Positions 1 to 64,000 are shown, counted from the first letter of the stretch. The stretch is DNA of 64,000 nucleotides from Prevotella sp. (GCA_045617365.1 JAZLIN010000014.1:5208-69207); one strand, 5' to 3'. Program-made: numbers and translations. Notes: generated by a model from the letters alone, not told the origin.

Positions 1-2
1 CT

Positions 3-764
3 ATTAGTATTTGTACTAATGGTACTACGGATTACTATATAAACAAGGAATTTCTTAATTCACAGGTCGATATTCAGATTTCTATTGATGGAACTGAAGG
101 TGTACATGACTCTATCAGAGGGAAAAATACATACAAACGAATATTAACAACTATTTCCAAACTTGAAGCGTTGCAAATACCTTATACCGTTTCAAGCGTT
201 GTTAATAGATACAATTCAAATTGCATGAAGGAATTATCTGATATTCTTAGCGGATTGCAAATGATGAAATATTGGAACATCTCATACGAAATGCCATTCG
301 GACATGCTGATTTAAAAGAACTTATGCCGTCTGAGGAATGGAACACCTTCGTTGATGAGATGCTTGATTATGTTTCTTTTAGGATGAAAATAAAAAAAAT
401 GTTCCCCTTTGAACTGTTCGATAAGAATAAAGACAAGTTAGATGAACTTTTCAAAGACCGTAAATGTTCTAATTGTGGAAGTGGACGCGACAAAATCTAT
501 ATTTACCCAGATTTAAACGTTTATCCATGCACATGCTTAACAGATTTCTGCATAGGAAATCTACGAGAATCTTCCCTGTATAAAATTATGCGAACTAAAA
601 TGGCACGTACTTTTGCAGACTACAATGTTTTGCAAGAATCTAAATGTCAGAGCTGTGAATATCTTAAGTATTGCAATGGAGGATGTATTGGTATGTCTTA
701 TCACTTTTTCAAGAAACTTGGATATGGTGATATTCGTTGTCCAAAATTACGTGATCGCATATGA
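3..764 (+). CDS. Radical SAM/SPASM-domain protein, 5' end outside the window
   Basis: Frame is open from base 3 and reads ICTNG...QISIDGTEGVHDSIRG (rSAM core motifs). C-terminal SPASM Cys pattern: CSNCGSG-IYPDLNVYPC-CQSCEYLKYCNGGC-DIRC. The CxxxCxxC motif would lie upstream of the window. Confidence 0.9.
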   Translation: MSICTNGTTDYYINKEFLNSQVDIQISIDGTEGVHDSIRGKNTYKRILTTISKLEALQIPYTVSSVVNRYNSNCMKELSDILSGLQMMKYWNISYEMPFGHADLKELMPSEEWNTFVDEMLDYVSFRMKIKKMFPFELFDKNKDKLDELFKDRKCSNCGSGRDKIYIYPDLNVYPCTCLTDFCIGNLRESSLYKIMRTKMARTFADYNVLQESKCQSCEYLKYCNGGCIGMSYHFFKKLGYGDIRCPKLRDRI

Positions 765-1639
765 ATATTTTTTACTTTAATGTAACTTACACTTGCAACT
801 CAAATTGCGTGTTTTGTTATTCTCATAATACGATACATTCTGGTTGTAAATTCAACGAGATTAAACCAGAAGAGTTTATCAAGCATCTAGAGTTGAATAA
901 TATTCAGAAAAACGACAGAGTAATAGTGAATGGAGGTGAACCTTTTCTTCATTCAAATATAATCACGTTGCTTAAGTCTTTGCTTGTTTTTCAATGCGAA
1001 GTACTAGTATATACTAACGGAAGATGTTTGAACAATATCGATTTAGGGTTTATGACCGAAAAATACAGATTCGTGATTCCTGTTCATGGTCATAAGAGTT
1101 TGCATGATAAGATAACAAGGTGCAAAGGTAGTTTCGAGGAAATGGCAAAAGGTATCAAACATTTAGGGAAATACAGATGCAAGATAGATATTAAAATAAT
1201 ACTAAATCCTATAATGGTGAGTTCCCAGATAGATTTTGTCAAAACATTACATGATATTGACACTTTAAAATTTAATAATGCTGTACATATTACAAAAATG
1301 GCAGATACGATAATTTCACAAAGGAACAATATTCCTTCTGTAAATAACGAGTCTGCATCAAAATATACAGAACTTTTGTTTAAGCATTTCGCCAACAGAG
1401 GTTTCATAATAAAAGTATTTGATACATGCGTAAAAAGAATCAATGTAACTAAATTCGACAATAAACACATACCACTTCATGTATACTTTAAGGATGCTAA
1501 AACATCATGGCCATTCAAATTTTATACTCCAGAAGATGATTGCAGAATCAATTGTCCCAGCAAAGATTTTTGTCAATCTGCTGTAGGTAATTACACAGTA
1601 CTTGAATATAATGGAGAGTTTTATAAAGGTATAGAATAA
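761..1639 (+). CDS. Radical SAM protein with short C-terminal Cys cluster (twitch/HxsC-like layout)
   Basis: CNSNCVFC (CxxxCxxC), NGGEPFLH, YTNGR, PVHG..HDKITR; C-terminal CRINCPSKDFC; ATGA overlap with the upstream gene. Confidence 0.88.
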   Translation: MNIFYFNVTYTCNSNCVFCYSHNTIHSGCKFNEIKPEEFIKHLELNNIQKNDRVIVNGGEPFLHSNIITLLKSLLVFQCEVLVYTNGRCLNNIDLGFMTEKYRFVIPVHGHKSLHDKITRCKGSFEEMAKGIKHLGKYRCKIDIKIILNPIMVSSQIDFVKTLHDIDTLKFNNAVHITKMADTIISQRNNIPSVNNESASKYTELLFKHFANRGFIIKVFDTCVKRINVTKFDNKHIPLHVYFKDAKTSWPFKFYTPEDDCRINCPSKDFCQSAVGNYTVLEYNGEFYKGIE

Positions 1640-1641
1640 AT

Positions 1642-2394
1642 ATGAATAAAAAGCAGTTGCGAACCTTTTGTGTTCAGTTTTATTATATTGACAAATCACT
1701 TTCTCTAAAAGGAAGTAAGTACTATTATAATTTCAATGAGAAATGTCCTCCTATCGTTTTAGAAGGCAAATCCATTTCTCATGTGTTTGAGTACTCACTC
1801 AATGATTTAAACAAAGTTATCGGTTTTAATTATAGAATGCCACAAAACGCAGATGAACGAACTCTAATATTAAATAAATGCTTAGGCGACCTTACAAGTA
1901 CATACTATGATTTTTCTCGTATGCTTGGAAAACCATTCGAGAACATATCTTCAAGTATAAGATGTATTGATGACTTTATTTGTGGATACTCCTTTTACTT
2001 TTATCCAACTTTTATTTCCAATAGTGGCAAAGTAAAGATGACAGGAATTAATCGTTCTGAGAAATGTTCGTCTTTCTTAAAAGAGTTGAATTCCTATTAT
2101 TTTTATTTAGAGCCACAGTATGAAGAAGAGTTTGAAAAGTTTGCTGACATTTGTTTTGAATTAAGGGGAGTTAGCATCTATTTTGAAGAAAAAAATTTCG
2201 GTTATAACATCTATATAAAATGCTCACAAAAGGAATTAACGTCTTTTTTAGGAGAAAGAACCTTAACCGCAATCCAAGAAGGGATTATTCTTGCATCTAT
2301 GAAAATAAGCAAAGGCAAAATACTAGGCTATAATGTATATTATGCTGGGACACATGCTCGTCCATGCTGTGGATGGGGGGAAGTAATAGACTAA
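1642..2394 (+). CDS. Hypothetical protein, 250 aa, ending in HARPCCGWGEVID
   Basis: Long ORF starting 2 bp after the previous stop, in operon with rSAM genes; no family recognised. Confidence 0.75.
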   Translation: MNKKQLRTFCVQFYYIDKSLSLKGSKYYYNFNEKCPPIVLEGKSISHVFEYSLNDLNKVIGFNYRMPQNADERTLILNKCLGDLTSTYYDFSRMLGKPFENISSSIRCIDDFICGYSFYFYPTFISNSGKVKMTGINRSEKCSSFLKELNSYYFYLEPQYEEEFEKFADICFELRGVSIYFEEKNFGYNIYIKCSQKELTSFLGERTLTAIQEGIILASMKISKGKILGYNVYYAGTHARPCCGWGEVID

Positions 2395-2409
2395 AGAACA
2401 ACGAACAGA

Positions 2410-3525
2410 ATGAAAAACAAGATAGATCTTACAATAAAGCCCACAATGGGCTGTAATATGAAATGCAAACATTGCTTTAATGGAGATGCATTTATTCCAA
2501 CTGACATGCTTGATGTCAATGTTGCATTAGCATTAGTAGAGAAAGCATGTATGGAATATGAGAATGTAAAAATAGTGTTTCATGGAGGTGAACCTTCCTT
2601 GGCTGGCATTGATTTCTATATAATTTTTTTTAAGGGTATTAGTTCTCTAAAAAAAACATATAAGACAGAGTTCACTACTCTGTTTACGACTAATGGTCTT
2701 CTCCTTAACGACGAATTTATAGACTTATTAAATGCACATAACGTACTAATCAATGTTTCTTTTGATGGTCCTTATAATGATCTATTAAGACAACAAACTC
2801 AAAGAGTACAAGAAACGATATTCAAAATTAGAGATAAAGGAGGTAGGTTTAGATGTTTCTGCACCTTGTCAAAACAGTCCGTTCCTCACTTAAAAGAGAT
2901 CTATGATTGGTTTAAGAGTAATAACCTTAATTTCAAAACTCTCCCAGTAGAAAAAAGAGGTTATGCAAAGACAAACGACCAAATAATCATGAATCCAGCA
3001 GACCTCGTTTCTCAGTTTGAATCAGTCTATCGTTATTGGATTACAGATCGGGAATGTGAGATTAGTTATTCAACATTCGAAGAGTTTGCTAATTTAAGAA
3101 GAACAGAACAACATCGGAAATTTTGGTTCGGGAGAAAAATTGCACTAAATCCCGACGGTAAACTTTATATCTTTGGTCGCCCGAATGATGTAAACTACGA
3201 AATAGGAACTCCATATAGCATAGAACGTCTTAGCGATTGCTTTGAATCTGAGGGCTACAACAAATATCTTGACATCTTGGAAGAGATTCGTAATAGGAAA
3301 TGCTGGCAATGCGAAAGCAGTACTGTTTGTGGCGGTGTTAATATAAACATTGCATACCTTTACGTTGAAGATTTACGCTTAATTGATTATAGTTGCAATC
3401 AGAGTAATATGTTGTTTCAGAGTATTTTGAAAGTTAACGATGAAATAATTGCGGATTTTCAGAACGGCAATCAAGGTAAATACAATAAGTATATCCAAAG
3501 TTGTTTCTCTTCATCCTCAAAATAA
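2410..3525 (+). CDS. Radical SAM protein, anSME/peptide-maturase-like, with partly degenerate SPASM domain
   Basis: KPTMGCNMKCKHC, FHGGEPSL, TTNGLLLNDE, VSFDGP; C-terminal CWQCESSTVCGG...YSC. Confidence 0.9.
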   Translation: MKNKIDLTIKPTMGCNMKCKHCFNGDAFIPTDMLDVNVALALVEKACMEYENVKIVFHGGEPSLAGIDFYIIFFKGISSLKKTYKTEFTTLFTTNGLLLNDEFIDLLNAHNVLINVSFDGPYNDLLRQQTQRVQETIFKIRDKGGRFRCFCTLSKQSVPHLKEIYDWFKSNNLNFKTLPVEKRGYAKTNDQIIMNPADLVSQFESVYRYWITDRECEISYSTFEEFANLRRTEQHRKFWFGRKIALNPDGKLYIFGRPNDVNYEIGTPYSIERLSDCFESEGYNKYLDILEEIRNRKCWQCESSTVCGGVNINIAYLYVEDLRLIDYSCNQSNMLFQSILKVNDEIIADFQNGNQGKYNKYIQSCFSSSSK

Positions 3526-3535
3526 TTCTTATCTT

Positions 3536-3787
3536 ATGGAAGTGTTAATAACAGCAATCAAAGACAATTTATATGTCTTTAAAGCAACTGGTGTTCATAT
3601 CACAGATGTTGAATCCGAATTTATTCATGATGATTTGGTAAATAAGATCAAATCATGGATAAGGAAGAAAAAAAATCAAGATGCTGCTACATATTGTCTC
3701 ACCGAAGAGAATAATAGTATTACAATGCTTGCGATAGTTGGTGAATCTTGTAGTCTTTCAACATTCTATGGTAAAGAGGTATGGTAA
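3536..3787 (+). CDS. Small hypothetical protein (83 aa)
   Basis: ATG at 3536, 10 bp after the rSAM stop, within ORF 3449..3787; no homology recognised. Confidence 0.5.
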   Translation: MEVLITAIKDNLYVFKATGVHITDVESEFIHDDLVNKIKSWIRKKKNQDAATYCLTEENNSITMLAIVGESCSLSTFYGKEVW

Positions 3788-3972
3788 GTTCATTTTACAC
3801 CAAAAGAAATTTTGTATAAATCAAGAATCTTTGGCAATGATAATCTATTAGTTTTGTCTCATGCGATTATGTTCAATGATTTTTGAAAACAGTAAATGAG
3901 AAATATGGACATCCCATATAATCGTTACCGTGATAAAAGCAAATTGAGTTTTATCCTAAAATTTTGATTACA

Positions 3973-4806
<834 letters not shown>

Positions 4807-4866
4807 TGCCTCTATCGGCTTGACTACTAGGGATTGAAAGAATAAGACGGTGTAATCGATATATTA

Positions 4867-4936
4867 GGCAGGTATGTCTTACCAATATAAGGCGCAGTCC
4901 AGAGCGTATAACGGGGGTAAGATTCCTGCCTTTTTT
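4867..4936 (+). terminator. Possible terminator/structured RNA after the ferredoxin fusion
   Basis: GGCAGGtatgTCTTACC...GGTAAGAttCCTGCC followed by TTTTTT; the ~32 nt loop is atypically long. Confidence 0.4.
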
Positions 4937-5170
4937 GTTACCTATAAGGAGCCGGATCATGTTAAATAATGACAAAACAATAATTTTCGATGTTTTTACA
5001 CATTAATTCTTGCGCTCCGTTGGTACTAAGGCTTTTTCTGCACCTGCTAACAGTCGAGTAGGAGTCACTACATTCCTTTATATCATGCACTGAACCAGCA
5101 TCACTATATAACGTAATCATTAAAAAATCATTTTGCACATCTACTTAGAATGTGATTTTTTGCTTGAATT

Positions 5171-5202
5171 TTTGTTCGTTCCATATTTTATTTGTACCTT
5201 TG
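5171..5202 (+). promoter_or_regulatory. Bacteroidota sigma-A promoter upstream of the MNT gene
   Basis: TTTG (5171-5174), 20-nt spacer, TACCTTTG (5195-5202) matches TTTG-N19-21-TAnnTTTG. Confidence 0.65.
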
Positions 5203-5240
5203 CATCAGCGTTATGTGTCATATCACATATAGCAAGGAAT

Positions 5241-5537
5241 ATGCAAGCATCTCTTGTGGAACCTATCAGATCGTATTTCCAGACACAACCCATCAAAAGG
5301 GCATGGGTGTTTGGATCGTTTAGTCGTGGCGAAGAACGTCACGACTCGGACGTTGATATCCTGGTTCAATATGATCGTTCTTTGCAGCCAGTAGGACTGT
5401 TTACCATCGTGCGGATAAAGCAGCAGTTGGAGAGTATTGTTGGAAGAAACGTTGATTTGGTTGAAGAGGGAACGTTGATGCCTTTTGCTGTTGATTCGGC
5501 AAATCGTGACAAAATACTGATATACGAAAGATCATGA
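5241..5537 (+). CDS. Minimal nucleotidyltransferase (MNT, antitoxin of MNT-HEPN type)
   Basis: AWVFGSFSRGEERHDSDVDILV (GSxxRG...DxD), GRNVDLV; 98 aa from ATG 5241. Confidence 0.88.
   Translation: MQASLVEPIRSYFQTQPIKRAWVFGSFSRGEERHDSDVDILVQYDRSLQPVGLFTIVRIKQQLESIVGRNVDLVEEGTLMPFAVDSANRDKILIYERS
5498..5530 (+). repeat. 33-bp direct repeat, copy 1 (3' end of the MNT gene)
   Basis: GGCAAATCGTGACAAAATACTGATATACGAAAG; 32/33 identical to 6111..6143. Confidence 0.9.
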
Positions 5538-5541
5538 GAGA

Positions 5542-5745
5542 TTGCTTATGTCGAAGGAAATCGATGTACAAGGGTTAACCAAATACGGTTCACTGCACTA
5601 TGAACACCTGCATGGCGACAAAGAAGGTTTGTCATCCGTCAGGGTTAATGATCAATACCGCATAGAGTTCAGGGAAGAAATAGAAGATGGTAAGAAAATT
5701 GCTACCATCTGCAATATTACAGAGTTGTCCAATCACTATAAATGA
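5542..5745 (+). pseudogene. higB: HigB (RelE/ParE-family killer protein) toxin, N-terminally truncated
   Basis: SLHYEHLHGDKEGLSSVRVNDQYRIEF matches the C-terminal half of Bacteroidota HigB; 67 aa versus ~100 aa expected; directly upstream of higA. Confidence 0.7.
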
Positions 5746-5754
5746 CTAAGGGAA

Positions 5755-6093
5755 ATGCAACAGTATATTACACATAGATTGTCGGCAAACGACGTAACAC
5801 CGTTTATCGTGCCACATCCAGGCGAGATAATAAAGGACGAATTGGAATATAGAGGGATATCTCAGAGGCAGTTGGCTAAGGAAATAGGTGTATCATATTC
5901 CCAGTTCAATGAAATGCTTAACGCTAAGCGCCAGCTTACTCCAGAGATGGCGTTACTTATCGAAGCTGTGCTTGGAATCAATGCTGCACCTTTGCTGGAG
6001 ATCCAGACTGACTATAATCTGCATAAGACAAAATCTAATCCTACATTCATGGAACGTATCAATTCGCTTCGGCGAGTTGCCGCAGTATTCTAA
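5755..6093 (+). CDS. higA: HigA family antitoxin (XRE HTH)
   Basis: PHPGEIIKDELEYRGISQRQLAKEIGVSYSQFNEMLNAKRQLTPEMALLIEAVLG...LLEIQTDYNL. Confidence 0.9.
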   Translation: MQQYITHRLSANDVTPFIVPHPGEIIKDELEYRGISQRQLAKEIGVSYSQFNEMLNAKRQLTPEMALLIEAVLGINAAPLLEIQTDYNLHKTKSNPTFMERINSLRRVAAVF

Positions 6094-6110
6094 TAGAGGT
6101 GGATAGAGGT

Positions 6111-6143
6111 GGCAAATTGTGACAAAATACTGATATACGAAAG
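6111..6143 (+). repeat. 33-bp direct repeat, copy 2
   Basis: GGCAAATTGTGACAAAATACTGATATACGAAAG; preceded by a tandem ATAGAGGTGG x2 (6093-6112). Confidence 0.9.
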
Positions 6144-6235
6144 GTAACGTTTGCAGATTCACAATACTAATGATAATATAATCTCTCCATTTCACAAGAA
6201 GCATTAGAAATGAACGATATTTGAAGAAAAATTAG

Positions 6236-6243
6236 TAACTTTG
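6236..6243 (+). promoter_or_regulatory. -7 promoter element upstream of the Rpn-family gene
   Basis: TAACTTTG followed by CA, 33 bp before the ATG; no -33 box at canonical spacing. Confidence 0.5.
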
Positions 6244-6276
6244 CAAACAGTACACAAATAAACTAAGGAGGGAATC

Positions 6277-7281
6277 ATGTTACACATTGCAAATCCTATA
6301 TACGACATCATATTCAAGTACCTCATGGAGGACAACCGCGCTGCCAAGACCATCCTCTCTGCATTGCTGAAGAAAGAGGTGCTTGAAGTAGAGGTGCGTC
6401 CGCATGAATATACCGACTCTACACGCGATACGCTATCCATCTTCCGCATTGACTTCGGAGCAAAGATACGTGACGATGACGGTGAGGTGCGCCTTGTACT
6501 CATAGAGTTACAGAAGACGTGGCTGGAGACGGAGACGCTACGCTTCCGTCAGTACCTCGGTGCGCAGTACGCCAGCCCCAATAACCTGATGCCAGATTGC
6601 AAGGAAGGGTATGCAATACCTATGGTGACGGTATATCTGCTCGGTCACAGGGTGGGTGACATCGAGGAACCCGTGCTTTACGTCAAGCGTAAGTCGTTTG
6701 ACTATGACGGCAACGAGGTGACGAAGGGCATACCACATCCGTTCGTTGACAGTCTGACCCACGATAGCATAATAGTACAGATACCACTGATCCGCGGTCA
6801 CGTAAACAACAACAGGCTTGAGAAGGTGCTCAGCATCTTTGACCAGACAAGAAAGGACACCGAGAACCGCCAGATGCTCAACATTGACGAGGCTATGTAT
6901 GCCGGCGATGACGAGATGCAACTCATAGTACACCGTCTGCTCTGCGCTGCCTCTGATGCGTCGCTGCGTCATAACATGAATGTAGAGGATGAATATTTCT
7001 CTGCCATAGAGAACCGTGACACCGAAATCCTCATGCGTGACAAACGAATAGCCGAGCAAGGTGCACAGATAGCTGAGCAAGGTGCACAGATAGCCGAGCA
7101 GGATGCACGCTTGAAAGAAAAAGATGCGATACTACAGGAAAAGGATGTTCGCCTGAAAGAGCAGAGTGATATGCTGCGTACGTCAGTGAAAATGCTACTT
7201 GAGGCAGGCATGACAAAAGAAGTTGTTGCCGTCAGTCTTGGAAGAACGTTGGAAGAGATAGAGGCTATAGCCAATAAATAG
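6277..7281 (+). CDS. Rpn family PD-(D/E)XK nuclease / putative transposase with C-terminal coiled coil
   Basis: ANPIYDIIFKYLMED, RIDFGAKI, VLIELQK (PD-(D/E)XK-like), heptad tail, C-terminal GMTKEVVAVSLGRTLEEI helix. Confidence 0.75.
   Translation: MLHIANPIYDIIFKYLMEDNRAAKTILSALLKKEVLEVEVRPHEYTDSTRDTLSIFRIDFGAKIRDDDGEVRLVLIELQKTWLETETLRFRQYLGAQYASPNNLMPDCKEGYAIPMVTVYLLGHRVGDIEEPVLYVKRKSFDYDGNEVTKGIPHPFVDSLTHDSIIVQIPLIRGHVNNNRLEKVLSIFDQTRKDTENRQMLNIDEAMYAGDDEMQLIVHRLLCAASDASLRHNMNVEDEYFSAIENRDTEILMRDKRIAEQGAQIAEQGAQIAEQDARLKEKDAILQEKDVRLKEQSDMLRTSVKMLLEAGMTKEVVAVSLGRTLEEIEAIANK
7048..7110 (+). repeat. 21-bp in-frame tandem repeat x3 (IAEQGAQ heptads)
   Basis: ATAGCCGAGCAAGGTGCACAG / ATAGCTGAGCAAGGTGCACAG / ATAGCCGAGCAGGATGCACGC. 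Confidence 0.9.
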
Positions 7282-7358
7282 GAACAATCAGACGATTTGC
7301 CGCCGTGTTCTAACCGGAATTGTTCATATATAAGTGGGAGAGGTGGCTATGTTATAAA

Positions 7359-7401
7359 ATCGGGAGGGTGTGTCTGCAAACAGCAGACACACCCTCCTGA
7401 T
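7359..7401. terminator. Probable bidirectional terminator between convergent Rpn and GH43 genes
   Basis: 15-bp perfect stem GGAGGGTGTGTCTGC / GCAGACACACCCTCC, 5-nt loop, AT-rich flanks. Confidence 0.8.
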
Positions 7402-7429
7402 TATTTATACATATCGTATTCCACGAAAA

Positions 7430-8821
7430 TTACTTTACCATCCACCAATCAAGGTTGAAGAGCTTGCAGCCCTTTAGACCCTTGAAGAGGAAATAGACAT
7501 CGTGCTTGCCATTGACAGCCTGGAGTGGGGCAGAGAATGTCTTCCAGTCCTCCCACGCACCTGTTGGCTCTACGTTGACCTTAGCGAGCAACGGACCGTC
7601 AGGTGCATCGAGATGTGCCTCTATGATACCACCCTGCAGGGCGCTGGCAGCAGATACCTGCAATGACTTGCCTGCTGCGGCATCGGCGAAATCAACCTCA
7701 CGAACCTTGAGCCAGTCGCCGTTGTGTATGTCGCAGACATATACCGTACCCTTGTTCTTGTTCCACTCTGTGTGCAGTCCCTGCGAGAAGGCAATGGTCT
7801 CACCCTCCACACGTTGGTAAGGGTTGAGCGTGCCGATAGGCGATACGCCCTCCTGTGTATAGGTGATGAGTGGCAGACGACCGTCTTCCTTCCACTGGAA
7901 CTCCTCTACTGCGATGCTGCGACCGAAGCCGCCGCCGCCAGGCAGTGTGCCGGTGTGGTAGAAGAAGTAGTTGTGCCCCTTGAACTCCACTATGCCGCTG
8001 TGGTTGGTGAACGATTTCGTAGCATTGTTCTGTGGCATCACCTCACCCACATACTTCCATGGTCCTTGCGGACTGTCACTCTCACTGTATGCAATGCACT
8101 CTGGTACACCGCCGGCAGCGTATATCATAAAGTACTTGCCCCATGCAGTATCCTTCAGCTTGGTCTTGTTTTTCTTCAGAGCCTTCTGCTCCTCAGGAGT
8201 AGCGTTGCGCTGATGGAAGATCCACGGACCCTCGGTATATCTTTGCACAGTAGTGTCGCACTGTACCTCAGAGGCGAAGCTGATCATGTCCTCATTGAGT
8301 TTGGCACTGTAGAGGCGAGGATTACCCCAGTAGAGGTAAGCCTGACCGTCGTTGTCAATCATCACCGTAGGGTCGATGTGATCCCACTTGCCATCCTCAT
8401 AGAGAGGCTTGCCAAGAGCGTCACGGTAAGGACCCTCGATCTTGTCGGCAACAGCAACGCCGATGGCCATGCCACGGCTTATATTGGAATGTACAGGCAC
8501 ATAGAAATAGAACTTGCCGTTTCGCTCTATACACTGTGGAGCCCACGCACGGTCGTCAGCCCATTTCATATCGCACTGCGAGAACGGAGTACCATGATCA
8601 GTCCAGTTTACCATGTCGGTAGTAGAGAACAGTCGCCAGTCGTTCATCCAGAAGAAGTCAGCCTTCTCCTCGTCGTGACCAGTGAATACGTACAGTCTGT
8701 CACCATACACCATCGGTGCAGGGTCGGTAGAGAATCCTGTCTGTACCACAGGATTCTGTGCATTTGCCGTTGTTGCTGTCAGCATAGTTGCCATCAGCAA
8801 TCCTATTGTTGATTTCTTCAT
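7430..8821 (-). CDS. GH43 glycoside hydrolase with C-terminal CBM6 (arabinoxylan-active type)
   Basis: Signal peptide; STDPAPMVY, WAPQC, IDPTV, TEGPW propeller motifs; RVEGET...GDWLKVREVDF...HDVYFLF CBM6. Confidence 0.9.
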   Translation of the reverse strand: MKKSTIGLLMATMLTATTANAQNPVVQTGFSTDPAPMVYGDRLYVFTGHDEEKADFFWMNDWRLFSTTDMVNWTDHGTPFSQCDMKWADDRAWAPQCIERNGKFYFYVPVHSNISRGMAIGVAVADKIEGPYRDALGKPLYEDGKWDHIDPTVMIDNDGQAYLYWGNPRLYSAKLNEDMISFASEVQCDTTVQRYTEGPWIFHQRNATPEEQKALKKNKTKLKDTAWGKYFMIYAAGGVPECIAYSESDSPQGPWKYVGEVMPQNNATKSFTNHSGIVEFKGHNYFFYHTGTLPGGGGFGRSIAVEEFQWKEDGRLPLITYTQEGVSPIGTLNPYQRVEGETIAFSQGLHTEWNKNKGTVYVCDIHNGDWLKVREVDFADAAAGKSLQVSAASALQGGIIEAHLDAPDGPLLAKVNVEPTGAWEDWKTFSAPLQAVNGKHDVYFLFKGLKGCKLFNLDWWMVK

Positions 8822-8830
8822 CTTGCAAAA

Positions 8831-10783
8831 TTAATTATTGATAACCACTGCGCCATTATATGGGATTGTGATGTCCATCTGACGCTTCTTATTGAGCTTC
8901 ACCTCCTTCAGCGAACCGTTGAGCTGTGCATCATCGGAATAGAAGTTGAGCATGTCGCCAGCCTGGAACATATCAAGGTTCAGGCGAGCCTTGACCGTCT
9001 GGTCCTTCTGACCGTTGATGCCCACGATGAACCACTTGTCGCCGGTGCGGCGTGCGAGGATGACATACTTGCCTGGATAGCCCTCGATGAACTTCACGTC
9101 GTCCCACTTGGTAGGAACATTCTTCATGAAGTCGAGAGCCCACTGAGGAGCGTTGTCCAGATTGCCCGGTGCCATGGCGAAGTGCTGCACAGGACTCTGG
9201 AAGAGTACAGCGGTAGCGAGGGCAAAGACATCAGAGGTGATGCGATGACCGCCGCCCTTGCCTTCCTGATTCCACTTGTTATAGTGATTGTTGAGGGTGC
9301 TGCCGCCGAAGTCCATGCTGCCCACTGCATTGCGGATGAATGGCAGGAAGGTAGCGTCCATAGCCTCGCGGTCACACTCGCCCTGAGAGAAGCGTAGGTT
9401 CTCTGAGGCACGCACAGCCTCGCTGGCTACGTAGTTAGGGTACATACGCTCCCAGCCGCGTGGCAGGGTACAGCCGTGGAAGATAACGAAGAGACCGTAA
9501 TCCTCGGCATCATGCAGGATGTCCTCATAGAGCTGCATGGTGCACTGCTTGTCACCACCGAAGAAGTCAACCTTTATGCCGCGGATACCTGCACTCTTCA
9601 TCCATGCCATCTCCTGACGGCGCTCACGAGAGCGGTCCATACAGTTGCGTGGTGTCTGCGGAGCATCATTCCATACGCCGTTGGAGTTATACCACAGGTA
9701 GAGGCTTACACCCTTTGTCTTGCCATAGCGTGCAAGTTCCGCTATGCGGTCACGACCAATCTGTCGGTCCCACTGTGCATCGATGAGCAGTGACTCCCAT
9801 CCCATCTTTGCAGCGAAATCAATATACTCCTTCTGAGTATCAAAGTTACAGCTGGCATCGTCGGCAATGATCCATGACCATGCACCGCGACCGTATCGCT
9901 CAGAGGCAGCCTTGCCCTTGTATGCCACCTCACCGAGCACGTCCCATGTGACGGTAGTCTCGACGATAGGCTGCAAGCTCTTGCCCACTGTGATGGTACG
10001 CCAAGGAGTGTATGAAGGCAGACCTGCCTGTACGGCAGCGCTGCCTATGCCGTTGTTCTCCTTCTCACTTGGGAAGGACACCTGGTACATGGCACCGCCA
10101 CGGTTCTGTATCTTACATCCGGCATACTTGCCGTCGGTACCGGTCTCAGAGATAAGCATCCAGCCCTTTTCGGCATTATGGAAGAGACAAGGGAAGGTAT
10201 ATCCGTTGCCCCAGCCGTTCTTGCCCATAGTGTCGTCGGCAGTATAGTGCGTCTCGTAGCTTGGTGCGGTACGTGCGAAGCCTGTCATCTCACCCATCTG
10301 CGGACAGAGGAATGTGGTTGTGCCGTCAGGCATGGCAAAGCCAGTAGCCTCGCTATTGATCACAATGCTCAGCGGTCCGCGCTTCTGCTCCAGCAGCTGA
10401 TAGCGGAATGCCACGTCATTGTTTGCCACGAGGAAGGTGACGTTCATCACGTCCTGTCCCTTGCTGCTGAATGTGTATGTCTGGCTGTTAGCCTCGAAAT
10501 GCACATTGCTGCGCTTGATGTTAGGCAGTGAATAGTCATCCGTTACCGTCTTCATCTCGCCAACCTTTGAAATGGTGAGGTCAGCGGTGAAGTCACCGGC
10601 ATTGGTATTGAGTCCGAGCGGTGAAGGCATAAGGAAGTCAACGCCATCGTATGTGATGCTATAGGTAGGTTTGCCGCCTTCGCACTGTACGTCAACGGCG
10701 AGTTTGCCGTCAGGACTGACAGTCTTGGCAGTAGCTGTAGTTGCTGCAAGGGCAGCAAGAAGGGTTAGTGTTGATACTTTCAT
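8831..10783 (-). CDS. GH97 glycoside hydrolase (KxDF, retaining-type alpha-galactosidase-like)
   Basis: SPDGKL, PWRTITVG, LIDAQWD, GIKVDFF, FHGCTLPRGWERMYPN, GYPGKYVILARR. Confidence 0.92.
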   Translation of the reverse strand: MKVSTLTLLAALAATTATAKTVSPDGKLAVDVQCEGGKPTYSITYDGVDFLMPSPLGLNTNAGDFTADLTISKVGEMKTVTDDYSLPNIKRSNVHFEANSQTYTFSSKGQDVMNVTFLVANNDVAFRYQLLEQKRGPLSIVINSEATGFAMPDGTTTFLCPQMGEMTGFARTAPSYETHYTADDTMGKNGWGNGYTFPCLFHNAEKGWMLISETGTDGKYAGCKIQNRGGAMYQVSFPSEKENNGIGSAAVQAGLPSYTPWRTITVGKSLQPIVETTVTWDVLGEVAYKGKAASERYGRGAWSWIIADDASCNFDTQKEYIDFAAKMGWESLLIDAQWDRQIGRDRIAELARYGKTKGVSLYLWYNSNGVWNDAPQTPRNCMDRSRERRQEMAWMKSAGIRGIKVDFFGGDKQCTMQLYEDILHDAEDYGLFVIFHGCTLPRGWERMYPNYVASEAVRASENLRFSQGECDREAMDATFLPFIRNAVGSMDFGGSTLNNHYNKWNQEGKGGGHRITSDVFALATAVLFQSPVQHFAMAPGNLDNAPQWALDFMKNVPTKWDDVKFIEGYPGKYVILARRTGDKWFIVGINGQKDQTVKARLNLDMFQAGDMLNFYSDDAQLNGSLKEVKLNKKRQMDITIPYNGAVVINN

Positions 10784-10797
10784 TTCTATTGCTTGTT

Positions 10798-12768
10798 TTA
10801 CTTTACGTTAATTTGGAATGGTGTGGCAGGCAGCTGCTGCTTGTTGCGTAGGTTAGCCTTGACAGGGTTGTCCTTCCATGCGTAGCGCACGGTAGTCTCA
10901 CCTTGTGGCATGTCAACATCTTTGCAGTCGATGGTAACTTTGTTGCCGTCAGCTTTGCCTGAGACATTATGGAAATGCCCGTCAGCGCCCTTTACCTCCA
11001 GTTCGCATACAGCGTCACATTTCTCCAGTGGCTGATCCATGGTGATAACAATCTGTTCAGAACCGGCGAATGCCGATGAGAGAGGCTGAGGAGTAAGAGC
11101 ATTCTTCTTGCCGAATACAGTATTCATGAGTCCCATAGCACAGCGCTCAGCCACCTCGCGTTTGCGCAGGGGATGGATGTCTGATGCCTCACCAAGGTCT
11201 ATGTTCACTGTTAATGTGGTATATGGGTCGCTGAGTGCAACCTGGCGCTGCTGTTCGCGCAGTGAAGCCCATGAACTGCGCTCCTGTGGTTTGTCAGAAG
11301 GCTCCATGTAGTTAGCAAGCTGTACGATTGTGAATGGAAGATCGTTGCGATTCCACAACTGGCGCCATCCACCGATGAGCATGTGTAGATATTTGTCATA
11401 GTCACCCTGTCCGGCATTTGACTCACCCTGATACCATACCATGCCAGAGAGAGCATAAGGAGCAACAGGGTGTAGCATGCCGTTGTAGAGCACAGAAGCC
11501 TGATTGTTGGTGTCGAGGCGACCGCCTAGAGGACCTTCCATCATGAGCGAGCCCTTGTGCATGAGCCAGTCAGTAGAAGTAGGGATGGCTGATAATCCAT
11601 CTTCGAATACAATCTCATGTGGTTTGTTCTTGAAGAAATTAGCCATACCGCTCTTACAGATGAGTCGTACGGTAATAACGTTGTCGCCCTCATGCAGCAG
11701 ACCTGCAGGGATAGGGTAGCGGCGAGGAGGGTACTGGTAGTAGGTCACACCGACCTGTTTGCCGTTGACGTAGGTATAGTCCATGTCATGGAATGTGCCT
11801 ATGAACATCGTTGCAGGCTTGCCGGCATGTGCGGCATCCACCTGTATATGCTGGCGCAGCCACATGCTGCCGATGATAGGACGTCCGTTATGGCGTGCCC
11901 AGGCGTTGTTGTCATCCTGACTGAATGTCTGCCATGCAGAGTCGTCATAGTCCTCTTTCTCGAAGACTCCATATCCTGGATCCGTCTGGTTCATAGCATT
12001 CATCCATACATCACCGGCACGGTTGTTGGCCTTGGACATATAGTCAATGTACTGCTGGTCGGTATAGAGCAGATACTTAGTGTATAGATGTTGTGCTTCC
12101 TGTGAGGTGGCTCCGTATGCTTTGACAGAGTCGATGTCCACCCATGCCTGTATAGGACTGCCGCCGAGGCTGCACTGTATGATGCCCTGTGGCACGCCTG
12201 TCTCCTTGTACATCTTCTGACCGAGGAAGTATCCAAGAGCAGAGAATCCCCATGCGTTTTCCTTGCTGAGGTGTTTCCAACTAGTGCGTGCCACGTCATC
12301 CTTACGCTCAGTGGCAGGAGTGGTGAATATGCGGAAGAGGCGTATGTTGTCATTGCTGTAAGAGTCAATGTCCTTGGCATACTGTGGATAGACGCGTTCT
12401 ATGTGCACATCCACGTTAGACTGGCCGGAGCAAAGCCATACATCGCCCACCATGACATCTTCGAGTGTTATGGCATCGGCAGCATTGCCCTTGATGGTCA
12501 TGGTGTAAGGACCGCCGGCTTTCTGCTTAGGGAGGCTGACGCTCCATTTACCGTCAGTACCAGCGGTGGCGGAATAATCTTTGCCACGGAATGTGACTGT
12601 AACGTTTTCGCCTTTGTCTGCTGTACCCCATACAGGGATGGTCTGATTACGCTGTAGAACCATGCCCGACTGAAACAACTGTGGTAGTTTTATGCCTGCC
12701 GTAGAAGCCAGTGTGAAGAGTAGGAGTAGGGTAGTAGAAATCAATCTTAAGTGAAATTTCTTTGTCAT
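10798..12768 (-). CDS. Sialate O-acetylesterase family (SASA/CE20-like) carbohydrate acetylesterase
   Basis: LPQLFQSGMVLQR, GDVWLCSGQSN, WYQGESN, inserted sugar-binding domain, DIHP; start taken at MTKKF (12768). Confidence 0.88.
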   Translation of the reverse strand: MTKKFHLRLISTTLLLLFTLASTAGIKLPQLFQSGMVLQRNQTIPVWGTADKGENVTVTFRGKDYSATAGTDGKWSVSLPKQKAGGPYTMTIKGNAADAITLEDVMVGDVWLCSGQSNVDVHIERVYPQYAKDIDSYSNDNIRLFRIFTTPATERKDDVARTSWKHLSKENAWGFSALGYFLGQKMYKETGVPQGIIQCSLGGSPIQAWVDIDSVKAYGATSQEAQHLYTKYLLYTDQQYIDYMSKANNRAGDVWMNAMNQTDPGYGVFEKEDYDDSAWQTFSQDDNNAWARHNGRPIIGSMWLRQHIQVDAAHAGKPATMFIGTFHDMDYTYVNGKQVGVTYYQYPPRRYPIPAGLLHEGDNVITVRLICKSGMANFFKNKPHEIVFEDGLSAIPTSTDWLMHKGSLMMEGPLGGRLDTNNQASVLYNGMLHPVAPYALSGMVWYQGESNAGQGDYDKYLHMLIGGWRQLWNRNDLPFTIVQLANYMEPSDKPQERSSWASLREQQRQVALSDPYTTLTVNIDLGEASDIHPLRKREVAERCAMGLMNTVFGKKNALTPQPLSSAFAGSEQIVITMDQPLEKCDAVCELEVKGADGHFHNVSGKADGNKVTIDCKDVDMPQGETTVRYAWKDNPVKANLRNKQQLPATPFQINVK

Positions 12769-12798
12769 AGATAGTAGGAATTGTAAGTTTTTAAAGCG

Positions 12799-12846
12799 AA
12801 AAAGCTCCCTCCAACTCCATTGCATAATGGAGCAGAGAGAGCCTTT
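12799..12846 (-). terminator. Intrinsic terminator after susD2
   Basis: Minus strand GCTCTCTCTGCTCCATT-ATGC-AATGGAGTTGGAGGGAGC-TTTTT. Confidence 0.65.
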
Positions 12847-12884
12847 AGGCTTTTATAATAATATGTTATGTTTGTACATTTTAC

Positions 12885-14624
12885 TTACTTGATAGGCAGA
12901 TACCAGTTCTTCTGATCCATGAGGAGGTCATAGATGCGCTTATCCATCACGGTGTTCTTGTCATCGCAGTTACGCTTGGCAATAGGAGTAGCCAGATAAG
13001 AAGGATCATTACGGCGCATAGCTACGCGCATAAGGTCGTAGTAACGCTTACCCTCAAACATGGTCTCGAGTGCCATCTCGTTGATGATCATATCCTCAAG
13101 GAGAGGTATCTGGTATTTTACGGTGTCAGCGTATGATGCAAGTTCTGTCTCAGGCTGTGGCAGTACGTACAAGGTATCGCAATCAACGTCACCGCAACCA
13201 CGCTTACGTATGCTCATGGTCGTCGTTTCATCAAAGTAGAGGTTATTCCATGTATGGAAAGCAGCAGCGGATGTGCGTTCTGCCTCAGAGATATAACGCT
13301 CGATATTCTGCTCCGTCAGACCATACTTAAGTATGCAGAATGCAGTCTCTGGATAACCAGCGCGGCAGAGAGCCTCGGCAAACATCAGATAGACATACTG
13401 CAGACGGTAAATTACAGGAAGTGTCTTATAGATATATGTTCTTTCCTTTGCATAAGGAGAGTTTGCACTTACATTGGCCCAACCCTTATCGTAGGAACCT
13501 GCAAGGCGGAGATCTCCAGCGTATGTTACATCATACAGACCAGTCTTTGGTACGTAGATGGTGTCCTTCTTACCACCGGCACTCTCTAAGAGATAAACAT
13601 AGTTCTGGCTTTTGCTGAATGCAAAGAGAGCATTGGAAGGAACTACCTGTGCATAATAGTTGTTGTTGATGGTTGATGCATATACATCTTCCAAGTAGCT
13701 CTTGGTACCTTCAAGTTCGGTACTCTCCATAGGTATGAAGGTAAGGATGTCGTTATAATCCCAATCAGTACAGCTGTACAGATAAGAAGATGTACCAGGG
13801 AGTTTGTTTGTGAAATCATTATCAGTGGCAACCCATGAAGCTCTGTATTTTCCTGTATATCTTGGTTGGTTGGTATTGGTGAGGAAGTCATAGAAATACT
13901 TTGCTGCCTCATTGTAACGTCCAGTCCAGAGACACATCTCACCGAGGAGCACGCGGGTTGGGATGTAGAAATACTTAGAAGAGACACCGTTGATATCCCT
14001 ATACTGTGGCAAGTCCTTGTCTATGCAGTCCTGCAGGTCCTTGATAAAGAAATCGCAAATCTCGTTGATGTCCGAGTAATTCATATTTACAGCCTCCTGT
14101 GCTTCCTTCTCTGTGAGCAAAGGTTTAAGTACAAGAGGTACCTTGCCATAGGTCTTAGCGAGCTGAAGGTATGTCCATGCACGGTAAGTCTTGATGGCAG
14201 CAAAATCCTTCTCGAAAATCTTCTTGCCCAGGCGTGAGAGGGCGGTGTCAGCATTCTCTATGAAGTAGTTGCAGTTGTTGACGATGGCATAGTAATCAGA
14301 GATATTGCAGTAAGGGCTCTCGCCAGAGAAATCGAAGTTAGCGAGTTTCTTTACAGCGGTAGTAGCCCTGTCATTGACAGCGAGCTGGTCGCTGCGCAGT
14401 TCGCTGATGAGGACGTTGCGGTCAGCGACGATCTGCATCTTGCTGATGACACCCATTACGCTTGAGAGAGTGTCCTGTGCGGTGTTCAGTTTATGGTCAT
14501 CGACAAACGCGTAGAGTTCGCTGTCTGTGTCAAGCATATCACCGCATGATGCGAGGCTCCCGCTCATTCCCATAACGGGAATGGCAAGGAGTGCGATCTT
14601 GATATATTTCTTTATTGTATTCAT
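12885..14624 (-). CDS. susD: SusD/RagB family lipoprotein (pair 2)
   Basis: Lipobox LASC, YAIVNNCN, AWTYLQLAKTYGKVP, LETMFEGKRYYDLMR; follows a susC. Confidence 0.9.
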   Translation of the reverse strand: MNTIKKYIKIALLAIPVMGMSGSLASCGDMLDTDSELYAFVDDHKLNTAQDTLSSVMGVISKMQIVADRNVLISELRSDQLAVNDRATTAVKKLANFDFSGESPYCNISDYYAIVNNCNYFIENADTALSRLGKKIFEKDFAAIKTYRAWTYLQLAKTYGKVPLVLKPLLTEKEAQEAVNMNYSDINEICDFFIKDLQDCIDKDLPQYRDINGVSSKYFYIPTRVLLGEMCLWTGRYNEAAKYFYDFLTNTNQPRYTGKYRASWVATDNDFTNKLPGTSSYLYSCTDWDYNDILTFIPMESTELEGTKSYLEDVYASTINNNYYAQVVPSNALFAFSKSQNYVYLLESAGGKKDTIYVPKTGLYDVTYAGDLRLAGSYDKGWANVSANSPYAKERTYIYKTLPVIYRLQYVYLMFAEALCRAGYPETAFCILKYGLTEQNIERYISEAERTSAAAFHTWNNLYFDETTTMSIRKRGCGDVDCDTLYVLPQPETELASYADTVKYQIPLLEDMIINEMALETMFEGKRYYDLMRVAMRRNDPSYLATPIAKRNCDDKNTVMDKRIYDLLMDQKNWYLPIK

Positions 14625-14642
14625 AGCTTTATATTTCTGTAA

Positions 14643-17600
14643 TTACAAGTTAATCTTTACGCCCATAGCGAATGAACGTCCCTTACCGAGGAGACCGCGG
14701 TCAATGCCCTGTGCGAGTGCGTTGTTGGACAGAGTGCAGTCAGGATTGCTACCGAGGTACTTGGTGATGGTGAAGAGATTCTGTGCGCTACCCCATACGG
14801 TGATACCCTGCAGGAAGGTGTGGTTGATAGGAAGAGTGTAGCTCAGTGTGACGTCGCTCATGCGGAGATAGCTGCCATCCTCAATCCAGCGGTCACTGAA
14901 TCGGCTGTTGCCGTTAGGATCCTGATATGAGATGCGTGGCATATCTGTCACCTGACCTTCTGTAGTCCAGCGTCTTGACATTGCTGTAGTCTGGTTGAAG
15001 AAGTACTTGCCGCTCTCAAGGATGCTACGCTCATAGTTGTAGATGTCATTGCCGAGAGAGTAGTTGAAGGTGATGTCAAGAGTCCACTTTTTCCAGTTCA
15101 GATGGCTGTAGATGTTACCGTAGATATCAGGATTTGGATTACCGATGACTACGCGGTCGTTGTCATTGATCTCGTGGTTGCCGTCCTGGTCTATGAACTT
15201 CATGTCGCCAGCCTGGAAGTTTATCTGCTTACCGCTCTCATCTACATAGTAGTTGGCTGTAGACTTAGCCTCTGCAGAAGAAGCATACACACCATTAGTG
15301 CGGTAACCATAGAACATTCCGATTGGTGAACCAACCTTGGTGATTATGTTGGCACCATATATATTAGTGATTACGTTATCAGTCTTGAGAGCAGTGACCT
15401 TGTTGTCATAGTGACCAACAGAGAAACCGAGCTCCCAGTGCCAGTTGTTGCAGTTGATGACTTTTCCGCTGAGAGCGAAGTCGAAGCCCTTGTTTTCGAG
15501 TTTGCCATCATTACCCCAGTTCTCCTTGAGGCCAGAAGTCCAAGCCATCTGTGAGAGAGTGAGCAGGTTATTGGTCCAAGACTTGTATATATTGAATGTG
15601 GCATGAATGCGGTTGTTTACGAAGTTACCCTCGATGCCAGCATTTACCTTCTTTGTAGTCTCCCACTTGAGGGTGCTGTTACCAACGTTGTCCAGAACGA
15701 TACCATTGATAGTAGTGCCGAGCATGTTCTTTGATACAAAGTAAGAACGTGATGCGGTAGCATTGATATCGTCGTTACCTGATACATCAAATCCTGCATT
15801 GACGCGAAGGTAGTTTACACCAGTGGTCTTAGGGAACCATTTCTCGTTGGTGAGAACGTAAGAGCCCTGTACACTAGGGAATATACCCCATACGGTGCCG
15901 AAAGCCTTGAGTCCGTCAACCTCCTTGCCGAAGCGTGAAGAAGCCTGTGCTGAAAGAATGGCTGTGAGGTAGTACTTCTCAGCATAGTTATATGCAGCCG
16001 ATGCGTACCATGTGATGTCGGTATATTTGTCATCCACACCCTGTGTCTGCTTGTGGCTGAGGGCAGGTGAGAGGTTTGGCGTCTTATCATTACCGGTATT
16101 CATACCCCACTGAGCATTGAGCTTGTATGCGCTGTTCATATAGCGTACACCAGTAAAGAGTTCGATTGCATGAGCATTGTATCGGTTGTCCCATGTCAGA
16201 CGTGTGTCGCTCTGGATAGAGTTCTGGCGAGCAGCGAGACTCTTCTTGATGTTGTCTTCATAGATGCGCTCTGATGTGCCAGGGATGCGATAGCCAGGCA
16301 TACCCTCGATAGGAAGATAGTACTCCTCGTTGGTATTTACCAGTGTGAAGTTGAATGCCTCAGAGAGTTTGAGGTGCTTGTTGAACTGGTAAGTTGGAGT
16401 GACAGAGAACATCACGAGGCGGTTGCCGAATGTGTTACAGTTACGTCCCTCACCGTAGAGCAGTATGCTTGCAGGGTTAGCAAGGCTTCTGTCGTTGGTG
16501 ATGATACTGTTCTGCAGATAGTCATCAGCAATAGAGAGGTAACTACTCAGGTTGCCATTGATATCGTAAGCATAAGGCGAGAGGAATGGAGCCTTGATGA
16601 GCGAGAGGAAGCTCGGTGATGTGATAGAAGTCTCATCAACGTTCTCGGTCGTACCAAGATCGCGGAGATTGCGGTTTACATCGCTGAAAGAAGCATCAAA
16701 GCGAACGTTGAGATTCTTGAGAATCTGTATGTCGGTATTCAGACGCATGTCAAAGCGAGAGAAGTCGTTGCGCTTGAGAGGGCTGTCAGCGAGAGAGTAA
16801 CCTACGCTGAGGTTGTAGTTGGCTACATCGTCACCACCCTGTACGTTGATGCCATACTGCTGTGCGAAGGCATTCTCGTAAGCTTCCTTCTTCCAGTCGG
16901 TATTATTATGGTACATAGGGTAGTAGTAATATGTAGGATCATCTACCAGCATCTTCATACCAGAGATATCAGATACCTGCTGTGAAAGCATTTCCGTAGC
17001 GTAGGTACGGTAATCGGAAGCGTTCATCATATCAGGAGTGGTAGGCAACAGCTGATATTTGCCGCCTATAGTCACGTCAATCTTGGTTGCCATGCTGCGG
17101 TTACGCTTTGTGGTAATCATGATGACTCCATTGGCACCCTTGGCACCATAGAGAGCTGTACCATTCTTCAGGACCTCAACCTTGTCAATATCGTTGACAT
17201 TGATGTTAGCGAGGAGGTTGTTGAAGTATCCATCGTGCAGTGCGCTGCTGTCATACTTCATATCCATGATGACACCATCAACGACGATGAGAGGCTGTGC
17301 ATTGGCACTGATAGAGTTGAGGCCTCCGATAAACATTGCGTTGCCCATGCCGTCATTACCGCCGCGGCTTACTGCTCTGACATCTGCACCCAGACGCTGC
17401 TGAATCAATGGGTCGATGCTCACTTCTACGTTATTGTCAAAGCCTGAAGCTTTTGATGAGCGCAGGGCATTGGTCTTGTCAGTATAGCTGCTGGAGAATG
17501 CGTTGCTGTACATCTCTGCATTCACCTCATCAGTATTTTTACCGATAGCCACCTGCTGAGGAGCTGCACCATCGAGAGTCATATATACGCTGGTGATGTA

Positions 17601-17834
17601 TTCAGGTACCTCCTTGATGGTATATACACCTTCTGTATTGGTCATGGCAGAGAAGCGTGGGTTACCGTATGCTTTCACTTGAACGCCGGCAAGAGGCTTG
17701 CCAGTAGCGGCGTCTGTCACCCTACCGCTGATATCGGTAGCTGAAGCACCGACTGCAGCGAGGAGAGTCAAAGGCATTGTAAGAAGCAGTTTCTTTGCAA
17801 TGCACTTGTTGTATATAGGATTAAAAGTAATCAT
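14643..17834 (-). CDS. susC: SusC/RagA family TonB-dependent transporter (pair 2)
   Basis: QPLIVVDG, INVNDIDKVEVLKNGTALYGAKGANGVIMITTKR, LKWETT, SDRWIEDGSYLRM, C-terminal GVKINL; start chosen at the MITFN motif (17834). Confidence 0.93.
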   Translation of the reverse strand: MITFNPIYNKCIAKKLLLTMPLTLLAAVGASATDISGRVTDAATGKPLAGVQVKAYGNPRFSAMTNTEGVYTIKEVPEYITSVYMTLDGAAPQQVAIGKNTDEVNAEMYSNAFSSSYTDKTNALRSSKASGFDNNVEVSIDPLIQQRLGADVRAVSRGGNDGMGNAMFIGGLNSISANAQPLIVVDGVIMDMKYDSSALHDGYFNNLLANINVNDIDKVEVLKNGTALYGAKGANGVIMITTKRNRSMATKIDVTIGGKYQLLPTTPDMMNASDYRTYATEMLSQQVSDISGMKMLVDDPTYYYYPMYHNNTDWKKEAYENAFAQQYGINVQGGDDVANYNLSVGYSLADSPLKRNDFSRFDMRLNTDIQILKNLNVRFDASFSDVNRNLRDLGTTENVDETSITSPSFLSLIKAPFLSPYAYDINGNLSSYLSIADDYLQNSIITNDRSLANPASILLYGEGRNCNTFGNRLVMFSVTPTYQFNKHLKLSEAFNFTLVNTNEEYYLPIEGMPGYRIPGTSERIYEDNIKKSLAARQNSIQSDTRLTWDNRYNAHAIELFTGVRYMNSAYKLNAQWGMNTGNDKTPNLSPALSHKQTQGVDDKYTDITWYASAAYNYAEKYYLTAILSAQASSRFGKEVDGLKAFGTVWGIFPSVQGSYVLTNEKWFPKTTGVNYLRVNAGFDVSGNDDINATASRSYFVSKNMLGTTINGIVLDNVGNSTLKWETTKKVNAGIEGNFVNNRIHATFNIYKSWTNNLLTLSQMAWTSGLKENWGNDGKLENKGFDFALSGKVINCNNWHWELGFSVGHYDNKVTALKTDNVITNIYGANIITKVGSPIGMFYGYRTNGVYASSAEAKSTANYYVDESGKQINFQAGDMKFIDQDGNHEINDNDRVVIGNPNPDIYGNIYSHLNWKKWTLDITFNYSLGNDIYNYERSILESGKYFFNQTTAMSRRWTTEGQVTDMPRISYQDPNGNSRFSDRWIEDGSYLRMSDVTLSYTLPINHTFLQGITVWGSAQNLFTITKYLGSNPDCTLSNNALAQGIDRGLLGKGRSFAMGVKINL

Positions 17835-17882
17835 ACTTTTCTTAGTTTGTTTTTTATGATTTGACATTTCCTTATCGCGGCA

Positions 17883-19523
17883 TTAGTCTTTTGGTCTGAG
17901 GAAGATGCAATCAAGATACATCTCATTGTCACTTGATGCCTGCTGCTGCTTGGTAATGTTAGTCTTTAATGTGATGCTTATCTTGTCGTTTGTCATATCG
18001 TAGTTGCATGCAGGGAATACGAAATCCTCTGCGACTACGATTGTGTCAACCTTGGCCTTGTCAGTAGTAAAGGTCTTCTTGTTCTCACAGTCGAAAGTCT
18101 GTGCTACACCGTTTTCATCAAAATAGTTGATGGTAGCCTGGAAACGGCAAGTCTTTGATGCCAGTCCCATGACTGTCTTAGGCAGTACCACTACACATAC
18201 ATCATATTTGCCAGCGAAAGTGTTTGCGAGCTTATACTTGAGGCTCCATGCCACAGTCTTTGAGTTTGGTACTACGTCGAGGAAAGCTCCCTTTGATATA
18301 CTGTCGCCACTTACTGTCATGGTCAGCAACTGACACTTCTCGTTCTCAATGACATTCCATGTGCTCTCCATTTCATATTCCAGTTTTCTGAAATATGTCT
18401 GCTTAGCATCGATAGGCCATTCGTCATAATAATAGATAGTACCGTTACTACACTTGATAGAGTCTGTAGCGCTGCCGAAGAGACCTGTAGCCTTGTCGTA
18501 TGGATTCTTGAATACGCCATACTGTGGCTGAGTCTTGTTATACCATCTGCTTACTACGCTGTCCTGTGGACTAGCCTGAATGGTCTTACTGAATACAAGG
18601 TTTTCGAGGAACCACTCGTTAGCCCAGAATCTCTGGAGAGAGTCACCCTTTTCTATGTCGTTGCTGTATTTGAAGTGTGCGTAAGCCTCGTCCATAGCTT
18701 TCTCCCATGCCTTCTGACTTGGAACAGCCATCCAGTATGTAGAGTCCTCGCTGTTGAGAAGACCTATGTAGTTCATGAGTTTGTTGTCTTCGTATGTCAC
18801 AGAATCGACATAAACCTTGATACCATCAACGATACCGCTGCTGATACTTGCCTCTTCATTAAAGTGGTCTTCGTTGAAGCCCTTGAGTATATTGCCCAGT
18901 CCTGTGAAACGGTCGTCAGAGGTGAAGGTCTCATAGATGGTCTTCATGTAAGGCAGTGGCTTTTCGATGACGTGGAGTACGCCATTGCGTGAATGAAGGT
19001 CTGTGCTCTTGAAGGCAATGCCGTTGGCAGAAGTCTCGTTGACGTCAACATACTTGTTGTTGAGCATGCGGAGTTTCTGTTCGGTAGCAGACTGAGGTGC
19101 ATCTACTATGTGGTTGAGGACGAAGAACTGCTCTACCATAGAGTCACCCTCGTTGGTCTGGAGCTGATTCAGGAGAGCCTGCTTGTCGAATGTACCGTTT
19201 ACCGGTGCGAAGACTGTTAGCGAACGATTACCGTTGATATAGTCGGAGTAGCTAACGGAAGTCTTCTTGTGGTGACGGAAAACCTTTGTGTTAGAGAGAA
19301 CCTCAGCGAAATCAGAAAGTTCAGGACGCTGCTGTATCATCTCCCAGATGGTTGCGCTGTTGCCAGCACTTGCGCTGTCGGCATAATGGTCGTCCCAGTC
19401 AGAACAGCTGGTCATCATGGCAACAGACGAGCACACTGCCAGCTGGAGTGCAAGGAAGATTGACTTCCTTGTACTCTTGCCGATCAGAGTCGCTTTGTTG
19501 TATATCTTGTTAAAAGTAATCAT
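17883..19523 (-). CDS. Fasciclin (FAS1) domain lipoprotein
   Basis: Lipobox MTSC; TIWEMI...ELSDFAEVL, TVFAPVN, NGVLHVIEKPL. Confidence 0.85.
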   Translation of the reverse strand: MITFNKIYNKATLIGKSTRKSIFLALQLAVCSSVAMMTSCSDWDDHYADSASAGNSATIWEMIQQRPELSDFAEVLSNTKVFRHHKKTSVSYSDYINGNRSLTVFAPVNGTFDKQALLNQLQTNEGDSMVEQFFVLNHIVDAPQSATEQKLRMLNNKYVDVNETSANGIAFKSTDLHSRNGVLHVIEKPLPYMKTIYETFTSDDRFTGLGNILKGFNEDHFNEEASISSGIVDGIKVYVDSVTYEDNKLMNYIGLLNSEDSTYWMAVPSQKAWEKAMDEAYAHFKYSNDIEKGDSLQRFWANEWFLENLVFSKTIQASPQDSVVSRWYNKTQPQYGVFKNPYDKATGLFGSATDSIKCSNGTIYYYDEWPIDAKQTYFRKLEYEMESTWNVIENEKCQLLTMTVSGDSISKGAFLDVVPNSKTVAWSLKYKLANTFAGKYDVCVVVLPKTVMGLASKTCRFQATINYFDENGVAQTFDCENKKTFTTDKAKVDTIVVAEDFVFPACNYDMTNDKISITLKTNITKQQQASSDNEMYLDCIFLRPKD

Positions 19524-19632
19524 ACTTTTTTCTTTTTTTACTGATTATCGATTAAATAGTTAAATACCTCAATCGATTAATAAATTGTAGATAGTAAATA
19601 AGTGAATGGTAAATCTGCAAGAATGATGCAGG

Positions 19633-21630
19633 TTAGTGTCTGTCTTCACCTTCGGGACTAGCATAAACGCTCTTAGGACAGAGTTCGATATAGTCGAATG
19701 ACCATTCTGCATTGCCTTCGAGTACCTGACGGAAGCGGAGCCAGTATTCACCACCCTCAGAGAACTGTGCTGTGGTGAGTATGCGGCGCACGTGCTCAGG
19801 AGCATCCACGCGGAAGTTAGTAGCGCCAGGCTTGCCGTAAGAGTCCATACCCTTCATGAATCCGCGGTTGTGGAGAGCCTTGTCCTGTGCGGTGTTAGCC
19901 TCATCATCGTCAGTATCAGCCTCGACACCGATTTCTGGTGCCCATGAACCGATACGCAGGTCAACAGGAATGCCGCAAGGTTCGTTGTTGAGATATACCT
20001 GTACTACACCACGCTCATCGCTGGCTACGTATCCCAAGCGAATTTCGTAGAGTCCTGGAGGAGGGCAAGGCAGTTTGATTTGAACGTCATACTGACCCTT
20101 GATAGCAACGGCATTGCCGAGGTAAGAACTCCACCACACGTTATCACAGTGAACAGCCACGAATGTCTCAGGAGTTGTCTTCCAGTTCTTGATGAATCCG
20201 TTCTTCATAGCGAAGAGGTAGTTCTCATCCCATCCTAGATTACCGCGTGCACCCTGGTTCATGAAGTCTGCGCAGAGTGTAGTTGCGTCGATACGCATAC
20301 GGCAGTTGAGAACCTTGTCACGTACGTTGGTATCATACTTCAAGATGTCATCGATATAGAAGTAACGTCCGTTGAGGGATACCTGATTGTGCTTGCCACT
20401 CTCAGAGTCTGTATATACTCTCACGCCCTTACAGCCTGATACGTATTTATTCTTGAGACCCTTGCGGTTAGCATAGAGCTGACCATTGGCGCGGCAGAAG
20501 CGGAGCATGGTACCAGGGCACATGGTCTCCCAGAAGTCTTCTGCATCAGCGATGTCAGTGCGGCAGCAGGTGGTGAGCACTTCGCCTGAAGGAGCCCAGT
20601 CACCATAGTTACCCATACGGTCAAAGAGGTGGTAGCTCACGAAACGGTTGAGAGGATTCTTTCTGTTCTTGTAGTCATCGTCGTAGAGGCCAGCATCTTC
20701 AGGATAAGTCTCATTATATACCTTCTTTGCGTATTCAATGAGGTCATCGATGGTGTAGATGCCATGCTTATTGAAGATGGAATCAGGCTCAATGAATGCT
20801 GTGAACTTGAAGAAACGCTTCTCTGGATAGTGTGCTACCATGTCCTTACCACCGAATCGGATGTTAGGGACACCCTTTGTTACAGAGTCATCATCGCAAT
20901 AGTAACTATTGTCGATGTATGCTGAGAGAGAGTCCTTCATGTTGGTGAGGAAGAGTGCTTCTGTGAAGATTTTGATGCTCTCGTCCTCAAGCATGAGGTC
21001 AGGGAGGTAAAGGTTGCTGGCTGCCAGTACGCGGTCAATCACGTGAACCACACCATTGGTAACGGAGTCATCCTTATGTGTAATCTCGGAACGCTTGTTG
21101 ACGAAGAGTTTTACCTTCTTGTCTCCGGTAGAAGATACCGAACTGTCGCAAGTGATTACGAGGTAGCGGTCATCCATGTTCATTGCAGGGAGGGCACCGT
21201 CACTGTAGTCGGTAGTGAAGTAAGCACCCTTGCTGACGATGTGGTTACGAGCGATGGTATCGCAGGTCTTAACAGGAATCTCGTCGATGCTTGCGTAATG
21301 ATTCTCTTCGAGATATTTCTTTACGGCATCATTGTCTGGTGCGAATACAGTATATGTACCGTATGTGGAAAGTGTACTGAAATAGTTAGCTTTCTCCAGT
21401 ATTCCCTGGAAGAGGCTGAAGCTCTCAGGATTATCAGAGATGAGCTGGGCTGCAGTACGTTTCGATGCCTTATAGTAGGCAGAATTGTCGAAGTCATCAT
21501 CCGTACAGCTGGTCAGTGAACCTGCCAGTGCTGCAACTGCCAATGAGAGGGCAGGGAGTATGTTGCGCATCTTGCGCAGACATCCGTTGACTTCTGTCAT
21601 CTTACTGTTTATGTTGCCAAAAGTAATCAT
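19633..21630 (-). CDS. Fasciclin (FAS1) domain lipoprotein
   Basis: Lipobox LTSC; YTVFAPDNDA, VTNGVVHVIDRVL, second FAS1-like segment. Confidence 0.85.
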   Translation of the reverse strand: MITFGNINSKMTEVNGCLRKMRNILPALSLAVAALAGSLTSCTDDDFDNSAYYKASKRTAAQLISDNPESFSLFQGILEKANYFSTLSTYGTYTVFAPDNDAVKKYLEENHYASIDEIPVKTCDTIARNHIVSKGAYFTTDYSDGALPAMNMDDRYLVITCDSSVSSTGDKKVKLFVNKRSEITHKDDSVTNGVVHVIDRVLAASNLYLPDLMLEDESIKIFTEALFLTNMKDSLSAYIDNSYYCDDDSVTKGVPNIRFGGKDMVAHYPEKRFFKFTAFIEPDSIFNKHGIYTIDDLIEYAKKVYNETYPEDAGLYDDDYKNRKNPLNRFVSYHLFDRMGNYGDWAPSGEVLTTCCRTDIADAEDFWETMCPGTMLRFCRANGQLYANRKGLKNKYVSGCKGVRVYTDSESGKHNQVSLNGRYFYIDDILKYDTNVRDKVLNCRMRIDATTLCADFMNQGARGNLGWDENYLFAMKNGFIKNWKTTPETFVAVHCDNVWWSSYLGNAVAIKGQYDVQIKLPCPPPGLYEIRLGYVASDERGVVQVYLNNEPCGIPVDLRIGSWAPEIGVEADTDDDEANTAQDKALHNRGFMKGMDSYGKPGATNFRVDAPEHVRRILTTAQFSEGGEYWLRFRQVLEGNAEWSFDYIELCPKSVYASPEGEDRH

Positions 21631-21663
21631 ACTTTCTGTATTTTATTTATTGTGTAACAATTT

Positions 21664-23403
21664 TTATTTTATGAAATCCTCCGTATCTCCGTATGCAGGA
21701 TTCTGCTTGAGATTTGGATTAAGTTTCAGCTCTTCTCTGTTGTATGGGAAGAAGATGTAGTCAGGATCGCTGAGGCGGATCTTGATAGCATTTACATTCT
21801 CCTGATACTTGGTAGTAGCTTCCGAAGTGAGGAACTGTGTGTTGCCATCGCGAAGTGAAACGCGTACGAGGTCAAACCATCTCTTGCCTTCGAACATGAA
21901 TTCGCGGTTGCGCTCATCCATGAGGAGTTTCTCCATCTTCTTCTGGCTAGAGTTGTAGTTGGTATAAACCAGAGTGTCCTTGTCAGACTTAGATATGAGA
22001 TGGCGTGCGCGCTTGTTGACAGAGTTGATGAGGCTGAATGCCTCTTCGAACTTTGAATCACCCATCATGATGAGGGCTTCTGCCTTCATGAGCATCACGT
22101 CAGTCAGTCTATAGACTATCCACTGAGAGAATTTGTTGCCTCGCAAAGATGTAGAGAGCTTGAGACTCTTCTCATCCGAGATGTTAGTGGTAGTGAGAGT
22201 TACAGAAGTATTGACATACTTTGTGATGTTGTACTTACTGCTGGTATGTCCGATGTTCTCATATACGCGGCAGTCGTTCTTGTCCCAGAGTTCGCAGTTG
22301 CCCAGAGCGGCATCCTTGCGGAGATGGTCAGGAGCAGAGAGGTTGCCGAGAGGCTGGCTGCCTGTGCCGAAGCATGTTGCAACGTAATCGTTGTCGATTG
22401 CCTGGTTGTTTCTGAAATAGAGTTCAAAGAGACTTTCGAATGAGTGACCTGTACCGAAAATCTGGTTGTATGCTGTACCGCAGGTTGTGCTGCCTTCAGT
22501 CTTCTCCAGTATGAGAGGTATTCCGTTGAAGTCGCCCATGTCGTGCAGGTCACCGAGCTTCTCTTTCTTCAGCTTATACTGTTCCTTCTTGAATTCAATC
22601 ACCTTGTCGCAATAATCAACAGTTGCCTGATAGTTGCCGCGCCAGAGGTTGAGGTCTGCAAGGAGTGCATAGATAGCTACGCGTGTCACACGTGAGTTGT
22701 TCTCGTATGCTCTGGTTGATGCTGTGGTATTCATCATCTCGCTATCATCGATATAGCGCTTTACAGCCCAGTTCTCTACCTTCTTAAGGTCATCGATAAG
22801 CATATCGAGAGCATCGTTCATCTTTGTAGGAGCAAGTTGGTAGTCCTTAAGGTCGTCGATGCTTGGTTCGAAGGAAACAGGCACATCACGGAATGTACGT
22901 ATGAGATAGAAGTAGCAAAGGTCGCGGAGGAATGTTGCCTCGGCAATGTTTGCCTGCATCTCTGATACTGTATAGTTAGGGTCTTTCTCGTTTACCTGTG
23001 GAGCATAGTGGCACACCGTATTGCAGTAGTTGATGGTGGTGTACATTATGTCCCATTTGGTATAGGAGTTTGTAGGGAGGATATTCTCCTTTAGTATCTC
23101 TGTGAGATCGTAAGGAGCATTGTTGCCCTGAACCATGTTCTCGGATCTTACCTCGCCCCAGAGTCCCATGCGTCTGATACTCTCCTTTGATTCGAGTGAC
23201 TCGTAACAACTGTTGAGTACGCTGGTGACGTCATTTTTCTTTGTCCAGTATTTCTCGAGCACCACATCGTTGAGAGGCAGCGTGTCGAGGAAGTCGTTGC
23301 AGGAAGTCATCATCATTGCACCAGCTGCGATGATGGTAGCATTAAGGGTAAGGAGTCTTACCTTTCCTGCACCTTTTTTATATATTTGCTTAAGAGTAGT
23401 CAT
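21664..23403 (-). CDS. susD: SusD/RagB family lipoprotein (pair 1)
   Basis: Lipobox MTSCNDFLD, YTTINYCN, YFYLIRTFRDVP, YRLTDVMLMKAEA, ERNREFMFEGKRWFDLVR. Confidence 0.93.
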   Translation of the reverse strand: MTTLKQIYKKGAGKVRLLTLNATIIAAGAMMMTSCNDFLDTLPLNDVVLEKYWTKKNDVTSVLNSCYESLESKESIRRMGLWGEVRSENMVQGNNAPYDLTEILKENILPTNSYTKWDIMYTTINYCNTVCHYAPQVNEKDPNYTVSEMQANIAEATFLRDLCYFYLIRTFRDVPVSFEPSIDDLKDYQLAPTKMNDALDMLIDDLKKVENWAVKRYIDDSEMMNTTASTRAYENNSRVTRVAIYALLADLNLWRGNYQATVDYCDKVIEFKKEQYKLKKEKLGDLHDMGDFNGIPLILEKTEGSTTCGTAYNQIFGTGHSFESLFELYFRNNQAIDNDYVATCFGTGSQPLGNLSAPDHLRKDAALGNCELWDKNDCRVYENIGHTSSKYNITKYVNTSVTLTTTNISDEKSLKLSTSLRGNKFSQWIVYRLTDVMLMKAEALIMMGDSKFEEAFSLINSVNKRARHLISKSDKDTLVYTNYNSSQKKMEKLLMDERNREFMFEGKRWFDLVRVSLRDGNTQFLTSEATTKYQENVNAIKIRLSDPDYIFFPYNREELKLNPNLKQNPAYGDTEDFIK

Positions 23404-23437
23404 ACTTTTAATTATCTTAGCTTATTGTGAATGATGT

Positions 23438-26400
23438 TTAGAACTGTATGCTGAGTCCGGCTGTGATAGACTTTGCTCTTGGTGTCTGAGCATTATCTGT
23501 TGTTACGCCGTAGCCTCCGTAGCCAACCTCAGGGTCTGAACCAGAATACTTGGTGAGACAGAATACATTGTTAGCCGAGACATTGAATGAAACACTGCCG
23601 AGACCAAGCTTCTTGACAAACTTCTGTGGGAAAGCGTAGCTGAGGTTGGTGTAGTTCAGACGGATGAATGAACCGTCCTCTACGAAACGGTCACTGCCGA
23701 GGTAGTTGTAACCATACTTATGGAGTGCGCGAGGTATCTCTACGATATCACCCTCTACGCGCCAGCGGTGGTTGACAGCGCGGCTCTGGTTATTGTTGTT
23801 GTACATGCTCTCTGCATTCATACGGTTACCGTTGACGATCTTGTTGCCGTAACGGAAGTTGAACTGGTTGTTGAGCATCCATCTGCCGAACTTGAACTTG
23901 ATACCGAAACCACCAGTAACCTTAGGGAGTGAAGAACCGAGATATACGATATCGAGCTCATTGATGGTACCGTCGTGGTTGATGTCCTCGTAGATGGCAT
24001 CACCGCCCTTGAACTCATATTCCGCTGTTGTGCCGTAGCAGAAAGTCATTGGTTTGGTGTGTCCCTTGTTGTCCTTGATTACAACATTGTTCTCGTCGCG
24101 TACTACAGGAGCATTAGGACCGCTTACGCCCTTGACCTCTTCGTCGGTATATTCAGTGTATTGATATACGCCCTTGTAGCGGAAACCGTAGATGGAACCG
24201 AATGGTCTGTCAATCTCTACACGTGTCTGGTAGGTGCCGTTAGAACGAGAGAAGTCGTGGTTGAGAGTAGCGAGGCAAGTCTCATCCATCTCTGTGATGA
24301 CGTTCTTGTTGTTGGCGAATGTAACGTTGAAGTCGATGCCGAACTTGTTAATCTTGACGAGGTTGTTGGTGTTGATATTGAACTCCCAGCCAGTGTTCTC
24401 CATCTTACCTACGTTATCGTAAGCCAACTGAGTGTAACCGGAAGAAGTAGGAATCTTTCTGTCTCTCATCAGAAGGTCAGAGGTGTACTGCTTATAGATT
24501 TCTACGTTACCGGTAATCTTGTCGGAGAGGAAACCGAAGTCAAAACCGAGGTTGTATGTCTTCTTCGTCTCCCACTTCAGTTTCTTCAGCTGTATGTTCT
24601 GTGGATGTGTAGAACCGCTGCCCATATAGCCGTTACCGTTAGAGTACTTACTGAAGTAGAGGTAATCGCCACCAGGCTGCTGACCTACTATACCCCAACC
24701 TGGACGTACAGAAAGCATAGACAGCCAAGGCAGCTTCTCCTTTACGCCTGGCTCATTGCTGATGTTCCAACGCAGAGAGACTGCTGGGAACATACCCCAA
24801 CGCTTGTCAGGACCGAACTTGGTGCTACCGTCGCGACGCAGAGAGAAGTCGAACATATAGCGAGACTTCCATGCGTAGTGCATAGAGTATGTGAAGTAGA
24901 GCGAACGCCACTGACCTGCAGAACTGCTGAACGAGTCGCCGATGTTACCAGGAGCACCTGTGCTGATGATATTGTTTGGCAGACCATACTTAGAGGTGTT
25001 CTGTGTGCTTGAGCTACCATCGGTCAACTGTCCGCGGAGCATCATCATCAGAGAGTGGTCAGTGTTGGTGAAATGAGGTACGAATGTCAGAGTGTGAGTG
25101 GTGGTGATACCAAGACTCTTGTAAGAACTTGCAGTAGATTTGTTGGAGTTCTTGTTACTCCAGTCTCTTACGTTGAAGATACTTGGGAGGAAAGTATCTA
25201 CATACTCGTTGAAGATATCGAATACGATCTTACCCTCATACTTCAATTGAGTCTTATCCTCTTCCACACCCAGAAGGTTATACACGATTTGGAACTCAGG
25301 AGATATCTTGTAGCTTGACTTGTTATTGCTAGCGAGGTGAGCCAGGGCTACAGGGTTCTTCTGGTCGATCTGGTCAGAGAACTCTGGTGAGATACTTACA
25401 GGGATGTTGTAGAAGTTATCCATCTGGTTACCATCGAGGTCACGCTCATAGATAGGGAGGTTAGGCATACGGCTGTATGCTATGCCGAGCAATCCTTCAT
25501 AGTTCTGCTGGTTCTTGGTGTATGTGAATGCCAGGTTGGTGACAATCTTGATACGGTCAGATACCAGATAGTCCAGAGCTACACGTGACGTGATACGGTC
25601 CAGACACTGCTTGATGATAGAACCCGTCTCATGGTCATAACCAGCACCGATACGGTAGTTAGCCTTCTCACCACCACCAGTCAGAGAGATGTAGTGGTTC
25701 TGGCGCCAACCGGTCTGCTGTACAGACTTGATCCAGTCGGTATTGTTGTCATAGTTATGCCATCCGTTAGGGTTACTCTTGTCGTAGTTCAGTTCGATGA
25801 TGTCACTCGCTGTGCTGGAGAGGCGAGGATTGAAATAAGCCTCTTTCATCAGCATGGTATATTCGTCACCGGTAAGCATCTCGTAGCCCTTTGGCTGCCA
25901 TGTGCCAGTCAGACGGTAGCTGTATGTCACCTTAGTCTTACCGCGTGAACCACGCTTGAGCTTGATTTCGATTACACCATTTGCACCCTGCGAACCCCAT
26001 ATAGCTGTAGCTGCAGCATCCTTGAGTACGCTGATGCTCTCGATGTCCTCAGGATTTACGTTGAGGAGCTCAGCAAACTTCTCATCATTGGCAGATGAAA
26101 TATCGATGTTGCTGTTGCGGTCACTCTCCCATACGTTGCCGTCAACAACGATGAGCGGTTCAGTGTTACTGTTGATACTGCTCACACCACGGAGACGCAT
26201 AGAGGTACCGGAACCCAGGTTACCACTGTTGGCTACGATGTCAAGACCTGCGATACGTCCCTGCAGAGCTTCGTCGATAGTAGTCATTGCCAGACCTTCA
26301 AACTCCTTTGTAGAGATAGTCTGGTTAGCGGTAGATAACTGATCCTGAGGGATGTTAAGGCCAGAACCATTATGACGGTTCTTGCTGACGATGGTGACTT

Positions 26401-26761
26401 CCTTCAGACTTGTCAGGTCTTCGAGGGTGATGTTGTATTCCGTCCCCTTGATATTGACAGTCTTGGTCTTGAGACCCACATAGCTGAAACGCAGCTTATG
26501 CTTAGGGTCCTTGATCTTGAATGAGAAGTTACCATTCATATCTGTATTTGTAGAACTGACGATACGGTTAGCACCGTCAATCTCCACTACGTTAGCCATC
26601 ATGATAGGGCCGAGAGCATCACTCACGGTACCCGTAACCATGTCGCCAGCCTCTTGCGCTGATACTGTGCCAGCAGCAAGAAGTGAGAGGGAAGCCGTAA
26701 GGAATGCTCCCTTGGCTTTGCCTGCTACACCTTTTTTATATATATTATTAAAAGCTGTCAT
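23438..26761 (-). CDS. susC: SusC/RagA family TonB-dependent transporter (pair 1)
   Basis: ALQGRIAG, PLIVVDG, NPEDIESISVLKDAAATAIWGSQGANGVIEI, LKWETKKTYNLG, SDRFVEDGSFIRL, C-terminal F. Confidence 0.95.
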   Translation of the reverse strand: MTAFNNIYKKGVAGKAKGAFLTASLSLLAAGTVSAQEAGDMVTGTVSDALGPIMMANVVEIDGANRIVSSTNTDMNGNFSFKIKDPKHKLRFSYVGLKTKTVNIKGTEYNITLEDLTSLKEVTIVSKNRHNGSGLNIPQDQLSTANQTISTKEFEGLAMTTIDEALQGRIAGLDIVANSGNLGSGTSMRLRGVSSINSNTEPLIVVDGNVWESDRNSNIDISSANDEKFAELLNVNPEDIESISVLKDAAATAIWGSQGANGVIEIKLKRGSRGKTKVTYSYRLTGTWQPKGYEMLTGDEYTMLMKEAYFNPRLSSTASDIIELNYDKSNPNGWHNYDNNTDWIKSVQQTGWRQNHYISLTGGGEKANYRIGAGYDHETGSIIKQCLDRITSRVALDYLVSDRIKIVTNLAFTYTKNQQNYEGLLGIAYSRMPNLPIYERDLDGNQMDNFYNIPVSISPEFSDQIDQKNPVALAHLASNNKSSYKISPEFQIVYNLLGVEEDKTQLKYEGKIVFDIFNEYVDTFLPSIFNVRDWSNKNSNKSTASSYKSLGITTTHTLTFVPHFTNTDHSLMMMLRGQLTDGSSSTQNTSKYGLPNNIISTGAPGNIGDSFSSSAGQWRSLYFTYSMHYAWKSRYMFDFSLRRDGSTKFGPDKRWGMFPAVSLRWNISNEPGVKEKLPWLSMLSVRPGWGIVGQQPGGDYLYFSKYSNGNGYMGSGSTHPQNIQLKKLKWETKKTYNLGFDFGFLSDKITGNVEIYKQYTSDLLMRDRKIPTSSGYTQLAYDNVGKMENTGWEFNINTNNLVKINKFGIDFNVTFANNKNVITEMDETCLATLNHDFSRSNGTYQTRVEIDRPFGSIYGFRYKGVYQYTEYTDEEVKGVSGPNAPVVRDENNVVIKDNKGHTKPMTFCYGTTAEYEFKGGDAIYEDINHDGTINELDIVYLGSSLPKVTGGFGIKFKFGRWMLNNQFNFRYGNKIVNGNRMNAESMYNNNNQSRAVNHRWRVEGDIVEIPRALHKYGYNYLGSDRFVEDGSFIRLNYTNLSYAFPQKFVKKLGLGSVSFNVSANNVFCLTKYSGSDPEVGYGGYGVTTDNAQTPRAKSITAGLSIQF

Positions 26762-26799
26762 ACTTTTTTTCTATATAACAATAGTTATTTACGAATCGT

Positions 26800-26834
26800 T
26801 GTTAATTGTTAACTGTTAATTGTTAACTGTTAAC
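26800..26834. repeat. Heptamer tandem repeat TGTTAAY x5
   Basis: tgttaat tgttaac tgttaat tgttaac tgttaac, intergenic. Confidence 0.9.
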
Positions 26835-26842
26835 TATTCTGT

Positions 26843-29422
26843 TTATTTTTTCAGCACTCCATCTATCTGGTGTATTACGATGGTTGATGTGGTATATACA
26901 CCCGAAGCCTCTTCTGCATTCATGTTGTTGAGTATGTACTCGCGAGCCTGCAGGTTGTAGAGTCCCTTGCTCCTATCCACCATTACGGCAGGAGCATCGG
27001 CTCTGTTGACAGTACGTATCTCTATGTTGTTGTCTGTCAGAGTAGTGTAGAGTCTTTCAAACTTTCCGGTGTTCTCATTGATGAGTGATGTCTCATAACC
27101 ATCGCGAGCCTGAGGCTTTGCACCGATGAAGAGAGAGTAGTCCTGGATGTGATAGCGCAGGAAGTTCTCTATGGCGAGTGAGTCTGCGGTCTTCTTCTTG
27201 AAGTCCTCCATCTCAGCAGCCTTATCTACATCTTCCCATGTAGGGAGCTTGCCTGCCTTCTGCATTTCCTTTATAGCATCGTTGGTAGGAATATATACGG
27301 TATAGTGATAGGTGTTGAATACGCTGAGGTTCTCACCGGCACAGGCATATTTCTTGTCGTGCAGCTGCTCCAGCATAGAACTGCCTTCAAACAATTTAGC
27401 CATTTCATAGAATTCATCGTGTTCGCGGAGAATGTCCATGACAGTCTTGTTCGTAGTCTGTATAGGCTCATCCTCAAGTACATAGACCTTACCGTTTCCA
27501 TCCTTTGTCTGGTCATAGATGTCCTTCACGCGCAGTGGAGCCTGATTGTTGGAAGCCTGAAGGCTACCAGATACTGTCATGCCATTGATGCCGGCACTCA
27601 CGTTGTTGACTTTAATCTCCTGACCACCCTTTGTGCGATAGTACTCATGGCCGTCCTCTACGTTGCCAATGACGATATGGTTGTCGAGGATATCCTTCAG
27701 ACGTGCTCTCATGTGCTCATAGTCACGGTCTTCGCCGATACTGTCACCGATTTCGCCTGTCTCCTTATTATATTCATATACGGCAGCCCAAACAGGATTG
27801 GCAAGTCTCTCATCGTACTTGAAGCGATAGAGTTTAGTCTTTGCCTGACCGTAAGAGGTAGGGTCGATGTAGTTGTTGAGTGCCTCGTTGGTAGGGATGA
27901 AGAAACTATAGTAAGAGTTGAGCGAGTTAAGATATACGTTATACTGACATACACCCACAGCCCAGTCAATGATCTTCATGTTCTCGTTCACAACGGCAGG
28001 GTAGAGCACGCTGACGAATGAGGTAGGCGAGAATACCTTCTTGGTAAGATATACCGCACCGTTACAACTGAGGAACACGCTGTCGATCGCTGATTTACTT
28101 ACGCCCATAGGGTCGTTGGCATCGTTGAGAATGCCGTCGAACTTGCTTGGTACGCTCTCTACGAATGATGAGAGCATATTGTTGTTGATGAGTTCCACGA
28201 TTACGCGGTTAGGCACATTGTCCCATGTTTTATACTGATTCTTGAGTACGACGCCGGCGCCTTCGTTCCAATATTCGTCAAGGGCAGTGTTGGTTGGCAC
28301 CATGAGCACTGCCATGTCTCTCTGCATTGCAGTGTTGGCATTAGGAATGGCGTTGCCTGTATAGTAAGCGTTCCATCCTGGATCAAACTTGAAGAGATCG
28401 GAAGACTTGTTGATGTTGAGGATAGAGGTAACTATTCTGTCCTTGTCATCCACTACTATAGGTGCGCCGCCGGCTGATTTCCTTGAGAAATAACGCTTCA
28501 CGAATACAGAGTCCACATTTTTGTTGAACTGGTAGTTGTACTGTTCTGTGGTAGGCTGTCCTGCATAGAACGGAGTAGCAAATCTCTCAAGCATGCTGTA
28601 GAACATACTTGCCTGAGGTTTTTTTGATATCACCTCTGCCATGTTCTCCAGTGGCATGATGACATCCTCTACCTTGTGAATGAAGCCATTGCTACACTTG
28701 ATGTTCTGCTGAGAAATCTTGATGCCGTTGACACTTGCGTCACCAGGCTTGCGTTCCGTAGTGTAGTTGTAGAGCCAGTTGTAGTCATCATTGGTGATCT
28801 TGTTGTTGCGCATCTGTGCCTCTATGAAGTGCAGCATAGGAGGGATGGTGTTGTCCTTCATGAGCACGATCTTGTCACGTTCAGCGAAACGCTTCCATGT
28901 ATCGTTGTAGCGATACTCCTCAGGCTTCATGTTTGGCAGAGCGCTGGTGCTTACCACTGCGACAGAGTCATAGATAGTCTGCGAACTGGTACGTCTCATG
29001 CACTGTCCCTCAACCGGGCCTTCGATACTTGAAAGGTTGTTGATCTGATAGCTGTTGTTGATCATAGCACCGAGCAACAGCATTTTCTTCTGGGCGAGTG
29101 ACAACTGCTCGTAGTTCTTTACGCCCCATGAGTTGTTGGTGTAGAATCTGGCGAATGCCTCGTCGTCTGCGACGAAGACGGTCTTCGAACCAGTCTTTGC
29201 CAGTACCTCCTTCAGCCCAAGATCATCAATCAGGCGAACGGTGTTCTTGAAATTGCCTGCTTCGTCCAGATAACTGTAGATGCTGGCACCCCATCCTTCA
29301 GGGTTCCTTTCATCCAAGTCATACTGATCACATGCTGTCATTCCGAACAGACATGCTGTTAGTGACACAGCCATTGCCGGTCCGTGCCATCCTCTTGAAA
29401 ATAACTTTTTTTGTAAATTCAT
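26843..29422 (-). CDS. Multi-fasciclin-domain lipoprotein
   Basis: Lipobox MTAC; KTVFVADDEAF, CSNGFIHKVEDVI, FFIPTNEAL, YTVYIPTNDAI, VIHQIDGVL; start taken at MNLQKK (29422). Confidence 0.85.
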   Translation of the reverse strand: MNLQKKLFSRGWHGPAMAVSLTACLFGMTACDQYDLDERNPEGWGASIYSYLDEAGNFKNTVRLIDDLGLKEVLAKTGSKTVFVADDEAFARFYTNNSWGVKNYEQLSLAQKKMLLLGAMINNSYQINNLSSIEGPVEGQCMRRTSSQTIYDSVAVVSTSALPNMKPEEYRYNDTWKRFAERDKIVLMKDNTIPPMLHFIEAQMRNNKITNDDYNWLYNYTTERKPGDASVNGIKISQQNIKCSNGFIHKVEDVIMPLENMAEVISKKPQASMFYSMLERFATPFYAGQPTTEQYNYQFNKNVDSVFVKRYFSRKSAGGAPIVVDDKDRIVTSILNINKSSDLFKFDPGWNAYYTGNAIPNANTAMQRDMAVLMVPTNTALDEYWNEGAGVVLKNQYKTWDNVPNRVIVELINNNMLSSFVESVPSKFDGILNDANDPMGVSKSAIDSVFLSCNGAVYLTKKVFSPTSFVSVLYPAVVNENMKIIDWAVGVCQYNVYLNSLNSYYSFFIPTNEALNNYIDPTSYGQAKTKLYRFKYDERLANPVWAAVYEYNKETGEIGDSIGEDRDYEHMRARLKDILDNHIVIGNVEDGHEYYRTKGGQEIKVNNVSAGINGMTVSGSLQASNNQAPLRVKDIYDQTKDGNGKVYVLEDEPIQTTNKTVMDILREHDEFYEMAKLFEGSSMLEQLHDKKYACAGENLSVFNTYHYTVYIPTNDAIKEMQKAGKLPTWEDVDKAAEMEDFKKKTADSLAIENFLRYHIQDYSLFIGAKPQARDGYETSLINENTGKFERLYTTLTDNNIEIRTVNRADAPAVMVDRSKGLYNLQAREYILNNMNAEEASGVYTTSTIVIHQIDGVLKK

Positions 29423-29506
29423 TTGGGTTAGAGATTTATTGTTGTTTATTGTTTCTTTTAAAGGGTAAATTTGAGTCAGTGACGACCCAGTTGTTAAATT
29501 TACTTG

Positions 29507-29514
29507 CAAAGTTA
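29507..29514 (-). promoter_or_regulatory. -7 element of the FAS1-susCD operon promoter
   Basis: Minus strand TAACTTTG(CA), ~85 bp upstream of the start. Confidence 0.6.
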
Positions 29515-29693
29515 CATTATATAATATAAATTGCGTTGTTATATTGTGTCTTGTACGTTTTATTTTATAACATTTTTACATTTTTATGCTGTTTTTGTTA
29601 TTTTGGGTTTCTCAAATGTAACATAATTGACCTTTTCTATGTTACATTTTGAAAAGTTTTGCATAAAATATACATTATTTCAGAAAAAATGTG

Positions 29694-29701
29694 TAACTTT
29701 G
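29694..29701 (+). promoter_or_regulatory. -7 element of the HTCS promoter
   Basis: TAACTTTG(CA) in the divergent intergenic region. Confidence 0.6.
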
Positions 29702-29845
29702 CACCCGATTAATCAACTTCTCTATAAAATACAGCGTATCATCCCTATAAAGCCTTGATACGTCCTGAATATAAATATGGTAATTCTATTGTCGTCAGGC
29801 AAGGTGAAACTTGACCACTTACTAACGAAAAAAAAGATATTGAAT

Positions 29846-32800
29846 ATGGTGAGAGAATTTGCTTTTCACTCGTTATCGTGTATTTCCAAAGTCTGCGTAG
29901 TGTTGGCTATTCTGTTGTGTTCTGTGCGTTCCCACGCACAGATGGGTACATTGTTTGATTCCAATCAGCAGTTGAGCAGCAGTTTTGTTCATCAGGTATT
30001 CCAGGATAAGCTTGGCGTGATGTGGGTTCCTACGAATAACGGCCTTAACAGCTACGACGGTTATCGTTTCCGTAGATACTCCATAGCAGACGGTTTGCCG
30101 TCTGATAATATCAACTGTGTGGCACAGGATGCAAAGACAGGTGTCCTTTATATTGGTACCGTCAATGGTTTGACATATAGAACCGCCCAGCAGTTCAGCG
30201 AGGTTTATGATGATAACTTTGGTGTGCCTATCAGATGCTATATCATCTGCTTTGCCTATGCACCGGATGGAACTATATATGTCGGAACGTCTGGTGAGGG
30301 TCTTCTTCGTATCACTGCACCTGGTAAGGTGGAGCATATAGCTCCAAACATTCCCGATACGCGCTATAGCCGTAGTATATCCATCGACAGCAAGGGAGTG
30401 ATATGGGTCTCTACAGACAAGAAGGGCATCATAGCAATCAAGCGCGATAAGGGATTGGACTACAAAGAGGTAAAGCGTATCAATCTCAATCCTCTTGGTG
30501 GTTTTGCGCTGCTATGTCATGACCATCGTGACAATCTGTATATTGGTTACATGAATGGTGGTATCTACCGCAATGAGACGATGATTCCTGGTTCGCAGAA
30601 TGTCAGGGTCAATAACCTCACACGCAAGAAGGATGGCAATATATATGTAGGCACGGATGGTAATGGATTGAAACTGCTCAATACCAATACCTGCCTCATT
30701 GAGAACTCATATATATACAGCAACCAAGTGCGTATGGATCACACCAAGGTGTATGATGCCTATGAGGATCGCAACGGCAACCTTTGGCTTGCACTCTATC
30801 AAAAAGGTATATTTATGCAGCCATCGCCATCACCTTACTTTCACTATATCGGTAGTAAGCAGGGCGGTAACAGTCTCATTGGCGATGCCTGTATCATGAC
30901 AATATACAAGACCAGCAACGGACTGCTATGGGTGGCTACCGATTGTGACGGTCTCTATTGCATCAAGGACAACGTGCTCCTGCATCACTTTACAGACGGT
31001 CCTGATGGACAGGCTACCACCATCCTCACCATGATGGAGGATCGTGAGGGGCATCTCTGGGTAGGTACATATACCAAGGGCTTCGGATGGATAGACCAGC
31101 AGACAGGTGCATATCATCGAGATCCTCTGTCCATTGACAAGGCTAAGTCCGTCTTTGATCTGCGACAGGACTGCCTGGGACGTATCTGGGTAGGAACGCT
31201 CGGTGACGGTCTCTATTGCTATGAGCCTAAGACTGGCAAGTCGCAGCGTTATGGCAGTAGTGACGAGAATAAGAACTCCATCAGTAACAACTACATCCTT
31301 CAGATGGATATGTCGCCAGATGGCAAGACCATCTTCGTTGGTACAGCATCAGGTCTCTCGGCCGTTGATGTGATGAGTGGCAACTGTCTTAAGGTTATGG
31401 GTACCAATAAGATACTCTTCGGACAGCAGATTTATGCCATTAAATATACTCCGAAGAATGGTCTTTGGATAGGAACCGCAAAGGGTGCTTACCATTACAC
31501 ATCTGGTCACGGACTCCTCGTTGACCCTCAGACAGAAAAAGTCTATACTACTGAAGACGGTCTCCCTGGCATGCACGTTCTCTCTATTGAGGCAGACCGC
31601 CGTGGTGAGATGTGGATGAGTACCAACTTTGGTCTCTGTCACCTCAATGCCGGCAATAAGTCGTTTGACAGATTCTTTGCTTCCGACGGTCTTCAGGGCA
31701 ATGAGTACAATGAGGGTGCGTCATTCACCGATGCACAAGGCATAATGTACTTTGGTGGTATTTCTGGCCTGTCATATTTCAATCCTTTGGCCGTAAAGCC
31801 ACAGAATCGTCAGATGAAGGTCAACCTCATGCACATGCAGTTTGGCAATGAGCGAGTACGTGCCGGTATAGAGTCCGGCTACTACACCGTGTGTGATACA
31901 TTGATCAATGATGCCAAGCGTTTTGACTTCTATTATGATGACAACACCATCACCATGGATTTCTCTACGCTCATATATTCTGCCCATGAGCGTATCAGCT
32001 TTGCCTACAGCCTTAATGGAGGTAAGGACTGGGTCACTATGCCTCCCGGCAAGAATGAGCTCACACTTTCCAATATGCCTCCTGGCGACTACGACTTTCA
32101 GGTGGTAGCCATAGACAACGGTAAACGCTCCGAACCGAAGGAGTTCCTTATCGTCATACACAATGCATGGTACTTCACACCTTTGGCACGCCTGCTCTAT
32201 CTGCTTCTCATCTGTGCAGCGGTGATGTGGTATATCAATAATGTGAAGGTACGTAACCGTGAGCGTCTCCGTCTGAAGGAGAGTATGCATGCAGAGGAAC
32301 TCAATGAGCAGAAACTGCAGTCGTTTATCAATATCAGTCACGAGATACGTACACCTATGACTCTCATTGTGGCTCCTCTCCTGCAGTTGATGAAGGAAGA
32401 CGAGGATGCCCATCGACAGTCAGCATACCAGGTGATACGTCGTAATACAGAGCGCATCCTTCATCTCGTCAATCAGATTATGGATATTCGTAAGATTGAC
32501 AAGGGACAGATGGTGCTGCAGATGCAGCCTACCGAGATGTCTTCATTCGTACAGGATGTGCTGGAGACATTCAGTATGCAGGCTGTCAGCAAGTCCATTA
32601 CGCTGGATTTCGTAAAATGCGACGTTGAGGCATGGATAGACCGTGCGCAGATGGACAAGATACTCATGAATCTCCTCTCAAATGCCTTCAAATACACTCC
32701 GAAGGGTGGTGTGATACGTGTCACGCTGGCTAAGGATGAGGATGAAAAGAATCTTACACTCTCTGTATTTGACAATGGAGAGAAGATACCAGAGAGTGAC

Positions 32801-33931
32801 ATAGAGCATATCTTCCAGCGATTCTATCAGTCTAAGACCAGCACCAACCATCATTCTACTGGTACTGGCGTGGGACTGGATCTCACTCGCTCGCTTGTGC
32901 TCCTGCATCATGGTAACATTGAGGTGCGCAATGTAGAGGAAGGTGTGGAGTTCTTAGTCACCATGCCATTGGGTAAGGACCACCTCAGTGAGGAAGAGAT
33001 AGCTGAGTGGAACAATGCCGATGGTGCACCTGAGACACTCAAGCAGAATGACCCATTCTGTGCACTTGAGGATGAACTGTTGCATGCTGATACTGAGGAG
33101 CAGAACGATGAGGAAGAGTCTGGACCGCGTATAGTATCCAAGCGTCCTACCATAGTAGTGGTCGATGATGACGAAGAGATAAGACGTTATATCACCACCG
33201 AACTCACCACGACCTATCGTGTGCTCAGTTATAGCAATGGTGCTGATGCCTTGCCTGCAATCCTTCGTGAGATACCTCAGTTGGTTGTCTCTGATGTCAT
33301 GATGCCGCTGATGGATGGTAACACGCTTTGCGCTAAGATCAAGGCGAATGTCAATACCAACCATATCCCTGTCATATTGCTCACTGCAAAGACTCGTGAC
33401 GAGGATACCCTCGAGAGTCTGGAGACTGGTGCAGACCTCTATATGACGAAGCCATTCAATATGGATATCCTGCGCCGAAACATAGCCAATCTGCTCAGCA
33501 CACGCAAACTCATGCAGAATAAGTTTACGGGTAAGGAGGATCAGAGCAATCAGATTGATGCGGTAGAGATAGAGAGTGCTGACGAGAAACTCCTTGCTCG
33601 CATCATGGCGGTTATCAATGAGAACCTGGGCAACAGTGATCTCAACATCGACATGCTCTGTCGTGAGGTTGGCATCAGCCGTGTGCACCTGCATCGTAAG
33701 ATGAAGGAGATGACTAATCAGACACCACACGACTTCATCCGCAATCTCCGTATGAAGCAGGCTGCGCGTCTCCTGAAACGTAAGGGGCAGAGCATCACCG
33801 AGGTGCTTTACCACTGTGGTTTCAACAGTTCTACGTCATTCTCTACCATGTTCAAGAAAATGTACGGTATGTCGCCACGTGAATACCAGCGCCAGTTTGA
33901 GGAATCGTCAGACAATAAGTCCATCAGTTAA
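29846..33931 (+). CDS. Hybrid two-component system regulator (beta-propeller sensor, Y_Y_Y, HisKA, HATPase, REC, AraC HTH)
   Basis: Repeated D..G..W propeller blades, FINISHEIRTPMTL, GTGVGL, VVVDDDEEIR, DVMMPLMDG, GFNSSTSFSTMFKKMYGMSPREY. Start could be 29777. Confidence 0.95.
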   Translation: MVREFAFHSLSCISKVCVVLAILLCSVRSHAQMGTLFDSNQQLSSSFVHQVFQDKLGVMWVPTNNGLNSYDGYRFRRYSIADGLPSDNINCVAQDAKTGVLYIGTVNGLTYRTAQQFSEVYDDNFGVPIRCYIICFAYAPDGTIYVGTSGEGLLRITAPGKVEHIAPNIPDTRYSRSISIDSKGVIWVSTDKKGIIAIKRDKGLDYKEVKRINLNPLGGFALLCHDHRDNLYIGYMNGGIYRNETMIPGSQNVRVNNLTRKKDGNIYVGTDGNGLKLLNTNTCLIENSYIYSNQVRMDHTKVYDAYEDRNGNLWLALYQKGIFMQPSPSPYFHYIGSKQGGNSLIGDACIMTIYKTSNGLLWVATDCDGLYCIKDNVLLHHFTDGPDGQATTILTMMEDREGHLWVGTYTKGFGWIDQQTGAYHRDPLSIDKAKSVFDLRQDCLGRIWVGTLGDGLYCYEPKTGKSQRYGSSDENKNSISNNYILQMDMSPDGKTIFVGTASGLSAVDVMSGNCLKVMGTNKILFGQQIYAIKYTPKNGLWIGTAKGAYHYTSGHGLLVDPQTEKVYTTEDGLPGMHVLSIEADRRGEMWMSTNFGLCHLNAGNKSFDRFFASDGLQGNEYNEGASFTDAQGIMYFGGISGLSYFNPLAVKPQNRQMKVNLMHMQFGNERVRAGIESGYYTVCDTLINDAKRFDFYYDDNTITMDFSTLIYSAHERISFAYSLNGGKDWVTMPPGKNELTLSNMPPGDYDFQVVAIDNGKRSEPKEFLIVIHNAWYFTPLARLLYLLLICAAVMWYINNVKVRNRERLRLKESMHAEELNEQKLQSFINISHEIRTPMTLIVAPLLQLMKEDEDAHRQSAYQVIRRNTERILHLVNQIMDIRKIDKGQMVLQMQPTEMSSFVQDVLETFSMQAVSKSITLDFVKCDVEAWIDRAQMDKILMNLLSNAFKYTPKGGVIRVTLAKDEDEKNLTLSVFDNGEKIPESDIEHIFQRFYQSKTSTNHHSTGTGVGLDLTRSLVLLHHGNIEVRNVEEGVEFLVTMPLGKDHLSEEEIAEWNNADGAPETLKQNDPFCALEDELLHADTEEQNDEEESGPRIVSKRPTIVVVDDDEEIRRYITTELTTTYRVLSYSNGADALPAILREIPQLVVSDVMMPLMDGNTLCAKIKANVNTNHIPVILLTAKTRDEDTLESLETGADLYMTKPFNMDILRRNIANLLSTRKLMQNKFTGKEDQSNQIDAVEIESADEKLLARIMAVINENLGNSDLNIDMLCREVGISRVHLHRKMKEMTNQTPHDFIRNLRMKQAARLLKRKGQSITEVLYHCGFNSSTSFSTMFKKMYGMSPREYQRQFEESSDNKSIS

Positions 33932-34155
33932 GTAGGGTGTCCAGTTTGTTGTTTTTTTTTCGGTCAAGAATTAGAGAATTATAGACGGGTTGATGAGCTG
34001 TCGAATAATTGTCTGGCGCACCACGTTTTGAATTAATGAGAAATTTTAGAATTCTTAGCGCAATGCGACGCTTTTCTCTGTTTCTTAAAAATTCAATATA
34101 GAGATTACGTTCTCTAATTCTTGACAGAAAAAAGAACTTAGAACTGGACACCCTC
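33931..34155. mobile_element. MITE-like/IS remnant with 13-bp terminal inverted repeats
   Basis: AGGGTGTCCAGTT (33934-33946) / AACTGGACACCCT (34142-34154); AT-rich interior; TCAGTTA on both outer flanks (33924-33930, 34156-34162). Confidence 0.55.
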
Positions 34156-34578
34156 TCAGTTAGTGATGATAAAGTAAAAGCGTACCAAGTTATCAAAAAA
34201 TTTTGTACCAAGTTATTTTTTATCATCACTTAAGTATTGACAATACTGTATATTGCTAAGTGCCATAGATATTATGGAATGGCTCTGCTGTATATTATGA
34301 CTGATACTGTTCCCTTGTAAAGTGGCGAAGTTTCACCTGCGTGCGTAATATATTCTCTTATAGCCGGTAAAAGGGTGACAGTTTAAACATATAGTGTCAC
34401 CAGAGTGTTGTGGAAGTGTCACCTGTATCATTCCTGCATGGACGGTGACGCATGTACCGACACTTTTCTGATGAAGTGTTACCGCACCAGACAGCGTAAA
34501 TACAATACCTTTTGCCCTGTAGGTGTCACTTCGTCACTTTTTATGCAAACATTTGTGACATGAAACCTCCAGAAAGGC

Positions 34579-34653
34579 AAAGTGCCCTTTTTACAAAGTT
34601 AAAGTGCCCCTTTAACACTGCTAAAGGAGCCCTTTAACACTGCAAAAGGGGCC
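34579..34653. repeat. 22-bp degenerate tandem repeat (~3.4 copies)
   Basis: aaagtgccctttttacaaagtt / aaagtgcccctttaacactgct / aaaggagccctttaacactgca / aaaggggcc. Confidence 0.85.
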
Positions 34654-34734
34654 ATGTAGGGCAGACGCATGATCTGAATGAGGATGAACTTCTGTTCAAG
34701 GACTCTACCGATAACCGAAAGCGAACAAACATTT

Positions 34735-34776
34735 TGCGCGAGCAACTTTTCTGATAACAGAATTGTTGCTCGCGCA
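34735..34776. terminator. Strong hairpin in the convergent HTCS/GH10 gap
   Basis: TGCGCGAGCAAC / GTTGCTCGCGCA 12-bp perfect arms plus inner TTCTG/CAGAA; no clear U tract. Confidence 0.45.
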
Positions 34777-34858
34777 TATTTATTTCTTTGGTTTCGGTGC
34801 TTTCTATAGACAATCCCCCTTCGCGCACATTTCGTTGTAAATTAGGAAGGGAGAGGGC

Positions 34859-37800
34859 TTATCTCTGCATTACTTTCTTGCCGTCAGGACAGATGATGAT
34901 GCCGCGGTATGAGGCATTGACCTTTTGTCCGATGAGGTTGACAGGTAATGCAGAAGCGTTGGCGGAGACGTCTGTCACACCTTGTATGGATGTCGCTGCT
35001 TCTGTAGCCTTGCGCAGTTCGGCATGGATAGCGTAGTAGGCTGGCTTGGCATCGCAGTTAGAGTCATAGAGGAGAGGCTTGTTCTGACGCCATGAATTAT
35101 TGTCGCTGATACCCCAGATGAGCATGGTAGGGCAGTTGGCATTGCGCAACCAGATGCGCGCGATGGCAGCATACTCCTTAGCCTGGCGGTCAAGACACTC
35201 TGCGGAAGAAGGATCAGCGAGAGCAATGTCCAGTTCGGTGATGATACAGTCCATACCGATGGCAGCATAACGCTGTATGTTCTTCTCCAGTCTGAGTGTG
35301 TCCAGCTGTCCGGTGGTGATGTGAGTCTGGAGACCGCAACCGTCAACAGGTATGCCAGATGCCTTGAGGCGGGTGATGAGATTATAGTAAGCCTCTGTCT
35401 TGGTGCGTCCCTGGAACTCAACGCCGTAGTCATTGATGAAGAGGCGAGCGTTAGGATCAGCACGATGTGCCCATACGAATGCAGAGTCGATGAAATCCTC
35501 GCCGATGTATGTGCTCCAGATAGAAGGGCGCAGCTTGTATGCCTTAGGATTGCTGCGTACGATGCTCTGGTCATCATCGAGCACTTCGTTGACAACATCC
35601 CATTCGCGAATCTTTCCCTTGTACTTGCCCACGAGTTTGTTGATATGGTTGTGGAGAATGTCAAGGAGCTGCTGGCGAGTGTAGCCGTTGTTATTCTTCT
35701 TGCCATCGCTGCTGACCCACTGAGGTACCTGTGAGTGCCATGCCAGGGTATGGCCGCGTACCTCCTGATGCTGGCGGTCTGCCAGCCACATGATGGCATC
35801 GGAACCGCCGTAGCTGAATGTGTTCTGGGATGGTTCGGTAGCATCAAACTTCATCTCGTTCTCACCCACGATGAGATTGAACTCACGTCCTACGAGTCTA
35901 GTCTCGCGCGCATTGTCGTTGGAGAGGTCATAGCGGTAAGAGGCTGCTGCCACACCGATGCTCTTATTGAGTTTGGAGGCGTATGTGCGCAGAGGGGTGG
36001 CACTGGTCTTGTCATTCTCCCAGTCAGAATCAGGATATATGGTGTCGGCATTGCCCTGCATCTCCTCGTCGTCACCCTCTACATAGTCAGGGTTGTCATC
36101 GAGTGATGTCACCCTTGCCACGATGGCAATCGTACCGTCAGCGAACTGTCGCTGCTCTGTGAGCCATGTGCACTGCTTAGGATATTTGATGCGCAGGTTG
36201 CCCATGAGGTCAGATCCCGAACCCACGTGAAGGAGGGTAATCTCATCGTTGATAGCGAGTTGAGCGTCGTCATCCAGAGTAACCTTCAGGAGAGGATGCT
36301 TGTCGGAATCCTCAAAGTCCTGTGTCCTGTTGCTGAACTCCAGTTTTCCGCTGACAAAGACAGAGTCGTGGCTTGTGGCATCGTTTATGCTAAGCGTGAT
36401 GATAGCCTCAGGGTGCAGTGTGACGTTAGTCTTGGCGGTGGCAGATGTGTAGTCCGCAAACTGTAGCTTGCCGCTTAATTTGCCGTAAACCTCAGTCTTG
36501 GCAGACACATTGCCGTTGCCAGTAAGTGTGGCCCCCTGATATACTACGACGCTGCCCTGATTGCCAGTGGCACCGGAGAGGCGCTGGCTCTTTGACTTGC
36601 TGATGTCATTGGCAATGATCAGTGAACCCTGCCGCACCTGTATGCCCGAACCAATGACGTTGGTGTTGCCGGAGATAGTATATGTACCGGTTCCTTCCTT
36701 GATGATGCCTACGGTATTGCCACTATTGGCAGCATATATCCTGCCGGCAAGCAGGGCATCGGTATTGAGGCAGCCGACGATGAGGTATGAATTGGCTGTC
36801 GAAGCCTTGTAGTAACCTATGATCTCCGAACCCTCGGCAGTGTTCAGTTCGCCGATGCGAGCACCGCGGGTGCCTGACTCCATACTGAGCGTCGCACCCT
36901 CATGGAGTGTAACGTGCGCAGAAGAGAAGAGACGGTTGTAGTTGGAACCATCAATATTGTCAGGTGAGAAGGTACCACTGTTGATGATGAGACCATAGAA
37001 TCCGCACGAACCGATGACCGCTTTGTAAGGATATACATTGACATGACCTGTCATACCAGTCCAGTCAGGATATGTGGCACCTTTGCTGGCCTTGGTGCCT
37101 ATGTATGTTCGTTCGCCGCCGGCATAGATGTTCAGTGTGCCGGGACCAGCCACATTGCCTGTCCACTCAGAGTAACGCGAGGTGCGCACAGAGGCAGTGA
37201 CGCCTTCTGGCAGATAGAGTGGGGTAGAGATGGTGGCATACGACTTATCGGTATTGGCAGAACATTGGTCTATGAGTTGTCCGTCGGTGACTGTGGTGTA
37301 GTCATCGTATGCACCTATGAGCTCGATGTTGTCAATGTAGTAGTCTGAGTTGTTGTGGTGTATGCCGAGGTGAAGCTTGTCAGACGTGTTGTCATCGCTG
37401 TTGGCAGCGAGAGCATACTGTCGTGTCTGCCATTTCGCCTTGTCACCCTGATGAGGATAACCCTCATCGCGGTACAGTTCCTTGCCTCCGATGAAAACAG
37501 CCATCTGTTTCCAGTCATCAGTCTCGCTGGAAGAACGGTATATCTGGAAGCGAACATTAGGGTAGCGATCGGTGAGAGCCTTGCCTGTCAGGGTGGTAGG
37601 CAGTGAGAACTCCGGGTGGCATCCCCAGTCTTTCAGTTTGATGTGCAGCACCTTGTTGTTGTTGTTGGCAGGGTCACGCTCCACGATAGCCGTTGATGTG
37701 AACGCGATGCCGTTAGACTGCCATAGTGTCCATGTGGTGCCCAGTGGATAGTCCTCAAAGTCGCAGACCTTGAGCGGTGCTGCGCTGGCAGGGCTCCATG

Positions 37801-37873
37801 ATGACAGCGCGATGGACATGGCTGCGATGGCAGACATGAGATAGCGCTTTCGTGATGTCTTTGTTTTTTTCAT
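34859..37873 (-). CDS. Modular secreted GH10 endo-xylanase (N-terminal CBM-like module, beta-helix-like region, GH10, T9SS-type tail)
   Basis: GENEMKFDATEP, RGHTLAWHSQ, WDVVNE (acid/base), INDY, GLQTH, ITELDI (nucleophile); IKEGTGTYTISG repeat-like segment; C-terminal NLIGQKV...GIIICPDGKKVMQR. Confidence 0.9.
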   Translation of the reverse strand: MKKTKTSRKRYLMSAIAAMSIALSSWSPASAAPLKVCDFEDYPLGTTWTLWQSNGIAFTSTAIVERDPANNNNKVLHIKLKDWGCHPEFSLPTTLTGKALTDRYPNVRFQIYRSSSETDDWKQMAVFIGGKELYRDEGYPHQGDKAKWQTRQYALAANSDDNTSDKLHLGIHHNNSDYYIDNIELIGAYDDYTTVTDGQLIDQCSANTDKSYATISTPLYLPEGVTASVRTSRYSEWTGNVAGPGTLNIYAGGERTYIGTKASKGATYPDWTGMTGHVNVYPYKAVIGSCGFYGLIINSGTFSPDNIDGSNYNRLFSSAHVTLHEGATLSMESGTRGARIGELNTAEGSEIIGYYKASTANSYLIVGCLNTDALLAGRIYAANSGNTVGIIKEGTGTYTISGNTNVIGSGIQVRQGSLIIANDISKSKSQRLSGATGNQGSVVVYQGATLTGNGNVSAKTEVYGKLSGKLQFADYTSATAKTNVTLHPEAIITLSINDATSHDSVFVSGKLEFSNRTQDFEDSDKHPLLKVTLDDDAQLAINDEITLLHVGSGSDLMGNLRIKYPKQCTWLTEQRQFADGTIAIVARVTSLDDNPDYVEGDDEEMQGNADTIYPDSDWENDKTSATPLRTYASKLNKSIGVAAASYRYDLSNDNARETRLVGREFNLIVGENEMKFDATEPSQNTFSYGGSDAIMWLADRQHQEVRGHTLAWHSQVPQWVSSDGKKNNNGYTRQQLLDILHNHINKLVGKYKGKIREWDVVNEVLDDDQSIVRSNPKAYKLRPSIWSTYIGEDFIDSAFVWAHRADPNARLFINDYGVEFQGRTKTEAYYNLITRLKASGIPVDGCGLQTHITTGQLDTLRLEKNIQRYAAIGMDCIITELDIALADPSSAECLDRQAKEYAAIARIWLRNANCPTMLIWGISDNNSWRQNKPLLYDSNCDAKPAYYAIHAELRKATEAATSIQGVTDVSANASALPVNLIGQKVNASYRGIIICPDGKKVMQR

Positions 37874-37880
37874 ATTATAG

Positions 37881-39062
37881 TTATTTGAAGACCTTCTTTC
37901 CTTTGTGGATTATGATGCCAGGGGCAGAAGGATAGATACGTTGTCCGAGGGCATTGTAAGTGCTGTTGGCATAGTCCTCCTCGTCCTCTGTGATGGTGTA
38001 GATGCCGGTGGTATTGGTGACGGTGATATTGATGCGCGCAATAGCCTTGGTACCTTTCTCATCAGTTATTCTGACCATGTAGGTGTGTTTGCCTAGTCGA
38101 GGGTTGTCAAAAGAGAAAGAGTAAGGAGGAGCAGTTATGGCACCCTTCAGCACGTTGTTGTCAAAGAATTCTATGTTGGTGATAGCTCCATTAGGACTCT
38201 TTGCATTGACCTTGAGGGTAAGCGAAGGATACTCTGGAGTGATGTCAAAGGTATCGCCTTCCTTGTAATTGATGAAGGAAACGGTAGGAGCATTGAGTGA
38301 GTAGCTCTTGCAGAACTTCCATATCTCGTCGCCGGTGAGCAGTCCGTCATTGGAGATGAAGTGTCCCTTGCCGGCTAACTCCATGAGAACAACACGTGTG
38401 CCAGAGAGACCGTTGTTCCACTCATGGCGTGTCACGTGGTTATATCCACGGTATGCCTTGATGACCTTGGCAGTCTTGTCACATTTGTTGCGGTCTATCC
38501 ATCCGTTGAGATTTGACTGTACGTTATTGAAAGATACGACATCATCCGACGTGCCATGTGTGTGGATGATAGGGATAGGACGCGAACTGGTGAATGTACC
38601 TCCATACATAGGATAACCGCTGATAGGAGCGAAGGCGGCAATCTTATCCGCCATCTTGTTCATGGCAAAGTATGTGAACATGCCGCCCATGGAGAATCCC
38701 GAGAGATATACCTTGTTGCGGTCAATGCTGTAGTCGGTCACCATCTTGTCGATGAGAGCCTTGACGAAGTTGAGGTCCTTGTCGCCGGAGAGGTCCCATC
38801 CCTTGTTGATGCCGTTAGGGAAGACCGTTACGAACTTGGCCGTGTCAGCGACGGTCTCAATCTTGAGCATACCTTTCTGGTATGCGGCATCCTGATTCAT
38901 ACCGTGGCAGGAGATGAGCAGAGGTCTGTTGGTACCAAGATTCTTTGGCACATACTCCAGATAGTTGCGTTGCACTCCGTCAACGGTGATGTATTTCTGT
39001 GCTTTGGCTGTATAGCATAGGCATACAGCCAGGGTGATGATAGTGAGTAAATATCTTTTCAT
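37881..39062 (-). CDS. CE1/PHB-depolymerase-like esterase with Ig-like domain and T9SS-type tail
   Basis: LLISCHG, YLSGFSMGG (GxSxG), IHTHGTSDDVV; C-terminal TGI...YNALGQRI...GIIIHKGKKVFK. Confidence 0.85.
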   Translation of the reverse strand: MKRYLLTIITLAVCLCYTAKAQKYITVDGVQRNYLEYVPKNLGTNRPLLISCHGMNQDAAYQKGMLKIETVADTAKFVTVFPNGINKGWDLSGDKDLNFVKALIDKMVTDYSIDRNKVYLSGFSMGGMFTYFAMNKMADKIAAFAPISGYPMYGGTFTSSRPIPIIHTHGTSDDVVSFNNVQSNLNGWIDRNKCDKTAKVIKAYRGYNHVTRHEWNNGLSGTRVVLMELAGKGHFISNDGLLTGDEIWKFCKSYSLNAPTVSFINYKEGDTFDITPEYPSLTLKVNAKSPNGAITNIEFFDNNVLKGAITAPPYSFSFDNPRLGKHTYMVRITDEKGTKAIARINITVTNTTGIYTITEDEEDYANSTYNALGQRIYPSAPGIIIHKGKKVFK

Positions 39063-39077
39063 TAGTAGGTGTCAAAA

Positions 39078-40031
39078 TTATTTCTTGCTGTTATTGAAAT
39101 GCCTTACCATGGTGGCGAGGTTTTCGTCAGTGTACATGTTAAAGCCGTGACCGCCTTCCGCCTGGAAGTGGTGACCGCGACCCTTGACATGACATGCCTT
39201 GAGGAAATTCCAGAAAGTCAGTCCCTGGCACTGCGGTACGACGTTGTCCTTGTAACCATGGAATACGAAGATAGGCACCGTAGTCTCGTTGACATAATAG
39301 GCAGGCGAGAGGAGTTCGTAGGCATCCTCGTGTCCAGGGTATGAGAACCCCATCAGCATATCTTCCGGTGCAGGTGACTGTTTCTTTATACCGTCACAGT
39401 CCATGGCCATGAGGTCGATAGGTCCAGACCATTCGCAGCATGCGAAGACCTCGCTCTTCTCCTTGGTGTAACGTCCTATGCTACCCTCTATGTCCATCTC
39501 GGTATTGCCGCAACGGGCTTTCTTCACGCCATTGGTCGTAGCGCATAGTGAGGCCAGGTGAGCGCCGCTGGAGAAACCGGAGGTTCCGACGTATCGCTTG
39601 TCGAAACCATACTTCTTGGCATTGCCGCGTACCCAGCGTACCACAGCCTTGATGTCATTGATCTGTGCAGGGTACTTGGCATCCATGCTGCTGCGGTGAT
39701 TAGGACATACCACGGCATATCCGGCATCGAGGAGAGCGCGGCAGATGGTGTTGATGTCAGCAGCGCCCTTGCTGTTGTTGCTGAACCATGCACTACCGTA
39801 GATATGCACGATGACAGGATAGCCAGCAGCAGGGCGCTCAGTCTTTGGCAGATAGACGTCCAGCGTGTGATATGCCTGACCGTCATCTGCATAGTTGATG
39901 TCTGTGAATTTCTCTGAATACTGTGCCTGCTGGTCACTTTGCTGATTGCCGCCGAAACCGAAATTCTGTGCGAGTGCTTGTCCTGCTGTCATGACAAGCA
40001 GAGCAAGTGAAAGGAAGAGTGTTTTTTTCAT
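39078..40031 (-). CDS. Alpha/beta hydrolase, BD-FAE-like acetyl/feruloyl esterase
   Basis: TLDVYLPK, VIVHIYGSAW, YPAQINDIKAVVRWVR, GFSSGAHLA, FVFHGYKDNVVP, GGHG. Confidence 0.85.
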   Translation of the reverse strand: MKKTLFLSLALLVMTAGQALAQNFGFGGNQQSDQQAQYSEKFTDINYADDGQAYHTLDVYLPKTERPAAGYPVIVHIYGSAWFSNNSKGAADINTICRALLDAGYAVVCPNHRSSMDAKYPAQINDIKAVVRWVRGNAKKYGFDKRYVGTSGFSSGAHLASLCATTNGVKKARCGNTEMDIEGSIGRYTKEKSEVFACCEWSGPIDLMAMDCDGIKKQSPAPEDMLMGFSYPGHEDAYELLSPAYYVNETTVPIFVFHGYKDNVVPQCQGLTFWNFLKACHVKGRGHHFQAEGGHGFNMYTDENLATMVRHFNNSKK

Positions 40032-40061
40032 GATTTTGTTTTAAAAAATTGCTTGTTAAAA

Positions 40062-40138
40062 GTAGTTATGTTGTTTGGTGGTTATGTTGTTTGGTGGTTT
40101 GGTTATTCAGTGCCCTAAACAACCAAACCACCAAACCA
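40062..40138. repeat. GGTTT/AAACC-rich intergenic repeat forming a long hairpin
   Basis: Tandem GTTATGTTGTTTGGTG x2; arms TTTGGTGGTTTGGTT / AACCAAACCACCAAA. Confidence 0.75.
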
Positions 40139-42934
40139 CTATTTATCTATCAGGTCATTTTTCTCTACGGTCCACCCCTTGCGTTTTGAGAGACCGCATT
40201 CAGTTCCCTGGAACATGGCAGCAGAACGCTTGTCACCCTTGAGCTGCCAGTTGAGCCATGCTATGGCAGGGAAACGGAATTCACCACCGTGAGGCTGGCG
40301 GTATGTACCACCGTGACCTACAGGGAAGTTTGCAGCGAATGCCGGTACATCCTTTATACGGTGGAAATCATCCATACCATTCTTGTATGCTATGTCAGTC
40401 TCGCCGCCCAGGATGTAGATGATAGGAGCGTGGATAGACTTGAGCTGATCCTTTCCAGGCATTGGCATGTTAGGCATGGCGATGCTTGGGTCAATGAAGA
40501 GTCCGCTGTTGCAGATCATGTAGGTGCTGATACGTGGGTCAGCACAGTTGAAGAGAGTCTGCAGTCCACCGCATGACATTCCGGCAGCACATACAGCCTT
40601 GGTATTGATCTTGCCGCAGAGAGGGCTTTTAGGATTAGTGTTCTGAGCGATAGCCCAGTCAATGGATTCGATCTGCTGCTGAGGAGTTGACATGTCACCC
40701 TTGTAAGGTTCCTCCTTTTCAGGAAGATATCCGGTTGCTACGACGAGATAGCCCTGTGATGCTATCTCATTAAGGAACTTATAGTGCTCCCAAGGTGAGT
40801 TAGTGCATGCGCCGTTACCCCATACGAGGATAGGGAGAGGGTTGCGCTCATTGAACTTAGAAAGATCCTGTGGCATGAAGATAGTGTGAGCAGGGAGTTC
40901 GTCAACTTCTGTCATCACTGCCTTGTTCATGCCAGTGCCACCGCTCTCTACAATCATGGACTTGCCAATGTGGAAGAACTTCTGCTGACCGTTGTATGTA
41001 GCAGTGACGGTTGCCTTGTCGTTGCCCTCACGGTCAATGGTGTATGTCACGCTTGGATCAGAAGATGTCACCTTGATACCTGAACCGCCATTCATCTTGG
41101 CATATACCTGGTAGTGGTTGCAGTCCATGTAACCGTTAGACTGTGTTGTATATACAGGAGTAGAAGGGATGTCCAATTGCTGGTCGTCAACGGTGATGGT
41201 GATGCTTGGTACGTTAGGCTTTACGCAAGGAGCGCCTTTGCGACCGAAGCCCATGCCCTCCATGTCAAACTTGCCGCCTTCCGAGACAAAGTATATGGCG
41301 TGCTTGCCCTTCAGTCCCTCTACGGCTGGCACAGCCTCTGATACCATGATTGCCTTGTCCTTAGAGTTGGCAGGGATGGTGAGAGTAGCTATCTGCTTGC
41401 CGTTCCATACCTTGTTGTCAGTATATCCGTCAAGCATTACCTTGATGGTAAACGACTCTTCTGTGCGAGGAGTGAGGAACATCTGTATGGTGGTGCCGTC
41501 ACCCTTCTTTGTGCCAGTGAAACCCTTGATGCCCTTGGTGTCCTTGGCCAGTCCCCCGAAACCGAAGTATTTATAGCCGATGACGCCGCCTTTCTCAATG
41601 CCTTTGAGAATCATGTTGTCATTCCATACGTCATGGTTGTCCTGCATCCACTGACCGTTGCTCATGTGACATGCTATACCTGCTGAGTAATAACCGTATG
41701 GGTTGAGTCCGAAAATCTGGAATCCCTCGCTGGTAACCTCAGCGCCACGATATTCCGTACCGTCGCTTGCCTTGGCAGTCCATACGTTGCCCTTGGTGTA
41801 TGGATCGTAACCAGTGATGCGAACCTGTCCGCCATCAGACACCTTTTTATTGTCCCATTCGATCTTGACTGGGGCTACCATAGCCTGGCGTGCATTGCCG
41901 AAACCACGTGGTGGACGATGATAGAAGACATACCACTGACCGTTGATCTCCTGCAGCGAGCCGTGGGTGTTGTGTGCCCAGTTAGTGCCTTCGAGGTGAG
42001 TGCCATCCTCATTAGGTACTACGCCGCGTGAGTCCACGAGTACACCGCCTGATCGCCATGGGCCGAGAGGAGTATCGCCGTATGCATAGCGTAGGGCAGA
42101 GTTGGTAGAACCCAGTCCGTAGTCTGGACCGCTGTAACCAGAGAATACCATTACATACTTATTGCCTACCTGACGAATGCTCGATGCTTCGAAGAAATTG
42201 AACTCGCCAGGGTTCTGTCCCTTGTAGAGTGCAGGATACTTTGTTCCTTCCGGGTCGCGCACCACGCCGTAGCGGTGGCTGGCAGGGATGAAGTAGTCGT
42301 GTATCTCTGTGCTAGGACGTACAGCATACATATTGTTCTGATCCAGTTCATATGCTGTAGAGTGCTGGAAACCGTAGAATACGTATGCACGGAATCCCTT
42401 GGCATAGTCAGGATCCTTGGTGTCGGTGATATTCTCCACGAATACAGAAGGGTCGAAATCTATGCGGCTGCCGTCAACGCAGCGTGTGCCGTCGGCGGTG
42501 ATATTGACCGGTGTGAATGGACCGTTAGGTCTGTCGCCCTTGCATACCATGGCAGTGCGTCCCCATCCGCGTGAGTGAGGATAGAGATAGTATGTTTTCT
42601 TGCCGGTTGTCTTATCCTTTACCTCCACCAGGTCAGGTGCATACATTATGTCCCACTGGTTGTTGACGTGGTAAGAGAAGATAGGACCTTCGTTGCGCCA
42701 CTGTGAGAGATCCTCTACAGGAGCTGACCACATACGGATGTCAAGGCCGCAGTAACGGTCATAGCTGGTATCGTGCGAACCTATTATATATGCTCTGTAT
42801 TTGCCCGGATTGTCAGGGTCTTCAAATACGCGTGGTTCGCCGTCAGGAACGTGCTCCCACAGTGGGAGGTAAGGGTTCTGTGCTGATACCCCCATAGAGG
42901 TAGCAGCCATTAATGTTAGGAGTAGTTTCTTCAT
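40139..42934 (-). CDS. GH43-like beta-propeller + CBM-like module fused to a C-terminal alpha/beta hydrolase
   Basis: NPYLPLWEHVPDGEPRVF, YAPD, FDPSV, FEASS; C-terminal ILVWGNGAC, AAGMSCGG (GxSxG), VGHGGTY. Confidence 0.85.
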   Translation of the reverse strand: MKKLLLTLMAATSMGVSAQNPYLPLWEHVPDGEPRVFEDPDNPGKYRAYIIGSHDTSYDRYCGLDIRMWSAPVEDLSQWRNEGPIFSYHVNNQWDIMYAPDLVEVKDKTTGKKTYYLYPHSRGWGRTAMVCKGDRPNGPFTPVNITADGTRCVDGSRIDFDPSVFVENITDTKDPDYAKGFRAYVFYGFQHSTAYELDQNNMYAVRPSTEIHDYFIPASHRYGVVRDPEGTKYPALYKGQNPGEFNFFEASSIRQVGNKYVMVFSGYSGPDYGLGSTNSALRYAYGDTPLGPWRSGGVLVDSRGVVPNEDGTHLEGTNWAHNTHGSLQEINGQWYVFYHRPPRGFGNARQAMVAPVKIEWDNKKVSDGGQVRITGYDPYTKGNVWTAKASDGTEYRGAEVTSEGFQIFGLNPYGYYSAGIACHMSNGQWMQDNHDVWNDNMILKGIEKGGVIGYKYFGFGGLAKDTKGIKGFTGTKKGDGTTIQMFLTPRTEESFTIKVMLDGYTDNKVWNGKQIATLTIPANSKDKAIMVSEAVPAVEGLKGKHAIYFVSEGGKFDMEGMGFGRKGAPCVKPNVPSITITVDDQQLDIPSTPVYTTQSNGYMDCNHYQVYAKMNGGSGIKVTSSDPSVTYTIDREGNDKATVTATYNGQQKFFHIGKSMIVESGGTGMNKAVMTEVDELPAHTIFMPQDLSKFNERNPLPILVWGNGACTNSPWEHYKFLNEIASQGYLVVATGYLPEKEEPYKGDMSTPQQQIESIDWAIAQNTNPKSPLCGKINTKAVCAAGMSCGGLQTLFNCADPRISTYMICNSGLFIDPSIAMPNMPMPGKDQLKSIHAPIIYILGGETDIAYKNGMDDFHRIKDVPAFAANFPVGHGGTYRQPHGGEFRFPAIAWLNWQLKGDKRSAAMFQGTECGLSKRKGWTVEKNDLIDK

Positions 42935-42980
42935 TTTTTTATATATTATAGTATTTTGCTTGTATTCTTTTGATTGTTTA

Positions 42981-44768
42981 TTACTTCTCGCAGACCATAA
43001 CGAATCCGCCGCGAGGCTTGCATGCCATCATGACGGGAACGTCCTTGTTCAGTTTGTCAGAGATAATGGTCCATGGTGCAGCTGCATTACCGCTGTCCAG
43101 GAAGATTGTTCTTTGCCTGCCGACGCCCTTGAGAGATGTTATGTTATTGAACAGTAGTGTCTCCTCTGTATCGCTACCGTTGATACCGGCGATATACCAG
43201 GTGTTACCCTTACGACGCGCTATCACTACACTCTTGCCAGGATAACCCGATAGCAGACGAGTCTCATCCCATGCAGTAGGCAGCGAAGAGAGGAAATCCT
43301 TGACCTGCTTAGGTTGGCTGAGGAAACTCTCCGGGCGGTCAGCGAGATGCTGTATGCCAGATTCGAAGAGTACCGTCAGGGCGAGTTCATGGGCATGTGT
43401 GGTGATATGCGGATGCTGCGAATCGGTGAATGCGCATGGCGTATAGTCCATCGGACCGATGACGTTGCGTGTGAAAGGCAGCATGGCGTTGTGTGCGGCA
43501 GCCTTATTTGTGAACGTCGGTACGTTGTTGTACCACTCTGCACCATAGACACCCTCTGTGCTGATGAGGTTGGGATAGGTGCGCTGCCAACCGCGAGGTA
43601 TGGTAGCACCATGGAAATTGACTAGAAGGTGATGACGGGCAGCACACTCCAACAGGTCAATCATATACTTCATGTTGAGATTGTTGTCGCCAGAGAAGAA
43701 ATCTATCTTCACGCCCTTGACACCAATCTTTTCACACCAGGCAAACTCCTTCTCACGATCCTCTGGTTTGTTGAGACGATATTTAGGACCTGGTGCTCCG
43801 TTTACCCAACCCACGCTGGAGTTGTACCATATCATTGGCATGACACCCTTTTCACGAGCGTATGCCACCGCATCCTCTACCGTCTTGCCATCCTTCATCT
43901 CGTCCCATTCCGCATCGATGAGCACGTATGGCAGATGCAGTTCGGCAGCCATGTCGGTATATTTCCTGATTATGTTGCAGTCATTGGAACCGTGGTTGTT
44001 CGCCCAATATACCCACGATGCAACGCCAGGCTTTATCCACGACGTGTCATCCAGTTTGCATGGAGTACTGAGGTCTGTCACGAGAGTCGATTCCACCACG
44101 TCAGCCAGCGAACCAATGATGAAGGTCTTCCATGTGCTCATGGATGCAGCGTTGTCGTTCGTATCATGCTGCAAGCGGAAATGTCCGGCTTTGTCCATAC
44201 TGTACATACATGATGCAGCCATGTCGCTATGCACGTCAGCCTCGGTAAGAAGAACAAACACATTTCCAGTCTTGGAGTGTGATTCATATTCAAAGAGAGC
44301 AGGATAGCCCCATCTGTCGCCGTTCTTTATCGACACGTTCTTAGGGAAGAATCCCTCATACGAGTCAGTCCATTTCATCAGCCAGTTGTTGGTGGCGTAT
44401 GACATGTCGATGCTTATAGGTGCCTCGCTGTTCTTGCCTACTTTTCGCAGGGCGACGCCATCATTCTGCACCCTTACCAGCATTGTGGCACCATCGGTAG
44501 TAGTGTATGCAGCCTGATTTGCCTTTACCTTGATATTGCTCTTCTTACCAGTCAGCATGGTGTATGACTCACTTACCTTTGTGGTCTTACCGTCAGGTGT
44601 GAGAGACATGTCAGCGGTCATGATGGTAATCCATCCATTGTTGAGTTTGTATGAGATGGCAAGTTTGTTGTCAGCAGTGCTTACCTTTATCCTGCCATCA
44701 GGAGAACTCTGTGCGTGGATGGCAAGAGCTGATACCGTCAGGAGTATAGATAAGAATATCTTTTTCAT
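42981..44768 (-). CDS. GH97 glycoside hydrolase (KxDF, retaining-type)
   Basis: SPDGRI, WIKPGVASW, LIDAEWD, GVKIDFF, VNFHGATIPRGWQRTYPN, RNVIGPMDYTP. Confidence 0.92.
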   Translation of the reverse strand: MKKIFLSILLTVSALAIHAQSSPDGRIKVSTADNKLAISYKLNNGWITIMTADMSLTPDGKTTKVSESYTMLTGKKSNIKVKANQAAYTTTDGATMLVRVQNDGVALRKVGKNSEAPISIDMSYATNNWLMKWTDSYEGFFPKNVSIKNGDRWGYPALFEYESHSKTGNVFVLLTEADVHSDMAASCMYSMDKAGHFRLQHDTNDNAASMSTWKTFIIGSLADVVESTLVTDLSTPCKLDDTSWIKPGVASWVYWANNHGSNDCNIIRKYTDMAAELHLPYVLIDAEWDEMKDGKTVEDAVAYAREKGVMPMIWYNSSVGWVNGAPGPKYRLNKPEDREKEFAWCEKIGVKGVKIDFFSGDNNLNMKYMIDLLECAARHHLLVNFHGATIPRGWQRTYPNLISTEGVYGAEWYNNVPTFTNKAAAHNAMLPFTRNVIGPMDYTPCAFTDSQHPHITTHAHELALTVLFESGIQHLADRPESFLSQPKQVKDFLSSLPTAWDETRLLSGYPGKSVVIARRKGNTWYIAGINGSDTEETLLFNNITSLKGVGRQRTIFLDSGNAAAPWTIISDKLNKDVPVMMACKPRGGFVMVCEK

Positions 44769-44813
44769 CGTTTTGGTTTATATACGTTCTACAAGATTCT
44801 TCGTGGATTTTTC

Positions 44814-44993
44814 TAGTAAGGAAGTGCCAGGAGTATAGAAGTTTTAAGTTGAAAGTACAAAGTGAAAAGTTTTCTTCACCTGCAACTGGTCTGCTAATAA
44901 CTGAACGTCATGGTCGAAGGAACTTGAAATCTTAAAAACTTGAATACTCAACTTATCACTTCTCATTTCTATACTCATGGCACTCCCTTACTA
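44814..44993. mobile_element. MITE-like element with 25-bp imperfect terminal inverted repeats
   Basis: TAGTAAGGAAGTGCCAGGAGTATAG (44814-44838) / CTATACTCATGGCACTCCCTTACTA (44969-44993), 23/25 complementary; TA at both outer ends; internal AAGTnnn heptamers in opposite orientations. Confidence 0.6.
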
Positions 44994-45002
44994 TAACTTG
45001 TT

Positions 45003-45025
45003 CCCCCTTAGGGGGCTAGGGGGCT
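45003..45025. repeat. REP-like CCCCCTTAGGGGGCTAGGGGGCT element
   Basis: GC-rich mini-palindrome 5 bp after the GH127/146 stop codon. Confidence 0.5.
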
Positions 45026-45029
45026 GGCC

Positions 45030-47489
45030 TTACTTATTCTCCATCAGTCGTACCTCGTAGATTTCGCCCACTTGACGGTGAGGCTTAGCCACGAACTTGA
45101 CGCGTACCTGAGTCTTGCCCTGCAGAGCCTCGACAGGTATCTGGTATGTCTCGTACTTCCACTGCGAACTGCGCCATTTCTTTGAGTTGTTCACCTCCTT
45201 TACGAGTACGTCATCCACGTAGAGGTCGTACTCACATGTGCGCCATTCGTCCTGTCCCCAGTAGCGTATGCGGAGAGCAAGGTCTGTCTTACCCTTTGTC
45301 TGGAGCAGATAACTGAAGAAGTGACCGTTGCGTGCATCACGGAATGGGATATTATTGGTATAACCCTTGTTTGACTCATCAGTCTCCATGAAGTGATCGC
45401 TCTCAGGCTGCTGCTCACCCGGCTGCACCTTGTCTGTGGTGATAGCCTCCAGTGCCAGACGTGCCTCTTCCTCCTTGGCGAGGTTAGCGATGTATTCCTT
45501 ATAACCATCCTCAGAGAGTCCGAGCCAGTAGAGCATATAGCGTGAGTCATGCAGTTCGAAGAACGGAATAAGTTCCGGCAACCCGCTGAATGAAGGCTGT
45601 GCGCTGATAGCATCCTTGTTCTCCATGCGGGTCTTGAGTGTGAAGTGCAGCGGATGTCCAGGTACAGGTTCTAGGTCATTGGTGATATCCTCCAGGTTCT
45701 TAGCCACGAGGAATGGAGCCTTGTCTATAGGCAGTGTGCGACCCGATGCCAACTGTCCGAAGCGGCTATCGTCAGCCAGCAGACGATGCAGGTCTTCCGT
45801 ACCGGTCTTCATGGCGAGTGTTATAGGACCATGAAGCAGAGCTATATACTGTGGCACGTTAGGCAGGTGCTCGATGCTGTTGTGCATAGGGAAGCAGACC
45901 TCTATTACGTCACCCTTCTTCCAGTTTCTTGCCACGTCCACGTATGTGCCAGGAAGCCAGTGTGCATTGTCGAGAGCCTTGCCGTTGACCTTAACGGTAA
46001 ACTCACCCTGGTTCACCCATGAAGGGTAGCGCAGTCGTATCACCTTGGCAGAACCGTCAGCCTTGGTGATGGTAATCTTGCTGGTCTCGCTGTAAGGGAA
46101 CTGAGTCTCCTGACGAAGTTTCATGCCGGCATCCTTCCAGTCCAGTTCAGATGCTGCATAGAGGTTTACTGCGAGCGCTGCATTGTCATGATGTGTATAG
46201 ATGAACTGGCCGTACTTGCCGTGGTTCTCCATGCCGGTACCCACGCAGCACCACATAGCCTCGTTAGGCACGGAGTAGTTGCGGTAGTGGCGTGGACGTG
46301 CAGAGGTGAAATACACATATCCGCCGTGCTCAGGGTGCTGGGTAGAGAGGATATGGTTGAATATGGCACGCTCCATGAAGTCACCGTACTCCGCATTGTC
46401 ACCATTCAGGCGGCGCAGGTCTTCGGTGAGTTTCAGCATATTGTTGGTGTTACATGACTCCAGACCGTCTATATCGTTCACGAAGTCTATACATGCCTCC
46501 TTGGCAGGGAAATGCTCGCGGCGGCTGTTGCCACCGACAGAGAGGCTGCGGTTGTGTACCACCTCCTGCCAGAAGAACTTACTTGCCTCCAGATAGTCAC
46601 GGTTGTTGTCCAGTTCGGCGATACGTGCAAAGCCTACAATCTTTGGCACCTGAGTATTGGCGTGCTTGTTGTCGAGGAATGCTGCATTGTGCTCTTTCAT
46701 AGGATTGAGAATCCACTTGTGAGAGAATCTCTTGGCGCAGTCCAGATATTTCTTGTTGCCTGTGATAGCGTAGGCATCGGCTATCACCTCGTTTATGCCG
46801 CCGTGCTCCATGCCGAGCATACGCTCCATCTGCTCATCGGAGAGCTTGCTGGTGATGTCGATAGCCCAGTCGCAGAAGCCGAGGTAGAGGGCGAGTGCAT
46901 CCTCATTGCCGCAGTAGTACCATGCGTCACGGAGACCGGCATACATCTTGTGTATGTTGTAGAGAGGTACCCATGTAGCGTTGAAGGCACGGAAGTCACC
47001 CTCCTTGAATGTGGACCAGATGCGGTCGCTGTTTGGCACACCGCCTACATATCCCTTACCCCATGCAGGGTGGTTCTTGCCACATGCGTCGGCACACTCC
47101 TTGAGTTCGCTGATCATGTAGAGCATACGCTGCTCGCACTCCTTATTGCCTGTGGCTGCATTGAGAGCCAGAGCAGTGAGGTAGTGACCGCCTACGTGTC
47201 CGTCCAGTCCGTCCCAGTTAGGGAAACTCTTGGCCTTAGGCTCAAGACCGGCCTCCTTACGGTAAGGAGCGAGGAGACGATCGACGTCATACTTCAGGAG
47301 AACTGATATATTGAGGTCCTGCGCATGTTTCAGCGGACCGTCAAGGAGCTTGACGTCAGAGAGGGGGAATACGTCGGTGTAAAGTTCGGTATTCTTTATC
47401 TTTGCCATGCCAGATGATGTCTGAGCGCATACAGGTGTCATGGCAGTCATTAGCAGAAATGCTGCTGTTATTATTGTTTTCTTATTCAT
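45030..47489 (-). CDS. GH127/GH146 beta-L-arabinofuranosidase-like protein
   Basis: GHVGGHYL, HANTQVPK, ESCNTNNMLKL, WCCVGTGMENH; start at MNKKT (47489). Confidence 0.88.
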   Translation of the reverse strand: MNKKTIITAAFLLMTAMTPVCAQTSSGMAKIKNTELYTDVFPLSDVKLLDGPLKHAQDLNISVLLKYDVDRLLAPYRKEAGLEPKAKSFPNWDGLDGHVGGHYLTALALNAATGNKECEQRMLYMISELKECADACGKNHPAWGKGYVGGVPNSDRIWSTFKEGDFRAFNATWVPLYNIHKMYAGLRDAWYYCGNEDALALYLGFCDWAIDITSKLSDEQMERMLGMEHGGINEVIADAYAITGNKKYLDCAKRFSHKWILNPMKEHNAAFLDNKHANTQVPKIVGFARIAELDNNRDYLEASKFFWQEVVHNRSLSVGGNSRREHFPAKEACIDFVNDIDGLESCNTNNMLKLTEDLRRLNGDNAEYGDFMERAIFNHILSTQHPEHGGYVYFTSARPRHYRNYSVPNEAMWCCVGTGMENHGKYGQFIYTHHDNAALAVNLYAASELDWKDAGMKLRQETQFPYSETSKITITKADGSAKVIRLRYPSWVNQGEFTVKVNGKALDNAHWLPGTYVDVARNWKKGDVIEVCFPMHNSIEHLPNVPQYIALLHGPITLAMKTGTEDLHRLLADDSRFGQLASGRTLPIDKAPFLVAKNLEDITNDLEPVPGHPLHFTLKTRMENKDAISAQPSFSGLPELIPFFELHDSRYMLYWLGLSEDGYKEYIANLAKEEEARLALEAITTDKVQPGEQQPESDHFMETDESNKGYTNNIPFRDARNGHFFSYLLQTKGKTDLALRIRYWGQDEWRTCEYDLYVDDVLVKEVNNSKKWRSSQWKYETYQIPVEALQGKTQVRVKFVAKPHRQVGEIYEVRLMENK

Positions 47490-47580
47490 TGTTTTCTTTG
47501 TTGTTTGTTTTTTTGGGGGGGAGTGGCGTTGCGGAGAACCGCAAGGAACGGTGGCAGGTTGCCACCAAACCACCAAACCA

Positions 47581-48960
47581 CTATTTCATCTGCCACCAGT
47601 CCCAGTTGAAGAGATTGCGCTTCTGCTGCTTGCCTCCTTTGAATACGAAGTAAAGGTCGTGCTTGCCTTTCGCACCCTTGAGAGTAGTAGAGAACTCTTT
47701 ATATACATCCTTTGTCGCTGGTACAGCGATGGCGCCGATGCATGGACCGTCGGTGGCGTCGATATGGAGTTCCATTATGCCACCATAGAGATGGCTTGAG
47801 CATGATGCTGTGAATTCCTTGGCACCCTTGCCGAAGTCAACACCTTTGACGAGTAGATATTCACCCTCGTCGATGTCCGTCACGAAAGGTGTCGCATTCC
47901 ATGGTCCCGAAGGATTCTCGCGTGTGGTCTTCAGTCCATAGCCCCATGCCATGGTCTCAGCCTCCACCTTGCGGTAAGGGTCAAAGGAACCCACCTGCTC
48001 CAGCTTGCAGTCATGGAAGTAAGGCAACTCCTGGATAGTACCGTCCGCATTGTATGTCATCTCCGCTGCCGATACCGAACGGCGCTCAGCATGGCGGCTG
48101 GTCTCCAGACGGAAGATGTCATAGTTCAGACCGAAGCAGTAAGACTTGCCCTTGAAATCTATGATGCCCGGGTGATTGCCGCGTGTGCGTACTGTGTGGT
48201 CCATGATATGTCCCTTGTATTCCCATGGTCCGAGCGGTTTGTCGCTCATGGCATAGCCTATGCCTTCAGGGCAGCATGTCGAAGCGAATGCCATGTAGTA
48301 GTGGCTGCCGTGCTTATAGAACCAAGGACCTTCCTGATAATCCTTTATGTGAGGCATCTCCATGATGTCGCCCGAGTATGATACCATATCCTCGTTGAGC
48401 TTTACGCAGTAGAGTTTTGGATTGCCCCAGTACATGTATGCCTGTCCGTCGTCATCTATCCATACGGTAGGGTCGATGTCATACCAGTGCTCCTTCTGCC
48501 ACACCAGTGGGTGACCGAGCGGATCATTGAACGGTCCGTATGGCGAGTCTGCCACGAGCACTCCTATGCCATTGCCATGGATAGGACAATACATGTACCA
48601 TTTGCCGTTACGCTCTATCACCTGTTCAGCCCAGGCTCCGTTGTTGCCCTTGTACCACTTGAAGTCGCGTAGTGAAGCTACAGCGCCGTAGTCCTGCCAG
48701 TTGACCATGTCGGTGGAGGTGTAGAGTAACCAGTCCTTCATGATGAATCCCTCTGCGTTGTCTTCATCGTGGGTGGTATAGAGATACACCGTATTATTAT
48801 ATACGAATGGTGCCGGGTCAGCAGTGTATCTTGTTTGCACGAGAGGCATATTTAGCTGCTGTTCGGGAAGTTCTGGTATTATTACTTCTTCTTTGTTGTC
48901 TTTCGCATTGGCTGAAATTGCTAAAAGAGCCAGTGATGCGAGGAATGTTGCTTTCTTCAT
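47581..48960 (-). CDS. GH43 glycoside hydrolase with C-terminal CBM6
   Basis: YTADPAP, AWAEQV, IDPTVW, YQEGPW, NHPGII, KVEAET, HDLYFVF. Confidence 0.9.
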
Positions 48961-51398
48961 TCTGCTGTTAATTGTATGGTTTTTAATGTAGATAATTCTA
49001 TAGCGTATTCATATATGCCCATATCCTCATATTTCTTGGCAGGTGTCAGCTGCTTGAGAGGTGTAGCGGTACGAACGATTACTGTACCGGTATATGAAGG
49101 GGTGATGCTTGCAGATGCGAGTTTGTTGTCCTTCCACTTTATGTCAACGGTATATCCGCCACGTGCACGGAGTCCCTTGGTATCACCGTTGTGCCATGCG
49201 TCAGGCAGGGCAGGGAGGAGGTGTATGATGGCAGGTGCATTGTCAGCCGACGCATCAGGAGTATACTCTGACTGCATGAGCATCTCTGCTATGCCGGCAG
49301 CTGCACCGAAGTTACCGTCAATCTGGAATGGTGGGTGCGCATCGAAGAGGTTAGGGAATGTGCGTCCGTCAGGATATGCAGCCATTGACTTTCCGTCTTC
49401 CGAAGGGAGGATGCGGAGCATGTTGCGTATGATGCGGAAGGCATGGTTGCCGTCGAGCATACGAGCCCAGAAGTTTATCTTCCATCCCAGACTCCAGCCC
49501 GTAGCCTGATCACCACGCTGATGGAGTGTTACGCCTGCCGCCTTCCACAGGTCAGGAGTGGCAAACGGGGTAATCTGGTGTGATGGGTGCAGACCGTAAA
49601 GATGTGAGATGTGGCGATGCTCGTCGCGTGGATCGTCAAGGTCTTCGCGCCATTCCTGCAACTGTCCGTACTGACCTATCTTCATCTTAGGTATCATGGA
49701 GAGCGCTCTGGTCAGTTTGTCTCTGAATGTTGTCAGTTCCGTTGAGGCAGAGTCCTGCATCATGATGCTGGTAGCGAGGCATGCCTGTGTCAGCACGTCG
49801 CGTACTATCTGGTTGTCCATTGTGCAGCCTGCGGTAACAGGTGTTGACTTACCCTTGCCGCCATGCTCTGGGCTTACTGATGGTATGACGAGAAGTTCGC
49901 CGTCATTCTCTATCATATAGTCCAGGTAGAACTGTGCTGCTCCCTTTAGTATGTCGTAGTTCTCAGCGAGGAATCTCTTGTCACGTGTGTAGAGGTAGTG
50001 CTCCCAGATGTGTGTGGTGAGCCATCCGCCGCCGTTAGGGAACATTCCCCAGTTGGCTCCGTCCACCGGTCCTGCTATTCTCCACAGGTCAGTGTTGTGA
50101 TGCGCCATCCATCCGTGGCAACCATACATTTTCCATGCAGTCTCCTTACCCGTAACGCTGAGGTCTTTGATCATGCTGAAGAGCGGTTCGGTGGTCTCAG
50201 TGAGTCCGCATACCTCTGCCGGCCAGTAGTTCATCTCCGCATTGATGTTGATAGTGTATTTCGAGTCCCACGGAGCGTTCTTCTTATCGTTCCATACACC
50301 CTGGAGGTTGGCAGCCTGTCCGCCAGGCTGGCTGGAAGAGATGAGTAGGTAGCGTCCGTAGTTGAAGAGCAGGGATACCATGCCCATATCGTTGCTCTCG
50401 TAGAATGCAGCCAGTCGTTTGTCAGTAGGCAACTGCGCATTGCTGTCGCTTTCCAGCGAGATACTCACACGGTTGTACTGCTTCTGATACTCTGCTATGC
50501 TGCGCTTGAGCAGGTTGTTGTAACCCTTGCTGATGGCAGCATCGAGGAGTGCCTTGTTCTTGGCATCTGCATTGCCGCTGACGTCGTTATAGCTTACGAA
50601 GTTTGTTGCGGCAGAGATATAGAGAGTAGCCTCAGTGCCGTTGGTGATTTGCAGCTGATAGTCTTTTGCTGACACCTTGCCATCGGTATATACCATAGTC
50701 TTGCACTTTGCTGTCAGTGCAGCCTTGATGCCTTCGTGGTCCACACCTTCTATAGTAGCATCCATGACGCCGAGGTGCAGAGGGCGTGCATCGTTGGTCG
50801 AGGTTGTGATTACATCGCTCTTGAACTGACATGTGTGTGACATGTCAAACGACAGTGCTCCCTTCTTGCTTGCCTTGATTTTTACCACGATGATGCCGTC
50901 AGGTATAGAGGCAAATGCCGTGCGTGTATATCTCACTCCGTTGTGTGTGTACGACGTGGTCGAAACGGCATTGGAGAGATCAAGGTCGCGGGTGTAGTTG
51001 GTAGCATTGTCATGACCGAAGTTGAGTTTCAGCGAACCGAGCGTGAGGTACTTCATGCCGTGAGGTCCCTTGATGAACTCGCGGTTGATGATGTTGGCAG
51101 CTTCTCTGTCATTGCCGTCAAGTATCAGTCCTCTCACCTCGTTGAGGTATTGCAGTGAAGATGAACTGTTATTGCTGTGAGGTCCGCCGGACCAGAATGT
51201 CTCTTCGTTGAGTTGTATCTCCTCAGTGGTGGTTCCGCCAAAGAGCATAGCTCCCATGCGGCTGTTGCCGATAGGCAGTGCTTCCAGCCAGATGTTTGCA
51301 GGCTTGTCATACCAGAGTTTCTGACTGTTGTCTGTGTTTGCAGCATTGCCAGTGATGCACATCAGCATTGTAGCAACAAATAGGAAAAATCTATTCAT
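48957..51398 (-). CDS. GH95 alpha-L-fucosidase / alpha-L-galactosidase
   Basis: [73 protein letters not shown]. Confidence 0.95.
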
Positions 51399-51436
51399 TT
51401 CGTTTCTTTGTTAAGTTAACAGATAAAATACGGCTA

Positions 51437-51444
51437 CAAATTTA
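51437..51444 (-). promoter_or_regulatory. -7 element of the GH95-led operon promoter
   Basis: Minus strand TAAATTTG, ~40 bp upstream of the GH95 start. Confidence 0.55.
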
Positions 51445-51757
51445 CAAAAAAAAAATGACATAGAGTTTTTTTCCTGTAACATATAGTTTATTTTTTGTAT
51501 GTTTTGTTACTAATCTCTTTATTCCGCAATGTTACTGCATACGCGCGCCTCACGCTATCAAGCCAATCTTATTTTTACTATCACTTATATCACTAACTAT
51601 GCAAACTTGTTGACTGATAGTGATGTGGGTCTGTTTTGTTACTATTACATTACTATCATTTACTATCACTTGCAATCACTAAGCTCACCAGCCCCTAAGG
51701 GTAGAGTGCTCAAAATCGTCCTTGTATACAGGACTTGGGAGGTATCTCATCATTAGT

Positions 51758-51817
51758 CAATTTTCGCGAAAATTGCTCGTCAAGGTAGCCCTTTTGCAAC
51801 TAATTTTCGCGAAAATT
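51758..51817. repeat. Two copies of the perfect palindrome AATTTTCGCGAAAATT
   Basis: 51758-51775 (18-bp, CAATTTTCGCGAAAATTG) and 51802-51817; centres 43 bp apart. Confidence 0.85.
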
Positions 51818-51991
51818 GGTCAGTCATGTAAAAGATTACTATTAAACATTCATGAAATTCATGTTCTAGCAATAACGAAGTGTTGATGTAATACGAACAC
51901 GAACGATGTATTAGGGTTATGCGAACACGAATCCCTCGAATCTCCCCGCTAGTTTTTTTGTCAAAACGAATTCACGGAATTCACGGAAATG

Positions 51992-52027
51992 AAAAAAGGA
52001 TGATTCTCTTGCGAGAACCATCCTTTT
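51992..52027 (-). terminator. Intrinsic terminator after serA
   Basis: Minus strand AAAAGGATGGTTCTC-GCAA-GAGAATCATCC-TTTTTT. Confidence 0.8.
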
Positions 52028-52047
52028 ATTTTGATGTATGTGTGGTA

Positions 52048-52968
52048 TTACTTGTTTACCTGGAACTTTGTAATGCCCTCGTTGATGTAACCAACGATCT
52101 GGTTAGCAGCAGCGAGGCCAGCGTTTGTGTTTGCCTCTGCAGTCTGCGCACCCATCTTCTTAGGTGTAGAGAAGTAACGGCCCTCGAACTTAGCAAACTC
52201 TGCATCAGCGTCAGGCTTGATGTCAGAGATGTACTTCAGATCCTCACGCTCTGCCATGAGCTTGATGAGTCCAGCCTCGTCGATAACCTCCTTACGTGCG
52301 GTATTGATAAGGATAGCGCCCTTCTTCATAGTGTTGCAGAGGTCGTAGTTGATTGACTGCTTTGTCTCTGCTGTAGCAGGGATGTGAAGAGAAACGATAT
52401 CTGCCTCCTTGAAAAGATCTGCCTGAGAAGCCATAGCCTGTACGCCAGCTGCCTCGATTACGTCTGCTGGGCAGAATGCGTCGTATGCGCAAACCTCCAT
52501 GCCGAAGCCCTTAGCTATGCGAGCTACGTTGCGACCAACGTTACCGAATGCGAGGATGCCGAGCTTCTTACCCATGAGCTCAGAACCAGCCTTGCCATTG
52601 TAGAAGTTACGTACGCAGTAAACGAGGAGACCGAGTACGAGCTCAGCTACAGCGTTAGCGTTCTGACCAGGAGTGTTCATTACTACTACATTGTGTGCTG
52701 TAGCAGCCTCGAGGTCAACATTGTCATAACCAGCACCAGCGCGAACCACAATCTTGAGGTTCTTTGCTGCGTCCATTACCTCTGCATCGATCTTGTCAGA
52801 ACGGATGATGATAGCGTCAACGTCAGCTACTGCTGCGAGGAGCTGTGCCTTCTCTGTATATTTCTCCAGAAGAGCGAGTTCGAAACCAGCCTTCTCTATG
52901 ATTTCCTTGATGCCAGCTACTGCAGGTGCAGCAAAAGGCTTTTCTGTTGCAATTAATACTTTAGCCAT
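52048..52968 (-). CDS. serA: D-3-phosphoglycerate dehydrogenase (short Bacteroidota type)
   Basis: IIRSD, VVRAGAGYDNVDL, NTPGQNANAVAE, ILAFGNVG, INTARKE; downstream of serC. Confidence 0.9.
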   Translation of the reverse strand: MAKVLIATEKPFAAPAVAGIKEIIEKAGFELALLEKYTEKAQLLAAVADVDAIIIRSDKIDAEVMDAAKNLKIVVRAGAGYDNVDLEAATAHNVVVMNTPGQNANAVAELVLGLLVYCVRNFYNGKAGSELMGKKLGILAFGNVGRNVARIAKGFGMEVCAYDAFCPADVIEAAGVQAMASQADLFKEADIVSLHIPATAETKQSINYDLCNTMKKGAILINTARKEVIDEAGLIKLMAEREDLKYISDIKPDADAEFAKFEGRYFSTPKKMGAQTAEANTNAGLAAANQIVGYINEGITKFQVNK

Positions 52969-52994
52969 TTTATTCTTTTATTATTTTACCAAGT

Positions 52995-53031
52995 TATCCT
53001 AGAGATTCTACAGAATAGAAAATCTAGGATA
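52995..53031. other. Intergenic hairpin between serC and serA
   Basis: TATCCTAGA / TCTAGGATA arms plus inner TTCTA/TAGAA. Confidence 0.45.
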
Positions 53032-53061
53032 GCTTTTGTTATTACTATTAATGTATATGGA

Positions 53062-54129
53062 TTAGTGCTGAGCCTCGAACTCCTTCATGCAAGCAACGAG
53101 AGCCTCGCAACCTTCGATAGACATAGCGTTGTAGCAAGATGCGCGGAAACCACCTACGTCGCGGTGACCCTTAACACCTACCATACCCTTAGATGTAGCG
53201 AATGCCATGAACTCATCCTGGAGCTCCTGATACTCTGGCTTGAGTACGAATGTGAGGTTCATGAGTGAACGGCTGTCCTCCTCAGCTGTACCTACGAAGA
53301 GCTTGTTGCGGTCAATCTCACCGTAAACGATCTCTGCACGCTGCCTAGCGAGCTTGTCCATAGCCTCAACACCGCCGTGAGCCTTGATGTAACGAAGGTT
53401 CATGAGAGCTGAGTAGATAGGCACTACAGGAGGAGTGTTGAACATAGAACCCTTCTTGACGTGTGTGCGGTAGTCAAGCATTGTTGGAATCTGACGGCTA
53501 ACCTTACCGAGAGCGTCTTCCTTAACGATTACGAATGTCACACCTGCCATTGAGAGGTTCTTCTGTGCACCACCGTAGATCATAGCATACTTGCTAACGT
53601 CAACAGGACGTGAGAGAATGTCAGAAGACATATCTGCGATCAATGGAACTGGTGAGTCGATATCCTTACGAATCTCTGTACCGTAGATGGTATTGTTAGA
53701 AGTGATGTGGAAATAGTCAGCGTCTGTTGGGATAGTGAAATCCTTAGGAATGTATGTGAAGTTCTTGTCAGCAGATGATGCTACCTCTACTACCTCACCG
53801 AAGAGCTTAGCTTCCTTCATAGCCTTTGTTGCCCATACACCTGTGTTGAGGTATGCAGCCTTCTTCTCAAGGAAGTTGAAAGGAACCATGCAGAACTCAA
53901 GCGAAGCACCGCCGCCGAGGAAGAGAACCTTGTATCCCTCTGGGATGTCGAGGAGCTCCTTGAAGAGAGCCTCTGCCTCATCTACTACTGGCTGGAAATT
54001 CTTTGCGCGGTGGCTGATTTCCATAAGAGAAAGTCCTGAATTGTCAAAGTCAAGACATGCTGCTGCGGTCTGCTCGATTACCTCGCGTGGGAGGATAGAA
54101 GGACCTGCGTTAAAATTGTACTTCTTCAT
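53062..54129 (-). CDS. serC: Phosphoserine aminotransferase
   Basis: [35 protein letters not shown] (PLP Lys), [12 protein letters not shown]. Confidence 0.97.
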
Positions 54130-54182
54130 TTCTTTTTATTGTTATAAAGTTCTAATTTGTTTTGCTTTTTATTTACCAAGTG

Positions 54183-54190
54183 CAAAGGTA
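54183..54190 (-). promoter_or_regulatory. -7 element of the serC promoter
   Basis: Minus strand TACCTTTG(CA). Confidence 0.55.
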
Positions 54191-54269
54191 GTAATTAATT
54201 ATGAAATAAACGAATGAAATTGCACAAATTTCAAAAGTTGCGCATTATTTATCACTTTTTTTTGCTTTT

Positions 54270-55217
54270 TTATGACATAATGACAACTAAACTTGCCAAA
54301 ATACCGAAAACAAAAATGTTTCTTGCCGTTTTTCCTAACACTTTGTTAAGTTCACGTCCCTGGGAGATTCTGCGCATCTTATTCCATGTGTCTATGTGCA
54401 GGAAATATATGCCGAATGATATTATCATATTGAAATTGGTCCATCCGTATTGCCACAATAATAATATTTCGGCCATCGGTACGAGTGACAGATACATCCA
54501 CTCAGTCTTCTCCTTGCCTATCATAGTGACAAGGGTGTGCTTGCCTGAGTGACGGTCATTGTCTATATCGCGGTAGTTGTTTACTATCAGGAGTGTATCT
54601 ACCACTAGTCCGCATGCTGTGCCCGTGAGCCACGGCATGTTGGAGAAAGTCTGTAGTGATGGTGGTACTACTACATAATATGTAAAGCAGACGGGTACGA
54701 TGCCGAAGAATACAAGAACCAGAAGGTCGCCCATACCTATGCTTGCCATGCAGACTGTATAGAGGAAGCAGAATAACAGACAGGCGGCGCCAACGATGAT
54801 GAGTTCGTATCCTCCGAACAGTATTAGTGGCGTACCCACTATGGCTGCCAGTCCGGCGGTGATGGCTATGGCGATGCGCATGGCGCGGAGTGTGACCCAT
54901 CCCTGCTGGCAGGCTCTGAGCGGACCGAGGCGTTCCTCATTGTCCTTGCCCTTGACAAAGTCGAAATAGTCATTGACGAAGTTGGACTCTATCTGCATGA
55001 CCAGTGCGAAAAGCACGCAGAGTAGCGCTGCGACGATGCTGTCTATATGACAGCCTTTGCCCAGCACGCTGTCTGCTACAGATCCGGCTGAGGTGAAACA
55101 GGTGCCCTGGGTGGAATGGTATGCGCATGCTATGCCCAGCATGACAGGGACGAGTGCACCAGTAAGTGTCTTGGGACGGGCGGCGAGCATCCATGCTCTC
55201 CAGGAGTTGCGTTTCAT
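54270..55217 (-). CDS. menA: 1,4-dihydroxy-2-naphthoate octaprenyltransferase
   Basis: WMLAARPKTL, NFVNDYFDF, NNYRDIDND...GKHTL; multiple TM segments. Confidence 0.93.
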   Translation of the reverse strand: MKRNSWRAWMLAARPKTLTGALVPVMLGIACAYHSTQGTCFTSAGSVADSVLGKGCHIDSIVAALLCVLFALVMQIESNFVNDYFDFVKGKDNEERLGPLRACQQGWVTLRAMRIAIAITAGLAAIVGTPLILFGGYELIIVGAACLLFCFLYTVCMASIGMGDLLVLVFFGIVPVCFTYYVVVPPSLQTFSNMPWLTGTACGLVVDTLLIVNNYRDIDNDRHSGKHTLVTMIGKEKTEWMYLSLVPMAEILLLWQYGWTNFNMIISFGIYFLHIDTWNKMRRISQGRELNKVLGKTARNIFVFGILASLVVIMS

Positions 55218-55218
55218 G

Positions 55219-55854
55219 TTAATGTTTATCAGCATATTCTGAGAATATCTTATCGAAGTGTTTGCGCAGCTCCAGCCTGTTGGCTATTATCTGTCGCAGT
55301 TGTTGTAGGTTTTCTTCGTTTTCCGAACCTTGAATCCAGAGTTTGACATATCCATTGCTGGAGTATTTTTGTTCCATGTGCTCGGCAAATCTCTGCCAGT
55401 GTTCCTGTGGGGACATCTGCGGATAGTTGTCTAATCCGAAGAGGACTGTTCTGCGGAATACTGTCTCGGGTCTCAGGTCACGGTCTGCCTCTGCCACTAT
55501 GCGTCCGTAGATGGAACGTGGCGCGCGTGATGCTGAGGCACGATGGTCTTCTACTGCCTGTGCCATGATTTCTATCTGCTGTGCAGAGAACCATCGTTCC
55601 AGTCGTTTGTCAGCGCGCAGTATCTTGCCGCTAGTGAGATGGTGTATGGCGCGATGCCCTTCCAGTCCGAGGTCGTGGTATGCGGCTATGACGTATGCCA
55701 TATCGCTGTCTGCACATAATTTGCGGGCAAGCTTCATAGAGTTTCTGATGACGCTGACGGCATGCTCCATATTATGCGCAGAATCGAACGCAGCATACTT
55801 TGGGAGTATGTTGCGCTCGATAAATTCCATCAAATCAAGTTGGACTTGATTCAT
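55219..55854 (-). CDS. HD domain phosphohydrolase
   Basis: AH...IAAYHDLG, HH, EDHRAS, IVAEADRD. Confidence 0.88.
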   Translation of the reverse strand: MNQVQLDLMEFIERNILPKYAAFDSAHNMEHAVSVIRNSMKLARKLCADSDMAYVIAAYHDLGLEGHRAIHHLTSGKILRADKRLERWFSAQQIEIMAQAVEDHRASASRAPRSIYGRIVAEADRDLRPETVFRRTVLFGLDNYPQMSPQEHWQRFAEHMEQKYSSNGYVKLWIQGSENEENLQQLRQIIANRLELRKHFDKIFSEYADKH

Positions 55855-55855
55855 A

Positions 55856-56740
55856 TTACAGTTTTAAATCCTTAAGAACCTGTGCTATTTTCTGACGGGT
55901 GGTGAGTCTTGTTGGGACAAGTGGGAGGCGAAGAATATTCTTCAGCAGTCCCATCTCGTTCATCAGGGCTTTCACACCTGCAGGGTTTCCATCCACGAAG
56001 AGAAGGCTATAGAGGTCGGTGAACTTGTGGTGAATCTTCTGTGCAGCACCAAATTCGCCATTGAACTCAAGTCTTATCATGCGTGAGAACTCCTTAGGGA
56101 GTGCATTGCCTATAACCGAGATAACACCTACGGCGCCTGTAGCTATCATGTGGAATGTGATAGCATCGTCACCCGAGAGAACCTCGAAGTCTGCTGGCTT
56201 GAGTTTGATAATCTCATCCACCTGCTCTATTGAACCGCTTGCTTCCTTGATGGCAACGATGTTGTCACAGTCAGCAGCCAGTCGGCATGTGGTCTCTGGC
56301 TTGAGGTTGATACCTGTTCTGCCAGGAACGTTATACAGCACTATAGGCAAAGTTGTTGCATTGGCAATAGCTTTGAAATGCTGGTACAGTCCTTCCTGTG
56401 AAGGCTTGTTGTAGTATGGACATACAGACAACAGACCGTCGATACCGCTCATGTCGTATGTCTTGCACATTTCAACTACGGCAGCAGTGTTATTGCCACC
56501 ACAACCCATCAGGAGAGGTACACGGCCTGCTACCTGCTTTACAATGAATTGCTTAACCTTATAGTGCTCTTCGGAAGAGAGACATGGGGTCTCTCCAGTC
56601 GTTGCGAGAATACAAAGGAAGTCGGCATCATTGTTGAGTTGGTAATCTATGATAGATGCCAACGACTCGTAGTCCACACTTCCATCTTCGTTGAATGGAG
56701 TAACGAGTGCTATGCCTAAGCCACGAAAAATGTTTTGCAT
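55856..56740 (-). CDS. dapA: 4-hydroxy-tetrahydrodipicolinate synthase
   Basis: ALVTPF, ATTGE, PYYNKPSQEGL, LYNVPGRTG, AIKEASG, LSGDD. Confidence 0.96.
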   Translation of the reverse strand: MQNIFRGLGIALVTPFNEDGSVDYESLASIIDYQLNNDADFLCILATTGETPCLSSEEHYKVKQFIVKQVAGRVPLLMGCGGNNTAAVVEMCKTYDMSGIDGLLSVCPYYNKPSQEGLYQHFKAIANATTLPIVLYNVPGRTGINLKPETTCRLAADCDNIVAIKEASGSIEQVDEIIKLKPADFEVLSGDDAITFHMIATGAVGVISVIGNALPKEFSRMIRLEFNGEFGAAQKIHHKFTDLYSLLFVDGNPAGVKALMNEMGLLKNILRLPLVPTRLTTRQKIAQVLKDLKL

Positions 56741-56778
56741 ATATTTATATTTGTTTTTAAAAGCTGTTTGTCAACACC

Positions 56779-59700
56779 TTACTTATATTCCTGCCATGGC
56801 TTGATAGCAATTTCATCCAGTGGCATAGTGCAGAATGCATTGATGAATGCTGAAGCGAGGCGGCTATTGGTAATCAATGGAATATTGAGGTCGATAGCTG
56901 CACGTCTGATCTTGTATCCGTTGTCAAGTTCGTGAACGGTGAGATTTCTTGGTATGTTGACAACCATGTCGATTTCCTTGTTGTGCAACATATCAAGTGC
57001 CTGAGGCTGGCGATCTTCCTCTGATGGCCAGAAGACCTCGGTGCTGTCGATGTTATTCTCCTTAAGGAATGTGTGCGTACCACTTGTAGCGTAAAGCTGG
57101 TAGCCGTGATCTACGAGCATCTTTGCGGCATCGAGCATCTCTGCCTTCTGCTTAGTGGAACCTGTAGAGAGGAGAATGTTCTTCTCTGGAATCTTATGAC
57201 CAACGGAAAGCATAGCCTTCAGAAGGGCACAAGAGGTGTCCTGACCGATACAGCCTACCTCACCTGTAGAAGCCATGTCAACGCCGAGGACTGGGTCTGC
57301 CTTCTGCAGACGGTTGAATGAGAACTGGCTGGCCTTGATACCTACGTAGTCAAGGTCGAAGAGGTTCTTGTTTGGCTTCTCGAATGGTACGCCCAGCATA
57401 ATCTTGGTAGCAAGGTCAATGAGGTTGAACTTGAGTACCTTGGATACGAATGGGAACGAACGTGATGCACGGAGGTTTGTCTCAATGACGAGGATGTCAT
57501 TGTCCTTGGCCATATACTGGCAGTTGAATGGGCCAGAGATATGGAGCTCCTTGGCAATCTGCTTGGTGATACGCTTGATACGACGTACAGTCTCCACATA
57601 CAGTTTCTGTGGTGGGAACTGCAGGGTAGCGTCGCCTGAGTGTACACCGGCGAACTCTACGTGCTCTGAAATTGCATATGCAATAATCTCACCATCCTTG
57701 GCTACACCATCAAAGTCAATCTCCTTAGCGTGTTCAATGAACTTACTAACAACTACAGGGTGTTCAGAACTGATGTTGGCTGCCAGCTGCAGGAACTTCT
57801 CAAGCTCCTCACGGTTAGAACATACATTCATAGCAGCACCTGAGAGTACGTATGATGGACGTACGAGGACAGGGAATCCTACCTTCTCGATGAAGGCGTC
57901 GATGTCAGCCATGGATGTAAGGGCAGCCCAGTCAGGCTGATCTACACCGATGCGGTTGAGCATAGAAGAGAAGAGTGCACGGTCCTCACAGTTGTCGATG
58001 TCCTTTGCGGTGGTACCGAGTATAGGCACGTTCTGCTCATCAAGCTTCATGGCGAGGTTGTTAGGTATCTGACCACCTGTAGAAACAATGACGCCATGAG
58101 GATTCTCAAGGTCGAGGATATCCATTACACGCTCGAATGTGAGTTCGTCGAAGTAGAGACGGTCACACATATCGTAGTCGGTAGATACTGTCTCTGGATT
58201 ATAATTGATCATAACAGAACGATATCCCTGCTTGCGTATAGTGTTGAGTGCCTGTACGCCACACCAGTCAAACTCTACAGATGAACCGATACGGTATGCA
58301 CCTGAACCAAGTACAACGATTGACTTCTTGTCATTCTCGTACTTGATGTCGCTGGCTACACCTGCGTATGTAACGTAGAGGTAGTTGGTCTGTGCTGGAT
58401 ATTCTGCAGCGAGTGTATCGATCTGCTTGACTACAGGAACGATGTTATAGCTCTTTCTGAATGCGCGGACTGTCAGAGCAGCCTTGTGCATATTGCCCAG
58501 CTCCTTGTCGAGACCTACTGCACGTGCGATCTGGAAGTCTGTGAAACCATATACCTTGGCTGTGCGGAGGAGTTCCTTGTCAAGTGAGTTGATTGACTTG
58601 CTCTTCTCCATTTCATCATCGATGTCAACGATGTGCTGGAGTTTCTCAAGGAACCACTTATCGATCTTTGTCATTTCATGAATCTGATCGACATTATATA
58701 TCTTGCGCTTGAGTGCCTTGGCAATGACGAAGATACGCTTATCTGTAGGTGCCTTGAGAGCTGCTTCGATATCGTCAATCTGGAGTACCTTGTTTTCTAC
58801 GAATCCGTGCATACCCTGACCGATCATACGCAGACCTTTCTGGATTGCTTCCTCGAAGTTGCGACCGATGGCCATGACCTCACCGACAGACTTCATAGAA
58901 GAACCGAGTTCCTTATCTACGCCACGGAACTTGGAGAGGTCCCAGCGTGGTATCTTACATACTACATAGTCCAGGGCTGGCTCGAAGAATGCTGATGTGG
59001 TCTTTGTGACGGAGTTCTTGAGTTCGAAGAGACCGTAACCCATGCCGAGTTTTGCAGCAACGAAAGCGAGAGGATAGCCTGTAGCCTTTGATGCTAGGGC
59101 AGATGAACGGCTGAGACGTGCGTTAACCTCGATGACGCGGTAGTCCTCTGACTGAGGGTCGAAAGCGTACTGCACATTACACTCACCGACGATGCCGATG
59201 TGACGGATAATCTTGATTGCCAATGCGCGGAGCTTATGATACTCAGCATTGGTAAGGGTCTGTGAAGGTGCGATAACGATTGACTCACCGGTATGGATGC
59301 CCAATGGGTCGAAGTTTTCCATGTTACACACTGTGATACAGTTGTCGTAACGATCACGTACTACCTCATACTCAACCTCTTTCCATCCCTTGAGTGACTT
59401 CTCTACAAGTACCTGTGGAGAGAAAGAGAATGCCTTCTCTGCAAGTTTGTTGAGTTCTGTTTCATTATCGCAGAAACCTGATCCCAATCCGCCGAGTGCG
59501 TATGCCGCACGAATGATGACAGGGTAGCCCAGTTCTGTAGCTGCCTTTCTTGCCTCCTCAATGTTTTCACATGCCTGCGACTTGATGGTCTTGACATTGA
59601 TTTCGTCAAGTTTCTGAACGAAGAGTTCACGGTCTTCTGTATCCATGATAGCCTGAACAGGTGTACCGAGAACCTTTACGTTGTATTTCTCCAGAATGCC

Positions 59701-60012
59701 ATTCTGGTAAAGTTCAACACCGCAGTTGAGGGCTGTCTGACCACCGAATGCGAGAAGTATGCCGTCAGGCTGCTCTTCCTGGATGACACGCTCTACGAAA
59801 TAAGGTGTTACAGGGAGGAAATATACCTTGTCGGCTACACCTTCTGATGTCTGAACGGTAGCGATATTCGGATTGATAAGTACAGTCTCGACACCTTCTT
59901 CGCGTAATGCTTTCAGTGCCTGCGAACCAGAATAGTCGAATTCACCTGCTTCACCTATCTTTAATGCTCCAGAACCAAGAAGGAGCACTTTCTTTATATT
60001 TTCGTCTTTCAT
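56779..60012 (-). CDS. carB: Carbamoyl-phosphate synthase large subunit
   Basis: LGSGALKIGEAGEFDYSG, IEVNARLSRSSALASKATGYP, YRIGSSVEFDW, MGS domain. Confidence 0.98.
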   Translation of the reverse strand: MKDENIKKVLLLGSGALKIGEAGEFDYSGSQALKALREEGVETVLINPNIATVQTSEGVADKVYFLPVTPYFVERVIQEEQPDGILLAFGGQTALNCGVELYQNGILEKYNVKVLGTPVQAIMDTEDRELFVQKLDEINVKTIKSQACENIEEARKAATELGYPVIIRAAYALGGLGSGFCDNETELNKLAEKAFSFSPQVLVEKSLKGWKEVEYEVVRDRYDNCITVCNMENFDPLGIHTGESIVIAPSQTLTNAEYHKLRALAIKIIRHIGIVGECNVQYAFDPQSEDYRVIEVNARLSRSSALASKATGYPLAFVAAKLGMGYGLFELKNSVTKTTSAFFEPALDYVVCKIPRWDLSKFRGVDKELGSSMKSVGEVMAIGRNFEEAIQKGLRMIGQGMHGFVENKVLQIDDIEAALKAPTDKRIFVIAKALKRKIYNVDQIHEMTKIDKWFLEKLQHIVDIDDEMEKSKSINSLDKELLRTAKVYGFTDFQIARAVGLDKELGNMHKAALTVRAFRKSYNIVPVVKQIDTLAAEYPAQTNYLYVTYAGVASDIKYENDKKSIVVLGSGAYRIGSSVEFDWCGVQALNTIRKQGYRSVMINYNPETVSTDYDMCDRLYFDELTFERVMDILDLENPHGVIVSTGGQIPNNLAMKLDEQNVPILGTTAKDIDNCEDRALFSSMLNRIGVDQPDWAALTSMADIDAFIEKVGFPVLVRPSYVLSGAAMNVCSNREELEKFLQLAANISSEHPVVVSKFIEHAKEIDFDGVAKDGEIIAYAISEHVEFAGVHSGDATLQFPPQKLYVETVRRIKRITKQIAKELHISGPFNCQYMAKDNDILVIETNLRASRSFPFVSKVLKFNLIDLATKIMLGVPFEKPNKNLFDLDYVGIKASQFSFNRLQKADPVLGVDMASTGEVGCIGQDTSCALLKAMLSVGHKIPEKNILLSTGSTKQKAEMLDAAKMLVDHGYQLYATSGTHTFLKENNIDSTEVFWPSEEDRQPQALDMLHNKEIDMVVNIPRNLTVHELDNGYKIRRAAIDLNIPLITNSRLASAFINAFCTMPLDEIAIKPWQEYK

Positions 60013-60074
60013 TTTGTGTTGTCTGTTTTATTGTCTTACTTTGTTTTATAGTCTTTAATCCTTCAATGTTTTGA

Positions 60075-61148
60075 TTAAAGCTTTTCTACAAATAAGTCGA
60101 ACATGAATTCTGTATCAACTGGTCCTGAGCATGCCTCTGGGTGGAACTGGCTTGAGAACCAAGGCTTTGTCTTGTGCTTGATACCCTCATTTGAACCATC
60201 GTTCATATTTACAAACAGTTCTTCCCAATCCTTACCGAGAGTTGATGCATCTACTGCATAGCCATGGTTCTGGGATGTTACGAAACACTTTTCTGTACCT
60301 ACCATGCGAACAGGCTGGTTGTGTGAACGGTGACCGTATTTCAGCTTGTATATCTTTGCGCCGGCAGCCTTAGAGAGTAACTGGTTACCCATGCAGATGC
60401 CGCAGATTGGTTTGTCACTTTTTGTCATCTGCTTCTGGATAATCTTCACTGCATCCTCGCACATGTCAGGGTCACCAGGACCGTTGGCAAGGAACAGACC
60501 GTCAAACTCCATATCAGTGTAATCGTAGTTCCAAGGTACGCGGATTACTTCACAACCACGGTTGATGAGACAACGGATGATATTTGCCTTTACACCACAA
60601 TCCACGAGGACAACCTTCTTGGCTGCACCTTCGTTGTATCTGATGATGTCTTTGCAAGACACCTGATCAACAAAGTTTACACCTTCATAGTTCGCCTCTG
60701 GTATATTGTTAGGTTCATCATCAAACAGGATCTTACCCATCATGACACCATGCTCACGAAGAACCTTTGTCAGTTCACGTGTGTCAATACCTGTGATGCC
60801 TGGTACCTGCTCTCGCTGCAACCACTCGGCGAGGCTCTCCTTGGCATTCCAATGACAATATTTCTCGCTGTAATCTGATACGATGATAGCTGAGGCATAG
60901 ATCTTGTCACTTTCCATGAATGTTGGCAATCCGTTCTGCTCAAACGAAAAAGCAGGAACGCCATAGTTACCTACGAGAGGGTAGGTGAGAACCATTAACT
61001 GACCAGCGTATGAAGGGTCGGTAAGGCTTTCTGGATAACCCATCATTGCGGTATTGAAGACTACCTCACCTGCAATGGGTTTCTCGTATCCGAAGGACTT
61101 ACCATGGAACTTTGTTCCGTCCTGTAATAATAATGTTACGTTTCTCAT
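60075..61148 (-). CDS. carA: Carbamoyl-phosphate synthase small subunit
   Basis: GEVVFNT, TDPSYAGQ, ANGPGDP, GICMGNQ, SQNHGY, QFHPEA. Confidence 0.98.
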   Translation of the reverse strand: MRNVTLLLQDGTKFHGKSFGYEKPIAGEVVFNTAMMGYPESLTDPSYAGQLMVLTYPLVGNYGVPAFSFEQNGLPTFMESDKIYASAIIVSDYSEKYCHWNAKESLAEWLQREQVPGITGIDTRELTKVLREHGVMMGKILFDDEPNNIPEANYEGVNFVDQVSCKDIIRYNEGAAKKVVLVDCGVKANIIRCLINRGCEVIRVPWNYDYTDMEFDGLFLANGPGDPDMCEDAVKIIQKQMTKSDKPICGICMGNQLLSKAAGAKIYKLKYGHRSHNQPVRMVGTEKCFVTSQNHGYAVDASTLGKDWEELFVNMNDGSNEGIKHKTKPWFSSQFHPEACSGPVDTEFMFDLFVEKL

Positions 61149-61165
61149 TTTTATTTTGTTTGTGT

Positions 61166-63031
61166 TTATTCTACTGTTACTGATTTTGCAAGATTGCGTG
61201 GCTGGTCAACATTGAGACCTTTTACTACGGCTACATGATATGAGAGTAACTGCAGTGGTATCACGCTGAGGAGCGGAGCGAGGCATGCCAATGTTGCTGG
61301 TATCTCTATTACCTCATCCACCATGCTAGCTACTTGTTCGTCGCCCTCTGTTACAATAGCGATGATATGTCCCTGACGCGATATCACCTCCTGCATGTTG
61401 GAGATAATCTTCTGGTACAGCTTATGATGTGTAGCGATGAAAACGACAGGCATCTCTGCATCTACCAGTGCGATAGGACCGTGCTTCATCTCTGCTGCTG
61501 GATAACCCTCTGCATGGATGTATGAAATCTCTTTGAGCTTGAGTGCGCCTTCCAATGCAACAGGGTAGTTCCAACCTCGTCCGAGATAAAGGAAGTTGTG
61601 AGCATATGTAAAGCGTGTTGCCAGTTTCTGTATCTTATCGTTCTGCTCAAGAATCTTCTCTATCTTTGAAGGGATATTCTGCAGTTCGGTAAGTGTCTCC
61701 TCGTACTCATCCTGGCTTATTGTGCCTTTTGCCATACCAAGTGCAAGTGCTATCATGGTGAGTACTACGACCTGACCTGTAAATGCCTTTGTTGAGGCAA
61801 CACCAATCTCTGGTCCTACGTGTATATAGGTACCGGTGTCAGATTCGCGGGCAATAGAAGAGCCTACGCCGTTTACGATACCGAAGATAAGAGCTCCCTT
61901 TTCCTTTGCCTGTTGGATTGCTGCCAGTGTATCAGCTGTCTCACCCGATTGTGATATTGCCATCACCACATCATTTGGTTCGATGACAGGGTCGGAGTAT
62001 CTGAATTCACTAGCATAAGCCACCTCAACCGGTATTCGGCAGAAATGCTCTATGAGCTGTTTGCCGATGAGGCCTGCATGCCATGATGTGCCGCATGAAA
62101 CGATGACTATACGCTTCGCCTGTAGCAACTGGCGACGGTTGTTTGTTACAGCCGAGAGTATCACCTGCGGTGCGTGAGAGTATGGCGACTCTACAATACG
62201 TCCGCGCATACAATCCTTCAGTACGTTTGGCTGGTCGAAGATTTCTTTCAGCATGAAATGAGGGAATCCCTCGTGGTCAAGCATAGAGAGATCTACATTT
62301 ACCTCTTTAACCTCTGCATTGGCAGTCTCACCATTGAGGTTGAGAACTTGTATTTCTTTGCCACGCTCTATGATAGCCATTTCCTCATCGTTGAGATATA
62401 CTATCTGCTTAGTGTATTCTGCTATAGGTGAAGCATCGGAAGCAAGGAAGAACTCAGAGTTGTCCTCTACAATTCCAACTGCCAGTGGTGATGACTTTCT
62501 CGCAGCTACAAGTACGTTTGGATTGGTACTGTCGATTACTGCAATGGCGTATGCACCGAATACCTGATTCAAGGCACCTCGTACAGCGGTAGCAAGATCT
62601 ACTTTGTTAGAGACCATGACGTATTCTATGAGTTGTACCAATACCTCAGTATCTGTCTCGCTCTTGAAATCATAGCCTCTTTCTTTCAGCTGTTCACGCA
62701 GTGTGGCATAGTTCTCAATGATGCCGTTGTGTACCAGTGTCAGATTACCTGACTGACTGATATGTGGATGAGCGTTCTTCTCACTTGGTACGCCGTGTGT
62801 TGCCCATCGTGTATGAGCGATGCCTAATGTTCCGCTTATGTCCTTTCCATTTGCAATGTTTTCCAGGTCAGATACTTTACCTTTTGCCTTATAGACATTC
62901 AGCGTGTTGCCATTAGCTGACAGCATTGCGCATCCCGCAGAGTCATATCCGCGGTATTCCAATCGCTTAAGACCTTTGATGAGTATTGGGTACGCATCTC
63001 TTGTTCCGATGTATCCTACTATTCCACACAT
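61166..63031 (-). CDS. glmS: Glutamine--fructose-6-phosphate aminotransferase
   Basis: MCGIVG, EYRGYDSAG, HTRWATH, SQSGETAD, GVASTKAF, EGALKLKE, PRNLAKSVTVE. Confidence 0.98.
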   Translation of the reverse strand: MCGIVGYIGTRDAYPILIKGLKRLEYRGYDSAGCAMLSANGNTLNVYKAKGKVSDLENIANGKDISGTLGIAHTRWATHGVPSEKNAHPHISQSGNLTLVHNGIIENYATLREQLKERGYDFKSETDTEVLVQLIEYVMVSNKVDLATAVRGALNQVFGAYAIAVIDSTNPNVLVAARKSSPLAVGIVEDNSEFFLASDASPIAEYTKQIVYLNDEEMAIIERGKEIQVLNLNGETANAEVKEVNVDLSMLDHEGFPHFMLKEIFDQPNVLKDCMRGRIVESPYSHAPQVILSAVTNNRRQLLQAKRIVIVSCGTSWHAGLIGKQLIEHFCRIPVEVAYASEFRYSDPVIEPNDVVMAISQSGETADTLAAIQQAKEKGALIFGIVNGVGSSIARESDTGTYIHVGPEIGVASTKAFTGQVVVLTMIALALGMAKGTISQDEYEETLTELQNIPSKIEKILEQNDKIQKLATRFTYAHNFLYLGRGWNYPVALEGALKLKEISYIHAEGYPAAEMKHGPIALVDAEMPVVFIATHHKLYQKIISNMQEVISRQGHIIAIVTEGDEQVASMVDEVIEIPATLACLAPLLSVIPLQLLSYHVAVVKGLNVDQPRNLAKSVTVE

Positions 63032-63073
63032 AATATCAGATTTGATTTTGTTTTTTGCACTATTGATTTTTTG

Positions 63074-63118
63074 AAAAAAGAGTTAATATGAGGGTTCGCA
63101 AACCTTCATATTAACTCT
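63074..63118 (-). terminator. Intrinsic terminator after the wza-like gene
   Basis: AGAGTTAATATGA.GGTT-CGCA-AACC.TCATATTAACTCT with an A tract on the plus strand (U tract on minus). Confidence 0.8.
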
Positions 63119-63126
63119 ATTTGTTG

Positions 63127-63918
63127 TTATTTTGTCAGACTTATAGTCAATGTTGCAAGTGATATCAAGATACTAGAAATTGGAGTCCAGAAAGTGTATG
63201 AACTAACATCAGCGCTTCGTGCCTTTGCTTTTTGTGGTTCTACGTAGATGATATCATTCTGCTCGAGGAAGTAATATGGTGAATTGAATATCTTGGCATC
63301 ATTGAGGTTGAATCTCGCTGTATGCTTCGTGCCATTTGCATCCTCACGGACGAGAAGAATGTTTGGTCTCTTACCATAGATAGAAAGGTCTCCTGACTGT
63401 GCAAGAGCTTCGATGATGTTGATTCTCTCATTGTCAACGTTGATGACCTTTGCTGCGCCAACCTCACCAATGATGGTTACCTTGAAACTGTTGTATCGTA
63501 CCTTGACAACAGGACGTTCTTCGTTTGCGAAATAAGGTAATATCTCCTTGGTGATCTTTTCCTCACATTCAGGACGTGTAAGTCCGACAACGTTTACCTT
63601 GCCAATGACAGGGAAATTAATGTTGCCATCATGATCAACTATGTATGACCACATGCCTCTGCTTGCTACAGAATTGGAGATGCTTGTCCATCTGCCTCCC
63701 ATATTCATGTTGAATGGCTCTGCTGCTTCTGGTGTTACAGATGATACCATTATAACAAGCTCGTCATTAGGTTTGATCTTGATAGTTGGAAGGGCCTTGG
63801 TGTCGCTGATACTTACAGAGTCTATGTTCTGGAAGTATGCTACCTGCTTTGTCATTACGCATCCAGAGAAAACCATGGTCATAATGCACAATCCCAATGC
63901 AACGATTAATTTCTTCAT
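63127..63918 (-). CDS. Polysaccharide biosynthesis/export lipoprotein (Wza-like)
   Basis: Lipobox FSGC; IKPNDELVI, VDHDGNINFPVIG, VTIIGEVG, EALAQSGDL, LEQNDIIYVEP. Confidence 0.9.
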   Translation of the reverse strand: MKKLIVALGLCIMTMVFSGCVMTKQVAYFQNIDSVSISDTKALPTIKIKPNDELVIMVSSVTPEAAEPFNMNMGGRWTSISNSVASRGMWSYIVDHDGNINFPVIGKVNVVGLTRPECEEKITKEILPYFANEERPVVKVRYNSFKVTIIGEVGAAKVINVDNERINIIEALAQSGDLSIYGKRPNILLVREDANGTKHTARFNLNDAKIFNSPYYFLEQNDIIYVEPQKAKARSADVSSYTFWTPISSILISLATLTISLTK

Positions 63919-64000
63919 TTTTAAGTGTCTTTTTGTCGTTGGATATATTCCTACTGTGTTTTTACGGTTACGTGGTTCTGATTAGAAGAACATGTAACGG

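What the first reader, a model, noticed from the sequence alone, without database searches (positions are those of the whole stretch)
17823..26767. Conserved inverted repeat centred on the start codon of five consecutive PUL genes
On the coding strand: susC2 and FAS1(19523) have AAAAGTA-TGAT-TACTTTT; FAS1(21630) has AAAGTA-TGAT-TACTTT; susD1 has TTAAAAGTA-TGAC-TACTCTTAA; susC1 has AAAAGT-ATGACA-GCTTTT. Plus-strand spans are 17823-17840, 19512-19529, 21620-21635, 23390-23411 and 26750-26767. All five continue into the same peptide frame M-x-x-F/L-x-x-I-Y/N-x-K (MITFNPIYNK, MITFNKIYNK, MITFGNINSK, MTTLKQIYKK, MTAFNNIYKK), always with ATA for Ile7. Two share 16 identical nt (ATATATAAAAAAGGTG). 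The proteins are unrelated (SusC, SusD, FAS1), and the first and last operon genes lack the motif. Inference: a shared post-transcriptional element (AUG-enclosing hairpin, RNase site, or sRNA/RNA-binding-protein target) sets utilisome stoichiometry, or a shared N-terminal pre-signal tag routes the subunits. I know of no description of this.
Basis: partly seen in the sequence, partly recalled or inferred. Interest (0 to 1): 0.76.

Follow-up and report, generated by a model that had tools for sequence, protein, structure and literature searches.

The report
Copied start module in PUL genes
Five neighbouring but unrelated sugar-uptake genes of a Prevotella-like gut bacterium begin with copies of one short piece of DNA (end of the leader, start codon, about ten codons of an export-signal extension); related species show the same copying with other sequences, and the small hairpin at the start codon is peculiar to this genome and weak.

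Summary
All five spans, the inverted repeats, the peptide frames and the shared 16-mer are as described. A degenerate 30-nt pattern hits six times in this 3.4-Mb genome and 0-1 times in each of 40 relatives.

I read the sites as copies of one roughly 35-50-nt start module. It comprises AAAGT, the ATG and 10-16 codons that lengthen the n-region of Sec or lipoprotein signal peptides. SusD1 orthologues carry this aromatic-basic N-terminus natively (MN.II.KYKR, MNTFNNIYKR). The orthologues of the other four genes do not, so those genes probably received it by short-tract recombination.

The same fasciclin/tandem-SusCD PUL in 69 non-redundant Prevotellaceae genomes shows such sharing between unrelated genes in 26. 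The versions differ by lineage, and identity reaches 87 of 90 nt.

Motif codons look constrained as peptide (pN/pS about 0.28). The hairpin is weak (-1.1 to -4.5 kcal/mol). It is absent from two further same-genome copies of the peptide motif and from other species' modules. The 18-nt palindromic block is nevertheless much better conserved than its flanks, so a local RNA or DNA role remains possible.

I found no sRNA complement, Rfam, Pfam or NCBIfam match, or published description.

The parts
17805..17840 (-). Start module in susC2 (positions -6 to +30; the inverted repeat is 17823-17840). Peptide MITFNPIYNK.
   Evidence: The motif may be internal to the ORF if translation starts at 17867.
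17865..17867 (-). Upstream in-frame ATG of susC2. It gives MSNHKKQTKKS ahead of the module.
   Evidence: The orthologue N-termini MNNKRKQTYR and MNNKKNKILS, and their similar pre-cleavage length, point to this as the ancestral start.
19494..19529 (-). Start module in FAS1a (inverted repeat 19512-19529). Peptide MITFNKIYNK.
   Evidence: No alternative start lies before the hydrophobic core.
21601..21636 (-). Start module in FAS1b (inverted repeat 21620-21635, extended by a G-U pair at 21636). Peptide MITFGNINSK.
   Evidence: The orthologues' start aligns with Met11 at 21600, so the module looks like a 30-nt addition.
23356..23411 (-). Start module in susD1 and the likely source copy. Peptide MTTLKQIYKKGAGK. 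The inverted repeat at 23390-23411 is interrupted.
   Evidence: SusD1 orthologues keep M-N-x-I-I-x-K-Y-K-R, and one has MNTFNNIYKR.
26714..26767 (-). Start module in susC1. Peptide MTAFNNIYKKGVAGKAKG. The inverted repeat at 26750-26767 includes a U-G pair.
   Evidence: susC1 orthologues begin MK.LLTDINGR.RR instead. This copy shares a 16-mer with susD1.
26843..29422 (-). FAS1c, a fasciclin lipoprotein and the first gene of the operon. It has no module (MNLQKKLFSR...).
23438..26761 (-). susC1, a TonB-dependent transporter.
21664..23403 (-). susD1, a SusD-family lipoprotein.
19633..21630 (-). FAS1b, a fasciclin lipoprotein.
17883..19523 (-). FAS1a, a fasciclin lipoprotein.
14643..17867 (-). susC2, a TonB-dependent transporter. 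The ORF runs from 17867 and the module ATG is at 17834.
12885..14624 (-). susD2, a SusD-family lipoprotein. Its start MNTIKKYIK is related to the motif but carries no extension.

Best explanation
The five sites are copies of one short start module. It consists of the last 5-6 leader bases (AAAGT), the AUG, and 10-16 AU-rich codons.

The module is most likely the native 5' end of susD1. There it encodes an aromatic-basic N-terminus of the lipoprotein signal peptide (M-x-x-[FIL]-x-x-[IK]-Y-K-[KR]).

In this lineage it was copied by short-tract recombination (gene conversion or template switching) into four neighbouring, unrelated genes of the same operon. The register differs between recipients:
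- In susC1 and FAS1a it replaces the old N-terminus.
- In FAS1b it sits 30 nt ahead of the old start.
- In susC2 it sits 33 nt behind the old start.

Where it is translated, it lengthens the n-region of an otherwise ordinary Sec signal peptide (signal peptidase I or II type) and is cleaved off with it.

The copies persist because signal-peptide N-termini are interchangeable, and because selection keeps the peptide pattern and the immediate AUG context.

The palindrome AAAAGTA-TGAT-TACTTTT is a property of this genome's version of the module, not the reason such modules exist.

What is shown:
- The copies have a common origin at the nucleotide level.
- They are rare in the genome.
- The module is absent from the orthologues of four of the five genes.
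- The same kind of sharing recurs in other species.
- The motif codons show a peptide-type substitution pattern.

What is inferred:
- The recombination mechanism.
- susD1 as the donor.
- Which AUG is actually used.
- Any benefit of the sharing.
For: Rarity and clustering
- The genome holds six pattern hits, five of them in this operon. The 40 relatives have 0-1 each.

Shared non-coding bases
- AAAGT lies upstream in all five copies. It precedes the first ATG in only 7 of 2437 other ORFs.

Similarity is within the locus, not between orthologues
- Among 69 loci x 7 genes, each window module's best matches are the window's own unrelated genes. The best outside matches are susD1 genes, led by L057 with MNTFNNIYKR at 35 of 57 nt.
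- All twelve nearest susD1 orthologues carry an aromatic-basic start of the [KT]-[YHF]-x-[KRH] type. susC1, FAS1b, FAS1a and susC2 orthologues have other N-termini. Those N-termini align with window Met11 in FAS1b and with the upstream ATG in susC2.

Recurrence in other species
- Non-homologous within-locus pairs sharing at least 32 of 57 nt number 47 of 1035. Between distant loci the figure is 35 of 5175 (Fisher p = 5e-17). In all, 26 of 69 loci are affected.
- Identity reaches 87 of 90 nt (L088 FAS1b/susD2) and 74 of 78 nt (L086 FAS1b/FAS1a), and can include leader bases.

Substitution pattern
- In motif codons pS is 0.44 and pN is 0.125. The x codons are nearly saturated.

Signal-peptide anatomy
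- Each product has a second basic cluster, a hydrophobic core, and a lipobox Cys followed by an acidic stretch, or an AQ/ASA-type cleavage site.
Against: - There are no close relatives: the best FAS1a homologue is 54% identical. Conversion tracts, their direction and their age therefore cannot be mapped.
- The window copies are only 28-36 of 57 nt alike, so they are old or mosaic.
- Among the three MITF copies, the block from -6 to +12 has 1 variable site in 18, against 20 in 32 in the flanks (p = 7e-5). Its synonymous sites +9 and +12 never vary. This argues for an extra nucleotide-level constraint, or a very recent 18-nt patch, which the model does not explain by itself.
- Recombination between unrelated genes has little homology to start from.
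Confidence: 0.55

Rival explanations
1. The AUG-enclosing RNA hairpin is the functional unit. The 6-7-bp AU-rich stem partly sequesters the start codon of the five internal cistrons. It damps or equalises SD-independent initiation, or marks an RNase site, and so tunes subunit ratios.
For: - RNAfold places the predicted stem at the AUG in four of the five sites.
- Perfect repeats of at least 6 bp around an ATG occur at only 1.6% of other starts, and repeats of at least 7 bp at 0.4%.
- The palindromic block from -6 to +12 is much less variable than both flanks: 1 of 18 against 20 of 32 in the MITF group, and 5 of 18 against 25 of 32 in all five.
- Synonymous sites +9 and +12 and the non-coding bases -5 to -1 are invariant, whereas synonymous sites in codons 8 and 10 vary.
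- Two of the four stem substitutions keep pairing as G-U.
Against: - The stems are weak: -3.4 to -4.5 kcal/mol, and -1.1 for susD1. Z-scores are only -0.3 to -2.4, and the starts rank at the 21st-39th percentile of all starts.
- The three perfect copies are effectively one sequence, so they count as one event.
- No pair changes on both sides, and two substitutions break pairs.
- The C114 and C48 copies of the peptide motif have no stem.
- Shared modules of other species are unstructured, with a mean z of +0.16.
- In susC2 the stem may lie inside the ORF.
Confidence: 0.2
2. The block is a shared target site for a trans-acting sRNA or an RNA-binding protein. This would resemble FopS/GibS with RbpB acting on susC translation-initiation regions in Bacteroides, but here co-regulating five cistrons.
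For: - The nucleotide-level conservation sits at the AUG.
- There is a precedent: multicopy sRNAs base-pair with the translation-initiation regions of PUL mRNAs, and an RNA-binding protein modulates this (PMC11697453).
Against: - No sequence elsewhere in the assembled genome complements 19-20 nt of the module with 2 or fewer mismatches. Only the sites' own opposite strand matches.
- There is no Rfam match in the locus at E <= 1.
- FopS targets the first cistron of a PUL, not internal ones.
- Modules differ between species without any known co-varying partner.
- Short seeds of 8-10 nt and protein binding were not testable.
Confidence: 0.08
3. The extension is a dedicated pre-signal address tag. 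The peptide M-x-x-[FL]-x-x-I-Y-x-K would be recognised by a targeting or assembly factor, so that the subunits of one utilisome are exported together. Its spread between genes would then be driven by selection.
For: - The substitution pattern is peptide-type (pN/pS about 0.28 in motif codons).
- The aromatic-basic start is conserved in SusD1 orthologues.
- Other lineages homogenised their own versions independently.
- The architecture is N1-linker-N2-H-C, as in extended signal peptides.
Against: - Only about 9 proteins in the genome carry it. Among the SusD homologues, 14 of 18 lack the IY-type start and most of these begin with a short MK-type n-region.
- The motif is present in only 10 of 69 susD1 orthologues and differs between lineages.
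- Its position relative to the ancestral start varies.
- There is no match to ESPR, YSIRK or any other curated family.
- No candidate receptor is known.
Confidence: 0.15
4. The similarity is convergence without common origin. AU-rich codon bias and A-rich leaders at Bacteroidota starts would have produced similar sequences by chance.
For: - The first ten codons of the genome's ORFs are strongly AU-biased: ATA 48%, AAA 60%, TTT 55%.
- K, I and L are enriched there.
- Leaders are 40-50% A.
Against: - The genome has only six pattern hits, the reversed control has none, and relatives have 0-1.
- GT at positions -2 and -1 occurs at 3.6% of starts but at all five here.
- ACT accounts for 19% of Thr codons at gene heads but is used in 4 of 4 Thr codons here.
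- A genome-wide all-against-all comparison ranks these pairs among the highest-scoring non-paralogous neighbour pairs.
Confidence: 0.02

Closest known systems
Extended signal peptides with a conserved n-region motif: ESPR of type V secreted proteins (Pfam PF13018) and YSIRK-G/S signal peptides of Gram-positive surface proteins.
   Same: All have a conserved aromatic/basic stretch placed N-terminal to an otherwise normal n-h-c signal peptide. The stretch is shared by proteins with unrelated mature parts and is removed at cleavage.
   Different: There is no sequence match. The carriers here are SusC, SusD and fasciclin PUL proteins of a Bacteroidota species. The motif is specific to lineage and locus rather than conserved phylum-wide. 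Only about 9 proteins per genome carry it, and its function is untested.
Concerted evolution of 5' leader and signal-peptide modules in surface-protein gene families, such as Mycoplasma vlp/vsp, Borrelia lipoprotein families and Helicobacter babA/babB (own knowledge). Also the shared 5' cassettes of susC paralogues noted earlier in this scan (e1-4000498, e1-3885697).
   Same: Nucleotide identity is confined to the leader and signal-peptide end of the genes. Copies within a genome are more alike than orthologues. Recombination is the presumed cause.
   Different: In those cases the genes downstream are paralogues. Here the recipients are non-homologous genes (a TonB-dependent barrel, a SusD-like TPR lipoprotein and fasciclin proteins) inside one operon. 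The tract is only about 35-90 nt, and no phase or antigenic variation is evident.
SusC/SusD shufflons of Bacteroides: site-specific inversion between inverted repeats in the 5' ends of susC genes, driven by a tyrosine recombinase (own knowledge; earlier finding e1-3885697).
   Same: Both involve repeated 5' ends of PUL outer-membrane genes that include the start codon and signal peptide.
   Different: All copies here are direct repeats on one strand, and no tyrosine recombinase gene lies on the 75-kb contig. Recombination between them would delete DNA, not invert it.
FopS/GibS sRNAs and RbpB acting on susC translation-initiation regions in Bacteroides thetaiotaomicron (PMC11697453).
   Same: Both are post-transcriptional control points at the AUG region of PUL transporter mRNAs, with a sequence shared by several targets.
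   Different: FopS acts on the first cistron of many PULs, whereas here five consecutive cistrons of one PUL are involved. No complementary RNA gene was found, and there is no Rfam match in the locus.
SD-independent, A-rich 'Kozak-like' start contexts and AU-rich early codons of Bacteroidota (own knowledge: Accetto & Avgustin 2011; Baez et al. 2019).
   Same: The module has A at -3 to -6 and AU-rich codons (ATA, AAA, TTT), as do gene heads genome-wide.
   Different: General bias does not explain the specific shared 18-mer, the rare G at -2, or the confinement to one operon.

Membership tests
ESPR (extended signal peptide region, PF13018) | Sequence match to the ESPR profile (MNKIY..-type N1 plus an H1 segment). 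| tested here: not met
   hmmscan of eight N-terminal peptides against Pfam at E <= 10 gave no ESPR hit.
ESPR (extended signal peptide region, PF13018) | An N-terminal extension ahead of a classical n-h-c signal peptide. | tested here: met
   Ten to 26 residues precede the hydrophobic core, with a second basic cluster just before it. A lipobox Cys or an AQ/ASA-type site follows.
ESPR (extended signal peptide region, PF13018) | Carried by type V secretion passengers (autotransporters, TPS, trimeric adhesins). | tested here: not met
   The carriers are SusC (Plug), SusD_RagB and Fasciclin proteins.
YSIRK-G/S signal peptide (TIGR01168) | A YSIRK...G..S motif in the n-region or at the start of the h-region. 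| tested here: not met
   There was no NCBIfam hit at E <= 10. The motif here is I-Y-[KN]-K.
Gene-conversion-homogenised 5' modules (concerted evolution) | Copies within a genome are more alike than orthologous copies between genomes. | tested here: met
   Each window module's best matches among 69 loci are the window's other genes. Within-locus pairs are enriched about 7-fold.
Gene-conversion-homogenised 5' modules (concerted evolution) | Nucleotide identity includes non-coding and synonymous sites and ends abruptly. | tested here: met
   AAAGT is shared by all five copies. The conserved block runs from -6 to +12. Other loci reach 87 of 90 and 74 of 78 nt.
Gene-conversion-homogenised 5' modules (concerted evolution) | The participating genes are paralogues that provide flanking homology. 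| tested here: not met
   The SusC, SusD and fasciclin genes are unrelated, with local alignment scores below 60 outside the module.
Gene-conversion-homogenised 5' modules (concerted evolution) | Tract ends and direction can be mapped between close strains. | not testable with these tools
   The nearest homologue is 54% identical. The metagenome pattern scan gave only chance hits.
SusC/SusD shufflon | Repeats lie in inverted orientation and flank an invertible segment. | tested here: not met
   All five copies are on the minus strand as direct repeats.
SusC/SusD shufflon | An adjacent tyrosine recombinase gene. | tested here: not met
   PF00589 has seven hits in the genome and none on contig C14.
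FopS/GibS-type sRNA target | An sRNA with a complementary seed is encoded in the genome. | tested here: inconclusive
   No match of at least 17 of 19 nt lies outside the sites themselves. Short seeds and the FopS family were not scanned genome-wide.
Start-codon-occluding regulatory hairpin (RNA-thermometer-like) | A stable structure supported by covariation that sequesters the initiation region. | tested here: inconclusive
   A stem is predicted in four of five sites but is weak, and no pair changes on both sides. The block is conserved. No such structure appears in other species' modules.

The most novel reading that the evidence does not exclude
Prevotellaceae PULs use exchangeable 'start modules': a leader end, the AUG and a pre-signal peptide. 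These would be copied between unrelated cistrons because a uniform module co-ordinates initiation rate and co-translational targeting of the subunits of one utilisome. The palindromic 18-mer in this genome would be one working version. The (AATTGAN)n-MITKSIK cassette of rumen lineages, with its long AUG-enclosing hairpin in susC1, would be another.
Probability: 0.2. Interest if true: 0.8.

Novelty: new variant of a known kind. Interest (0 to 1): 0.55.

Why it matters
How the subunits of SusCD 'utilisomes' are made in matched amounts and delivered together is an open question. Bacteroidota lack Shine-Dalgarno-led initiation, so the first few dozen bases of each cistron carry most of the information.

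This locus and 26 of 69 related loci show that these bases, together with the signal-peptide N-terminus, can be shared by unrelated genes of one operon. If selection drives the sharing, it gives a compact and directly testable handle on co-ordinated translation or export.

If the sharing is neutral, it shows that short-tract recombination reshapes signal peptides between non-homologous neighbours. That matters for start-codon annotation, signal-peptide prediction and PUL evolution, because direct repeats at gene starts allow in-frame deletion or swapping of modules.

Tried and rejected
- **Rfam.** Scans of the locus and of three related loci at E <= 1 found nothing.
- **Pfam and NCBIfam.** Scans of the N-terminal peptides at E <= 10 gave no ESPR, YSIRK or other meaningful hit.
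- **Antisense or sRNA search.** A search for complements of 19-20-nt module segments, allowing 2 mismatches, matched only the sites' own opposite strand. Shorter queries gave only background matches.
- **'ATA for Ile7' as a sign of RNA constraint.** Rejected, because ATA is 48% of Ile codons at positions 2-11 genome-wide and the copies are not independent.
- **A general AUG hairpin in shared modules of other species.** Not found.
- **Shufflon reading.** Rejected, because the repeats are direct and no recombinase is on the contig.
- **The palindrome as a repeated operator.** AAGTA-N3-6-TACTT with this spacer occurs only at the three MITF copies.
- **Family-wide scan for the rumen-type cassette.** ATGATTACCAAAAGCATAAA, with up to 2 mismatches, was searched in 301 genomes. 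Fifteen single 2-mismatch hits came back, which is close to the control level, so the cassette is confined to particular lineages.
- **Metagenome scan for the window-type module.** It returned five chance matches in short ORFs.
- **Literature searches.** Searches for shared or extended signal peptides, gene conversion of signal peptides, and Bacteroidota found no description.

Full report
**1. What is in the window**

The minus strand carries a seven-gene polysaccharide utilisation locus:
- FAS1c, 26843-29422
- susC1, 23438-26761
- susD1, 21664-23403
- FAS1b, 19633-21630
- FAS1a, 17883-19523
- susC2, 14643-17834 (ORF open from 17867)
- susD2, 12885-14624

A SASA-type esterase gene follows. A hybrid two-component regulator is transcribed divergently.

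Each product continues into a second basic cluster and a hydrophobic core. The cleavage site is a lipobox Cys followed by an acidic stretch in FAS1a, FAS1b and susD1, and an AQ/ASA-type site in the two SusC proteins. The shared decapeptide is therefore an N-terminal extension of the signal peptide's n-region and would be removed with it. This rests on general knowledge of Sec and lipoprotein signal peptides.

**2. Is it more than chance?**

Yes.
- A six-frame regex and an nhmmer profile built from the five sites recover only these five in the 3.44-Mb assembly, plus one SusD gene on contig C114 (MITLSSIYKKG).
- A degenerate 30-nt pattern gives 6 hits here, none for the reversed control, and 0-1 in each of 40 relatives.
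- AAAGT precedes the first ATG of only 7 of 2437 other ORFs. GT at positions -2 and -1 occurs at 3.6% of starts.
- In an all-against-all comparison of start regions, these pairs rank among the highest-scoring non-paralogous neighbouring pairs in the genome.
- Looser relatives of the peptide (..IY[KNR][KG]) occur on a second SusD in the paralogous fasciclin PUL on C114, and on a SusD and its neighbour on C48. Of 18 SusD homologues, 14 lack the IY-type start, and most begin with a short MK-type n-region.

**3. The hairpin**

RNAfold places the predicted stem at the AUG in four of the five sites, but the stem is weak.
- The energies are -3.4 to -4.5 kcal/mol, and -1.1 for susD1.
- The z-scores are -0.3 to -2.4.
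- The five start regions rank at the 21st-39th percentile of 2431 starts.

Perfect repeats of at least 6 bp around an ATG are uncommon, at 1.6% of starts. However, the three perfect ones here are near-identical copies, so they count as one event.

Of the four substitutions at stem positions, two keep pairing as G-U and two break it. No pair changes on both sides.

The C114 and C48 copies have no stem. No complement of the module exists elsewhere in the genome. Rfam finds nothing.

'Always ATA' is not informative, because ATA makes up 48% of Ile codons at positions 2-11 genome-wide.

The palindromic block from -6 to +12 is far better conserved than its flanks.
- In the MITF trio, 1 of 18 sites varies, against 20 of 32 in the flanks (p = 7e-5).
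- Across all five copies, 5 of 18 sites vary, against 25 of 32 (p = 8e-4).
- Its non-coding bases and the synonymous sites +9 and +12 never vary.

**4. Related loci change the picture**

FAS1a homologues are at most 54% identical, and all named ones come from Prevotella MAGs.

The same gene order was recovered from 80 Prevotellaceae genomes and from several metagenome contigs.

In many of these loci, unrelated genes of one PUL share their start regions, and the shared version depends on the lineage:
- M[KN]NIISKY.KK in L013 and L024
- MN[TI]IKEKI in L015
- MNIKKYI in L057
- MITKSIK...CCG...C in a rumen clade

Identity reaches 87 of 90 nt between a fasciclin gene and a susD gene (L088), and 74 of 78 nt in L086. 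It can include leader bases.

The excess is measurable. Within-locus non-homologous pairs sharing at least 32 of 57 nt number 47 of 1035, against 35 of 5175 between distant loci (p = 5e-17). At least one such pair occurs in 26 of 69 non-redundant loci.

These shared modules show no local structure around the AUG, with a mean z of +0.16.

**5. Origin of the window's version**

All twelve nearest susD1 orthologues carry an aromatic-basic start. Examples are MN.II[SY]KYKR, MNISISKYIRK, MTTIFNTYNK and, in L057, MNTFNNIYKR. The window's susD1 (MTTLKQIYKKGAG) aligns with them residue for residue.

The orthologues of the other four genes begin differently:
- susC1 orthologues begin MK.LLTDINGR.RR.
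- FAS1b orthologues begin M.NKKCK.LMRGL, which aligns with window Met11.
- susC2 orthologues begin MNNKRKQTYR, which aligns with the window's upstream ORF start MSNHKKQTKK.

Each window module's best matches among all 69 loci are the window's own other genes, followed by susD1 genes of other species.

The simplest reading is that the susD1 start module was copied into four neighbours, in different registers relative to their old starts. It follows that the 'start-codon' stem of susC2 may lie inside the ORF, and that FAS1b may still use its old AUG.

**6. What is conserved**

Across the ten pairs of window copies, the substitution rates are:

| Codons | pS | pN |
|---|---|---|
| Motif codons 2, 3, 4, 7, 8, 10 | 0.44 | 0.125 |
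| x codons 5, 6, 9 | 0.81 | 0.47 |

Tyr8 and Lys10 use both of their synonymous codons. This is the signature of constraint on a peptide.

Superimposed on it is the nucleotide-level block around the AUG described in section 3.

In the rumen MITKSIK cassette, codon choice departs sharply from the loci's own usage:
- ATT in 21 of 25 cases (background 0.25)
- ATA in 19 of 26 (background 0.15)
- AAA in 22 of 26 (background 0.22)
- AGC in 21 of 22 (background 0.29)

Codons 2-7 stay 88% identical between species, while codons 8-16 fall to 44%. Early-codon AU bias contributes to this pattern, and specific nucleotides may also matter.

**7. Verdict**

The best-supported explanation is a copied start module that encodes a pre-signal extension. 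I put this at about 0.55. The copying and the peptide-type constraint are shown. The recombination mechanism, the donor and any benefit are inferred.

A functional AUG hairpin remains possible (about 0.2), because the conserved block coincides with the palindrome. It is weak, specific to this genome, and not a general feature of such modules.

An sRNA or protein target is unlikely on present evidence (about 0.08). A dedicated address tag scores about 0.15. Pure convergence is excluded for practical purposes.

I found no description of start-module sharing between unrelated genes of one operon in the searchable literature.

The closest known analogues are:
- extended signal peptides (ESPR, YSIRK);
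- concerted evolution of leader and signal-peptide modules in surface-protein families;
- susC shufflons;
- sRNA control at susC initiation regions (PMC11697453).

The locus fails the defining features of each of these that could be tested.

**8. Limits**
- No close relatives exist in the collections searched.
- Start codons in all loci were taken as ATG candidates without experimental support.
- The pairwise statistics are not phylogenetically independent.

Noticed in passing
window 26800-26835 (minus strand; the FAS1c-susC1 spacer): A heptad tandem array, (GTTAACA/ATTAACA) x5, lies 36 nt upstream of the susC1 module. It contains a stop codon in every frame and is predicted to pair with itself through the GUUAAC palindromes.
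   Followed up: partly
L094, L077, L088, L058, L066, L075, L079, L051, L086 (around position 10001 and neighbouring gene starts): In a rumen Prevotellaceae clade, arrays of (AATTGAN)n abut the ATG of several PUL genes and are followed by ATGATTACCAAAAGCATAAA (MITKSIK). In susC1 the signal-peptide codons carry the complementary heptads ((TCAATTG)n, translated as ..CQLSIVNC..). RNAfold predicts a long interrupted hairpin enclosing the AUG. L088 gives -45 kcal/mol with z = -4.3, L058 gives z = -3.5 and L075 gives z = -3.4; other loci are not significant.
   Followed up: partly
L105 and L107 (genome of L094); L099 and L102 (genome of L077): The MITKSIK cassette, with its heptad leader, also heads SusD-like and fasciclin-like lipoprotein genes of a second locus in the same genomes. 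Modules are therefore shared between paralogous PULs as well as within one.
   Followed up: partly
G000 contigs C114:5931-23240 and C80:106829-124800: The genome holds two further fasciclin/tandem-SusCD PULs with the same gene order. They are not homogenised. Only two SusD genes on C114 carry IY[KN]K-type starts.
   Followed up: partly
G000 C30:25021, C75:7131, C76:24857, C100:9290, C134:48718: The palindrome AAAGTAGTAACTTT recurs five times. Four copies lie 41-63 nt upstream of the first ATG of an unrelated gene, and the C75 copy had no ORF called near it. It may be an operator or a promoter element.
   Followed up: no
L088, FAS1a and susD2 upstream regions: The leader of susD2 (cgccctaaagaaaaaagaataaataaaaaa) repeats the leader of FAS1a, while its signal peptide repeats that of FAS1b. 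This is a mosaic of two donors.
   Followed up: no
window 17883-17867: Only 13 nt separate the FAS1a stop from the upstream susC2 ATG. The spacer contains AAGGAA, a Shine-Dalgarno-like string that is unexpected in a Bacteroidota operon.
   Followed up: no
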